A stretch of 63,922 bases of DNA, the filler included, from Asterionella formosa (Eukaryota): assembly GCA_002256025.1 (NCBI GenBank). It is 10 parts of 10 records of this genome, joined end to end, with 100 filler letters (N's around TTAATTAATTAA, not from the genome) between each part and the next. Parts side by side here need not be neighbours in the genome. Positions count along the whole stretch, not along the records: positions 3,294 to 28,653 come from NKIB01001986.1; 9 more parts are not named here. One strand, 5' to 3'. Shown piece after piece: positions 1 through 63,922 of the stretch (its first letter is position 1; every line of letters starts with the position of its first letter). Position numbers and translations under genes: made by a program. The notes under the pieces are model-generated. The model did not search any database. It had not been told where the DNA came from and worked only from the letters and a program-made list of their open reading frames with translations.

Positions 1-451
1 AACACTGGTACTAGTTTCATCCTGTCTTCCATCGTCATGAACCAAGATTATGTACTACCTGTACACTGGTACTCTGGTACTTTGGTACCTGGTACCTGGT
101 ACCATACTGATTTTTATTAAACTGCATGCAGCAGCGTAGATTCAATATAACGTATAAACATGAACCATGAGCATACATGTTGGTGTACTCCTGATTATTT
201 ATGTTTTTTGGTGTTGAGCAGAATCATGTCTACATCCAGTGATGTAGATCTATTATTGATGTTTAAAAGTCATTTTTGTTTTTTTGAAATGGAACTCTGT
301 CAATCTGGTGCCAATTCCTATTTAATTCAAATATTTAAGTGGACACTTAAATTATGGGAATTCACAGTAGGAAACTCCCTGTTCCATGCCGTTTTTACAA
401 CCCTAGCTATATTTTCTCCAAACTAGGGTTAAGCCGGGCTGCAACCTCCTG

Positions 452-517
452 CATATCGATGCACATGTTTATAGGGCTAGGGTTATGTCAATCAGAACTC
501 AATATTGAGAGAACTCG
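452..517 (+). repeat. Diverged fragment related to the ~200-bp solo-LTR family, next to the copia LTR
   Basis: atagggctagggttatgtcaatcagaactcaatattgagagaactcg resembles atagggttagtgttatatc..atcagaactcaataatgagagaattcg at 39468-39519. Confidence 0.5.
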
Positions 518-523
518 TGTGTG

Positions 524-694
524 TGTTGAGAGGGAGAAACGCTTGCAACGGATGCCAGCGGCAGCTACATTAACAAGGAACTGAGATTCTAAAGTAGTAT
601 TTAACTAGCTGTAGAGGGACCAGTACTCACGGGAATTAAGCACTTACAGGAATCTTGGTAGGATATACGGAGTAACCGGTATATGGTACCAACA
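524..694 (-). repeat. 3' LTR (171 bp) of the copia element
   Basis: Starts TGTTG right after the PPT and ends CAACA (5-bp terminal inverted repeat). Confidence 0.8.
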
Positions 695-1547
695 CCCCCC
701 TCAAGTGAGAAAATTCCCATGAGACGGGACAATAATATTGCGGAGGCGGAGAAAATGGGCATCATCTTTATGTTCTTTGGTGAACAGATCAGCAACATTG
801 GTATCCCCTGGGAGGTGGGTGACAAAGATTTCGGAAAAACGGTGAGCGTCGCGCACAGCCATGTTGCGGATATTAATATGCCGCATCTTTTTTGTTAGCA
901 CAGTTGTGGGACCAGTCCACAGCACCTCGGTTGTCATTCCAAAGAGGGGTGGGGAGAGTTACATCAGGCATGTGGAGGTCACTAAGGATATGGCGGATGA
1001 ATTGGGTAACCTTGGTGCCCTCATCTGCAGATTTGATTTCAGATTCGCAGGTACTGCGGCTCACACGAGGTTCACGAATGACATGCCAGGCAATGGGGCC
1101 ACCTGTACGTGTACTGATGGAACCAAGAAGGGAGCAACACTCGGCAAGAGAGATGATGTCGGTGGGGTTGGGTTTGGAAGCATCTTGGGGGCCCCAGTTG
1201 GCATCGGTGTAAGTGGTGAGAGTGGGAGTGTCCTTGGGCCAGCCAAAGGTGGTGGAGAGGTATGAGGAAGCAAATTGCGAGGTAAAGGCAATGCCATGAT
1301 CGGCAGAGCCAGCCAGGTATCGTAACACATACTTGGCACCTAAAAGGTGAGCAGGGGTGGCATAGGAGTTGTGCTGAGCCAGGAGAGTGAGGGCCACAGA
1401 GACATCAGGACGTGTGCTGACAGCCAGCCAATTGAGAGCCCCAATGAGTGACTGGTATTGTGTAATAATGGCCGCGCGAGCTTTGGGGGAAAGTTCAGCA
1501 CCATCAGGCACAATGCGGTCATAGACCAGGCCAGAGCGATAAGGGGT
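524..1547 (-). mobile_element. Ty1/copia (CoDi-like) LTR retrotransposon, 3' end: RT/RNase H, PPT and 3' LTR; truncated at contig end
   Basis: ORF 873-1511 has copia RT-RNaseH motifs (YQSLIGALNWL..TRPD, YTDANW, SRSTCESE, LWNDN). After a frameshift in an A-run near 890 it continues as MRHINIR..NVADLFTK to a stop at 701. PPT GAGGGGGG (695-702) abuts the LTR. Confidence 0.93.
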
Positions 1548-1647
1548 NNNNNNNNNNNNNNNNNNNNNNNNNNNNNNNNNNNNNNNNNNNNTTAATTAAT
1601 TAANNNNNNNNNNNNNNNNNNNNNNNNNNNNNNNNNNNNNNNNNNNN
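1548..1647. other. Artificial contig linker N44-TTAATTAATTAA-N44; also at 3194-3293, 28654-28753, 30300-30399, 31943-32042, 33584-33683, 35229-35328, 36874-36973, 62279-62378
   Basis: Identical 100-bp spacer containing six-frame stops, nine times. Confidence 0.98.
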
Positions 1648-2208
1648 AAAAGTCATTGGATCCTTGCCCTCTCGAACCTCACCCAATCCATCATTGTTTT
1701 CAAGAGCAATAATTCGGAAGAAACCTCGCATTAAATTGCTTAACTCTTGCTCAAAGGTAGCAGAGAAGCCTGTTACATTATGTAGACGAAATAAATTGTA
1801 GATTGCAGATCTTTTGTTTGTTCCATAACCTCTCTTGGACAGCCTCTCTTTTGTACGCCAATGCCGCAATCCTTGCAAGTAGACCATGAAGCCTGATGGT
1901 GTGATCTCGTTTTGCAAAATATCAGGTTCCTCTGCTGTATTTTGTAGCAAAAGGGCAAAGCCTGATTTGATGTGCATACCGCCTTGCCTTGTTCCCATCC
2001 CTTCTGCTTCAATTTCCAGTTGTTGGAGTCGGTTTCTAGCATTTGCTGTGAGCCACCCAGTTTGATGCTCCAAGCACCACCTTGCAAACAGGAGGCTATC
2101 ACCAGCGATGTAAGCCCGCCTTGTTCCACCAGCCACAATATTTTCTATCATCATTTGTTCATTAACATCCTGGAGAGGATGCCCATGAATGGGGACAGTA
2201 TTTGCCAT
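1648..2208 (-). mobile_element. Crypton-like tyrosine-recombinase DNA transposon ORF, N-terminal part (truncated at contig end)
   Basis: Helical core-binding-like region (FMVYL...RSAIYNLFRLH...ELSNLMRGFFR) ending in EGKDPMTF, the motif that precedes the YR domain in stramenopile Crypton proteins. The catalytic domain is not in the contig. Confidence 0.6.
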
Positions 2209-3293
2209 GAGGTAGAGATGCAATGAATGATGAGTATGATGTGGTGTGTGCTTTTGAAATTTCTTGCTTGATGCCAATCCTCAATGAAATCGCCCATAAA
2301 CACATTATACTAATGTAATTTTCATCATATGAATGCATTTTTTTCCTCGCTGAAATTGCCCATACACACATGATACTTTCGTAGTTTGCATCAAAGTGTA
2401 TAAAAAAAGATTCCATAAGGACAACCACTGCCAATGTAAAATGCCATGAGAAAATGACTACCGGAGAAAAACGGCCATTTGTCCGGTATTCCCCTCTAAT
2501 GATCAAACTTCACTCCAAGTTCAAAATAGATGTGCTAGATATACCGTGTGAAACTATAAACTGGGAATGAACTGAAGTTCAGACATTGGTCGAAAAACCG
2601 GCCTACTGTCCGAACATTTCTACGAAAATCAGCGTAAGTGTCCGGTAGATGTCTGATGATGAAGACCTTTCTCTGGAGACGAGTGATCTAGTTTCCGTAT
2701 TGAAGGGTAATTATGCTGGCGAAATCGGCCAGTTTTTATGCTTCATGAAGGCCAAAGCGTTGGTCAATGTGTACGACAGGGTCTCCAATAAATCAGTTCT
2801 CGAACATGCCTGGAAGCCTTCCGAAATCAAGAAAATCGTTCCTTGGGACAATACTTCTCCTTTACCTGAATACTTCGAATCCGTTTTTGAGGATGAATTC
2901 TGGATTTTGCTGAAGCCATGAAAGCTGTGTCTTACATCATGGAAGATGATACAATGCTCCAGATTTCTGGTGTTCCACCTGATAAGGTATTTGTGTTAAA
3001 CTTGTCCTTTCTGCCAGACACCGTTTTTTCGACCAAAAACTGTCCTTTCCTGGACTTCGGCCAACAGCAGATTATGGGTCAAGTCGGTACAGATCAGGCG
3101 AATTGGTCGCTTATCAGGGCTTCTTTCCGGACAAAGAGGATCCTTGCCGAATGCTTCAGGCAGATGACAGGCGGGGCAATGTCGTTGGTTCTTNNNNNNN
3201 NNNNNNNNNNNNNNNNNNNNNNNNNNNNNNNNNNNNNTTAATTAATTAANNNNNNNNNNNNNNNNNNNNNNNNNNNNNNNNNNNNNNNNNNNN

Positions 3294-3481
3294 TAACTAG
3301 AAGTAGTAGTATTTGTTGAATATATGAGCTTATTTGTTAATCCTTGTGTGTAACTCGTTCTCCAAGTCGACACCAAAGTATACAATGAGGGTTAGTCGAG
3401 TTCTCTCATTATTGAGTTCTTATACATACATGATATAACACTAACCCTATATACATCTGTATTGATGCGCAAGATCGCTCA
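3294..3481 (-). mobile_element. LTR of the ~200-bp solo-LTR family, copy 1 (far end cut by contig edge)
   Basis: Reverse complement of 25549-25756 and 39437-39633; starts TGAGCGATC; flanked by ccaggtac. Confidence 0.85.
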
Positions 3482-3663
3482 CCAGGTACGGTTTTCAATT
3501 TCGATACTATTGTACATATTATTCACATCTATAAAATGAATTGTTAGCAGGTAGGTTAAAAAAAATTCTATTTCATGCATGGAATATGTACGGGTATGTG
3601 GAATGATGGATGGTTTCAGAGTAGAAAAGTTGTAAACAATCAAATCCACCATCATCATTTGCT

Positions 3664-4455
3664 ATGAAGTCTATCCTCTTCATTTCCTCCTTTCTCAGCA
3701 TTGTTGCCACCGCATTTGCTGCACGACTTACACTTGACAATTGGGAAGCTGAAACCAACGGAAAGAGTGTTTTCATCCTCTTTGAAGATTCGTCACAAGA
3801 CGACTCGCAAACCAGAAAGCCCGACTGGGACAAGCTAGTGGAAACATTTACTGGTTCCGTCTATCAAATGGTCACTGTGGTTGACTGCTTCGACGAGGAA
3901 TCTATGTCTCTCTGTAGTACTCAAAATATCCAGAGATACCCTACAATTAAGTGGGGAGACCCATTATATGATTTGAATAACTACGAAGGTGAAGGAGACT
4001 ATGATTCTCTCGCGACGTTTGCCAAAGACAACCTAAAGCTACTTTGTTCACCTTCCAACATAAATATGTGTGACAACGAGCGGAAGGAAAGAATTAGTGA
4101 ACTTCTTGCGCTTGATGCGGAAGAACTTCAAAGGAGGATTGATGCCGAAGAGAAGACATTTGAAGATGCAACTGCCGACTTTTTTGACGCTATTGACAAG
4201 CTGCAGGACGAAGTAGAGGCAATGACTGAGACTGTCGCAATTCTTTCAGAGATTTATGGAGATGATGATAAAAAGGTCAAAGATGCTGAAGATGCCCAAC
4301 TTGACAGTGTCTACATGCTGCAAGGCAAGTTGCAAAAGGCTTCTGAGGACCATGTGGCGAAGATGGCTGCCCTGACCAAGGCTTCTGATCTTAGACTCAT
4401 GAAATCGATCGCTGCTGGTATTGATAAGCGGGACGGCACAAATGATGAGTTTTAA
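3664..4455 (+). CDS. ER/secretory thioredoxin-fold (PDI-like) protein with coiled-coil tail; CxxC absent
   Basis: Signal peptide; GKSVFILF...KPDWDKL, VDC..LC...IQRYPTIKWG, YEGEGDY match the PDI a-domain; C-terminal NDEF resembles an ER-retention signal. Confidence 0.85.
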   Translation: MKSILFISSFLSIVATAFAARLTLDNWEAETNGKSVFILFEDSSQDDSQTRKPDWDKLVETFTGSVYQMVTVVDCFDEESMSLCSTQNIQRYPTIKWGDPLYDLNNYEGEGDYDSLATFAKDNLKLLCSPSNINMCDNERKERISELLALDAEELQRRIDAEEKTFEDATADFFDAIDKLQDEVEAMTETVAILSEIYGDDDKKVKDAEDAQLDSVYMLQGKLQKASEDHVAKMAALTKASDLRLMKSIAAGIDKRDGTNDEF

Positions 4456-5766
4456 ATTTGGTGGGTTCAGATGTGCAGAGAAACAACGTTTAGAGTTCTG
4501 CCGTCTAGCGACTTTTTTGATTTCCCTTCAATTGTCTGAGTTTTTAACGAGCATGGTTCCAGAACGGATTGTCTGGACGTCTTAAATTCTGCTTCAATCC
4601 TCTTGTACATTCTAATTTCTCCAGGATTCGGAAAGGACGATACAACTACTTGTCATTAAATAGACTATACACACACTCACACAGTAGCTAATGAAACTGT
4701 GTTACCTTATCTTCCTATATTTATGATGTAATCATGCTGAGTATCGAGCACACAATCTTAGATCCAACCAGTTTATACTGTAGAAAATTGGCACCTCATC
4801 CGTATCAACTACAGAGAGAGAACATCAAATAAATGAATTGATGGGGATAGTTGTTCTTGATCTGTACCTAAGCAAACATATCCATACCTGTAAATATATG
4901 CAAAACAGCAGGATTTACTAAATATTCCAAATTTACGTTTACTAAACATATTTGTTATATTCAAAATTAGTCTCGATGCATAAGCAATCTGATAGTCAAG
5001 ATCTTTGGTCTCTACAACTTTAACAGTGATATGGTTACTATGATATGGTGGCCACTGTATAACAATTAGAGGTACAGTAGGGATAAACTCAATCTAGTCA
5101 ATGACTACATAGGTCCCTGGTACTCTGGAGAAGTTACCAGTGCCCCCTTGAGCAATACTTGTATCTAGACCTAAATGAGGGGTGCTGTACACCATAGTTA
5201 TTAGCAGTTTCCCAGGTTCACACCGGTATACCCACTAGACCATGTGCCAGCATGTGTACATACCTGTAAATTGTATGTAGTGCATTTATTTTTGACAAAA
5301 TCATAGGCGAACACATATACCGGTATTATTAATCAACACGTTGAATAGCTATACCGTATACGGTTGGCGATATTTGCTTAGAGCTCTTACGTTGACAAAT
5401 GCGCATAGACTATAAACACTTGCAGAATGGATATAACTACCGGGTAGCGGATACCGGCATGCACATACCGGTAGAGCAAAATATACACTGGCAACACCAG
5501 CCGCTCGATCGGATGTAATATACCTGGATATATCGGCATGTGTATTTATGGAACGGTACCTGGTACCTGGTACCGGTACTACTGTCCGACATCATACCGT
5601 ATTGTTATTCGCTAACACACATTACAATGTGCTTCGTCAGTTGATTGGACTACATAATAGGACTTTACGGTCGTACAGATTCTTGCTGTATAAAAAGCAC
5701 AACCTCACATCTTACGTTTTGTCATCTCGTTGCTACGTTGAGGGTCTTCGAGGTGCCTCAAATCGA

Positions 5767-7038
5767 ATGCAGTTGAGAAGAGCAACATTGCTTTTGGGAG
5801 GCTCTTTGGTAAACTTCATTTATTCGATTAAAAGCTTTCCATTTCATCCTGCGCGCAATATTTGTTCCACCAAGATGCCAGTGACACGTCGCCAAGCGGG
5901 GCGAAAAAGCCTAGGAATTTCACTCGTCACAGTGTCAGCCATGAGTCACATCACACCAAATGGAGCACGACGGTCTTTGACAAAATTGCTTGAAAGGACT
6001 GTGAAATCAGAGGAGATATCGTCAAGCAACACCAGAAAAACATCTCAAGGTGAGAATGGTGTAGGCAGTAGGAGCGATGCCAAAGACCCGTCGACGCCGG
6101 ACACCAACAAGGACATTTCGACAGCCAAGATCTCCCGAAAACGAAAGACCAAGATAGAACCTGATTCCATTGATTTAGTCACGCAAGATATCAGAAAGCA
6201 AGGGAAAGTGCCAAGTCCAAAGTCCCCGCGAAAGTTAAAGCCTGAACCTGGTTCAGTGAAACCTCCCAACGGATGGGAGGATATTTATTCTCTAGTTGAA
6301 GAGCTTCGACAGGATAAATCGGCACCTGTAGATGCTGATGGAGGGGAATCTTTGCCTCAACGTGATCTTGGTGACAAGGTTTACAGATTTCAAGTGTTGG
6401 TGGCCTTGATGTTAAGCTCGCAGACAAAGGATGCAGTCGTTGGGGAAGCCATTAGAAATTTGCAGAAGCACGGACTAACTGTTGAGAATATCTCGGAAAC
6501 CTCTCCAGAAAAGCTCGATGAATTAATACGCCGAGTTGGGTTTCATAATAACAAGACCAAGTACATCAAAGAAGTCGTTGAAGTATTGATATCAAAGTAT
6601 GATGGGGATATTCCAAGTAATGCCCAAGAAATGATGACGCTAGCCGGAGTTGGACCGAAGATGGCATTTATCGTGGAAAATATAGCCTGGAACAAGTGCT
6701 CCGGAATTGGAGTTGATACTCATATGCATCGAATGTTTAATGATCTGAATTGGGTTTCGAGTAAAAATCCCGAGCAGACTCGAATCCAGTTGGAGGCATG
6801 GCTACCCAAGGACAAGTGGACCACGATCAACTATCTTTGGGTCGGGTTTGGGCAGGAAGTTCAACAGTTCAAACCGAAGATGCTGCAAAAAGCGCTGGAA
6901 TGCAGTAGGCCTTTGGAGGCGCTCAAGCTGATCAAACAATTAGGATTGGACTACAGGAAAGAAGCAGCAAAGTTGGGTATAGAAGAGAAAATTAACGAAG
7001 TTCTGTCGTCTAGAACTATCAGTGTCAAACTAGAGTGA
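5767..7038 (+). CDS. NTH1: Endonuclease III homolog (HhH-GPD DNA glycosylase/AP lyase)
   Basis: RFQVLVALMLSSQTKD, VGFHNNK, HhH LAGVGPKMA, GIGVDTHMHR, LWVGFGQ. Start placed at ATG 5767 because the upstream ORF extension runs through GGTACC repeats. Confidence 0.92.
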   Translation: MQLRRATLLLGGSLVNFIYSIKSFPFHPARNICSTKMPVTRRQAGRKSLGISLVTVSAMSHITPNGARRSLTKLLERTVKSEEISSSNTRKTSQGENGVGSRSDAKDPSTPDTNKDISTAKISRKRKTKIEPDSIDLVTQDIRKQGKVPSPKSPRKLKPEPGSVKPPNGWEDIYSLVEELRQDKSAPVDADGGESLPQRDLGDKVYRFQVLVALMLSSQTKDAVVGEAIRNLQKHGLTVENISETSPEKLDELIRRVGFHNNKTKYIKEVVEVLISKYDGDIPSNAQEMMTLAGVGPKMAFIVENIAWNKCSGIGVDTHMHRMFNDLNWVSSKNPEQTRIQLEAWLPKDKWTTINYLWVGFGQEVQQFKPKMLQKALECSRPLEALKLIKQLGLDYRKEAAKLGIEEKINEVLSSRTISVKLE

Positions 7039-8357
7039 AAGCTAACAATGGTGGCAGCAGGATGCTGTGCAAATCCAGTAACTGTAGCCATTATGCCAAG
7101 CTTGGACAAAGGAACTTGACACCATAATTTTGAGTGAAGACTTGGATATCATTCTCCCTTCATTTCTTCGCTGCCATTCTGTCATTTCTGCTTTTTTCCA
7201 TTATATGTTTTGACATGAAAGTGCTTTTATTTTAACTGTTAATTGATTGATATATATTTAAGGATGCATTTTTGAGGCTTGCCTGGTGTGGAGATTGTTG
7301 GGTTGCACTGGGCGCAAAACGCCTGGTTCGAAAACAATAGCTTAAGCAAGAGAGCCAGGCAAGCGTGGGAGGTGTGACAGATAAGATATTGGTAAATTGT
7401 GCCTTGGTGGCATTGATCTTGGCGTATTTGGGGCACCAGGAGGAGTTGGCCAGCTTGTTATAGGGCTGACCATGCTGTCATGGCAGAGATGGAGTGAGTA
7501 AATCTTCAAGATAGAGGGAGACCAAAGAGCTGGCTGCATTTGTCTGAAAGGACAAGAGGTTGATTCTGGTAAGCTACTGGAAGCCAGGTGCAGCTGAGAC
7601 TAAGTTGTCATTGCTTTTGGGCTGAGGAGTGTTGCCATAACCTGCATCATTGCAGTGATTCCACTGTTTCATTGCATAGGCTCAGAGGGAATGTATGAGT
7701 TGACCTAGCCATTGAGAGGAGGAGCTGTAGGACTGATCAGGGTATTTGATGGCATAGTACCTGGTACCTGGTACCAGTGTGGTCATGGTGATGTCCCATG
7801 GGGTGCTGATATATCAATAAATATTCTTAGACAGGGCTGTATGTATAAATGTTGACATTGCGGAATCATGGCGTCATTGTTACTTGATGATGTCGAACCT
7901 CACATTCCTCTCGAAGTGGCGACTCTTCTTAATAATTGGCACGTATACATATGTACCATACTATACATACGTATCAGTTCTCCCAAATTGAGCTATAACA
8001 TACCGGTACCGGTACTGCCTAGGCCTATATGTGGTGGTACATATGACATAAACTAAACATATTTTGCTGTAGAATCTATGTAGTAAATCTTTGATGAAAC
8101 GATACAACACATAGCTAAGGTATATACATAGATTTTTGGCAAGGAAATTTTTTTATATAAACGAAAAGAAAGATCCGAAATCTTTGGGGAAGTTTCGGTG
8201 ATCCTGTTGCAAACGAGCGACAGGATCATTCTCTTTCTTTTCTTCGTTTTGATCACCATCCGCACAAATATGTGAGGCCTATTTAGTCACTACCCTTTCG
8301 AACATTGCTTATGACAAAACGCGAGCTCTATATTGTCGCCAGCAGAAGAAAGAACAA

Positions 8358-9941
8358 ATGTTCGAAGTGGTGTCCAGGATCTATTCGGGGCTCGACGGAT
8401 TCTTTTTGCTTACCGAACGTGGCACGAATGTTACCACAGAGATTCGGGCTGGAGTCGCGGCTTTTCTAACCCTCAGCTATTTGCTGTTAGTCAATCCACA
8501 AATCATGGCCAAGGCTGGCGTACCTCATGATGATGCAGTCTTTGCGACAGCGTTGTCGTCAGCTGTCGCCTGTTTTGTGGTGGGAATTGGAGGAAATCTT
8601 CCTTTTGGACTCGCACCAGGTCTTGGATTGTCAGCGTATCTGACATATGGACTTGTGCAGTCTGGTCTAACGACTGTCGAAGAAGCTCTCACTGCAAGTT
8701 TCGCTAGTGGAATCTTCCTTTTACTTTTCGCCATTTCCGGTTTAGCTCACTTCATTATGAATATCGTTCCCAAATCCATCAAGGTAAGGTCAGTCCACAT
8801 GCAAGGCGCAATAAAATGCACGACTAACGGCTTTAATGGATGATGATTTTGCTATGCAGCTTGGAATCGTAGTAGGTATGGGGATATTGATTGCTATGAT
8901 TGGAATGGTATCAGTGGACTTAATTGTTGCCAACCCGAAAACTTTGGTTCAACTGGGAGACTTGACTACCTGGAACATGCAGCTTGTTCTAGTAGGGACA
9001 ATTTTGGTTGCGTCCCTAATTCACCATGATGTGAAGGGAGGCATTCTGATAGGTATCACCCTGCTAATGCTTGTTGTCTGGACAGTTGACAATTCGTTTC
9101 CGTCAACTATCGTGAGTATTCCATCATTGGACCGACCACTTGGTGGATGGTTGAAAATAGATGCTTTATGGGATTGGGAATTGGCGCCCACCCTATACTC
9201 TGCAGTCGGTACTTTCCTTCTGATATGTTTATTTGATGTTTCTGGTGTTATGTTCGGTCTTGCCTCGGTACGTGGACGAGTGATATGTGCGAAATAGTGT
9301 ATGATATGGTCAATCAATTGAATTTTGGTTGTTTCAAAAACTGATCCTATACATATTATGCCCTCCAATTCTTTCAGTTGTCAGGCCTCCTTCAGGAGGA
9401 TGGGACCATTCCTGGGTCGCTTTGGGCATTTCTTGCTTCATCTGCCGGAACTATAGTGGCGGGTCTCATGGGGTCCACTCCCATAATTGTCACAGTAGAA
9501 TGTGCTTCTGGTGTAAAAGAAGGTGGTCGGACTGGCCTTTCCGCCTGTGTCATTGGCCTACTATTTTCTATCTCTCTCTTTTTGGCGCCTCTTTTTGGAT
9601 CTGTGCCAGAAGAAGCAACAGCACCTGTGCTTATCCTCATAGGAGCTATGATGATGGGCGAATCGGGAAAGATTGATTGGGAACACATGCACGAGACACT
9701 ACCTGCTTTCTTGACTATAGTCATGATGCCATTGACATACTCCATCACTAATGGAATGTTATTTGGGATGGGAGCATCAGCCGCTTTTTATTTCACAACA
9801 GGCAACATTTTTAGGGATGGAGTGCAAGTCTTGAAAAAATATGTTGAGAATGGAGAGGTCGATCGCCCACTATTGGACGACAATGAGTTGGGCGAACGGG
9901 CCATCGCCACAACGTACGGTTCCGTTGAAACAAAAGATTGA
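8358..9941 (+). CDS. AzgA-family (NCS2-like) adenine/guanine permease; exons 8358-8783, 8860-9267, 9378-9941
   Basis: ERGT..TEIRAG..FLT.SY...NP, APGLGL.AY, ECASGVKEGGRTGL, PLTYSI.NG motifs; two phase-0 GT-AG introns join the three ORFs in frame. Confidence 0.93.
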
Positions 9942-10234
9942 AGACCTACAGTATCTGAGATCTTGTACATGTCTTGACATTATGGAGGTAAATTTATTGG
10001 TTAAAATAAATCTTTATTACATAACTGCAATAGTCTACTCCTGGTCTTGCACAAGTATATATTATGGCGCAGAGCACCATGGCGGCGATGAACACAGTGA
10101 ATGTATAAGCGACTTGCTCGAAATGTTGCAAACCAAAAAAGCTTTCACGAAGGAGTCAAAAATATGGGGGAAATGGCTTCAAAAGGTTGTGAGATGTCTA
10201 CCACTAATAAAATATACAAATGTGGTAAATACTG

Positions 10235-11530
10235 TCACGATTTGGATGTCAATCTTGCTTGCCGAAACCACTGTTCCTCCTGATGCTTAACCATTTTCTG
10301 TAGCCAGTCGGGTTCCTCCATAGTCACTGTCAAGTTTATCCCTGTCCTTGGATGTGGCAACGTAATTTCTATAGCCCAGAGACAAAGTCGAATGTGTGGA
10401 TTTTCCTCTATTGTGGTGTCCAAGAGAATATCTACTTTGTCTCGTTTGTCATCGGTATTACTCGGCAATGTCGGAAGTAAATGTGTCTGCTGCTTGGGAT
10501 AGCGCGCATACCGTTTATCCCCCCAAATAGCATGGCCAACATGCCTCATATGCTTTCTTAATTGATGTTTCCGACCAGTGACGGGGTACAGGTCCACCGT
10601 AGTGATCCAACCATGGTCTGCCATTGGGTCAGCACTTCGAGTATATGCCACCACCTGAAAGCGCGTTTCCGCTGACCTACCTCCCATTTCTTCTACAATT
10701 ACGCCCTCTTCCCTTTCCAGCTTCCCAAAGACAAGAGCCCTATATCTTTTACTACATTTGCGGTTCATGAAACACGTTCTCAACTTCGATTCCATCTCCT
10801 TGGACTTTGCCACAACTAACAAACCTCCTGTCATAGCGTCGAGACGGTGAACAGGAACTGGTTTGAGCTTTCCATCATTCGACGCAAGAGGCATGAGCAA
10901 ATCCGACTTTTGCAATGTCATTCCATCGTCTCCCATTACGGAAATCCCCTGGGGCTTGTCCACAATGACCATGTCGTTGTCTTGGTACAGAACACGAAGC
11001 GGCGAGTGCCAGACGGACGTGGTGTCGATGGTTCTGTGCACGGCATGAATGTGCGTTTCGATGCTAGCACGAGTCGTAAATGTCTTGCGACAAGAGGCAC
11101 AAATGATGCACTTTGGTCCATCAAAGAGCTTTCCGTTTGATTCGTTTGATAGATTGGCCCATGATTGGAGCACAAGGCGCCACTTTGCCCCTTTGTCAGA
11201 ACCATTGCAACCACTGCCAGAAGTGGCACAGATATTGACACGCAGAGACGTATCTTTGGACAAATACATTAACCGTCCATATTGCAACGACTTGAGACTT
11301 TCTTTTTGATGAAATAAGGGCAGACTGTGCGAACACGGTGCCGAGGATTCGTCGACGGACACTTCCAGGACGGCTCGTAGCTCGTCCTGGAAGTCACTAC
11401 CGGTAGGCGGATTCAAAGGTTCGAAACAAAAGCCATACCATCCACTGGCTTCCACTGCTAAGGATGCCGCTTCGCTTCGACTCGCTTTATTGGCAGTCAC
11501 AGTGATGGACGTCTCGGCATGGCTCGACAT
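10235..11530 (-). CDS. RluA-family RNA pseudouridine synthase with a C2H2 zinc finger
   Basis: VDKPQG, PVHRLD (catalytic Asp), TGRKHQLRKH, GDKRY; CASC-x12-HIHAVH upstream of the catalytic domain. Confidence 0.92.
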   Translation of the reverse strand: MSSHAETSITVTANKASRSEAASLAVEASGWYGFCFEPLNPPTGSDFQDELRAVLEVSVDESSAPCSHSLPLFHQKESLKSLQYGRLMYLSKDTSLRVNICATSGSGCNGSDKGAKWRLVLQSWANLSNESNGKLFDGPKCIICASCRKTFTTRASIETHIHAVHRTIDTTSVWHSPLRVLYQDNDMVIVDKPQGISVMGDDGMTLQKSDLLMPLASNDGKLKPVPVHRLDAMTGGLLVVAKSKEMESKLRTCFMNRKCSKRYRALVFGKLEREEGVIVEEMGGRSAETRFQVVAYTRSADPMADHGWITTVDLYPVTGRKHQLRKHMRHVGHAIWGDKRYARYPKQQTHLLPTLPSNTDDKRDKVDILLDTTIEENPHIRLCLWAIEITLPHPRTGINLTVTMEEPDWLQKMVKHQEEQWFRQARLTSKS

Positions 11531-12194
11531 GATGATCAACGTCGCGGCAGCATAAAGCCATTGTCAGTTTTGTTGCACACAAGGGCGTAACATTTTATAA
11601 ATATCGGTAGACTGTTAGGTAAACACTATCATATCGTAGTTTTTTCGAGGAATACAATATATTGAAAAAATGTATAGACTAATACAGTGTATTACTTCAT
11701 TCATATGATTTGACACCATCGATTTTGAGCGGCTCTTCCACGCTTGCTTCCATGGCTGGTACCTGGTGGTGTGAGTACCAGGTGCCTGGAACCCTAATCC
11801 GAGTACATACCTGGTACCCGGTACCTGGTACCTGATACTGTATACATACCGGTGCTCCTGAGTACGAATTGAGATTATTTTACGGGGATGGCACAGCATC
11901 CATTCGCTTGACAACTACCAGCTACCATTACCTGGTACCGTAAACCACCGGTATAATACCGGAATTACGGTAAGCTACATACCCTGGTCCTACTAGCGGT
12001 ATACTACATATGAGGTATGTTACTAGTTTTCTACTTCGGCTTCAAAATATATTAGTATACAACGATTTTAATAAACTCTCGGCTTGCATTTCCTTCTATA
12101 ATGCAACTTTAATACATGTACTACCGGTATTAGTTAGTTCCGACATTTATGTTTCACACATTTGCTTTTATCATCCGCAGCGCAACACAAGAAC

Positions 12195-13662
12195 ATGGTG
12201 CCTCAAAGATTTCCTCCACTAGTAGCGGTGGTGGTCATGTCCTTTCTTTTAATGGCTTCTCCATTGATGTCTTCCGCCTTTGTTTGCTTGACCAACTCAG
12301 CGTTGCCCCATCATCATCATCACACCACAACATCCTTCCCTAGCAGCTCAAGTAGTAGCACAAGTCTTGCCATGGTACTTGATGCCGCCATGGAAGCTCG
12401 CTTGGAAGGGATTCGCCGATCTTATAAAGGATTAACTGAACGTCTCGGTGATCCTGATGTTCTTGCTGATGCCAGTCTACTTCGACAAATCATGAGCGAT
12501 CGATCGGTATCAGAGGCAGCTGTCGTGGCATATGAAGAATACATGACCTACAAGGAAGAACTTGAAGGGGCTAAGGAGCTATTTCAAGAGGCAGGAGATG
12601 ATTCGGAAATGAGGGAAATGGCAAGATCGGAAATGAAGGAAATTGAGCCTAAGATGGAGGATTTAGAAAAACAGATTACTCTCCTATTACTACCAAAAGA
12701 CCCTAACGATAATAGAAACGTCATGCTGGAGATCAGAGCTGGAACGGGAGGATCAGAAGCCAACATTTTCGCTGGTAAGTCTTGAAAGATCTAGGGTGTT
12801 GATTACTACGTTCATGATGATGTGTGGAGAACTCGCATTTCTTGTAGAATAATAACTAACACGAAACTCGAAAGGCGACTTGTTGGATGTTTACCAAAAG
12901 TACATCCGAGACCAAGGATGGAAATCTTCCACGCTGGAATCTAGCTCTGGAGAAGATGGCGGTTATAAATCAGTGACCTTGCAAGTACAAGGCGACATGG
13001 TCTATAGCAAACTAAAGTGGGAAGCTGGTGTCCATCGAGTCCAGCGTGTACCAGCCACTGAGTCACAGGGACGGGTGCATACTTCGACAGCAACAGTCGC
13101 CATTATGCCCGAGGTTGATGAGGTAGATGTCAAGATTGACCCAAAGGATATTGAAATGACCACCTGCAGATCCGGAGGAGCTGGTGGTCAGAATGTGAAC
13201 AAGTAAGTGATCTTTCAACGTTGCAATAGCGTAGCACGTTTTGATCAAGGAAAACATTCTTGTGTGCCACTAACATTTTTATTTTTCAGGGTCGAGACCG
13301 CCATTGATCTCACTCACAAACCGACTGGAATACGTATCAAGTGTACCCAAGAACGTAGTCAATTGAAGAACAAGGATTTAGCCATGAAGATGTTGATGGC
13401 CAAGCTATACGACTTGGAAAACGAAAAGCGCGAGATGGAGGAGCGAGCGAAACGTGGCGAGCAGGTGGGCACTGGTGGACGAAGTGAAAAGATTAGAACC
13501 TACAACTGGAAAGACTCTCGCTGTTCGGACCATAGGTTGGGGCAGAACTTTCCCCTTGCCCAATTTCTGGGAGCAGACATTGGTCCTCTGCATGACGCAT
13601 GTATTGCTAAGGATCAAGAAGCCAAATTGGCTCAGTTAATGGAGGCCTCGTTGGCAAATTAA
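12195..13662 (+). CDS. prfA: Peptide chain release factor 1, plastid-targeted; exons 12195-12774, 12875-13202, 13290-13662
   Basis: [22 protein letters not shown] (PxT), [10 protein letters not shown] (GGQ), RSEKIRTYN; signal peptide + SSAF; introns with CTAAC branch points restore the frame. Confidence 0.95.
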
Positions 13663-13699
13663 GATTAGGTAAATATTCTTTTTATCTCCAATAAGTATT

Positions 13700-14014
13700 T
13701 TATGTAGGCTGGTCAGGTTTTCCTGTGACTCGCCCTTCAGATCTACGTTTCGAATTGCAGGCTTTGGAGCAAGTCGTAATCTCGTCCCAACTACGTTCCC
13801 ACTTTTTCCGCCAGGCAAATGGTCGGCCGCAGACGCAACACATTTTTTCAGGCAAATCGCTCTTGTTTATTCGTTCTTTTTCAACTTTCCCCCCACCTCT
13901 TTTCCCCAACAATACTATGGCACCATGAAAGTTTCGTTTGGGCACGAGAAATGATGCTTCAACTGTCGACAAGACAGCAACACTCGTGAAAAAGAGGAAT
14001 TTAAGTTGCGACAT
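13700..14014 (-). CDS. DUF2256-type small zinc-binding protein, probably plastid-targeted
   Basis: KSDLPEKMCCVCGRPFAWRKKWERSWDEITTCSKAC; signal peptide ending VEA-SF. Confidence 0.85.
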   Translation of the reverse strand: MSQLKFLFFTSVAVLSTVEASFLVPKRNFHGAIVLLGKRGGGKVEKERINKSDLPEKMCCVCGRPFAWRKKWERSWDEITTCSKACNSKRRSEGRVTGKPDQPT

Positions 14015-14377
14015 TCCCACCTTTCATCCAGTCTAATTGTCTTTTCATTCAAACTTTTCATTGCAATTTCAATGAAGATTGGCATTTACTTCCTCATCAT
14101 AAAATTGTTAGGTGTGATACGTACCGTATGGTGTATTGATGTTTCGCTCAACTGGTGTACGGATTACTCATCATGTATGCTGCGTCAGTCAAACTATAGG
14201 GGAAAACACTCATGTTTTGCAGTGCGTGTAAACAATGTTCTTTTTTTTGGTATGAATGTAATTATCGCTACCTATATGATGCATAGATATATCCCTCAGC
14301 CGCAATCGAAAGTTCAATAATCTTTACTTAAAAGTATTAGTTTAAAGAAGAGAATATTTGCCTGTTAGTCAGTGGTT

Positions 14378-14451
14378 GCCCGCTTAGCTCAGTTGGTTAG
14401 AGCATCTCATTCGTAATGAGAAGGTCCATGGTTCGAATCCGTGAGCAGGCT
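14378..14451 (+). tRNA. tRNA-Thr(CGT)
   Basis: Cloverleaf: GCCCGCT/AGCAGGC acceptor stem (one C-A mismatch), D arm GCTC/GAGC, anticodon stem TCTCA/TGAGA with loop TTCGTAA, T loop TTCGAAT. Confidence 0.93.
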
Positions 14452-14775
14452 TTAGACATTTGAACTACATTTTGTATCCACTTCTTTTTTTAAATTTTTT
14501 TCAATGTTTTGTACATCATCCTTCACAAATTTCAAATGTTCCTGCTCCTTTAAAAATGGTTACCATACTTTTCACACAATGCGACTGAGCATGTTTTGCA
14601 ACTGACAATGCCAGTGGCGTGACTTAACACTTTTATTTATTCAGTTTCAGAAAATTGAATTAGGCTAAATTTGGTATTCGGTACCATAATGCCTTTTGTT
14701 GTTGTTCATTGCTGTGGTATTGGCTTGAAATAGTTTTTCAAATTTTTTTCTCGCAGCTCAAGAGAAGTTTCAATG

Positions 14776-15837
14776 TCATCGATCCAAATATCTCTTTAAT
14801 AATGCCAGTGTATCATCTGGAGCTTCTGCATGTACCCAATGTCCTACTCCTCGAATCGTCGTTAACATGTGATTTGGAAAGTATCCTGCAATAGACTCCA
14901 TGTGCGCATGTCTCACAAAACGAGATTGGCCTCCATTGATAAACAGTGCGTCTCCCCTGTAGGTAATATCTGTCACGACTTCAAACCCAGCCAAGGTTTC
15001 TAACTCTTTCCCTATGCTGTTAATGTCAATTTTCCATCTTGGCACTTTGGGATCCAGGTTCGTCATCACGAAGGCACGAAGGGCTGGGTCAGGAATCTTT
15101 TCTTGTAATAGCTTATCGACATCTCGCTTAGATTGTCCTGGAACTAAAACAATATTTCGTAGCAAGTTAATAATCTCCATGACAGCTTTCCAAGATGGAT
15201 CATCGTGTTCGTAGGCAACCGGCGCAATGTCAATTACAACCAATCCAGCTATGCGATCTGGGTGGAGGAGAGCCAACGTTTGGGCAACTTTTCCACCCAT
15301 GGAATGTCCTACTAATACCACTTTTTTAAGTTGATGCTTATCGAGAGTACCAATCACGTCGAGTGCCATCTCTTCATATCTCATGGTGGGTCGCCAATCA
15401 TGGTGATTCTCTCCTTTGAAAGAAATTGTTAAGTCAGTTCGCAATACACAACATTTCATAATCACTGCGTGAAGCATACAACAATAATTTTTCTTACCGT
15501 GATTTCGTAGGTCCATGGCCAGTATCCTTCGTTTCTTGTCCAACTGGGAAGCTAAGGAAGCACCGATTGAAGCAAAGTTCCGTTTTGATCCAAGAAGGCC
15601 ATGAAGTAATAGTACTGCTGGCTCCGTAGAGTCAATGTGCGGTGAAAAATCAATCAGTTTTAGATCCACATACGTATTCATGGATCTCAACGATGTATCT
15701 CGGTTTCGGCGGGGATGGACAAGAAGGGCACTCGCCATTGTCAACCACAATAATGAGAAGACAATTATTGTCAGTTTGTTTGCAGGTGGATGTCCCGGCG
15801 ATGATCGCTTCATTGCAGTATTCTCAAATTGATTCAT
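14776..15837 (-). CDS. Alpha/beta hydrolase, ABHD11/YbfF-like; in-frame intron 15414-15497
   Basis: LLHGLLGSKRNF, DLRNHG, GHSMGG nucleophile elbow, DIAP, GHWVHAEAP. Confidence 0.9.
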   Translation of the reverse strand: MNQFENTAMKRSSPGHPPANKLTIIVFSLLWLTMASALLVHPRRNRDTSLRSMNTYVDLKLIDFSPHIDSTEPAVLLLHGLLGSKRNFASIGASLASQLDKKRRILAMDLRNHGKKNYCCMLHAVIMKCCVLRTDLTISFKGENHHDWRPTMRYEEMALDVIGTLDKHQLKKVVLVGHSMGGKVAQTLALLHPDRIAGLVVIDIAPVAYEHDDPSWKAVMEIINLLRNIVLVPGQSKRDVDKLLQEKIPDPALRAFVMTNLDPKVPRWKIDINSIGKELETLAGFEVVTDITYRGDALFINGGQSRFVRHAHMESIAGYFPNHMLTTIRGVGHWVHAEAPDDTLALLKRYLDR

Positions 15838-16639
15838 TAGCGCTCTTGATTCTGTTGCTATAGTTGTCTATGACTATCAGCAAGAGAAACCGCGGTTGTA
15901 AAAGAGAAATATCATGGTCAAGCATTAACTATATCATAACGATTCTTAAGGCCGATGTGAAACGCTATCATACATACCGTATATACCATACATGGGACAC
16001 AATATGTACTGGTAATAGAGGTAAGGAAGGTGAAATGAAGGTATACATATTTGTATATACCGGAAGTTATGTACTTGGTTGAGGCTACTGTGGTACCCTG
16101 GTACTCGTCCAAACATACGTCATTCAAAAAACACGTAAATTATATATGTATGTACGACCTGGCAGTACCTGGTACCTGGTACCAGGTACCAGATACCAGA
16201 TACCAGATACTGTGGAACTTGGAGCAAACTGAGGTCATACTATAAAAAGCTGATGTTGATAATTGTCTTGTGCAAGAATCTGATTCTATTCCGTATCCAT
16301 TAGGAGTTTCAAATCATTCCTTTGCCTTTTCTCATGCTCAAGCGTTTGATGAACAAGGTCATGAGGACCCTTAACATTTGTGAAATATAATTGCATACCT
16401 TGGGGGGGGGGGATGCAGCTGACAAAAAGACAGGTCCCATTGTACTACCATACAGACAAAATTTAGCAGCATGAAAATCGAAATTAAAATCAATGGGCAA
16501 GTCTTGGCCTCAAGGCCAACAAGCATGTGCACACATTTTACATTCACCATGTCTGGTGTGGATGAAATGTTGTGCCAGACAGCATCATTGGATTTCAGGA
16601 AGTTGTTATTGTTGATGACTTGACTGATGAAGTGGATAT

Positions 16640-16910
16640 GGCAATCACCCCTTTCTTTTTTAGTACTAACCTCCTGGTTGCAGGAACTTGTTTCACAAAA
16701 GACCATATTCCGATTTTATTGTCAAAGCTAATATCCCTGGTAGCGTTATATCTCAGTCTCGCAACAGCACCAAGAAACTTTTTTATATGTGGTTCTTTGT
16801 GATGAACATTCCTTTCCGGTGGCACCTTGTTGTCTTGACCTAGATATGTCATCGACGAAGCCTATGACAAAAAGTACCACTTCTCATCTTTATGAACATC
16901 ATCAAACTTA
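16640..16910 (-). mobile_element. Degenerate mariner-like (plant-type DD39D) transposase fragment
   Basis: Minus strand reads FDDVHKDEKWYF and H...HI.KFLGAVARLRY...FDNKIGIWSFVKQVPA, typical of this clade; frameshifted. Confidence 0.75.
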
Positions 16911-17527
16911 CCAGGATCGAATGGCTCATGATTCAGATCATCTGGAAGGTTCAATTGCAGCTGATTTATAGAATAAAACAGATGATTTCAGGCATTGCTT
17001 GCTGTCATTGATGGCTTAATGGCATTTGTATGAGGCTCAATTAAGCCTATCTCTTTCGAATTTGTATAATTGAGTACAGTACTAACAGGAAGAGCAAGCT
17101 TCTGAGCCAACTTGCAGTAAGTTCCTTGCCGGTATTGAGTATAAAGCTTCGTAAATACATACCGGTACCCGATATGCTGGGCAATTTCTACTACTGGGTA
17201 TTGTAGCACAAATTACCGTGCTGCTCTATAATTTATCCCACGTCGTCTCTACAAGACCGCAGCCATGACATGTGAAGAAGGGATTGCTTATTATACGAAA
17301 GATATCATGTTCTTACCCTAAAATTTTGATGTAAACAAAAAGCAAGACAAACAAACAATCCAATATTGTTTGATACTCGCACTATCTAAATAATATCAGG
17401 TAATAAATGGTACATGTATTGATGAATCATACCATCATTGCATCACTTATAGTTCCATCCTGCCATGACTGGGTAGCATCTCAGCAATACCACAATAATT
17501 CTCCGTGCTCATTTAGAGTCTCCAACC

Positions 17528-18340
17528 ATGAACGGCATGGTTCAAAATTCACGTAGTATCCTATTGGTGATCACATTCTTGTTTGTGAACTCAATTCAAG
17601 ATTCATTTGGCTTTCAGTTTCGATCCATGGCGTCAAATATTGTCGGCGTGAAATGCATTAAGACAATTTCAAGAAGGTCGTTTTCGCACAATTTTGTTCT
17701 TACTGGATTGCTCTCTGGGGGCTCCCTGATACAGAAGGAACAAGCGAAGGCCTCGTGGTTTGAAGGAAAAGAGAGGAGACAACTTGAGTTCTGTGTTGTG
17801 AATGTCCTCCGTGTCCTCTATTGGGCCGAAATAGAGTCGCGTAATTTGGAGCAAGCAGTGAATGACGGCAATGACAATATGAGGAAGGAGCTCTATGTGG
17901 AATCTAGACTCTCTGCGAAGGCACTGGTGACAGGAAAAATTGGGGGTGGTTCAACCAACCGAGTATATACATTGGCCAGTCTCAAGTTGCGTGACTGCCT
18001 TGATGATCTTGTGTTTTATTCAACTTCTTCGAGAGTACTATCAGGATTAAGTGAAGACCTGATTGAATCACTGGCATCATTAGTGGAGTTCGATGGTTTG
18101 GAAACGACAATCGACCCCTCGCCACGGTCCACTTTGATGTTGAAAATGTATAACAAGGATAAGGAAACCTTTGTTCGTCGAATGCTAAAAGACAGAATTA
18201 TACTGACTGCAAAGCAAATCGTTGGATCTGTAGATCCTGACGTACAAAGTCGTTGCGAAGCATACGTGCAAGCGACATATCCCAACGAAGTTCCGAAGAA
18301 GGCCCTTGTTGCAGTTGCTTCAACTCCTGGTTTTGCGTAA
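17528..18340 (+). CDS. Hypothetical protein with signal peptide + transit peptide + twin-Arg (thylakoid lumen-type) presequence
   Basis: 270-aa ORF; SFG-F cleavage-like site, ISRRSF, hydrophobic stretch, AKA cleavage motif. Confidence 0.7.
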   Translation: MNGMVQNSRSILLVITFLFVNSIQDSFGFQFRSMASNIVGVKCIKTISRRSFSHNFVLTGLLSGGSLIQKEQAKASWFEGKERRQLEFCVVNVLRVLYWAEIESRNLEQAVNDGNDNMRKELYVESRLSAKALVTGKIGGGSTNRVYTLASLKLRDCLDDLVFYSTSSRVLSGLSEDLIESLASLVEFDGLETTIDPSPRSTLMLKMYNKDKETFVRRMLKDRIILTAKQIVGSVDPDVQSRCEAYVQATYPNEVPKKALVAVASTPGFA

Positions 18341-18693
18341 GCACAGAACAGTTTTTTAAAGGCTTACACAAGCGTTGCCTTTGCGTTCTACTATTAGTCA
18401 TCAGATGTCGCAATAGTTATTTCGACGATGCCTATGTGGAGTCCTTCGCCGTAATACTTAGGTAAACTCCTCAAATTCGGCAATTTTTCAGAAAATTGTG
18501 ATCATTGAACAATAAAGCTCCATGGCCAAAGAGTTGATTGTTTTTTGAATTTCTCACTATTGTTGTTCGAGAACTGGTAAAGAATATTATAAAATTCCTA
18601 GATTCAAATATAACGAATGAATAGTAGATCCAGAAGTTTGCAAAGATTAATAAGATTGCATCAGATGATCACAGAACATGCGTGCAGGAAAGA

Positions 18694-21321
18694 CTACCAG
18701 GGCAGAAACTTCCTCCATCCTCGTTTTCCATCTAAAATGTTTCGAATCTCCTTAAGGGATTCTTGTGACTCTGGTTCCAGAAGGTAATCCTCAGTTATTT
18801 GGGCTAGTTTTGCAAGTTTTTCAGGATCAGTGCCGTCAATTGGAAAATTGTTCGAATTGGGCGATCCAATGTTGGGGTTCAAACGATAGTATCGAGTTGA
18901 CGAGAACGAGTTGTGGCCCCGAAATGTGCGGTCGCTGCCAAGAATATCTTCGAGGAGATGGTGAACGCGTTCAGCATCTGTCGCTGAATTCACAATTTGA
19001 GAAACAATCCCCTCCCATCCAAGTTTTGGGGCTTTCCTTTCTTCTTGAAAACCTAAAGCAAGATGAGTATCATGATGCCAGCTGTCACATGTAAAAAATC
19101 AGTTGCTTACCTCCAGTCCCAATAGAAACAACCAATTCGATAGGAATATCTGGGTAAACAGTTCGAGCTTCATGAATAGCGATTGCAGTAGGGTTACTTG
19201 CAACAATGCCACCGTCGCAATACATTTCTCCTGACATGAAAACCGGTTTGAATACAGTTGGCGCTGCCGTTGACGCACGCAGAGCATATCGTTGAAGGAC
19301 TCGAAAACTCCCTGTAAATGAAGGTGGGTGAGTGCATACACCCTAGACGCAGAAGCAGGTCGATTTCAAATAAAATACTCACCTGGATGTCGAGATCCCT
19401 TGTCGGTTAACCTCGATCCTTGAATGAATCGGTTTTCTTCAAAGATCTGATGTTTCGCGGATTTCGGCAATTGTTTGGTGAACTCCACTGGAAAACCTAA
19501 TTCAATTCTCGCTTGTTTAGCATCAACCACAAACGAATCCGGTATTTCGTCACTAGCATAGTTGTAGTTTCTATAACAGTTTCAAAACGGTTAGTATAGC
19601 CTCTACTTCCTTGTCATTAACGAAATTGTACTTACCGAAATAATGCCACATGTGTTGGGGTGGAGGACATTTTTGAGGAGACAGCAAATACTAGAGGTAC
19701 TGTTGGGTCCGCTCGGCTATCTAACATCGAATGATCACCCAATATTTCACTCATAATCTCCATGAAGGGTGCCTCGTCATCTGCAGAGTCGGATTCGTGT
19801 AAGCAGACAATTAAGTGATAACGAGCAAACGTAACATCCAAAGAACTACTTACACGACGCCGTTGTAAAAAAGTACATCATCGACGCCACAGCACTCTTG
19901 ACAAAGATTCGTTTGATCAGCGCATTGTATCTTTCTTTCGCTTTTCGACTCGTTTCCTTGCGGAGCCCAATCAAGAAGGCAATGATTGCACCAGTTGAAG
20001 TACCACAAATAATATCAAAGGTCTCACTTGCCTCTAAACCTCCCATGGCTTTCACAAGACCTCGCAAGGATGTGACTGCGGCCATGCCTCTGGTTCCTCC
20101 TCCGTCCAAACATAGTATACGCAACCCCTTTTGTCCTGGAATCTTGGGCACCCACTTGTTGACGCCCATGACAGCCAATACTTGGTTAGCTGTACCCTGT
20201 ACAGTTCCCTTCAGATCATCAGTTACTGAAGCCGCCTCAATAAAGGGTCTGCTACGATGTTCCTGTTTCTTACCACGCATTCGTGACTTCCAGAGTTCAA
20301 CGGGATAACGGATCCATCGTTTGGTTCTTTGTGGCAAGGCAAATGAGGATTGCTGTACGACTGCATCCTTGAGGCCTTCAGTCTCCCGCAAAACATCTAC
20401 AGCAACATCAGAAGCCATTGCCATGGCTAGCAGAAGTTGCAAGACATAGAGTTTGCATCGCTGTCGTGCTTCTGTGCGTTGTTTTCGCGAAAGCGGTGCC
20501 GCTTTGTCCTGCTCGGCTTCATCGGCACATTTCAAAATGGCAACGAAATCTCTCATTAATCGTCCATCCCATTCTGCATTTGCACGTAAAATTTCATCCG
20601 TAATGATCGCCACGATTTCAGGTGACAAAGCACACAAGTCTCGTATCGCCCGACAAGCCGCAGAAGAAAACGAGTGATCGGGTTCTCCGATACACTCAAA
20701 AAGGGGCCTGAGGCCACCTTGTTCTTGGCAAAAGAGACGCCATTCCCTTATTTCTGCAACATTGTTTGCAATACTGACAGCCAGATGACGAATATCTCGA
20801 CCAATACGATCCTTGTAATGTTCTGGTTGGCTTAAGCGAGGGAGCACCAACTCGCCCGAAAGTGGTGCATTGGGAGATGTGTACAATGATGGCACCGGCA
20901 AGACTTGTATGCCAGCCCTTAGTTGGTCTGGAATACCTGTGATATAAGTGACTGCAGCATCAAGCTCTCGGGCTGTTTCCTTATCCATGCTAGCAAGTTC
21001 TGATTGTTGTGAAACAGAAGTTGACTTTTGCTGCTTTCTGGGTTCATTTCCTACTTGTTGCAACGAAGGAGTGTCACTGTCCATCATGGCCTTTTGCATT
21101 TCAATTGCTTCTTGTTTCTGCAATCTCAACAGCATGCTTCCCAATGAGTCACTGGCCACGTTCAAGTCCCAATTGAGAGATTCGTCATCGCGATGTAATG
21201 AGGTGTTGGTTTCGACTGTAGCAAAGAGCCGTGTTCGTATCCTCGAAACTAGCATTCGTTGGCGTATCGGAGACAAGGCTCCAATGGAAGATAGGCCCAG
21301 AAAAAAGTGCAATAGCTTCAT
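18694..21321 (-). CDS. Patatin-like phospholipase (iPLA2-gamma/PNPLA8-like); exons 21321-19854, 19780-19636, 19570-19383, 19311-19111, 19052-18694
   Basis: LRILCLDGGGTRG, GTSTG, ASTAAPT, DGGIVASNP, YYRLNP; four GT-AG introns (73, 65, 71, 58 bp) keep the frame. Confidence 0.92.
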
Positions 21322-22022
21322 AATCTATAATCTATGTATGATTGATAGAATGTAGGTTCGATTCTGTGCGTTGTCGCCCGTGAAGTGACACAATTCGATC
21401 AGAGCAAAAACCCTTGCCAACAACCCCTGCAGATGCAACGGCAGGACCAAGGCCTTAGTAGCGCTTACGATGAGGAGTCACAATGAATCTTGTGGACCTA
21501 TCTCTTTCTTCTGAAGGGCAATCCTGTTGCTATTCGAGCCTTCCACCCATGTACCAAGCTTGTTTGATCCGAGTGTAATAATATGGGACTGTGATGATGT
21601 CGTATCATAAAAGGAATACCATACCGTTCATGATGTGATGGGAATCAGCGAAAGGAGCCATCATACGTATGTATACCAGGTACTGCAATACCGTACATAT
21701 TGTTACTGGTACCCTGGCAGTATTATTTGACAATCCTCATAATTACATAGTACCAGGTACCAGTACCTCGTACCTGGTACGACCCCTATTACCGGTACCT
21801 TTTAGCAGTAGCTGAAGAAGAACGCGGTTCAGTGACATGTATTGATGTCAGAGATGTGAAGAACCTGGAGCTGCAATGTTCACTCCCTGTCGTCAGAACG
21901 TTTCTGCCTTGCTGTTTGTGTTGTACATAGCTATCTCAAAAACTCGAGAGTGAGTTATTGACTCCGGGCTATATTGTCTACTGGTATCCCAGCTGAGCTA
22001 TAGTATACCGGTATCTAAAGTA

Positions 22023-23774
22023 CCTGCAAGTGGGCGGCAGTCATTTTGCTGAAATGGACAACGTGACGCAGGACAGGCGCTAAAAAAGACTAAATAGAGA
22101 ATGTCATCAAATCTCTCTTTGAGTCGACAGTATCATGACTACCGGTACCGGTAGTTAGTTACGTATATAATTATTTCGTCTAAAAATGGAAGCGAATGTC
22201 AAAACGAGGCAAATGGCTGAAAAATGAAAATGACAATGACTGGGGCAATAGAGGGGCAGCCCAAAGGAAAAGTAAGCAAAGCAACTCAAGCAAAAGTAAG
22301 AAAAAGCAAGCAAATCTTGCTAACATTGCTTTATTCTCTCCAAACACAAAATCATTCTCCTTTTCCAGCCGAAGTGATGAAAAAAAACCAATAATGAACA
22401 GTTCTATATCAATTCGGATTTGAAATATTTGCATGCTAGTAGCATCATCACATGTCACAACTAGCTAGTCATACCCGATATAACTAATATACCTGGTGGT
22501 GGCTGGCTGGACTCATGCTGCACAGGGTACCAGCTACCCAACAAGATAGCACTTGTAAGCGCTTGTATATAATAATTTAGCTTAGATTATTTGATCCTTT
22601 GCTATACTACACTACAATATATTTACCGGTATGGCACTAGTGCAAATTAACTGTGTAGTCATCATGAGCGGCTGGAGTATGCATGGTGCATCATGTTGTC
22701 TCAGCCTTGACCATGACAAAATCAACAAATATCTCCATGAAAAATGAGAGCAATGATTTGCTATTGGGTACATGCACATATTAAGCACGATATACAAAAT
22801 TCAATCAAACACGAATAGTTGTAATAACTCTAATATTGGCATCGAAAATTGAAATAGCCAATCGCGCATTTTTTTATGATTAATTTATAGATTCACAGTT
22901 AAAACGATGATACTATCAGCAGATTTCACACTTTCACATTAGCTGTACAACGACTAGCTACAAAGACGACTAAACAATAACATGATTAATTAAAGCAAAT
23001 GATGTGAAAGAAGTTATTTATTAGCTTAGATTTGATTGCTTGAATAGACGCCGCAAAATGGAGTCATTGTGAAGATGGGAATGATGGAAGCGTGATGGTC
23101 ACGAGATTTCAAAATTGTTTGCTTACCAGTAAGTACCCTGGTACCGGAATACTATTGTCTTCATTATACTGGTACCATATTTGTACTCCTAGTCAACAGT
23201 CGATACAGTACTGGTACCGGTATAAGGGTAAATAAAATCAGGATTGGTATACTACAGTATTATCTTCATTATAGTCGACAGTCGGCAGATGTAGTGTATA
23301 GTGTATAGTATACATGCATACATAACTTGCGTATGTACTGAAAAAACATACTGTTGGTCTATAATAGTTATATCGGGTCATTGCTAGAATGATGATGCTG
23401 GCAGTTACGAATTTCCAATCCCAATGACTCTGAAAACCGTTTATTAAGATAGGTTGTTTTCATCACTTCGGCCAGAAAAGGAGAACGATTTTGAGTTTGG
23501 AGAGAATAAAGCAACATAAGCAAGACTTGCTTACTTTTGCTTCCTATTGCTTACTTTTGCTTCGGGCCACCCCTCAATTGCCCCAGTCATTGTTGTGTTT
23601 TCTTGATGTTTCCCTATTTTGAAAAAAAATTAGCAAAAAACCTAGTACATCACTAAGTGGTGATCACCATGCATACAGACGATTTTAAAGAGTGAATTTG
23701 ATATGTTTAAATGTAAATAAACGCCTGTCCTGCGTCACGTTATCAATTTCAGCGAAATGACCGCAATTTGCTGG
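22023..23774. mobile_element. Non-autonomous TIR (foldback-like) element of ~1.75 kb with ~400-bp imperfect inverted arms, flanked by TA
   Basis: 22040-22080 is the inverse of 23722-23762, and 22230-22390 is the inverse of 23450-23595. Termini TA|CCTGCAAG...ATTTGCTGG|TA match the MITE family. Confidence 0.8.
22668..22945 (+). repeat. Dispersed repeat, second copy at about 38622-38905
   Basis: Shared gcatcatg.tgtctcagccttgacc, ctccatg.aaaatga, gaaaattgaa...gccaat.gcgcatt in the same order. Confidence 0.8.
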
Positions 23775-24889
23775 TAGCTAAATGCAACCAAACTTTACTA
23801 ATCATTCTCGGCCTAACAAGCAACCCTTCCTTCTTAAAAATTATTCCGAACTAAATGGTGTACATAATATGTTCTACGTAGTCTAGAATCAGGTGAACCT
23901 GACCTCGATTAATTTTTAACAAGGCGAATCGCGCACCGATTGGAATGTTTGTTGCTCTGGACCCCCAATTTTCGTTGACCGTTCGTTAGTGAATAACAGC
24001 GACAAGCAATAAATTGCCGATTGGCTCCTCGTTTCGCAACCTCAAGCAAGAGGGAGGCTGATGAGACCATCGACATAGATGGCCAGCTCGTCATAAATCC
24101 AGGCGTGTACAAAACTTTAGCTATCATATTATTGGACGTCAATAGAACGAAATATGTTTTGTCCAGAAATTCATGCTTGTTATTTAATTGCTCTATCCCT
24201 TTGGTAGTAATTGCCAATATTAAACACACACATACAGTTCAGCACGCTGGCAAACGAAAATCAAGAGCCCTTAACAAACCACATGTATCGCTACTTAGCG
24301 TTATGCTCGCCAAAATATACTAATCTAACCGACACACCCATCGCCTGCATCGTCTCGCGTAAAAATGTACTCGGAGTATATAGCTTCTTCAAAGGGCTTC
24401 TTTGAAGGAAATGGATTGAGCCGGGTTAGTCGCTGAACGTGTTGCAACTATACATGGCTGAACAGAGAGAGTACTAACTGCATAACGGTACTCCTAAGTA
24501 TGGAGTACCGGTACCAGGGTTCTACCTGGTTACCAGGTAACCCTGGTACAGAGTAAGGACATTGCTTACCGCGCCGGAAAATAACTCGTGACTGAAATTT
24601 TATCCCGAAAACCATCCTCCTTGGCCGTTCCCTGCTGCGTCGGAAACTTAATTTTTCCGGGTTTTGATTTCCTGAAACTCAATTTTTTTCTGTCACGTCG
24701 GCAAATTCGTCGATTTTCCCGACACTGACGATTTTAGTCGGAAACTTTAGTCACGTTTGGGAAATTGATTTCAGGAATGGCTGTCCTGCTTGTCTTCTCA
24801 CTCAATGCAAGGGAAAATAGAAGGCACCAACGCTTGCCTTTCAAGTCATTGCTTAACATACAAAGAAAGTTCTATCTGTTTCAAATGTC

Positions 24890-25500
24890 CATTTTGGTTG
24901 TGATAATGACAAAACCATAGCAAGATTCCGTTTTCAAAAACTTAAAAAATCATGCAAGCATTTGGAGCAACATTGTCTGGGAGTACTATAAACAAGATGG
25001 AACTGTTGGAATTGAGAAGGGTTTCTATTTTATTTGTAAGAGAAGATATCATATATGGCTCACCTGATAGCTCCCTGCAAGCATCAGCTCGATGATTCAG
25101 CTAAAGGGATTTGGAGGAGCCAATTATCTGGAATTGGCAAGAAAAGATGTGGAATATTTCTTTGGCATTCTTAAGAAGAGGTTCATGATCCTCAAGAATC
25201 AAATGCGGCTACACAACAGTAAATAAATTAGGATTATTATTATTACTTGCTGCTGTATTTACAATATTTTGATTTTATATGATGGGTATGATGACTGGAA
25301 AGAATGATTGGCGATGATAATGTTGAAAATGCAGTTGATGGAGTGAATGATGAAGATGGTCTCCCAAGAGAAACAAATGAGGGTGGATCTGACTGATACA
25401 CAAGACATGAGCATCGTATGGCTCAAGCTTTAGAAAACAATAATACAGAGTTTGCTGTTGGCAATGATTTTGATGTTGATAATTTGGAAGATACTATTGA
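24890..25500 (+). mobile_element. PIF/Harbinger (DDE_Tnp_4) transposase pseudogene
   Basis: Fragments NDKTI, GFYFIC, RKDVEYFFGILKKRFMILKN.MRLH, TCCCIYNIL...DGYDDW with stops and frameshifts. Confidence 0.8.
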
Positions 25501-25548
25501 TGCCCTGGTACCATGATATGTACGACCGGGGTCCGAGGTAGTACCAGG

Positions 25549-25756
25549 TGAGCGATATTGCGCATCAATACAGATGTATATAGGGTTAGTGTTATATCAT
25601 ATATATCAGAACTAAATACCAGGTAATGAAAGAACTCGACTAACCCTCCTTATTCTTGTATACTTTGGTGTCGACTTTGAGAATGAGTTGCACAGAAGGA
25701 TTAACTAAAAAGCTCATATATTCAACAAATACTACTACTTCTAGTTAGATACTTCA
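25549..25756 (+). mobile_element. Solo LTR copy 2 (TG...CA) with 5-bp TSD CCAGG
   Basis: gta-CCAGG-TGAGCG...ACTTCA-CCAGG-tac; high similarity to copies 1 and 3. Confidence 0.9.
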
Positions 25757-25929
25757 CCAGGTACCCGGTACTAATGGAAAACGTCAAATAGGAATTCCTG
25801 GAGCGCCCGATTTATGAGTGCAAAAATCAAATGCAAACACAACAATCACCCATCACAATACCAACATCATGACCTCGAAAGCGCCTTGACAAGGCAATGC
25901 CTTGCCTCGAAAGAAATTTATCTCCTGAA

Positions 25930-27633
25930 GAGTTGGTCAGTGTTCAGATTTGTCTTAACAATGTGATTAGGGAGCTAGAAGCTTGGCCTAGATCTGTTTG
26001 CTGCTTGGGAAGGAGAAGATGAAAAAATACATGGCAGCAGAGCAAAGGGATAACGATATCCACAAGGACCAGTCTGTGATGTGGAAGGGAAACAGTTGCC
26101 TACATACTGCTGTGTGTCGGAAAACGGCTCAATCACTGCAGAGCTTCTGGTTGGCATGCTAAAGCACATGGATGACTCTGGCATCTTTCCTCGAAACAAC
26201 GGGCCCCCACCATTCCTAATACTTTATGGACATGGGTCTTGATTTGACATTTTGTTCCTTGAATACATAAACAATCCAGTACACAAATGGACAGTCTGTT
26301 TTGGTGTTCCTTATGGTACAAGCTACTGGCAGGTTGGAGACAGTAGTGAGCAAAACGGTTGCTTCAAAATAAACATCACAACAGAAAAACGCAAATTGCT
26401 CACCTTAAAAGCAGATCACAGGCAAGAGCTTAAAATTAACAAGGTCGACATTGTTGGACTGGTGAATACGGCATGGGACAATTCCATTGCAAATATTGTC
26501 ACAAACAAGAAAGCAATTTATGAACAAGGATGGTGTCCCCTGAACTATAATGTCTTGCTTCACCCTGAGATTCAACTAACCCTATGCGCCCACAGAGACT
26601 GCCACTCTCCCTCCTGATGATTTAAACCTCCAAACTGGCTTTGCTGGAACAATTGTTGGAAGAATTAACGAGTTTTGTTAACGCAAGGATGTGCGAAATG
26701 GAATCGACCGGGAGGCCCAAGCTAGAAAGAGAAAGGAGACAGCGGATTCACACATTCTTGAGGGACACAAAAATCGGATAACAGCAGGACTACTGGCCTC
26801 TGCACAAGCCTTTGCCCTTGGGCCAAATATTCTTGCTGCTACACTGGAACTGAAGCGAATTTCAGACATTCTCATTAGTACAAAAGAAACAAAAAGGCAT
26901 CAAGAATTCAATACACTTCGCGGAAAAGTACTTACATTGAAGGAACAGAACAAAAAAAGAACAGATGTCTGTGCCAGAATTGAAATTAATGGTGCGTTGG
27001 TACAAACAATCAGGTGATTTGCCGGTTCCACAAACAAGGCAAGCTCTGATTACAAGATTCGACAACACCAATCACCGTGGTGACCAGCAGCCGCCATTCC
27101 CTCTCCATACACCTCCTAGTATTTCTGTGGTTGTTGTTACTGCACCTCCTCCTGTTGCTATTCCCTCTCCTTCTACAACTGCTACTGCCGATCCACCATT
27201 CCGTGATGAAGTTTGAGACTCCGCAAGCAAGTAATTGTTGGATGCAAAGAAGCTTGAGATTAATGTAATGCATTAGAAGAATTCTCCGACGATGATGCTG
27301 CCCTGTAAAAGTGTAAAACGTAAAGTAATAAGAAAATAATTTTTGTAGTATTAACGGAGTAAAAATAAACATGGTTTGGGGGGAAAATATATACATGTAC
27401 ACATAAAAAAATATGTACTGTAAGCCACCGCTATGCAATAATCTTAGTGACTTTGGAAAAATTATTTCTTCATGGCTACATACACTGAATCAAAACTGAT
27501 TCCTGAATAGTATAGCAGAGAGCATTGTCTAACATAAGCTTTGTACTTGCGTCAAGTTTTGATCGTTGAATTACATAAATATTTTTAGTCGAAAGATAGA
27601 GTAAAATAACGGTGGCTTACAGTTTTTAAGTGG
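25930..27633 (+). mobile_element. pogo/Tc1-mariner (DDE_1) transposon remnant with intact right end
   Basis: SENGSITAELL..ML, PFLILYGHGS*F, GVPYGTSYWQVGDSSEQNG motifs. The end carries inverted ACTGTAAGCCACCG sites (27417-27430, 27610-27623) and terminates ...TTAAGTGG|TA. Confidence 0.82.
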
Positions 27634-28304
27634 TACCTACCAGGTACTAGGGTAGCAGGAAGTGATGGCGCGCAACGGTGTGGAACCGTGGTACCTGTGC
27701 GAGGTTGCGATAAAATAGAAATTTAGCTATTTTTTCCTTATAGTAAGAACCGTCTCTAACAGCAACTTTCTTGGCAGGCAGGAGGTGATATGTAGTATAC
27801 CTGGTATGAGGGTAATACGTACCTGGTACCACGTACTAGGTACCAGTACCATGAGTACACATTATCACCGTATGTGGTACCAGTACTCAGTAGCTCAGTA
27901 GTATGGTGACGACGAATTCTTGGTCTCCCTGACGATCGTTCAAACGCAACACAACATGACTACCTTTAGTACGGAATTGGTGCACTCTACACGTGAATAC
28001 TATATTGCTAATTGTACTCAAATCATTTAGTATTGACTGCACACCAACAACGCCGGTGTATTTTCTTCGCCAAGCAGGGTGTTCTTGTTCTTTGCATCAA
28101 GGTCGCTGTTCTCGTTCTATTCCTGAACTACTGCGCAATTTGAGCTGAATATCATTCAACAACCCTATCACAGGAAGTTCAGTGAAAGCGTTGAATTGAA
28201 GGAAACAAAGTGTAGAACGAAACAACCGTCGGGGTTTGGTTAGAAGAACCTTGCTTCATGGTACATCAGTGCATTGCTTGTATTTCACTGCACTACACGC
28301 GATA

Positions 28305-28653
28305 ATGTCCAAGGGTTCCAAAAAGAAGACTACTCCTCGTAAGCCGCAGCAACAGCAGCAACCACAGCAGCAGCAGGGATTTCCTCCCCCGATTCCACCT
28401 GACATAGCTGCCCATTACTTTTCGCAACTCGCGCAAAAGGCAAAACATAACAAACGCAACAACTCCGCTTCTCTCTCCTTTGGTTCACTGGATTTGGCTG
28501 CCCTGGCGCAATCGGGGGATCTGAGTGCTGCCACCGCTGCCGCTTCGGCTCAAAAGCCTTGCAGTGAACAAGAAGTGAAGGCACTAATGAGTATGTTTGC
28601 AGAAATCATGGGAATGGAAGAGCCTCCGTCCTCGTCAAACAGCAAGATGCCTG
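28305..28653 (+). CDS. Hypothetical protein, 5' part (poly-Q), truncated at contig end
   Basis: Open frame from ATG 28305 to the gap, with coding-like composition. Confidence 0.6.
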
Positions 28654-28826
28654 NNNNNNNNNNNNNNNNNNNNNNNNNNNNNNNNNNNNNNNNNNNNTTA
28701 ATTAATTAANNNNNNNNNNNNNNNNNNNNNNNNNNNNNNNNNNNNNNNNNNNNGGGGGCAATCTTTGGTTGATTCGTTCAGTTCATGGAAAGAGAATCAT
28801 AGAAGAACCGAACGTCATTGGGAGTG

Positions 28827-30155
28827 ATGCAAAACGAGAAAATAGGGCGGAATCGAACGAACCATAAACAATCATCCACGCTACAAAGTGTCACTGAAGG
28901 CGACTCGGAATCATCTATCATGAAGCTACGTGGTCGAGGAATAACAAAGGGATCTAAAGGCCCTGTCGAATCTAGTAATGAGGACGATGGGGAGCCGCTT
29001 TTAAGTAATGCTGCAGCCGAACAGCCCGCTCTGAAAGCGCAAGAAAAACGATACGCTACGCGAAGTTCTATGCAACGAACATATCGCAGCATTCGATTCG
29101 GATGGTCACTGATGACTTTGCCATCCAAGATGATCGTTGGAATATTCGGTGCTTTGCTTGCATCGCATGTGATTCTTGGAACAATAGACGCATTCTTTGG
29201 ATCAAGCAGTGCTCGCGGGGTAGTTACTACCACGGAAGACAGGTATGCTGTGCTTATCAACACCTACAAAAGACCTCAAATGCTGCGAGAAGCTGTACTT
29301 CACTATAGTGACAGATGTGGGAAAAGATTTGGTGTTTATCAAGTATTCGTGTTGTGGGCAGACCAAGAAACTCTGCCTCCTGATATTAGTTCTTTCTATA
29401 AGACCGATGGCCGAATCGGAAGCGAGAACAAGATGCAAAATCGAGCTGTGGTTCGTTTTGTCAAGTTGCCCAAAGACTCTCTGAATAGTCGCTTCCTACC
29501 TATCACAGAACTTGAATCTGAGGCTGTGTTTATGGTTGACGATGACCTGAGAGTATCTTGTGAGTCCCTCGCCAAAGGATACTTAGCATGGCGAAAATTC
29601 CAGGATTCGTTGGTTGGATTTTACCCGAGATTAGGGAGTCCCGCTACCTTGTTTTCTGGCAAAGATGTTGATGCTATGACTTATCACAACTGGCCCGAGG
29701 TTTTCTTTCACCAACGATTCAACATCATACTAACCAAGGCATCATTTCTTCACAAGAAGTATCTTGATTTGTATTCAAGCAGCGCTCATCCAACAGAAAT
29801 AAAGGATTATGTTGACGCACGGATGAATTGCGAAGATATTGCCATGGCCATGCTCGTTGCAAACCACACTCAGTCACGCCTAGGCGAGCCATCGCCTCCT
29901 ATTTATGTGGAAGGCATAGTTTCTGACGCCGGTCTCTTTGGTGGCATCAGTACTGGAGGTGGCCACATGGGTAAGAGATCGGAATGTCTAACAGATCTGA
30001 CTCGGATTTACAAAAGGCTAAATTGGGGTGCGCCTTTAGCAACAGATATGTCCCTCGATAAGTACGCTTGGCAAAAGCATTCACCTGGGTTTTGGTGGCA
30101 GCATCGACCCAGCAATTTCTTTGAATGGATTGCGATTTGGCATTTCTTCTTATAG
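28827..30155 (+). CDS. Glycosyltransferase family 64 (EXTL2/EPC1-like), type II membrane protein
   Basis: TM helix, YAVLINTYKR, DSLNSRF, VDDD, LVGFYPR, ILTKASFLH, MNCEDIAM, RSECL. Confidence 0.92.
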   Translation: MQNEKIGRNRTNHKQSSTLQSVTEGDSESSIMKLRGRGITKGSKGPVESSNEDDGEPLLSNAAAEQPALKAQEKRYATRSSMQRTYRSIRFGWSLMTLPSKMIVGIFGALLASHVILGTIDAFFGSSSARGVVTTTEDRYAVLINTYKRPQMLREAVLHYSDRCGKRFGVYQVFVLWADQETLPPDISSFYKTDGRIGSENKMQNRAVVRFVKLPKDSLNSRFLPITELESEAVFMVDDDLRVSCESLAKGYLAWRKFQDSLVGFYPRLGSPATLFSGKDVDAMTYHNWPEVFFHQRFNIILTKASFLHKKYLDLYSSSAHPTEIKDYVDARMNCEDIAMAMLVANHTQSRLGEPSPPIYVEGIVSDAGLFGGISTGGGHMGKRSECLTDLTRIYKRLNWGAPLATDMSLDKYAWQKHSPGFWWQHRPSNFFEWIAIWHFFL

Positions 30156-30399
30156 CACATAGTGTTACTTAAAAGGCACAACTAATTGTTAGTTAATCTC
30201 TACATGCATCGTCTTGCAGTTTGATAATGTCGTCAGTTGACAGCGGATTTGCGTCAGCTGCGAAGATTCTGCAGCAACGACTTGGCACACACTGCCACAN
30301 NNNNNNNNNNNNNNNNNNNNNNNNNNNNNNNNNNNNNNNNNNNTTAATTAATTAANNNNNNNNNNNNNNNNNNNNNNNNNNNNNNNNNNNNNNNNNNNN

Positions 30400-31399
30400 C
30401 CTGTCCTTGACCTCCATGATAAAACACGTGTGCAAGAGATTCTTGGTACTTTATTGTATTATGCCCGTGCTATTGACTGTACTATGTTGCCGGCCCTTGG
30501 TACATTGGCTACACAACAAGCAACCCCCACTGTGGCTACCTTGACTGCTATTACTCACCTTCTCAATTATTGTGCCACTCATCCTGAGGCCACACTTCGC
30601 TTTACTGCCAGTGACATGGTCCTCCATGTTGAAAGCGATGCTTCCTATCTCTCTGAAACACGTGGTTGCTCCTGCGCTGCCGGCATTCACTTTCTCAGCT
30701 GTAAACCCTTGTCTCCGCCTAGCCTCACTACGTCCATCCCTCCTCTCAACGGTGCTATTTACGTACACTGTCAAATTCTTAAGGAGGTTTTATCAAGTGC
30801 TGCTGAGGCCGAATTAGCTGCTTTGTTCCACAATGGCAAAGAGGCATATGCTATTCGCAACATTCTTGTTGAGCTTGGTCATCCCCAACCGTCTACCCGT
30901 ATTGTCACCGAAAATAGCACTTCCAGTGGCATTGCCAATGATACTGTCTGACAAAAACGCTCCAAAGCTATGGATATGCATTATTACTGGGTACGCGATC
31001 GGGTTCGCCAAGGCCAATTTCTTGTATACTGGAAAAAAGGTAGTTTGAATCGTGCTGATTATTTCACTAAACATCATCCCGCTTCCCATCATATGTTGAT
31101 GCACCCGCACTATCTCCTTTGCCCTCCATCCCTCCCTAGTCCTCCTAACTATTATGCGTGCTTGGCTTCCGATGCTGATGTCATCTCCACCCCAGCTCCT
31201 GTTCTTCTGCCTGAATCTGTTGGTGAGGGTGTGTTAAAATCTGCATATGATGCTCCATACATGCGCCGTACGAACCATACCGGCGCAGCCACCAGATTAG
31301 GTACATGCATGAGTGCTAACAACGATGTACTCGAAACAGCAATAGAATAGTCATAATATTGTAGTTCACCTTTTATTCATGACAAGGTTCCCCTCAACA
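30400..31399 (+). mobile_element. Ty1/copia (CoDi-like) retrotransposon 3' end with PPT and 3' LTR (31232-31399)
   Basis: GTLLYYARAID, SDASYLSE, SSAAEAELAALF, KAMDM.YYW.RDR, N.ADYFTKHH; in-frame stop at 30949; PPT GGTGAGGGTG, then TGTT...AACA. Confidence 0.92.
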
Positions 31400-32198
31400 A
31401 TAGCAACTCATCAGATGATTATCACGTCTGCCTTTTCCACAAGATGCATTTTCAACTGCCGGTAAGAAGAGACAATGCAAAGAAAAGTCGACACAGGGGA
31501 GGAAGATCCAAGGTTAGCAAGTCTTCAAATGTTATTCAATTATTTTTAATCTAAAACTTTTATATCGGAAACATTGACATTTAACCAGCAATGTAATTGA
31601 ATGTAATCCAATTAATTTGCAACCCATCTCTGTAAAGTCTCTTTAGAATGCTTGATCGAATTCTGCAAATAAACGATCCAGAGAGAACAAGATAAAATTT
31701 CAGGTAGCAGAACTCCAAAACTAGAATTTTCACGACACAATGACGAACAGCCTTGGAAGTAACTTCGCGGTGATCATGACGTTGTACCTGGTTATTTCAT
31801 TACCTAATATAGTCATAGTAAGACGCGAGAGTTGGTTCCAAAGTAGTAGACTGCGAATGATTCCAGACGAAGTTGTTGGGCACTTCCTGCATTTCAGTTT
31901 TGGGATCAGCAGAACATCGTTTCGCCCTTCAAATCACCTGTCNNNNNNNNNNNNNNNNNNNNNNNNNNNNNNNNNNNNNNNNNNNNTTAATTAATTAANN
32001 NNNNNNNNNNNNNNNNNNNNNNNNNNNNNNNNNNNNNNNNNNCCACCAACACCAATTTCGGAAATGAGACGGCTACCACTGGAACGTGGCATGATTTTGT
32101 CTTATAATAGTTGGCTGGTGTTGCTGTTTTTATGGCAGGTTGATTCGTTAGATTGTGTAAAAATAAAAAATATTTTTATCATTCATGCCACCTCATTT

Positions 32199-32771
32199 CT
32201 AGAAGGTTTTGAAACATCGTACGTAGGTGGATTGAAGTTCTTGATTTCCTAATGAAATAAATGATAATCGTAAAAACACAAAATCACTAATAGATTTAGA
32301 ACATTTGGAACAAATTGGTTTGAAACCAGTGTACACTTCGTTTGGGTCCTTGTTCTTCAAAAGAGATCGCTCCCCCTTCAAACAACAGTCAGGAAGTTGC
32401 ATCCGAACACCTTTTCCCAATGGACCACTGAAAACTCTGATTAGAAACTTGTACAGAAGATTGCGGGCTCTTGATGCCGTAATGTCTTCATCCTTCAGCC
32501 TGGTAAGAATTGATTCACCTTCCAGAAACTTCTCCACCAACTCTTCGACTTCATCCCATCGGCACTGACATTCAGGGCAGCAAAAATCGCAGCATTCGCA
32601 GAAGATGCGATCCTCACATCCCTCCACATACGACTCTACAATCAACCGGTCTTGGCAGGTAGGACAACTATCATGACTGTAGTTAAATTCGTCATTACCA
32701 TTGTCATCATTTTGATGTGTAATTTCGCTCATGGTTGATTGTTGCTTTTTTTGTTTCTTACCGGTAGTCAT
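32199..32771 (-). CDS. Cys-rich protein with a P2X7-ballast/nanor-like (KolX-like) domain, probably transposon-borne
   Basis: Cys cluster followed by R...Y......GPLGKGVRMQLPDCC...R......YTGFK. Start may be ATG 32771 or 32732. Confidence 0.65.
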   Translation of the reverse strand: MTTGKKQKKQQSTMSEITHQNDDNGNDEFNYSHDSCPTCQDRLIVESYVEGCEDRIFCECCDFCCPECQCRWDEVEELVEKFLEGESILTRLKDEDITASRARNLLYKFLIRVFSGPLGKGVRMQLPDCCLKGERSLLKNKDPNEVYTGFKPICSKCSKSISDFVFLRLSFISLGNQELQSTYVRCFKTF

Positions 32772-32864
32772 CAACAATATTTGCCATGCTGCCAGCTCGT
32801 CTGACACATATATGTTGATTGTATGATAGGGTATATAAACATTGAGCGATGGAGAACGTTTATG

Positions 32865-33048
32865 TATATATTTATTGAATTCGAAAAGGAATCTATGTAT
32901 GTACGCGCAAATTTCCAGTGATTCAAATATTTCAATTGGAATCACGTTATTCAAAATTAACTCATAAAAATTCTTAGTTCCAGGGAATTTCGGCAACCCT
33001 AAGCAATATTTTAATTTTTGCCTAGGGGTTCAAATGCAGGAACCTTAA
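32865..33048 (-). mobile_element. Putative Kolobok-like terminus (TTAA|GGTTCCTGC...); second copy at about 42840-42979
   Basis: gtacgcgcaaatttcca...tccagggaatttcggcaacc...ttcaaatgcaggaacctta is shared by both copies, and similarity stops at TTAA. Confidence 0.6.
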
Positions 33049-33251
33049 AGGTTTATTTTATTTTATCGTAGATTAAAGCAAAGTGACCACAAAGCAATTG
33101 CTGGAAAAACCAGTCCAGTACCTGGTAACACTGGTATCAGAGGTACATGAACTGTACGAGTTTCCTCTGTGAGGGATGTAATGCAGTTTCAAACACAAAT
33201 GCGACATGACGACCACAACAATATATTTTATGTTATATACCGGTAGACCAA

Positions 33252-33343
33252 CAAGTTGCGGTAATTTTGCTTAAACAAACAATTTAATATGGGATAAAGA
33301 TAGCTAAGCTTTTAGTTTCAGCAAAATTACAGCAACTTGCAGG
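33252..33343. mobile_element. ~90-bp MITE (TIR CAAGTTGCGGTMATTTTGCT); other copies at 34308-34394, 52440-52516, 57747-57842
   Basis: caagttgcggtaattttgct...agcaaaattacagcaacttg; conserved interior aatttaat.tgggataaagatagctaa in all four copies, in both orientations; intact ends read GCAACTTGCAGG|TA. Confidence 0.85.
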
Positions 33344-35328
33344 TACCAGGTACTGTGGCTGTACATACTACATACATATGATCACATGCAATGGAATTGA
33401 TTATCAGCCATATGCATCATTAGCCAACATTACCGGTATATTACAAACTACCGCTGTGATGCGCACCATTTGCTGTCTGCGTGTCGATGTTTGTCGGACG
33501 GACACAATTAAATCGGACGTGATTCCAGCTCTAACGATGGCAACCACTCCATCCCGCAAACGCGTCGCGGACGGCGCATCCACNNNNNNNNNNNNNNNNN
33601 NNNNNNNNNNNNNNNNNNNNNNNNNNNTTAATTAATTAANNNNNNNNNNNNNNNNNNNNNNNNNNNNNNNNNNNNNNNNNNNNGACTGCCGGAGCGCGAG
33701 TCCCAGCCAGAGCTCCTTCTCTGAGGTCGCACAAGGCAGCACGAGTACGCTCATTGGCCAAGACGGACAGGGGCTGGGGACCTTTCAGAGGAAAGGCAGG
33801 CTTCCCCGCGCCAGTCCCCAAGTCGCCCAGACTGCTGCTGATATCGACTTGCGCGGCCATGAGGGGGGGAGGCAAAAGCGAGTTGTTCCGCTCGCAGGCT
33901 GAGTCCCCGGGAGGTTGCTCGAACGTGGGGTCGCTTGTAGAGGCGGTGGTCATTGTGTGAGAGCACTCGGTCAATCGAAGGGATGGAGGAGAGAACGAAG
34001 AGTGTGATTTTAGTGTACCTGGTACAATTTATGGAAATGACAATTACATTTTTGAGACATGTATCATTCCCAGCAATTCCACTCACAGATTTAAACGGTT
34101 TCTTTACGTGCGTTTCATCCAGTCGTACGCATGAGAGCAAGATACTGCTAATTCATTTATTCGAATGACATACGGAACTCAATCTTGACCATCTCTTTTT
34201 GAGGTTACTTCGTTTTCTTTGTAGGTTTTCAAAATGTGAAGACATGTCCCGACGTGATGGAGTTCCGCACTGTGTAGCAATGACCGAATGATCGAAGGGC
34301 TGACGTAGCGGTAATTTTGCTGAATCAAAGATTTAGATACCTTTATCCCAGATTAAATTGTTTATTTAAGCAAACTAACGGTACCACAACTTGCTAGTGG
34401 TCAAGTTGTGAGTCATGGTGGGTCCGCCAGCGGCAGGAGTCCGTTCGGTGAATACCGGCATGTCGAGATGTACAGGACATACAGGCAACAGCTGGAAAAA
34501 ATATTAGAGTACCAGGAGGTCCTGGTACCGGAACTGATGCTGGTCCTGCAACCAGTGCCAGGGCAGCTTTACCGGTACCTGGTACCAGGTACCAGGGTAC
34601 CAGTACCAGGTACGCACCGTTGTACAGAAGGCTTGGAGTAACAGGTACCGGTACTTGGGAGGCGAGGCAAGATCAGCCATTTTTTTTTCAATACCAGGAA
34701 GCCAATACCTTGCAGGAGATACCAGAGGTGCCTCAAGATGACAACCTTTCTTCTGATATCTTTGTCACAGCACTCTCATCAACAGCTTCATGTGGCATCA
34801 CCACCACAACAGGCACATCCTGGCGCATTTCCAGTACGGGGATCAAGAATCACTCCACAGCATGATTCCTTTTTGAATGGTGACAATGATTTTGCCACCC
34901 ATGAGATTCAGAAGTGAACAAGGCCAGCTGGAACCTGCAACACTATTCAATGCTGAACTTGTGGTTGATTCCGAACTTGCCAGCAGTGCCTCTCTTGTTG
35001 ACGTTGAAGCAGAAGAAACAGCCCAATGTCAACGTCAAGTGAAGACTGCTTTGTTAATATTTTTGGTAATTGACATCTTCGTTTCCATCCCAATTCAGCT
35101 AAAAAAAAACATCACTCAAAACATTGGCTCCATCAGAAACTCCATCAGTAAGCCCATCTCAAAGTTTGTTTGGATTCTTGGCTGAACATTCATTTGATAA
35201 CGGAACAGCACTTTCAACTACTGGCTCCNNNNNNNNNNNNNNNNNNNNNNNNNNNNNNNNNNNNNNNNNNNNTTAATTAATTAANNNNNNNNNNNNNNNN
35301 NNNNNNNNNNNNNNNNNNNNNNNNNNNN

Positions 35329-36422
35329 TACATGGTCATGCTAATTGGTCGCTGGAAATCGGACGCATTTCTAATTTACATCCGTAAGCAAGTGGCGGAA
35401 TTTACGAAGTCAGTTAGCCAAAAGATGATCACGACAACGACATTCTTCCATCCGCCGGCAAATACAATAGCATTCACATCTCGATCGACAATGGCAGGGC
35501 GAGACGCGCATGCCACGGCTCATCTAACATAATTCGTCGTGACTAGAAAGTGGATCGGCAAAGCGCAACTCGACTGCCGCAGAACCCGGAGATTGGATCC
35601 GCATTTTGAACCCGGATTTTGGAAAAGGGACACGTTTACTTAGCACCGAATTCAAAAACCATTTATGCTACTTCTACTTAGTATTTCTGGCTCGCTATTC
35701 TAGTATTTGATGGGTCGATTTTATATATTGCAGCTAAGTACCCACAAAGCTAGTACTACACAGACTACATATGGAGAAAGACGAAACGGACGAGACGGTA
35801 ATTGTGTCGAAGTTACTTCGTTGATATTACGGACAAGGACGGACGCGATGGAGTTAGTATATCAGGCGAGCACCGGATGATACAAACCACGCGACGCGAA
35901 TCGAAGGAGTCGAAGCTGAGAATTCAATATAGCGACAACGCGACTATTAAGTTCTAGCTTTTAGAGTTGAATCGAACAACCAAGAGTCGGCAGCTAAGAC
36001 AAGGGAAGACAAGAGCAACCACGCGAGGTTAAACAAGTGAATTAGTGCAAGGGCGAAGCACACAATTCTTTGAATAACGATTCAGAGAAGCAGTCTAAAG
36101 CATCGCCAAGCCTTTCGCAATTTATAGTCTAAAATCACCCACCCTACGTCCCTCCCACGGCAAAGCGCAACTCGACTGCCGCAGAACCCGGAGATTGGAT
36201 CCGCATTTTGAACCCGGATTTTGGAAAAGGGACACGTTTACTTAGCACCGAATTCAAAAACCATTTATGCTACTTCTACTTAGTATTTCTGGCTCGCTAT
36301 TCTAGTATTTGATGGGTCGATTTTATATATTGCAGCTAAGTACCCACAAAGCTAGTACTACACAGACTACATATGGAGAAAGACGAAACGGACGAGACGG
36401 TAATTGTGTCGAAGTTACTTCG
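35329..36422 (+). mobile_element. Tyrosine-recombinase retrotransposon (Ngaro/DIRS group) 3' end: YR C-terminus plus split direct repeats
   Basis: MLIGRWKSDAFLIYIR (catalytic Tyr motif) ends at 35532; 265-bp direct repeats at 35556-35820 and 36158-36422 flank a 337-bp spacer. Confidence 0.82.
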
Positions 36423-36973
36423 ATATGTTCAATTTAACTAGGAAAAGGATGCCATGTACCGACGCCTTACGCCATCAATACTTCCGAACAGATTTCAGAG
36501 CTAAGTGTTAGTCGAACTAATCAAACGAATGGGATAAAACAGTGGGTCAATGCAGTTTTTTTCGGGTACCTGGTACCAGGTACCAGCATTCATCATCGGC
36601 AGTCTCTTGCTTTGATCGCGATCAACATCACACAAAATCGAACAAGTGCTATCACGGAATGAACCGGTCACCCTGATTCACCTTCTGTGCAACAACAGCT
36701 TAAAATATGAGACGCTATTCCATATTTTGCGCTGCTCCGAGAGGGAGGCGTTTGGCAGCTCCCGGTTGGTATCGATTACCCACTTCGATGCGCCAATTGT
36801 CAGTCATTTTGCCTTCAACCCCGCTGTTCGAAGTTCCGCCCAGCTCGATATGTTCCATCCGGCAGCGACGCTANNNNNNNNNNNNNNNNNNNNNNNNNNN
36901 NNNNNNNNNNNNNNNNNTTAATTAATTAANNNNNNNNNNNNNNNNNNNNNNNNNNNNNNNNNNNNNNNNNNNN

Positions 36974-37387
36974 CATCACCTCTGCAGTTCGAATTTGCCT
37001 TGAACCCCCTAATAGTCGCTTTGTGACGCTATTATTAAGAAAAGAAGCGACATTACTGTTCTTCGGAAACAAAGGAGCAGGAGAACCATGGTCAGAAAAG
37101 AAGAATAGGTTGTAGCGGACGCTCTTGACTTGACAGTTGGCTCTATAGAAGTCCACCACTGTGCCACTTGGAATGGTGATTCTATTGGGATCATAGGACA
37201 TTGAAGGGTAGCACTTGTTCATGTATGTCATCAATGTTCGCGTAGTCAATAGCATGTCGCTTCCAATGTTGAATTTTTGGTTCATGTAGTGAATGAGGAG
37301 GTCGGCCGGAATCCAGCGCCCACGTAGTGATGACTCCGCCATCACCAAAGAAAAATATCGTCCAAACAACTGAAAGTTTGATGTCAT
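36974..37387 (-). CDS. Hypothetical ORF truncated at contig end, possibly TE-derived
   Basis: Open frame running into the gap; no motif recognised. Confidence 0.35.
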
Positions 37388-38121
37388 CTGTTTTGCGGTT
37401 TGGTTTCCGATCAGCGCTATGATCACGGTTCTAATACTATATCGCAAAACACAAGGCACTGAAGGGAAGCAAAGGGAACCAACCGAGCGCAATCAACATG
37501 GTGATGGTTGTAACAACAAGAGATTCATCGCACAAAATATTTAGCTATATTTTTAGAAATAATGGTTTGTACCAGGCCTACTAGAGCTACTATATGTTCT
37601 TCGATCATGCACCCAGCCATATTGGAGCAAATATAACTTAGACATTTAGAAAATTCTAACGGTTTCGCGCTGGCCAATTGATTTCAATATTATCAAATTC
37701 TAATTTTGAAGAATGATTAACTGAAAAAAACCTTGCTACAATTGGGGTTTTTCCAACAATCACAATTCTGAGTGTTAATACTCCTTATTCCAGAAATCTT
37801 CTTGTTTATATACATTTTACACTACCGGTCGGAATGTACAGAAGTGCAAACCTCTGAAAGTCGCAGTAATGCACATTTATGCGCACCTTTTCAGTTTCAA
37901 TGCACTCCCAATGGATTATCTCATGCCTGCCAATCAAGATAGGCCAGCTTTCAATGAAAATAAAATTCCTAAAGTAATTTAGGAAATTGTTACTCTTATT
38001 GACCGATGACGATTTGCAGAGTGAGTCTCTGAACACGACTCGGATTTGCTGACTGATGAACAGGTTAAAACAACTGTCTTCTAGCTTCGCAATCCACATA
38101 GGAACCCTACCTTTCTACATT

Positions 38122-38231
38122 TAGAACTTGCTGACAATGACTAGGACTTGCTGACTACGACTAGAACTTGCTGACTATGACAAGTATTTGCTGACAATTA
38201 CTAAAATTTGCTGACCACGACTAGAACTTGC
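38122..38231 (+). repeat. 20-bp minisatellite, about 5.5 copies (TAGAACTTGCTGACWAYGAC)
   Basis: Directly visible tandem units with no spacers. Confidence 0.9.
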
Positions 38232-38621
38232 GAATCAGAATACTGGTAGATGTTCTGAATGACCCTTATGCCTATGAAGCATATACATGAATGAACACAA
38301 CCACTACCCCCTGAATGGTGCCCTGCCAATACTACATAAAAGCATATGTAACTTCACATCTATTTAGATGGTCACAGTCATTATCACACCAGATACAACA
38401 GCCTACCGGGGTACCACTATACTACCAGCAGTATTTGCAACATCATACATTTATCACATATCACATATGTACTATGGCTACATAGGATACTGGTATACAT
38501 TTTCAGGGTACCAGGCAGGTACCCGAGTTAGCCCTTATAGAATCTAGTATATAATTATTTAGTTCAGATGTTGCGATTTCTTTCTGTAGATAAAACGCTA
38601 GAGTGTAGCTAGTTCTTGTGT

Positions 38622-38905
38622 GCGGCTGGCGCCTGGTGAATCCTGCATCATGCTGTCTCAGCCTTGACCGTGTCGAAAATAACAAATTTCTCCATGGAAA
38701 ATGAAAACGACGCTATGCTACTATTTGTTAAATATATTTAACACAACATGTATTATAGTACAATAGTAAAAATTAATTGTAATAAAACTAATGTTGACAA
38801 CGAAAATTGAAGTCGCCAATGGCGCATTGGCTGCTTCATGTAGTTTAGATGATCCACAATTCAAAACAACGAAGTTACGAACAGATTTGTCACTTTTACA
38901 GTATG
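38622..38905 (+). repeat. Dispersed repeat, copy of 22668-22945
   Basis: Colinear similarity with 22668-22945. Confidence 0.8.
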
Positions 38906-39436
38906 CAGCATGCTACACTACTATGGTAATCTGTAGGTCGAATGAAATATTGTTTGATTCTCTATTTAAGTCATGTCGATTAATAGTCCATTGTTGGGTT
39001 CGACTCCCACACTCCTTACCATCCTGCATGCTCTTGCTTGCTTGGTGTGCAAGAAATAGTGTGTTTCCCCTTTATAAGCAGCTTGTGACGCCTTCTAGGT
39101 GATCAGAGTTTCCCCTAATGATGTGGTTAAGATGATCACCTTTTACAAAAGGTGGTTGGGGACTTACCTATGCTAACAAACAAGGGAAGCACACCAGGTC
39201 TTGTCAGTAGGTAGAACAATGAATACTTACCTTGAAAAAGGGGAGGTTGAATGGGCTACTATGAAACAGATTATCATGTTATTTCACATAACTTGGTAAG
39301 CATCTCAACATGCAATGAAGGCCATTTGTTCATTGTGAGTGCATCGAAACTGAAACGGTGCGAATAAAATGGGTGCTACCGAATGTTCCAGGTTTACCAG
39401 GTCGTACTGAGTACCGGTACCTGGTTGAGTACAAGG

Positions 39437-39633
39437 TGAGCAATCTTGCGCATCAATACAGATGTATATAGGGTTAGTGTTATATCATATATATCAGAAC
39501 TCAATAATGAGAGAATTCGACTAACCCTTATATTGCATACGTTGATGTCGACTTAGAGAACGAGTTGTACAAAAGGATTAACTAATAAGCTCATATATTC
39601 AACAAATACTACTATTTCTAGTTAGATACTTCA
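39437..39633 (+). mobile_element. Solo LTR copy 3 (TG...CA) with 5-bp TSD CAAGG
   Basis: gta-CAAGG-TGAGCA...ACTTCA-CAAGG-tac. Confidence 0.9.
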
Positions 39634-40184
39634 CAAGGTACTACTACCAACACGACTGCATCTGCCTTGCATCCGACTGTACGCACATCTATTGGGAGTT
39701 CGTGTCATATATACATAGATATTACTGGGACTTGGCGATGACGATGGTGGATGTAATCCTGACATCACCAGAGGAACTAAATGTGACGTGGCCATGTTAA
39801 TTACCGGTAATTAATACTGTTATGATGTTCTTCAGCTATGAATATATACATAATGTGTCAATCAGGGCGGTGTCATAGTACCAGTTACTCATAGCTGATT
39901 GTCGTACCGGGTGTGAACCTCTCGTACAAAAAGTACGTGAATATGATACCTGGTACTAGGAACCCAAATCCGAAGAACATCGCGTCTTTATTTTGTTTTG
40001 TTTTATGATTGATGTGGTTGACATCATCAGGCAAGACTGATATTCCTCAAAGTTGACATCATGCATGGTGACGCTGCTAAACATAGACATAAATAATATA
40101 GGAGAGTCGTAGCAGAATAGACTCTCAATACACAAGGAGGCGAGTCCTTGATAGTAGACTACAATTCAATCTAGAATTATCGGC

Positions 40185-41474
40185 ATGCTTTCTTTCATTC
40201 TTTTATTGGTAGTGCAGGGACTTGCTATATCGCTTGTATTAACCGGAGCCGAAGGTTTTGCGTTGCAAAAGAAGGCAAAGCACAATCATCTCATGTGGAG
40301 TGGACTCTCTGCAAGCGCTCGGCTGCTCAGTTCAACCAAGACAATGCACAACAATGCCTTTGGCCTTTCCATGAAAGCCTCATTTTCTGGGCAAACAACC
40401 ACCACTCTCAGTCCTGTTCCTGATGGAGTACATCGAGTTGTGTTGATGCGCCATGGCGAATCCGAGTTCAACAACGCCAACGTCTTCACGGGCTGGTGCG
40501 ACGTGGCTCTCACACAACGAGGCATTGTCGAATCCATGGAAGCCGGCCAAGTCTTTGCATCTCATGGACTCGTCTTTCGTCAAGTGTACGCATCTTTGCT
40601 CACTCGATCCATCGTGACAGCTCATCGGGCACTCGAAGCGGCTGGTGTCTCGTACACACCCATTCGATACGATTGGCGCCTCAACGAACGTCATTACGGA
40701 GCACTCCAAGGACTGTCCAAGGAACGCACGGCAGATAGGTTGGGCAGGGAGCGGGTTATGGAATGGAGACGATCTTACGAAGCGAGGCCTCCGTTAATGA
40801 CAAAGGAACATCCACATTATGATATAATCCACAATGATGCAAGGTACAAGTCGTTAGACACGATTCCATTGGGAGAATCCTTGGAAGATTGCCAAGATCG
40901 AGTTATAGACGCATGGAAGGATATTTTGGGAGAAATTGAAATCAGTGGAGAGGACTCCTCCAAGTATTCCCTGTTGGTGGCACACGCGAATACGTTACGA
41001 GCACTTGTTATGCATTTAGATGATATTCCCAGTGCCGAGATTGAAGGCTTGAATATTCCTACTGCCATTCCATTTTATTATGACATTTGCAAGTCAACAG
41101 GCGACGTCGTATCGACTAGTCATGAGGATGAAGCCATCATGGTTGGTGTCGGTAAATTTAGAGGTATTTATATTAGTGACGAACGAAAGAAGCGTTCATT
41201 TTTGGAACGACGGCGAGCCGCCAATGATCCTTGGCTGTGGGCATTGCATGATCACCAAGTGGCAAGAAGCATGCTCATTGAACCGGATGAGGATGATGGT
41301 ATTGGTGAAGGATTGGAAGGATTGGAAGAAGAGGCCAGGAGTAATACGGTTCTGTTTTCATCGGCATTGAAACCAGAGCAAGCACAACAAGAAGGAGCCA
41401 CTGAGGCGCGACAGCAGCCGTCCACCATTCCGCTGACTGCCAATTCAGACCGTACGGTAAACGGAAGCATATAA
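40185..41474 (+). CDS. gpmA: 2,3-BPG-dependent phosphoglycerate mutase, plastid-type presequence, C-terminal extension
   Basis: LMRHGES.FN..NVFTGW.DV, WRLNERHYGALQG, WRRSY, GESL, AHANTLR, LNIPT; signal peptide + AEG-F. Confidence 0.92.
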   Translation: MLSFILLLVVQGLAISLVLTGAEGFALQKKAKHNHLMWSGLSASARLLSSTKTMHNNAFGLSMKASFSGQTTTTLSPVPDGVHRVVLMRHGESEFNNANVFTGWCDVALTQRGIVESMEAGQVFASHGLVFRQVYASLLTRSIVTAHRALEAAGVSYTPIRYDWRLNERHYGALQGLSKERTADRLGRERVMEWRRSYEARPPLMTKEHPHYDIIHNDARYKSLDTIPLGESLEDCQDRVIDAWKDILGEIEISGEDSSKYSLLVAHANTLRALVMHLDDIPSAEIEGLNIPTAIPFYYDICKSTGDVVSTSHEDEAIMVGVGKFRGIYISDERKKRSFLERRRAANDPWLWALHDHQVARSMLIEPDEDDGIGEGLEGLEEEARSNTVLFSSALKPEQAQQEGATEARQQPSTIPLTANSDRTVNGSI

Positions 41475-41656
41475 TGTGTATCATATAAAATGTAGGAGAA
41501 CCACTGTGTAAATTTAACGAATGTCATACACATCGTACGACCTAGTTCCACGTTGAATCTTTATGCGCTTCCTCACAAGGAAGCCAACATGATTAAATCG
41601 CTGAAATAGATTGGCTTATATTTCATTGTTGGTTCTTTCCTGTGTGACTTCATAAT

Positions 41657-42547
41657 CTACACCTTTTGTCTCTTTATCTTGGGAGCCTCAACCTGCGGCT
41701 GCTCTTCATCAAAGTTATCCTCGATAGCTTCATCCTCTTCCTCTTCCGAGCTCTCCTTATCCCAGTCCTTCAGTTTCGATCCCATCATGAAATCATCCTT
41801 GAGTGCGTTCCACTTTGGTTTGCTAGAAGATTCCTCTTTATTGCTGCTGTAATTAGAAGTTCCTTCTGTCGCCTTCTTGCCAGTAGCACTGCTTTTGATC
41901 ATGTCCAAAAATCCGTGCTTGGTCATTGTCTTTACGTCGCTCTTGGGACCAACAGACTTGGTGATAGCAGTGACGCCTTCCTGTTTCTTTTGATGTTGCG
42001 CAATAGCATTGAATAATCCTACCACACCACGTGTTGCCACACGGCGATGCTTCCGTTCGAGTTCCAATTCCTGGACTAGGCCTATGGAGCCTTCGACTTG
42101 CAGTAGTGGTCGTGTTGTGGCAACCGACAATGGGATATGGAGAGCTTCTAGCTTCTTCTCTCGATTCATGCGTCTTTTCTCCAGTGCTGCCTTGGCTAAT
42201 TCTTTCTCTTTCTTGGCCATGCGTTGCAACGGTGTGGTTGTTTTGGAAAGAATAACAGTCCCTTCCGTGGTTTGTGTTCCTAAAATTTTAGCCATGGCGC
42301 TTGCCAATCCTGTTGGACCATCGTTTTCGTATTGAGCGACATCGTCATCAGATTCATTTTCGTCTTCCACGGAGTGAGCGATGACTGCGTTTCTTGGCAC
42401 ATTTGGTTCTTCATCCTCGTCTACCTGAACATCCTCGTGGTCCGATCCAGGTTCGGACTCACTGGACCCAGCAAAGCGATCCAATTCTTCCTCGTTGACT
42501 TCGACCGGATCGATCTTCTTTTTCTGAGCTGTCTTTCTCTTTGCCAT
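41657..42547 (-). CDS. RRP15: RRP15-like ribosome biogenesis protein
   Basis: AMAKIL, ER..RRVATRGVV.LFNAI..HQ, FLDMI, W.ALKDDFMMGSKLKDWD. Confidence 0.88.
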   Translation of the reverse strand: MAKRKTAQKKKIDPVEVNEEELDRFAGSSESEPGSDHEDVQVDEDEEPNVPRNAVIAHSVEDENESDDDVAQYENDGPTGLASAMAKILGTQTTEGTVILSKTTTPLQRMAKKEKELAKAALEKRRMNREKKLEALHIPLSVATTRPLLQVEGSIGLVQELELERKHRRVATRGVVGLFNAIAQHQKKQEGVTAITKSVGPKSDVKTMTKHGFLDMIKSSATGKKATEGTSNYSSNKEESSSKPKWNALKDDFMMGSKLKDWDKESSEEEEDEAIEDNFDEEQPQVEAPKIKRQKV

Positions 42548-42839
42548 GGTGTTGAGTTCTTGTCGTTTCGGTTGTTGGTGCAAAGGTATTGCTTGTCACT
42601 TGTGTAAAGGAGACTGATCTTTAATGTATTATATTATTATGTATGCATAGAACAAATATATGACAGGGGATCGTTGCTTTGCCTTTTTCTACATGAATCA
42701 TGATGATAATCAAATCTACTTTTTTGACTGGCGACTGTGAGAATTGAGTAACGGTACCCCATCAACAGCTCATTACCCAGATATATTCCGGTAGCATGTA
42801 TTTGCAGCATAGTACCTGCTACTGGTGTATTAATTTATA

Positions 42840-42979
42840 CATATTTATTTCGTACGCGCAAATTTCCACTGATTTAAATAACGGTATTTCAAACGGAGTC
42901 ATTGATATTCAAAATCAGCCCATAAAATTTCTTAGATCCAGGGAATTTCGGCAACCGGTTCAAATGCAGGAACCTTACA
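42840..42979 (-). repeat. Copy of the putative Kolobok-like terminus
   Basis: Colinear with 32865-33047, with internal deletions. Confidence 0.75.
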
Positions 42980-45325
42980 TCGGAAACAATATGTACAGTA
43001 TGTATGAATTGACTAGATTCGCATTCTTACTATTCTATTTCTAGAGTTGCCATCTTTGCACTCCATGTCGGCCATATGAGGTGGGGCGGTGAAAAGGTTT
43101 GGTTGGTTGTCAGTTCCTTGTGTGGCAGCTTTGTTCTTGGTTCATTTTTATGACTGGTGGACTTCTCATGTCAGCTGAAGAATGATGGGTGGTGAGTGTG
43201 GATTGGGTTAAAGATTTCCATTTTGGCCCCACTTCTGGTGATTCAATTTGAAGTCTCCATAATGATTGGTGATTCCAGGGCTTCCAACTCATTGTTTTTG
43301 TCTTTATCTTTGTCTTCATTATCACAAAATTTATTGCATTGAGCAACACATCCAGCTCTGACACAATTTCTTAATCAGTGACTTCTTTATTTCTCTGTCT
43401 TCTTAATTTTCAGCATATCGCCATTCTTGTCTTCTTCTTGCTTCTTTCAATGTATAGCGCTCACTGCAGGGAAAAAAGGGGTTAAACTTCTTCTTTTCTT
43501 TTCTCTTGTTTCTGTCTTTCCCTGGTTCTTATTTTGTTTGCTTTGTGTTGATACCATTACCATGAATTCCCCAACTGAGCGTAGTTTTGTGTAAAACTAC
43601 AAATCGACATCCATGCTATTGCTGTTTTCACTGCTCCTGGGCTAAGCTTTGTTTGATTTTCCATCTCCATCTTCTCTTTCTCCATTCTCTTTCTTTCGGA
43701 TTGCATTACTATTTTATGGTTCTGTCCCACATGTATGATTTGTTCTTTATTTGCTTGGTTGGCCGCTTGAATAGCGCCTATTGACATGGAGAATTGATTG
43801 TTTTTAAGGGATTATCAACTACTATCGGGACCCAGAGGTCCCTGTAGCTTACATACAACTTAATTCTGTGATCAGCGCTATGGTACTGGTGTGGTAGTCT
43901 TTCTTAAAATCGCCTTTATACTTGGCAAAAAAATTTACTGAAGTAATAAATATGCACTTTGATCAGCAATTCCCGCTCCAGCTAACATCTTGCCATTCGG
44001 GTACTTCTAAGTTTTTTGTTAAGTAATTTTTATTGAGGGGCAATATGGGGCACATCGAATTTTTCGGCATTAAATTTGTCGGTTTTAGCATGACAGCCAC
44101 CAGAATAACGGTAATGTACATGGAAATGGTAAAACAAGCACAAAACACATGAGAATGATTGTGACATGCAATATCAATAAAAATTGAACATGATGTTTGC
44201 AGCAACCAAAGTATGTCATGCAAGGTAATAAGTAGAGTCAAATGTGAACTAGAAAAAATTGTTTTGGGTTAGAAATAAAGAAAAAATAGGAGTTTCAGTG
44301 GAGACGCATGCATTGTAATTCTTACACAGGCGACATTGACTTTCCATCACGCATTCAAAGACCCAAAAAAGGAGAAAAGAAGAAAAATCTGAACCCAATT
44401 GAAATCTACAAAGTTATGTAGTGTAGATTATCTGGTTGCTGTAACCATGCATATAGCTGTAATAGCTTGACACAAGTAGCAGAAGTGCTTCCTCCCTCAG
44501 TTGTTCCTCTTACCAAACAACCCTTATCATTCCATTTCATTCCATTCCATTCTGAGCAACCGTGATCGCCAGGCTGCTCCAGCACTATTGACTTTCTCTA
44601 GCTGAATATTGATAGGTAGAACTCGTAGTAGAAAAGTAGCAAAGCGCGTTAGTACAAGAAAAGCATTGCTTGGCGTCAATATTGACATCATGGTCAATGA
44701 CTATACAAATCAAAAAATAAGATGAAAAAATCATCAAGACATTGATACATAGCTGCATCGAAATATGTGTAGATAGATACAACAGAACCAAAACGACAGT
44801 GCGGAACGACAAACAATGATGGACATGATCAAAACGGACCACCATGCTGGAAGCAACCAAATCGGAAATTCGACAAATAGAATCTACATTCCACATTCAG
44901 CGTTTGTGCTTACCAATTCGCTCTAACTAACATAACAAGCAGCAGACGATGTGATCAAAGGAAAGTTTAAAGGTACCTGTTGCAAGCCCGAATTGAGCAA
45001 TTGTGAGGACGAAATCAGGCACATGTATGTGAATGATATAATTTGACATTCTGATCTTGTAAAGATAATACCAAGTCTACAGCATAAATTTTATAACGAA
45101 ATGTTCAAAGTAAGCGTTAAAGTTTAGCTTAAACCATGCATGGTTGTTTTTAGTACCACGTACATGTTTAGGCTATATGACTAGAATATCTGTTAAGCAC
45201 ATATATGACCGAACCAAAAACTTGCCGCAAACATCAGATATACTGATATCATCGTCTGTGAATATATTTTCCATTAGATCTAACGTTTTACTCAGCATAC
45301 GTTAAAAAACTGATTAATTATTGAA

Positions 45326-45682
45326 ATATTTTGACATGTTGATGATAATTTTGATATATCAACGGCAGTGTCTGTATGATCAATCAAATTTGTACATTAG
45401 GTTAGTAGCATACACATGTTAGGTTATGCGTATGTAAGAACTCGTATATATTAGTTACCAAATCTAATCGGTTAACCAAAATTGTTGATATATTGATCAA
45501 ATGTTTTGTTATGTTGATGATAATTTTGATATATCAATGACTGTGTTGGTGTGGTCAATCAAATTTGTTTGTCAGATTATTTGCTTACACACATCAGGTT
45601 ACGCATAGATAGAAGTCATATATATTAGTTATCAAATTTAATATGCTAACCAAATGCTTTGATATATTGATACATTGTTTGA
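45326..45682 (+). repeat. 175-bp tandem repeat, two diverged copies, AT-rich
   Basis: atgttgatgataattttgatatatcaa at 45336 and 45511; colinear downstream blocks. Confidence 0.85.
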
Positions 45683-48644
45683 TTGATCAATAGCTGTTGT
45701 TCTTTGATCAATTATTGTTTTGGCGAAGGTTATGACTTTACACAGATCACCTTACGTGTATGTAAACCTTGTACCCGACAATGCTATCAGAATGAATTCT
45801 GTGCAACAAGGGTGCATTCCTTGTTACCATTCCGATTTGAATGCTCTACCTGTACATGCTTTGATCCAATTCTTTTACAGGTAGTATTCGTCATTATCTC
45901 TCCATTTGCATATCAGTAATCGAATTTCTTACAAGCCATGTGCGTTTGTTGAACAATCCCTTATGAGCTACATTCTTGCGGGGACGACGATGATCTCAGT
46001 CTTATAACGAATGATATGGTCTCGATATTGATGGGGAATTATGCTGGCGAAGTCTGATTGTTTGTTTGTTACTCGAAATCAAAAGCTTTGGTCAATTTAT
46101 ACGACTGAATTGGAGAACGATGCATTGAAGGCCATACCCGATTCCAATTCCAACCGAAATCAAGAAGATAGTACCTTTTGATCATAATTCGCCCATTGCA
46201 AACATCGATCCGTATTTCGAATCTGTTCTTCAAGATGAGATGTGGATCAAAGTGAAGATGGACCAGATGGCGGTGCAGTTTGTTGCTCAAGACCTTAATC
46301 ATGGGTCTTCCATTCTCATTGACTAGCTATTGGCGAGCACATTTGTATGCTGCAGAATTAGAACCTCAACATCACTAATCAGGAAGTAGCTTCATTTCAT
46401 TCAGGAAATAGTAGCATCACATGAACCTTGAATAGCAGGGGGTTCGAAATAACAATTTGTAACTTTGCTTAATAACATTTTACTATCCCATTGTTTTAAG
46501 AAATCTCTTTATTGGCAACATCAGAGGCACAATATAGGACAGCCTAACCCCATTGCCACACATATACTTTCCACAAAGTGACCGCTATATTTATATAGCT
46601 TATATATACGTAGTAATAGGTACAGTTTCACAGTACTGGGTATTCGAATTCCTGTTAAGTCTTGCATATTTTATCTAATCATACATACTGGTAGGGTATT
46701 AAATGTTCCTTCGAAAAAGTTACTAGACATACAGAGATGTATGTTATACACACTTTTTGAAGAAGAGGAAATTTTGAGATATTGTTAAAAAATTCATGCC
46801 GGTAATGCATTCTATTCCACATAACAAACTGATGAGGGAATGGTGATAGAGAGTCTTCTACCGGTATCAAACCAACCGGTGAGAAGAGGTAAGTTATATG
46901 ATTGTTTTGCTTCTCAACGGTGGCTACCAAGGGGCTTATGATCGGTACCATGTGAGACTGGAAGTAAACTATAAAATTGTATCGCTGTTCATGTGCGCTG
47001 CTACCGCTCAAAGTTTCTACACTTCCTCAGGACGAACGATAAAAATCAACCTAATTACGAGGTAAGAAACTGCACTTAATATGATTGTGCACAATGCTGC
47101 AGAGGGTTTGTAGTGTCTGTGTCCAATAATGTGGACTTCGACACTAATAACATCTTTCCCTTCCATATATGCAGATGTGAGGGTTAACAACGCTACCTGT
47201 CACCCATCAATCAAGAGTGAGAGCATAGGTAAGTTACTATACTCTCATTTGATGCTCATTATGTCGATTGGTGCGTGAAGTTACTATATAGATTGTTTAT
47301 GTCATCAGTTCGTGGCACATGTGTGACTGGAGATGCTTTAATTGTTGCAACACTTTTGCTAACATTGATATTATCTCCTCAAGCTCATGCAGGAACCTTG
47401 GAAAATGTGGCTTACTACCATTCTTATTTCAGCAAAATGACCACAAGATTGCTCACCTGCTTTAGATTGGCTGAAGTATTCCGATCTTGTAGAATCACGC
47501 TAGCCACACTTGAAACACAGGTATTAGATGTAATTTTTAGTACTGGTAGCTAAGTAAAATCAGTACTGCTGATACTGGTAGTTTTCCTGTCAGCCATCAT
47601 AAACCAAGATTACATATCGGTACTACGCACTGATTAGCTGCTATGTAGATGCCTTTCGGCATAAATTAATATTAAATCTACATCCAACAACGTAGAATCA
47701 ATATAAAGCAAGATGATTGCTCAACGTTGGTTGGGTCTGAATGAGAATAAAAAACGTAGGTAATCTTCATATAGACAAAGAAGGTTATTTTCGGCGAGAA
47801 ACTGCAGAAAGGATCTTCGGTTTTTTATTATGCCAAATAAACCCTTCACATGCAGCCTTCACTGTATTCAAACATTTGTATTTTCCGGGTTGTTTAGCCT
47901 GTTTTTCCTATATGTACAACTTTTTTCGAATCACCGAAATTTTCATGGCGCCCGTCAAAAAATGCCTTAAGAACTTTATGTTCCTCCTTGCTTATTTTGG
48001 AAAACTTGGCCATTGGGATCCCCTCGAGCATGATGTAGCATGAAAAAACCACTAAAAATATAAAATCATTACCGGTAAGCTGATCGACAAGTGTGGTGCT
48101 TTAGGAAAATCTGGTGACCCAATGAACCGGTATAATGAACAAATTTTCATCATTTGTAATCTGGATCTGTCGGCTGTTTGCTTGTGAATTTGCTGGCAAT
48201 GGCATTCCAAATATTGATTGCCTGACAATAAATCTACAAATCACATTTCGTCACACTTCAATCATCGCTATGCATGTCCATAGAACTACCCGTTTAACGC
48301 TTCTTAATAACCATTGGCCTACATGACGTTCCCGTAGACGATATACCAGAGCAAAATTTCCACTGCTCCATGTGTATGTTGGCTGGCAGGCGTCAAACTA
48401 CGAAGCTTCAAACTATGATTTCTCAACGGCTCCAGAGTTCGAAAATATCTGTCAGATCTGGGAATGAATAACACGACAAAGCAAAATTATAGCAACTTGC
48501 ATACGTAATAAATACCTTACTGGTAGTTTAGCAAAGAGGACACTTGACCCCGCCGCCATGGTATGAGGCTTGTTTGCTACTCCTACCAGTACCGGTACTC
48601 TAAGTTGCAGAGGCACCCAATGACTTGACAAACTATTGTAATGC

Positions 48645-49352
48645 AATGTCATTGTAACTACAATGTGTGTCAGACAAGGCCTTCCTCGATCCAAGCTTTC
48701 CACAATACACCCAACTCTCCTTGTTTGCATAGAGCAGACGCCTCAGGTAAATAAGATTGGTCAATGGAACTGCTAGCACATGCCGATTTTATTGTCATGT
48801 GACTCTAGGAAACAAACAAATGAATTTGGAAATTTTCAACATGCCATTGAAGGTGTTCAGATTGCTTCCCGAAGCCTTCTATAGCTTTCTTGTATCCTGC
48901 AAGGATACATCAGGGACCAAATAGGCTGGAGATATAGACAATTGTTGATTGTAATCATTCCTAAAGATTTAATAGAATTATGAGTTTTACTCGTTGTGCA
49001 TATTGTTTTCTAATTCTGATCTTGATATTCTTTTTGATTTCTTTTATTCAATGTATGTATGTGTAAATAATTTCATACTGGGATGTCTTCTAAAAAAAAT
49101 TCTCCAACAGCCTTATCAGCATGAGCTCATCATTGTTGGTGTTGAAATTGGATGAAGTGGTGGCAAATTCATTGCTCATTGCAAAGGACCAATTGCTGAC
49201 CATCTTTGATTCGTCTGTAGTAAAATTTCAAGATTGTATTGTTGCAATGATAAATGCATGAGACCCTAAATGACATGTCAACAGAGTATTATGGATGATG
49301 TAAAAGTGGTAATTGAAATATTTTGGCGAGCATTTTTCCACTTATAGAAATG
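48645..49352 (+). pseudogene. Decayed 3' fragment of the ornithine cyclodeaminase gene plus 3' UTR, interrupted by about 255 bp of unrelated DNA
   Basis: 48645-48852 and 49110-49352 align to about 55165-55620, with frameshifts and stops. Confidence 0.9.
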
Positions 49353-49446
49353 TAACTAAGAGAAATTACTCATGGAATTTATTGGCATAGTAAATGTGGG
49401 GATCAGGGACCCTGCTTGTAGGTGACGCACTCATTGCAACTGTCCA

Positions 49447-51507
49447 TCACATATGTGGGTTCCCTTTTGGTGCTTTGGTTGGTGTAATAGTGGGCATAGA
49501 AGTTGTTTTTTCAGTAGAAGGCTGAGCAGTTGGCATCACAGTTGTGCCTGCAAAAGTTGGTGTTGCTGTCGACAGCTTAGCTGTTGGGTTTGCAGTAGGG
49601 GTTTTAAAAGCTGGTGTGGCAGTAGAAGGCTTAGCAGTTAGTTTTGAAGCAGTGGGTATAGGAGTTGGTTTTGCAGTGGCAGGCTTGGCAGTAGGTTTGG
49701 AAGTTGGTGTCGCAGTAGTAAGCTTAACTTGAGTAGGCATGGCAGTGGGTGATGAACTAGGACTCAAGGTGACTAAAGTTGAACGAGGACAAGTCGAACT
49801 TTGACTGCTCAACCGAACTGAGAGATTCACATATTTTGGAGCCTGTGATGAGGCAGCAACAATCTCGCATGTTTCTATTGTGTAATTTTCTATCACAACA
49901 AACTGCTTTGCTGAGAGTGCCACCAGCATAGATGATTTCGACTTGCTGTCCACAGCTGTTGTAATTGTGACCAAGTTTGCCTTCTCCTGTACTTGTGCGT
50001 TAAAGCCCCCAGCTAGGTTGTACTGAATGTACAGTTTTCCAACAATGATGAGAACATATTCCTTCCGTGAAGTTGATGCTTTGTTATAGTCTACAAAACC
50101 CACAAGCTTGCCAGACCAGGCCCCACTTGTTGTTGTGGGGTTCACAGTGATCTGCTTATCAGCATACCAACCAAGGACAAAATTCTTGTGGCCATTGAAG
50201 CACATGACTGGCGATCCTGTACCAGAGTAGGAGGAACCCATCATGCAGCTCTGATCGCCATATTCATAGACATCCTCACTTGAATGTTGGAGGCCTAGAT
50301 TATGTCTAAACAATTAAATGAAAGTGGTAAGAGTAGAAAAAACAATATACAGTTGGGCACATGAAGGAGAGCCAATTTTGAACTCACCCAATTTCATGCA
50401 TTTTGGCACTGAGACTCGTGCAAAAGTCTGTTCAGATGACAATTCATGAGAATGGAATAAGTATTCATTGCCTATTGAAACAAAGATGTAAACATGCACA
50501 ACATACAGAGATTCCACTCACTTTGGTTATAGTATGAGTATTGACCCAAGATTGTTGTAGAACTGACCCAATTGGTTGAATTGTTTGCTCTGGATATGGT
50601 ACCAATAGGCATACAAAACATGATGTTGGAGAAGGTGTTACCAAGGTTAGTAACTCCAAGTGTATTCTTGATTGAAGATATCATGTCATTGGCAAGGGAA
50701 GAGGTGTATATGCCATTTACAGGGGCTGGAAGGGCAAGGTCAATAACTCCATTTGTGATCATACTCTCAAATCCACCTGCTGCTACAAACTGTAGCTTCC
50801 TAGCAGAACATGCGCTGTACTGAGCTGCAAATGAGTTCTGCTGACCTCCAGAGCCAAATGCTGCATTTGCAAGGCTTGCACGAGTATTGGATTGGGCTGA
50901 ACCTGGGGCAGTTACACGTACAATGAGCACTGTCCGGTTTCCAGTGGTCTGTACTAGTTGACGCCGACGATTTTCACGACTTGCAACAAAGTGTATGTCA
51001 GCATTTGGTGGAATAAGAATGTAGTCTGGTTTGCCGAATTCAGTACGAATTGCAGAACCACCTACAATGCAAATTGTAGACACACCGGAATCTAGCATCA
51101 CCTTGTTTCTATTGACAAAATGCGTAGGGAGGTTGATAGAATATGACATTTCCGATTTTCCGTCACTCTCTTGAGTCTCGTCAGTGAAACAGCGGTAGTC
51201 TGAGACGCCTGTATTATCCGCCATCATGATATGAACCACTGCAACTTGGCAGATGAGACATTCACGGCTTGCAACCTGAACTCCAGGGGATCCCTGTTGT
51301 TTTTTACGTCACAAGGATATAATTCAGCTGAATAGTTAAATACACTACCACAACACGCAACGAGGCCAATATTGTCACAAAGCTATTGGTCGGCTTTACG
51401 CTTGTAACATAGCTTGGCTTACTTACACTTCGTTGGGCATCGACAGTTTTGGATACAAGTGACACGAGCAAGACGGCCACAACAGCACCGGCAACTTTTC
51501 CAAGCAT
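49447..51507 (-). CDS. Secreted peptidase M11 (gametolysin-like) with P/T-rich tail, copy A; exons 51507-51427, 51293-50522, 50427-50388, 50305-49447
   Basis: Signal peptide, RRRQL processing site, spliced HEIGHNLGLQH zinc motif, EYGDQSCMMG Met-turn, CFNGHK. Confidence 0.88.
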
Positions 51508-51570
51508 TATATTTCTGTTTTTCAGCTCTCCTTTCAGTTATTTATAACACAATGATGTCAAAACACAATC

Positions 51571-52084
51571 ATGAAATGGGAACACAAGCCATTTTGTTTC
51601 GCATTTGTCTTTGTGTTCGCTTCGTTCGATTGTTACTTCTCTATCATACGACTCACTCACACTCTTGTTTTACTATCTATTCCGCCGGAGCAGATGTGGA
51701 CATCACTCCTGGTAATTATTCACTACGATGGTGACCCTTTTGTATCTCATACAAGATTTAAAAAGTAGTCAATATTCAGGGAAGCAGTTCACCCTAGCAA
51801 CGAACGTTCTTTGTGAACGATGGTGATGAAATGGGAACACAAAGCATTTTGTCTCGCATTTGTCTTTGTGTTCGCTTCGTTCGATTGGTATGTCTCTATC
51901 ATACGACTCACTCACACTCTTGTTTTACTATCAATTCCTCCGCAGCAGATGTGGACATCAGTCCTGGTAATGATTCACTACGATCGTGACCCTTTTGTAT
52001 GACGTACAGGATTTAATAGTGGTTGTCAATATTCGGGGAAGCAGTTCACCCCATCAACGAATGTTCTTTTCTGTGAACGATGGT
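51571..52084 (+). repeat. 255-bp tandem duplication directly upstream of M11 copy A
   Basis: 51571-51824 and 51826-52084 are highly similar. Confidence 0.92.
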
Positions 52085-54042
52085 TGATATGTATGACAGG
52101 TAAATAATCGAGTCATGGTTGCTGTATTTCCCTAATTAAAAGTGTAGTCTCGCTTCAATGAACTCATTGCGAACCCATCCTTTTACCGTGTGCATGTATG
52201 TAAACCTCAGCGTTAGTTTTTTCATCAGGACGTCGCTTACCGCGGTAAGCAAGCTGTGTAAACTGCTTCCAAGATTCGAAACTCGTAAAAATAGCCAAGA
52301 GCACCAAGAGCAACAGAAGCGTACAAATTGTTGTTCACTCACCACCGCCCTAACGTACTTTTACCACCAGCGGCACGAACTCCTGGGATTGGTTCTTACA
52401 TTGGTCCAAGGTACTCCTCTCACCTGATTGATATCCAAGCAACTTGCGGTCATTTTGCTTAACTAACATTTTAATTTGGGATAAAATAAGCTAAATCTTC
52501 AGTTAGAGCAAAATTGCATTCTCATTTTCTTTGCAGATAGTAAGTGGGAGTACACCAGAAGTGGTACCAGGGTACCAGGTACCTGGTAGACGAAGCGGTC
52601 GTCAACGGTTGAGCGAGTCGCAATCTTGCTCATTTCAGTATACTGGTATGTGACGATATACTATGGCAGTATCATTGTGTGGTTAGTACATACAAGTGAG
52701 AAGGAGTACCGATCATGTCGATATTATGTAAATACTGGCAAGCGGCTTTAGAACGAAACACATGTAGCAACACTCTGTTAGCTGATTTTCTTTCGATCCT
52801 CATGTCGCATCGGGAATGTCATGTAGCTATTTTTGTTGAGAAGTGATTCTTTTAGTTTCTCCACTTTATCTGATCATCGACTGAGTTATCAGGCTTTCTT
52901 GCCCCTTGTTTTGATGACAGAACCTCACCATGGCATTCACCATGTGAATTGCTTGCTGTCTCCTGTTTCCATGAAATCTCATCCAGGATGATAGCTAATT
53001 AAGAAGCCTTTGCTGCTAGTCTAGAAACAATTGCTATTATGCTAGACAAAAGTAGAAACTCAATATCTATAGAAGCTATATTTACTGCATGTATTATTTC
53101 AGCCAGAAGGTGATAGTGAATGGTCACGTGGACCATATACTGTCGTAAAAATTTTAGAGAGTCTGCTACAGCTGGAACAAAACAGTGAAACTAAGTTTTT
53201 GTTTGATCTCGTGCTCGACAGCAAATAGAGAAAAATGGTTGGAATCATTTGGACGGTTTTGCATTTTTCAAATCGTGATGGGCATGGTAATTGCTCTTTC
53301 AACCATTGAATTATTACCTTCAATCTATTGCGGTGTTCCTGTTTTTTTCAGCTTTCGCCGGTTATCTTCTGTCTCTTGAATTTGACCAAAGTGCTCATCA
53401 TGGACATCAATATTGCCTCCTATTATGACTACAACAGGTTCATCTGTCCCTTTGGGACAAATGCAGAATGTTTACAGCCTCCAGGCATTCTTATTGTCAA
53501 AAGCACAAGTTGCTGTGAAGAATAAGTTGTTGTGGTATGGTGATTGTGACTTTCCTATTTGTATGAGTGATGAAGGTATCAGAACAATAATTTACAGTGG
53601 TGTTTATAGTACAAAACACCCGTGCATGCCTCTTCCTCCTGCACGGTACCCTGGTACCCCTTTTACCAGGTACCGGAGTACAGGTATGTTACCTGGTACC
53701 AGGTTTTAGGGGAGCAGGCATTTGTACCTATACTGGCATACCGGTACTACCGGTAGTTGATCGAGTCGGGATTTGAAAACGGCCGCTGGCTGATTGTGTA
53801 GAATATCAATTACCGGTACCTCCTACCTGGTACTGCGCTACTGACATTGTACGTCCACAAAGCACACCCCGATAGTTGAAGTGGAAAGTGTACACTTGAG
53901 TGTTTACTTTTGTAGCTACGGCTACCTGAGGAGTATTGTTGAACCTGGTCCGTGCGAGGAATTGAGTAGAGTCCAAAAGTATAGAAAAAGTGTAGACTAA
54001 CCACCAGATAACTGCCGTTTAGTTTTTACTATTTCCGGGAAT

Positions 54043-54219
54043 GTAGCTGGAGGGGGAATTGCTGAAGGCAATACACGCCCGAGGTAGTCTCTTGCCTGCG
54101 AGTATACATGTGTACTCGGCTGGGATGGCACTCGTAGGGTGACCTTCTCGCAGCGCCGGATACGAGAAGGCAAGTAGCCGCCGAGAAGGGTATTGTTGAG
54201 GCAATTCCCGCTCTAGCTA
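54043..54219 (+). ncRNA. Candidate structured RNA or foldback element of unknown class
   Basis: TAGCTGGAGGGGGAATTGC pairs with GCAATTCCCGCTCTAGCTA and GGCAATAC with GTATTGTT, enclosing two hairpins; wobble pairs are G-U on the + strand. Confidence 0.4.
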
Positions 54220-54544
54220 TCGCCGCGTCATTCGCTTACCTACTGCCCACAAATTTAGCATAAATGTCAATTTTAGCCTACTATTGCCCATCATATAAAA
54301 TATATTTTGGATATTTCCTATCTCCACCTCGAAAATTGCCAAAGGTCCGATATTGCCCATCATTAAAATATATTTTGAATATTTCATATGTTCGCATTTT
54401 GGCAAGACAACAGACGCCAATTGCCCCTCGGTTTTCCAGTCCTGGGGTTGCTCATGTGTTTCTATTCCCCTGTCGTTGTTTCCCTTCCTCTATTACATTT
54501 TGAACATCAATCGTTGTGTTTTTAGAAGCGTTCCACCGTCCGCC

Positions 54545-55555
54545 ATGACGACTCCTCGCATCCTTACCCTCAAACAAATTGAAGAGCTCTCGTCGTCCTG
54601 TTCTTCTTTTGGCATCTCCCTGATTGATGCCATGGAACAAGGCTTTGCTTCCTTTTCTGCCGGTGCGTTCAACATTTGCCCAGTTCAAACTATGGGCGCA
54701 CCGCCAATGGCTCCTATGACTAGCGGTACTAATTATCCTCATGAACATTACGCGGCTCAAGTGTGTGTTAAATCAGGATACCTGACAGGAGATTCTCATT
54801 TTGTTATTAAAGTAGCGTCGGGTGGGACGCCGTGGACCAATTCTGGGTTGGTGCAGATGTATTCTCAAAACACAGGTCAACTTGAACTGTTACTCCTCGA
54901 TCAAGGACTGCTGACTGAATTACGTACAGCTGCTGCTGGAGCTGTTGCAACTCGAGTGTTGGGACCCAAAGTCGTGACCAAAATTGGTATGGTGGGGACT
55001 GGTGTTCAAGCTAGATATCAATTGCAGTATCTCCGATATGTGACAGATTGTCGGCATGTCATGATTTATGGCCGTAGTAACGAAAACGTTATGACCCTCA
55101 AGATGGACTTGGAGACAATGGGGTGGGTGGTGGAAGTTGCAAAAGCGCCCAATGACTTGATGAACCATTGCAATGTCATCGTAACAACAACATGTGCCAG
55201 ACAAGGACTTCTTTCCGAGCTTCCCACAATACACCCCACTCTCCTTGTTTGCATCGGTGCAGACGCGCCGGGTAAACAAGAGTTGGCAGCGGAACTGGTA
55301 GCACACGCCGATTGTCTTGTATGTGATTCTAGGATACAAACGAAAGAACGTGGAGAATTTCAACATGCCCTTCAAAGTGGCCTTGTCAGCATGAGCTCAT
55401 CGTCAGTGTTGGAATTGGGTGAAGTGGTGGCAAATTCATCGCTCCTTGCAAATGGCCGATCACTGACCATTTTTGATTCTTCTGGAGTAGCTTTTCAGGA
55501 TTGTATTGTTGCAAAAATAGTGTACGAGACCCTAAATGACATATCAATAGAGTAA
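54545..55555 (+). CDS. Ornithine cyclodeaminase / mu-crystallin family protein
   Basis: LLTELRTAAAGA, VGTGVQARYQ, CIGADAPGKQE, TIFDSSGVAFQD. Confidence 0.93.
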   Translation: MTTPRILTLKQIEELSSSCSSFGISLIDAMEQGFASFSAGAFNICPVQTMGAPPMAPMTSGTNYPHEHYAAQVCVKSGYLTGDSHFVIKVASGGTPWTNSGLVQMYSQNTGQLELLLLDQGLLTELRTAAAGAVATRVLGPKVVTKIGMVGTGVQARYQLQYLRYVTDCRHVMIYGRSNENVMTLKMDLETMGWVVEVAKAPNDLMNHCNVIVTTTCARQGLLSELPTIHPTLLVCIGADAPGKQELAAELVAHADCLVCDSRIQTKERGEFQHALQSGLVSMSSSSVLELGEVVANSSLLANGRSLTIFDSSGVAFQDCIVAKIVYETLNDISIE

Positions 55556-55714
55556 AATGGATAATGCAAAAGTGGTAATTTTGAAATAGGTTTGTGAGCA
55601 TTCTGCCACTTATAGAAATGCGCATATTCATGAGCGCGTTCGTGTATTTGGCTAGCTAGCAACGCGACACTATGTAACACGATTTGCTTGCAAAATCTGA
55701 TTCATGATCAATCA

Positions 55715-57454
55715 CTAACCAAAAACATTCTTCATGACATTGCCCATGCCGTTCTTTCGTCGACTTTCAAAAAAGCTAGCAACACTCGATTCAAAATCTT
55801 CGGCGTCAACGTTGGGAATAATTGTGGAAGCGTCCTTTCCTGCTCGAAGGGCAGCAGTGACACGTCGAACGGCTCGAATAGCTGCCTCGTTGACAATAAA
55901 TTCTAATTCTGCTCCACTCAGTCCAGGCGTCGCAGATGCCACAGCACTCAAGTCTACCTTGCTTCCGATTCCCAGACTTCCAATTCGTTTCAGGTCGACA
56001 CCATTGCACTCTTGAAAGCCAGGTAATTTCTTGGCGTGTACGCGCAGAATGGCCTCCCTGCCATCCGTGTTTGGCAATGTCAATTTGACCATTCGATCAA
56101 ACCGCCCAGGTCGGACAAGAGCTTGGTCCAATACTTCTCTTCGATTAGTCGCAGCCAATACGCAAATCTGCTTTGAAGAATCGAGGCCATCCATGCAAGC
56201 CAAGAGCTGATTGAGTGTTTGTTCAGCTTCATCATTGCCCCGCATGTTCGCCATCATACCTGTATCGCGTGCCTTGCCCAGAGCGTCTAGTTCATCAATG
56301 AAAATAATGCAAGGTGCCATTCGCTGGGCTTTTTCAAACGTTTTCCTCACGCGGGCGGCTCCACGACCAACATACATTTCAACAAAATCCGAACCGCTGC
56401 AGTATATCAATGGGACACCTGCAGTGGCAGCTGTGGCTCTAGCCAACAAGGTTTTACCTGTTCCAGGTGGACCTTCCAATAGTAGTCCTGTGGGTGCTCG
56501 GGCTCCAAGAATTGCATATTTTCCTGGGTTTCTCAGTGTGTCCACCAACTCCATAACTTCGAATTTCGCATTGTCGATTCCTTGAATATCATCAAACGTG
56601 GCTGAAGGCAATTGACTCATGTCAGCGAGTTTGCCCGGAGAACTGCCGCTGCCTCCAGCACCGGTCATATTGCGATAAACACGAAGCAAAAATATGGCAT
56701 AGCAACAAATAAGTACTGTTCGAACGGCAGTCCCCATGACCCTTGTGGAGGCAGGCGCGGTGGCTGCAGTGAATTGAACTTTGTTCTTTCGCAAATAGTC
56801 GAGAAACTCGGCAGACGCTGGCACTCGTCTCGTGAATGCATTCCGACCAGGAATTTCAATGTCTAGTTTTTTGCCTTGAACATAGCCCTTGAGAGCTGCT
56901 CTTTGTTCGTCTGTAAAAGGTTGCAGGTACTGGTATGTGATTTTGTCTGCGCCAATGCGTAAATTGACCACTTGTCCTCCATCCTTTTGAGGACTGTCAA
57001 TCAAATCTTGGAACTGGGAATACGCAATTTCTACGGCAGGCGCGGGGCGTGGAGCATAGTTCTGAGATTTGAAAGCATAGCCAACCAAAGGGGCAAAGAC
57101 TAGGGAAGCACACAAGAGCTTTGCTGCGAAAAGCAGCTTGGCTTTTTGCGTCATGACTTTGAATTTCCCGGGAAATCGGATGATTTGGAGCAGCATGATA
57201 GCAAATACCTTTTTCACCAAGATGATCGGATTTGTCACTGGCGGCTCCCTCTTTTCATTTGGATCATTACTGACATTGCTTAACAGCGCTGAGTGAGGCG
57301 AAGACACAACAGGCTTTCTCTTGAAGAATGGGTGATTTCGCACAAAGGAAGCTCGTTCAGTTGAAACAAAATCTCTACTGTAACAAGAAGGTAGTTGAAA
57401 ACCTGTCGAGTAACCCAGACTGACCAGAAAGGGAACTAACAGTCGATTCATCAT
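55715..57454 (-). CDS. FtsH-like membrane AAA ATPase lacking the M41 protease domain, plastid-type presequence
   Basis: Two TM segments, GPPGTGKT, GSDFVEMYVGRGAARVR, IIFIDELD, AATNR..LD.AL.RPGRFDR; stops just after the AAA lid with no HEXXH. Confidence 0.9.
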   Translation of the reverse strand: MMNRLLVPFLVSLGYSTGFQLPSCYSRDFVSTERASFVRNHPFFKRKPVVSSPHSALLSNVSNDPNEKREPPVTNPIILVKKVFAIMLLQIIRFPGKFKVMTQKAKLLFAAKLLCASLVFAPLVGYAFKSQNYAPRPAPAVEIAYSQFQDLIDSPQKDGGQVVNLRIGADKITYQYLQPFTDEQRAALKGYVQGKKLDIEIPGRNAFTRRVPASAEFLDYLRKNKVQFTAATAPASTRVMGTAVRTVLICCYAIFLLRVYRNMTGAGGSGSSPGKLADMSQLPSATFDDIQGIDNAKFEVMELVDTLRNPGKYAILGARAPTGLLLEGPPGTGKTLLARATAATAGVPLIYCSGSDFVEMYVGRGAARVRKTFEKAQRMAPCIIFIDELDALGKARDTGMMANMRGNDEAEQTLNQLLACMDGLDSSKQICVLAATNRREVLDQALVRPGRFDRMVKLTLPNTDGREAILRVHAKKLPGFQECNGVDLKRIGSLGIGSKVDLSAVASATPGLSGAELEFIVNEAAIRAVRRVTAALRAGKDASTIIPNVDAEDFESSVASFFESRRKNGMGNVMKNVFG

Positions 57455-57950
57455 TTTCAGAATTTTATGCACAAGGCGACGCACGCAGAATTGAGGGTTT
57501 GTTCTGGTTTTTTACGGTAGCAAAGAAGGACGCCGAGTGCATATAATAAAATGGTTTATGTATTAAAAAATTAATACGGTATACCGGTATCGCCACGAGG
57601 AGAGGGAAGGAAACGAGGAGGCGATGACGACACAACGGCGTACCGGTACACCGGTAATAAAGCGGTTGTACCTGGTAACTGGTACCTTGTACCGGGTGCC
57701 ACCATAGTATGTCAGACTCCCTGGCTATCGGTACCGGTACCAGCACCAAGTTGCTTGCTGTAATTGTGCTGGAACTAAACCTTTAGCTATCTTTACCCTT
57801 CATTAAATTGTATATTTAAGCCAAATGCCCGCAACTTGCAGGTACCTGGTACCAGGTACCAGGGAGTACCCATATACATGTAATGCACATGGTAATGTTT
57901 TATCTATTGGAGGGAAAGAGATCAGGATCCCTGGTACCTGGTACCAGGTA

Positions 57951-58200
57951 CGACTTAAAAATTGTAAGCCACCATTATTTTACTCCATCTTCCGACTAAA
58001 AATATTCAAGTAATATTACAATCGAAACCTGATGCAGGTACGAAGTGTATGTTACACGATGCACTCTATTCTTCGAATAAGTAATCAGTTTTGATTCAGT
58101 GTATGAAGCCATGAAGATCCAATTTTTTCAAGTCATCAAGATTGCTGCATGATAGCAGTGGCTTACAGTGCATATTTTTCTATCCATACATGAGTATGTT
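57951..58200 (-). mobile_element. Second copy of the pogo-like element terminus
   Basis: Reverse-complement similarity to about 27385-27633, including both TGTAAGCCAC sites; begins TA|CGACTTAAAAATTGTAAGCC. Confidence 0.8.
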
Positions 58201-58540
58201 AGCACAATCTAAAGAGTTCGCAAAAACGGGTCAAAGATCATTGCATGATTACTTTGACCAAAATACACCCACGCCAAAGGAGTTCATCAATAATATGGAG
58301 GAAAGAATAATAACAAGACGCCCTCAGACACAAACAAAACTATCTGTCAGGTACAACAGCTGACACACGACCGCAAATATCGTTCTAACAAGACCACACT
58401 ATATCACCGATAAAAAAATTTATTATACAGACTACCTATCTCCACTGCCCCACCTTTCATGGGCCTTGGAGCGCAATGAAGACAAACCTAGAAATAGACC
58501 AGTAATATTATGCACTATAAAAATGATAAATATAAATATT

Positions 58541-58548
58541 GGGGGGGG

Positions 58549-58585
<37 letters not shown>

Positions 58586-58590
58586 GGGGG
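58541..58590 (+). repeat. Poly-G tract, about 50 bp
   Basis: Nearly pure G run. Confidence 0.9.
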
Positions 58591-59018
58591 CTTGCATCAT
58601 CGCCGAATTCTTTTGACACATAGTGTATCAGAAAGCACAATGACATTGTCCATACACTAAATTAATTCTATGGGAAGAATTTTACCATCACCATTTTTCA
58701 CAATCTCAGTGAATCAATATTGGCTACTTCCAACAACCAGCCACTCTTCCTTCCTTCCTTCTAAGGTGGTTCCAACATGGAACAACACTTCACCTCTGTC
58801 TTCTGGCAGCAAAGGATCATCAGCTAGTGGATCGAAAAGCTCAAGGCTTCCATATCACCAAGCTACTCCTGAAGTCACAGCAAACACTGAGTCTGATGAA
58901 TCTGTTTCAAGGCGCCGCCTCATCCTTCGACATGTTTCTTCAGAAATATAAGAAACTGGAGGCCCAGAAATAGGGAATGCAATGGGCTGAGAAAGGTATT
59001 TTTCTAGTGTGCATAATG

Positions 59019-61564
59019 CTACTTGGTTGGCTTTCTAGTGGGACTCCGAGTTGGTTTGACACCTTGAATAGGACTTCGAGTCGGGCTCCGAGTAGGCCTC
59101 TTTGCTGGGCTCCGAGTGGGACTCTTTGTTGGGCTCCTAGTTGGACTACGAGTTGGGCTTTGAGTGGGATGAATAGTGGATGGCTTCTCAGAAACAATAG
59201 AATTTATAATCCCAGTCGGCATTTGAGTAGGTATATATGTTGGCGTTACAGTTGGTAACACAGTAGGCTTCAACGTTGGTGACGCAGTCGGCACAAACGT
59301 CGGCTCAGCAGTGGGAAGAATAGTTGGCTTCAATGTTGGTGACGCAGTTGGAGTAAACGTAAGCGATGGAGTCGGAAGAAAGGTTGGCTTTAGCGTCGGT
59401 GATGCAGTTGGAAGAATTGTTGGTCTTAATGTCGGTGATTCAGTTGGAAGAATTGTTGGCTTGAATGTCGGTGATTCAGTTGGAAGAATTGTTGGCTTTA
59501 ATGTCGGTGATGCAGTCGGCATCACAGTTGGAAAAATAGTTGGCTTCAATGTCGGTGATACATTTGGCAAAGCCGAACGCTTCGCAGAAGGTATGGCACT
59601 CGGAATCAGAGTTGGCAGAACTGACTGGACAAATGATGGGATTGGTGATGCCTTAGGTACAACTGGCAGCATTGGACTTGGTGCATCTGAAGGCACATCT
59701 GTGGGTTTCCAAGTAGGTGTTTTGGTCGGCATCACGGTGGGAAGAGAAGTTGGCGTAGCAGTTGTGGGCTGCACCGTTGCCAGTCTAGTAGGCTTAGCAG
59801 TTGGCAGTTTAGTTGGCTGAGGAGTTGGTGAGGAAGTAGGATTCATTGTGACTAAAGTTGCTCCAGGACACGTCGAGTTCTGAGTATTCAGACGAATTGA
59901 GAGCATCACATAGCTTGGAACTTGAGATTTGGCAGCTACAAACGCACATGCTTCTATAACGTACGAGCCGATGACAGCGGCTTTATTTGCTGAGATTGAC
60001 AGCAACATCGATGACATGCTTTTGTCATTCGCGGCTGTTACAATTGTGACATTGTTTTTCTTTTCCTGTACTCCAGAATTAAAGCCCTCAGCAAGGTTGT
60101 ACTGAATGTAAAGTTGGCCGACAATGATGAGAACATATTCATTGCGAGACGAAGGTGATGCCTTGGCATAGTCTACGAAACCCACAAGATTGCCTGTCCA
60201 AGCCCCACCTGTTTCTGGGTTAACGGTGATTTGCTTGTCGGCATACCAGCCGAAAATATAGTTCTTGTGGCCGTTGAAGCACATGAGTGGCGATTCTGTG
60301 GCAGAGTAGGAGAATCCCATCATACAGCTCTGATCATCGTATTCTTTGCCAGCTTCATTGGAATGACGGGCACCTAGGTTATGTCTGCAAAAAGTCCAGT
60401 GAGAAGACATAAAACATAAAGTCACCTGTGAATTTTACATTGGCGTATACACACCCAATTTCATGAACTTTTACACTGAAACTGTTGCACCAACCTGTTT
60501 AAAAAAATAAAAAAGTAAGCAAATGATTAAAACGTTGGTTTTCGGTTGGACAAGCCAAAAATGGCCTGGTCTGGTGTGCACGCACCATTGTTATAGAATG
60601 AAAAATATCCCGATACATATGCATATGCAAGCCAACCTGTTGAATTACTTGATATGGTACCAGTTGGCATGCAAAACATGATGTGGTTGAAAGTGATGCC
60701 GAGATCAGCAATACCGAGCGCACCCTTAACAAAAGTTATCATGGAGTTTTCAAAGGAGGATGACATGGTCATGCCATTGACAGTTGCATTGAGTTGCAGC
60801 TCCGTCACTCCATTGGTGATCTGACCTATAAATCCACTTGCTGCAATAAATGAGAGCTTCCCGGCAGAACATGAGCTGTACTGGGAAGCCATAGAGTATT
60901 GCTGACCTCCAGTGCCAAAGGTTCCATTAGCAAGGCTTGCGGCAGAATTGGATTGGTTTGAATTAGGAGCAGTGACACGCACAATAAGCACTGTTCGGTC
61001 TCCAGTCTGAGCTAGGTGACGCTGACGATTCGTACGTCTAGCAACAAAGTGAATGTTAGTATTCTGTGGAATAACAACGTAGTCCGGTTTCCCGAATTCA
61101 GTACGAATGGCAGAACCACCAACAATGCAAATCGTAGACACACCAGAGTCTAGTGTTATCTTATGTGCATTGATGAACGCAGTTGGAAGGTTGATGGAAT
61201 ATGACATCTCCGACTCTCCGTCGCCCTCCTGGGCCTCGTCGGTGAGACAGCGGTAACTTGCGAAGCTTACACCATCCGCTAACATGACGCTTACGACTCC
61301 AACCTGGCAATAGAGACATTCACCGATTGCCACCTCGACTCCAGGATTTCCCTTTAGTTGTTTGGATCACAAGAAAAGGGTTAAGCTAAACAGTAGAGAT
61401 GCAACAGCAGACCACATCACAAATAATAAAGCTTCGAAAGCTTGAGACATCATATGCGCTTGTCGACTTACATCTCCTTGTTGGGCAAATACATCGTCGG
61501 CTTGTCCATAGACGGTGGATGTGAAAAGGGTGAAGGCGGCTATGAAAACTGCTCTAACCATCAT
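59019..61564 (-). CDS. Secreted peptidase M11 (gametolysin-like) with long PT-repeat stalk, copy B; exons 61564-61472, 61351-60586, 60494-60455, 60384-59019
   Basis: Same intron positions as copy A; spliced HEIGHNLGARH; 12-aa PT(A/E)SPTLKPTIL and 4-aa RSPT repeats. Confidence 0.88.
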
Positions 61565-62414
61565 AGTTCTGCTCTTCGGCTCTTGGATACTAAAGTCGTT
61601 CACGTCGTCCTCTTAGAAAATGACCGACCGCTTATCTTTTCAAGATACCAGGTAATATATTGTCGTGCCATGAGTGGTAAATTCTGGGTATATGTCAGGG
61701 TGTCTCAGGCGTATGCTCAACGGGGAAACCGTTAGGTGTATTCCTGCGAGGTCTGTCTTGTGACATGCAGGCGCCTGGTACTAGCGGCCTGTATGACCAG
61801 CGTGTATTTCGGTCATCCTTGAGTGGGTAATCCTTGTCTGGAATATGTCGAGTTTTTCCCATCCAACAAGTTGTGTTGGATATTGCTTTGTGATTACTTC
61901 TTTTATGTGGTACCCTTCGATAGCGCTAATTGCAACATTAGGTTCAGTATTCTCCCCATCGCCTGTTTGATAGGAGAATTAGTCGGTTTATCAGACCCAC
62001 GTAGCCTCTTCAGTAGCCTTCATCAGTTGATTGTTGTAATTTTCGAAGGGAAAACTGCTGGCCAGCGAGCAACGTTTGTTTCGGCGTTCTGGGAGTCCGC
62101 TTTTGCGCATCGTTGTTCAGTGTTGGGGTCATTATCATCATGTCACCAAGGACCAAGCAGAGGGTTCGACAGGGTGGTAGGGTCTCGAAGCGTGTCATTG
62201 CAGCTCAACGAGCAACAAGAGCGCAAATTCGAGCAGCCCAGGGAGAAGATGAGCTTCCGGAGCCGCCAGATGACATCGNNNNNNNNNNNNNNNNNNNNNN
62301 NNNNNNNNNNNNNNNNNNNNNNTTAATTAATTAANNNNNNNNNNNNNNNNNNNNNNNNNNNNNNNNNNNNNNNNNNNNCTTTGCCTTGTTGCTATCGAAC
62401 AATAAAGGAATATC

Positions 62415-63653
62415 ATGCAATCAAATGTTCATCAGATCCCTGAAGAATACCTTGACGCCCAACGAGCGGCGATTGAAGCTGTCTATGTCGGACGTGCCAC
62501 ACTGGAAGAGACATCGCGGCAAGGCGAACAACTGTCACATGCGGAGAAAATGGCAAACGAGACTCAATACGCGCTCGACAAGTCCAATCGATTGCTCAAG
62601 GGAATGACGTGGTCTGGCTGGATATCCAACATATTTAGCAAAGACATCGAACCACCTGACGTTGCGGCCGGAGAAGAACAGCAGATTTCCTACCAAGGTG
62701 TTTCCAATGTTGCAAGACCGACCGCTCAAGCAATTCAAAACTATCAAGCTAATTTGATGATTTTCGATACTTGTGAAACCCAGGAGCAGAAGGAAACTTG
62801 CAGAATAGTGTGTGACACCATGTATCAAATTGCACTGAAAGAGCTGGCAAAATTGGAGCCATTACAAACGGATGGTCAAACTCAAATATTCAAACATCAA
62901 TTTCGAAAAGATATAGCATTTCTGAGACGTAGGCAAGATCAGAAGCAGCAAAAAAAAGTGAAATCGGAGTCATTTATTGCGATTTATTCTCCTTCACAAC
63001 CAACCACAGCAAAGATCCTCACATCAAAATCATTAATCCAAACGCAACAAGAGGACCATCTTGATATTCTCGCTTCCAATCTTGGTGAACTTCATACAAT
63101 GGCACACTCTCTCGGTGAAATGATGGGGCATCAGCATAGAATTATGGAGAATTTGGACAGCAAATCAGAACAAATGTATGAAACTTCCAAAACAGTGACT
63201 CGTCGAGCTGATCGCCTAGCACAACAAAAAGCGTGGACTTCTGCCAAGAAGACCTTTGAATGTTATGTCACTATTCAACAGCTTTCCAATGGGCGATATA
63301 TGACCAATTGCAACGGAAGTCTCAACTTATCGGAAGATCTATCATCATTTGCAATATTTGCATTGTGGAGGAGGAAGGGAGGAATGATAGGTTTGCGAAA
63401 CAAGGGTTCATGCAACTGGATTGGTCAGACATTGATGGGTGGTCTTGCATGTAATTCATCTTCGTTTGGGCAACGCGAAGAATGGCAGATTGACAAGGAC
63501 TGGAGTGAATCCCGATTACTCTGTGCATCTGCAGGTTGGGGGAACGGTGGATACTTGATAGTGAAGGATGGTCAGTTGCAGATTGGAGCTGGTGGAGTCG
63601 AGGGTAAAGCAAAAGCTGAAACTTTTTGCATACAGGTTGTTGGAAACATGTAA
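62415..63653 (+). CDS. SNAP-25/29-like Qb+Qc SNARE with a C-terminal beta-rich (fascin/beta-trefoil-like) domain
   Basis: GRATLEET.RQGEQL..AE.......L.KS.RLLKGM (Qb) and QEDHLD.L..NL.EL..MA..LGE...HQ...ENLD.K (Qc); no TM helix. Confidence 0.8.
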   Translation: MQSNVHQIPEEYLDAQRAAIEAVYVGRATLEETSRQGEQLSHAEKMANETQYALDKSNRLLKGMTWSGWISNIFSKDIEPPDVAAGEEQQISYQGVSNVARPTAQAIQNYQANLMIFDTCETQEQKETCRIVCDTMYQIALKELAKLEPLQTDGQTQIFKHQFRKDIAFLRRRQDQKQQKKVKSESFIAIYSPSQPTTAKILTSKSLIQTQQEDHLDILASNLGELHTMAHSLGEMMGHQHRIMENLDSKSEQMYETSKTVTRRADRLAQQKAWTSAKKTFECYVTIQQLSNGRYMTNCNGSLNLSEDLSSFAIFALWRRKGGMIGLRNKGSCNWIGQTLMGGLACNSSSFGQREEWQIDKDWSESRLLCASAGWGNGGYLIVKDGQLQIGAGGVEGKAKAETFCIQVVGNM

Positions 63654-63922
63654 TTAGGGAACGATTGTGATTTTGAGTTGTATTGCAAAAGTAATTTCTG
63701 CAATGACGGAGAAACAATGGCATACAATAGTTCACTCTCGTGTACAAGCATTTATGTTCTAGTTTCCAATGTGTTATATTACCTTCAATCACGCCCACTT
63801 TTAGGCGTCACATCAGACTACCTGGCACCAGTAGATAATGTGACAAAAGTCCTCTTGTCTTCTTTTTTGACTACAACTAGGTAATGAAATAGAGGTTCAA
63901 AGCAGTTTTAAACTTGAGTACC

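Follow-up and report, generated by a model that had tools for sequence, protein, structure and literature searches.

TA-bounded CCGG and CCWGG words upstream of genes in Asterionella formosa: probable excision scars of a TA-targeting transposon and apparent landing sites of an LTR retroelement

Contigs, genes and TA-flanked elements

The stretch of DNA analyzed here (the window, 63,922 bases) consists of ten contigs joined by nine linkers of the form N44-TTAATTAATTAA-N44. Two of the contigs are long, about 25.3 kb each (3294-28653 and 36974-62278), and the remaining eight measure about 1.5 kb each. Since adjacency across the linkers is not real, positional statistics were confined to the two long contigs, for which a rough, ORF-based gene map was used. 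The ORFs on these contigs include a divergent pair (10235-11530 on the minus strand and 12138-13662 on the plus strand), an ORF of the OCD/mu-crystallin family at 54299 and an AAA-ATPase ORF on the minus strand (55715 to about 57454-57511), the best named matches of which were diatom proteins. Most of the public runs containing the stretch carried a freshwater metagenome label. Pfam searches of 28 different ORFs of the window (31 submissions) returned no transposase, reverse transcriptase or integrase domain.

A family of TA-flanked elements with the terminal inverted repeat CCWGCAAGTTGCGG was represented in the window by six matches in addition to the left end of a 1.75-kb element, compared with 0.23 matches in shuffled sequences. 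The following members are referred to in the text:

22023-23774, plus strand: TA-flanked element of 1.75 kb, bounded by terminal inverted repeats, CCTGCAAGTGGGCGG at the left and CCAGCAAATTGCGG (on the other strand) at the right; its two ends are CCT and CCA; no transposase ORF
33246-33343, plus strand: MITE of about 100 bases from the CCWGCAAGTTGCGG inverted-repeat family, with an intact right end ...GCAGG; the TA at 33344-33345 is held in common with the unit TACCAGGTA at 33344-33352
57755-57842, minus strand: MITE of the CCWGCAAGTTGCGG inverted-repeat family, with the intact end CCTGCAAGTTGCGG; the TA at 57843-57844 is held in common with the array at 57843-57858
34305-34399, minus strand: decayed MITE copy with a private TA-ACGG-TA insert at 34376-34383

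Seven ends of the family were found, four of them intact, with TA followed by CCT at 22021, 33345 and 57844 and by CCA at 23776. The CCT ends of the MITEs and the CCA ends assigned by the original prediction to a pogo-like element are thus both real, but the pogo-like label is unverified, as no transposase domain was found in the ORFs of the window. For the same reason, any assignment to a superfamily is based on just the TA flanks and the inverted repeats. When inverted-repeat pairs flanked by TA were searched for irrespective of their ends, 47 matches were obtained, nearly all of them trivial pairings of one array with another; the one real inverted-repeat pair among them (22332/23508) lies within the 1.75-kb element. 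The possibility that CCT/AGG at the MITE ends is a split target word was rejected, as the two sides form no consistent duplication.

Stowaway-type MITEs are mobilized by Tc1/mariner or pogo transposases. The family described here resembles them in that its members are short (about 100 bases, with one of 1.75 kb), TA-flanked and non-coding, carry terminal inverted repeats and lie near genes, but no partner transposase for it was identified in the window.

Number, placement and stacking of the units

Short words bounded by TA, chiefly TACCGGTA and TACCWGGTA (hereafter units, or scars where their proposed origin by transposon excision is meant), are a real and strongly non-random feature of the window. 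There were 31 copies of TACCGGTA and 40 of TACCWGGTA, compared with means of 0.34 and 0.32, respectively, in 200 dinucleotide-preserving shuffles (maximum 3 in both cases), which corresponds to a roughly 90- to 125-fold enrichment of these two main words, and GGTACC was found 74 times against a shuffled mean of 7.29 (maximum 14). The two main words were also the top outliers of a census of TA-X-TA sequences carried out with no prior choice of X, in which CCGG (31 copies), CCTGG (25), CCAGG (15), CTGG (13), CCAG (6) and ACGG (5) stood out. A further outlier of this census, TA-ATTAAT-TA (nine copies), is the contig linker. TA-CCG/CGG-TA was present in 10 copies against 2.96 in shuffles, and TACCWWGGTA, the 3+3 joint expected from full retention, was absent among the enriched words of the census. 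The half-sites TACC and GGTA were found both at spacing 0 (n = 31) and at spacing 1 (n = 40), so that their spacing is not fixed, and the flanks of single TACCGGTA units carried no extended motif.

The original prediction described chains of such units as filling many intergenic regions. Chains were indeed present at 86-101, 5557-5578, 7758-7773, 11808-11830, 16166-16188, 34570-34612, 52565-52588, 57843-57858 and 57935-57950, and Tandem Repeats Finder returned period-7 arrays of 2.7-6.6 copies at the places that had been named. The main stacks and clusters are:

11808-11830, no strand: stack of three units that separates the ORFs 10235-11530 (minus) and 12138-13662 (plus), in their divergent promoter region
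16166-16207, no strand: stack of CCTGG, CCTGG and CCAGG units, followed by three copies of TACCAGA that represent slippage of a mutated unit
34570-34612, no strand: longest stack, with six units of five kinds (CCGG, CCTGG, CCAGG, CCAGGG, CCAG, CCAGG)
53647-53832, no strand: about nine clustered but separate units, upstream of the OCD/mu-crystallin-family ORF at 54299
57513-57950, no strand: clustered units together with two 2-unit stacks, upstream of the AAA-ATPase ORF (minus)

On the two long contigs, intergenic stretches bordered by one or two gene starts add up to 25.1 kb and contained 75 core units (3.0 per kb). In the 2.96 kb between two gene ends there were none, compared with 8.8 expected (Poisson P = 1.4e-4), and this length is an upper bound, since 18341-19845 may be partly coding (the patatin ORF looks truncated). 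Only 2 of 77 core units on these contigs fell within the 21.4 kb of ORF, where 64 were expected. The claim that chains do not occur in coding regions was therefore nearly right, with 8 of 96 chains overlapping ORFs of at least 120 aa, which make up 37% of the window. Distances to the nearest downstream ORF start peaked at 200-400 bases (24 units), with 10 units at 0-200 bases and 12 at 400-600 bases. These positions fit insertion into accessible promoter DNA and a functional element equally well.

The 103 units form 80 chains, 65 of which consist of a single unit, and there are 23 pairs of adjacent units. We simulated sequential insertion at random TAs (n = 2000), with each event adding one TA and with bins that kept the observed local numbers. 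Bins of 100 bases gave 12.8 +/- 2.6 adjacent pairs, wider bins gave fewer, and none of the 2000 simulations reached 23, so that stacking is about twice the random-TA expectation. It had been claimed that doubling of the TA target builds the arrays. Each unit does add a TA, but this alone was insufficient to account for 23 pairs against the simulated 12.8, and an extra assumption is needed, namely a preference for old scars. Stacks mix units of 6, 7 and 8 bases as well as orientations, and identical neighbors made up 6 of the 23 pairs, compared with 4.3-5.4 in permutations (P = 0.25-0.46). Since neighboring units are no more alike than chance, re-entry at old scars is favored over slippage. The data are better explained if new events occur preferentially at, or right next to, old scars and slippage contributes to some extent; one array does bear the mark of slippage, with a mutated unit, TACCAGA, standing three times in a row (16187-16207). 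The order of W in neighboring 7-base units (TT 4, TA 5, AT 1, AA 0) was not clearly off chance. According to the unit listing, 24 of 40 7-base units were stacked as against 9 of 31 6-base units, a difference for which the footprint model gives no reason.

Single-mismatch variants of TACCGGTA numbered 56, compared with 16.8 expected, and 19 of these 56 were TACTGGTA or TACCAGTA, i.e., the product of a CpG transition. The observed/expected ratio was 0.72-0.77 for CpG and 1.23-1.27 for TG/CA. Since the CpG transition leads among the variants, the TA-CTGG/CCAG-TA class (TACTGGTA/TACCAGTA) looks like aged, CpG-decayed TACCGGTA and not like a separate footprint.

LTR junctions and inserts in repeat copies

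Three copies of an LTR family (TGAGCGATCTTGCG..., about 210 bases) with TG...CA ends and a 5-base target duplication were found in the window:

3294-3481, minus strand: LTR copy 1, cut by the contig start, with a CCWGG-TA junction at 3482-3488
25549-25756, plus strand: solo LTR copy 2, TG...CA, with the target duplication CCAGG at 25544-25548 and 25757-25761 and a TA on each outer side
39437-39633, plus strand: solo LTR copy 3, with a CAAGG target duplication on both sides, within TA...TA

Among ten metagenome loci of the same family, a purine-rich ...GGGAGAG preceded the LTR in seven and CTTTGAATTC... followed it in eight, seven of which led into one common interior. In run X1, 116 contigs had the repeat at one LTR position. 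The interior contains broken short ORFs, with a weak integrase match (rve_3, E = 0.012) below the cut-off. The 5' junction could be read in six cases (the three copies in the window and the metagenome loci L002, L006 and L010), and five of the six had TA-C(C/A)WGG immediately before the TG of the LTR. The per-site frequency of this junction pattern is 0.00105, so that five of six would arise by chance with a probability of about 8e-15. The sixth junction (L002) had CTTGG and lies inside an ORF of another element. The presence of CAAGG on both sides of copy 3 implies that the unit was in place, and already mutated, before the LTR arrived. Together, the junctions indicate that this LTR retroelement family inserts into units, in the middle of the word, with a 5-base duplication of CCWGG. 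We also considered CCWGG at the LTR flanks as the inverted-repeat ends of a mariner-like MITE, and rejected this on the basis of the CAAGG direct repeat at copy 3 and of the full elements with an interior.

Among LTR retrotransposons, Tf1 is targeted to promoters and Ty3 to Pol III starts, and retroviral integrases have a weak palindromic target consensus. The family described here resembles these systems in its TG...CA ends, its 5-base duplication and its insertions upstream of genes, and as in retroviral-type targets the target is palindromic and centered on the duplicated bases. However, the target in five of six junctions is a specific 9-base word, TA-CCWGG-TA, instead of a tethering site or a weak consensus, and, unlike the targets of Tf1 and Ty3, this word is probably the scar of another transposon.

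Comparison of sister repeat copies, i.e., copies on different contigs of one assembly, revealed units that are present in one copy and absent from others. Besides the insert in the decayed MITE given above, these were:

25617-25625, no strand: TA-CCAGG-TA, a 7-base insertion at a TA in solo LTR copy 2
42879-42886, no strand: TA-ACGG-TA, with a plain TA in the sister repeat at 32901-32998

The first of these events was borne out in full: copy 2 has AATA-CCAGG-TAAT where copies 1 and 3 have AATAAT, and all ten metagenome copies are also insert-free. As the insert is absent from 12 of 13 aligned LTR copies (three in the window and ten from metagenome contigs), the insert-free state is ancestral and the 7 bases were gained at a TA. 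In run X1, the insert-free form was likewise seen at the ends of 78 and 33 contigs that reach this spot. For the event at 42879-42886, the insert and the plain TA of its sister are as had been predicted, but not the direction of the change, since there are two copies only and a 6-base deletion may also account for it. The MITE insert at 34376 was also recovered, with CTAACGGTACC in one of four copies and TTACC in the three sisters; the net difference of 5 bases suggests a 6-base insert combined with the loss of 1 base. In all three cases a TA in the empty copies corresponds to TA-X-TA in the filled ones, and no local template for CCWGG was seen at the insertion sites in the alignments of the LTR and of the 42879 repeat. 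TA-ACGG-TA is present in five copies in the window and is not predicted by CCW ends. The alignment of repeat copies had itself been proposed as a check on the footprint origin, and 3 of the 11 listed gaps of at least 5 bases between in-window pairs were TA-bounded units.

Eight young copies of the LTR interior (96-99.7% identical to the consensus) had six private indel entries of at least 3 bases (four different), none of which was a TA-bounded unit. This result either carries no information or argues slightly against ongoing activity in DNA of this kind. Among repeat copies and strains, no site was seen with an element in one and a scar in the other. Contigs of runs X1, X2, X3 and X7 were compared with 8000-27999, which returned mostly high-copy repeats, and among the 12 of 94 small indels listed all were in repeats and none in single-copy intergenic DNA. 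A long piece from X3 spans the unit-bearing stretch 14398-16190 with 7 differences and no gaps. Units were also present in L002, an independently assembled metagenome contig, and this, together with the coverage of unit-bearing stretches by long contigs of other runs, makes an assembly artefact unlikely. Viral contigs were scanned with the LTR word and with an array word, with 0 matches for each.

Origin and possible significance of the units

We propose, with a probability of roughly 0.65, that TA-CCGG-TA and TA-CC(A/T)GG-TA are excision scars of a TA-targeting family of the Tc1/mariner/pogo kind with the ends CCT and CCA. According to PMC6943129, the cuts made by Tc1/mariner transposases in the non-transferred strand lie a few bases within the element, and end joining after excision leaves TA, the first or last 2-4 bases of the element and TA, as in the TAC(A/T)GTA of Sleeping Beauty. 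In the case proposed here, an element would enter a TA and duplicate it, and upon excision the transposase would cut 2-3 bases into the element at either end, on the non-transferred strand, which would leave each flank with TA and CC or CCW as a 3' overhang. End joining of CC with GG would yield TACCGGTA, and with the ends CCT and CCA the terminal bases would pair to form a CC-W-GG joint (TACCWGGTA), each event adding 6 or 7 bases and one TA. Insertions would occur mostly 200-400 bases upstream of ORF starts. Landing at or beside earlier scars above chance would allow mixed stacks like (GGTACCW)n to grow, and slippage would enlarge some of them. The scars would then decay as neutral DNA, with the CpG of CCGG lost first to produce TACTGGTA and TACCAGTA. 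Finally, a separate LTR retroelement family would recognize the scar and integrate across its central CCWGG.

The resident TA-flanked family provides a candidate source with CCW termini, as had been expected: CCT was found three times and CCA once beside a TA, and these letters match CC(W)GG exactly. Moreover, two of the four intact ends have their TA in common with a unit (33344 and 57843), compared with 4.7% of the 3,887 TAs of the window that border a unit (P = 0.012). Extant copies of the family are few (about 5) versus 103 units. The likeness to Tc1/mariner footprints thus extends to the duplicated TA bounds and to inner letters identical to the terminal bases of a TA-flanked inverted-repeat element present in the window. 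As for Sleeping Beauty, the ambiguous central W is comparable to its A/T, and the shorter variants seen here fit end trimming; the difference is that CC(W)GG requires either a 2+2 joint or 3-base overhangs that overlap by 1 base, and not full overlap. Known Tc1/mariner footprints are single marks at donor sites, whereas here the marks of a presumed excision would be fixed and stacked, with about 3 of them in each kb of promoter-bearing DNA. In the literature, covered mostly at the level of titles, we found nothing on these words and no account of footprints accumulating in diatoms.

Three other explanations were weighed against an excision origin. Some other stereotyped insertion at TA, either by an unseen transposon family (e.g., one with CCG ends) or through repair-linked templated insertion, is unlikely. 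It would accommodate TA-ACGG-TA (5 copies) and TA-CCG/CGG-TA (10 vs 2.96), which CCW ends leave unexplained, and it is in keeping with the lack of a transposase in the window and the few candidate source copies. Nevertheless, the exact match of the CCT/CCA ends to CC(W)GG and the two of four intact ends that abut units both speak for the resident family, and templated insertion finds no local CCWGG template at the insertion sites. Slightly less probable still, in our judgment, is that selection maintains the units as a promoter-proximal cis-element or as a sequence that shapes chromatin, so that, however they first arose, their number and place reflect function and not transposon history. Half-sites at spacings of 0 and 1 are both common (31 and 40), single TACCGGTA units have flanks without an extended motif, private copies lie within an LTR and a MITE, and the mismatch spectrum is that of free decay with CpG loss first. 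These observations outweigh the resemblance of the palindromic words to dimeric binding sites and the position bias (75 units in 25.1 kb near gene starts vs 0 in 2.96 kb, with a peak 200-400 bases upstream), and a process that inserts 6-7 bases at TA would still be required.

It is very improbable that the units are ordinary 7-base minisatellites grown by replication slippage, with the single units as decayed or seeded remnants. The 7-base tandem period, the period-7 arrays of 2.7-6.6 copies reported by Tandem Repeats Finder, the one run of a repeated mutated unit (TACCAGA x3 at 16187-16207) and the stacking above the random-TA expectation are all shared with, or expected from, such loci. However, most units are single (65 of 80 chains), single units occur at naive TA sites in repeat copies, and the stacks are heterogeneous, with units of 6, 7 and 8 bases whose neighbors are identical at the level of chance. 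An origin by excision is, on indirect evidence, the best-supported reading of these sequences; it would account for the TA bounds, the inner letters with their ambiguous W, the mixed stacks, the private inserts in repeat copies, the elements that abut units and the decay. The most likely description of the whole is a known mechanism (Tc1/mariner-type footprints) at unusual density, with promoter stacks and a scar-targeting retroelement.

A more far-reaching possibility, which we put forward tentatively and regard as less likely than not, is a "scar ratchet" in which a cut-and-paste family re-enters its own footprints upstream of genes, so that (GGTACCW)n comes to lie in most promoters, and in which a high-copy LTR retroelement has evolved to use the scars as a landing pad, duplicating CCWGG. 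If so, the debris of one transposon would be the safe haven of another and may shape promoter chromatin. The scars would supply new TA targets and palindromes, and a second mobile element, unrelated to the first, apparently uses them as its specific site of integration. Should the targeting by the LTR family hold genome-wide, it would offer a simple, sequence-defined model of the way in which retroelements reach harmless insertion sites when the genome is compact. In an organism for which chromatin data are lacking, accessible promoter DNA could also be mapped by proxy from the scars.

Excision footprints are textbook knowledge as lone marks at donor sites, whereas here they are apparently a major and datable part of diatom promoter-proximal DNA, at about 3 per kb, and would constitute a readable record of the landings of a transposon family over time. 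From the excess of the other one-mismatch variants we estimated a change per site of about 7-11%, a value comparable to the 12% by which LTR copies 2 and 3 differ. The units look old and freely decaying, and this speaks against the word being under strong selection.

LTR insertion into TA-CCWGG-TA units

The LTR retroelement is a high-copy element with TG...CA ends and a 5-base target duplication. Its copies with flanks that were read are as follows.

3294-3488, 25544-25761 and 39432-39638: LTR copies 1, 2 and 3 of the window, with flanks
L002, L006 and L010: further copies with flanks, on metagenome contigs

Five of the six readable LTR junctions lay inside TA-CCWGG-TA units, the TA-bounded words that probably represent transposon excision scars, and the target duplication of copy 3 was CAAGG, that is, a unit that had mutated before being duplicated. 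The junctions and this duplication suggest that the element integrates sequence-specifically into scars. Seven other metagenome contigs (L001, L003-L005, and L007-L009) presented the order element interior, LTR, element interior, an arrangement expected where the assembler has collapsed both LTRs or where the element exists in tandem or circular form. Interior ORFs were short and broken despite the 96-99.7% identity of the copies to their consensus.

Probable CpG decay of the units

The words TACTGGTA/TACCAGTA, the product of CpG transition in TACCGGTA, were found in 19 copies across the window versus 1.3 in dinucleotide-preserving shuffles (e.g., at 16007, 21704, 23167, 38241, and 46686). CpG observed/expected was 0.72-0.77 in ORFs and non-coding DNA alike, which hints at CpG hypermutability, possibly caused by methylation.

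Units associated with inverted-repeat elements

27386-27652 and 57929-58200: two copies of a MITE-like repeat of ~215 bases, in inverted relative orientation
22233-22426 and 23411-23593: subterminal inverted repeats of the 1.75-kb TA-flanked element

The copies of the MITE-like repeat, which has inverted ends CTGTAAGCCACCG...CGGTGGCTTACAG, were 80% identical, and each was followed by one shared unit array, the two arrays differing by a 3-base TGG indel. The subterminal inverted repeats of the 1.75-kb element were long (~190 bases, 76% identity), and several units were located within the body of this element itself (22140-22153, 22624, and 23124-23222).

Other repeats, paralogous genes and contig linkers

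35556-35820 and 36158-36422: perfect 265-base direct repeat, spacing 602 bases, on a single 1.5-kb contig
49447-51336 and 59019-61394: minus-strand paralogous gene pairs, 71-78% identity
58541-58590: run of ~50 G, 91% pure, located upstream of an ORF that ends at 59019
1548-1647, 3194-3293, 28654-28753, 30300-30399, 31943-32042, 33584-33683, 35229-35328, 36874-36973 and 62279-62378: nine identical linkers

The direct repeat reflects either tandem duplication in the very recent past or an error of assembly. The two paralogous gene pairs comprise a gametolysin M11-like ORF together with one that carries PT-type repeats as well as internal tandem repeats of 24, 36, and 60 bases. The linkers consist of N44-TTAATTAATTAA-N44, which places a stop codon in each of the six frames. 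They connect ten contigs (two of ~25.3 kb and eight of ~1.5 kb), and any gene or intergenic interval spanning one of them is an artefact.
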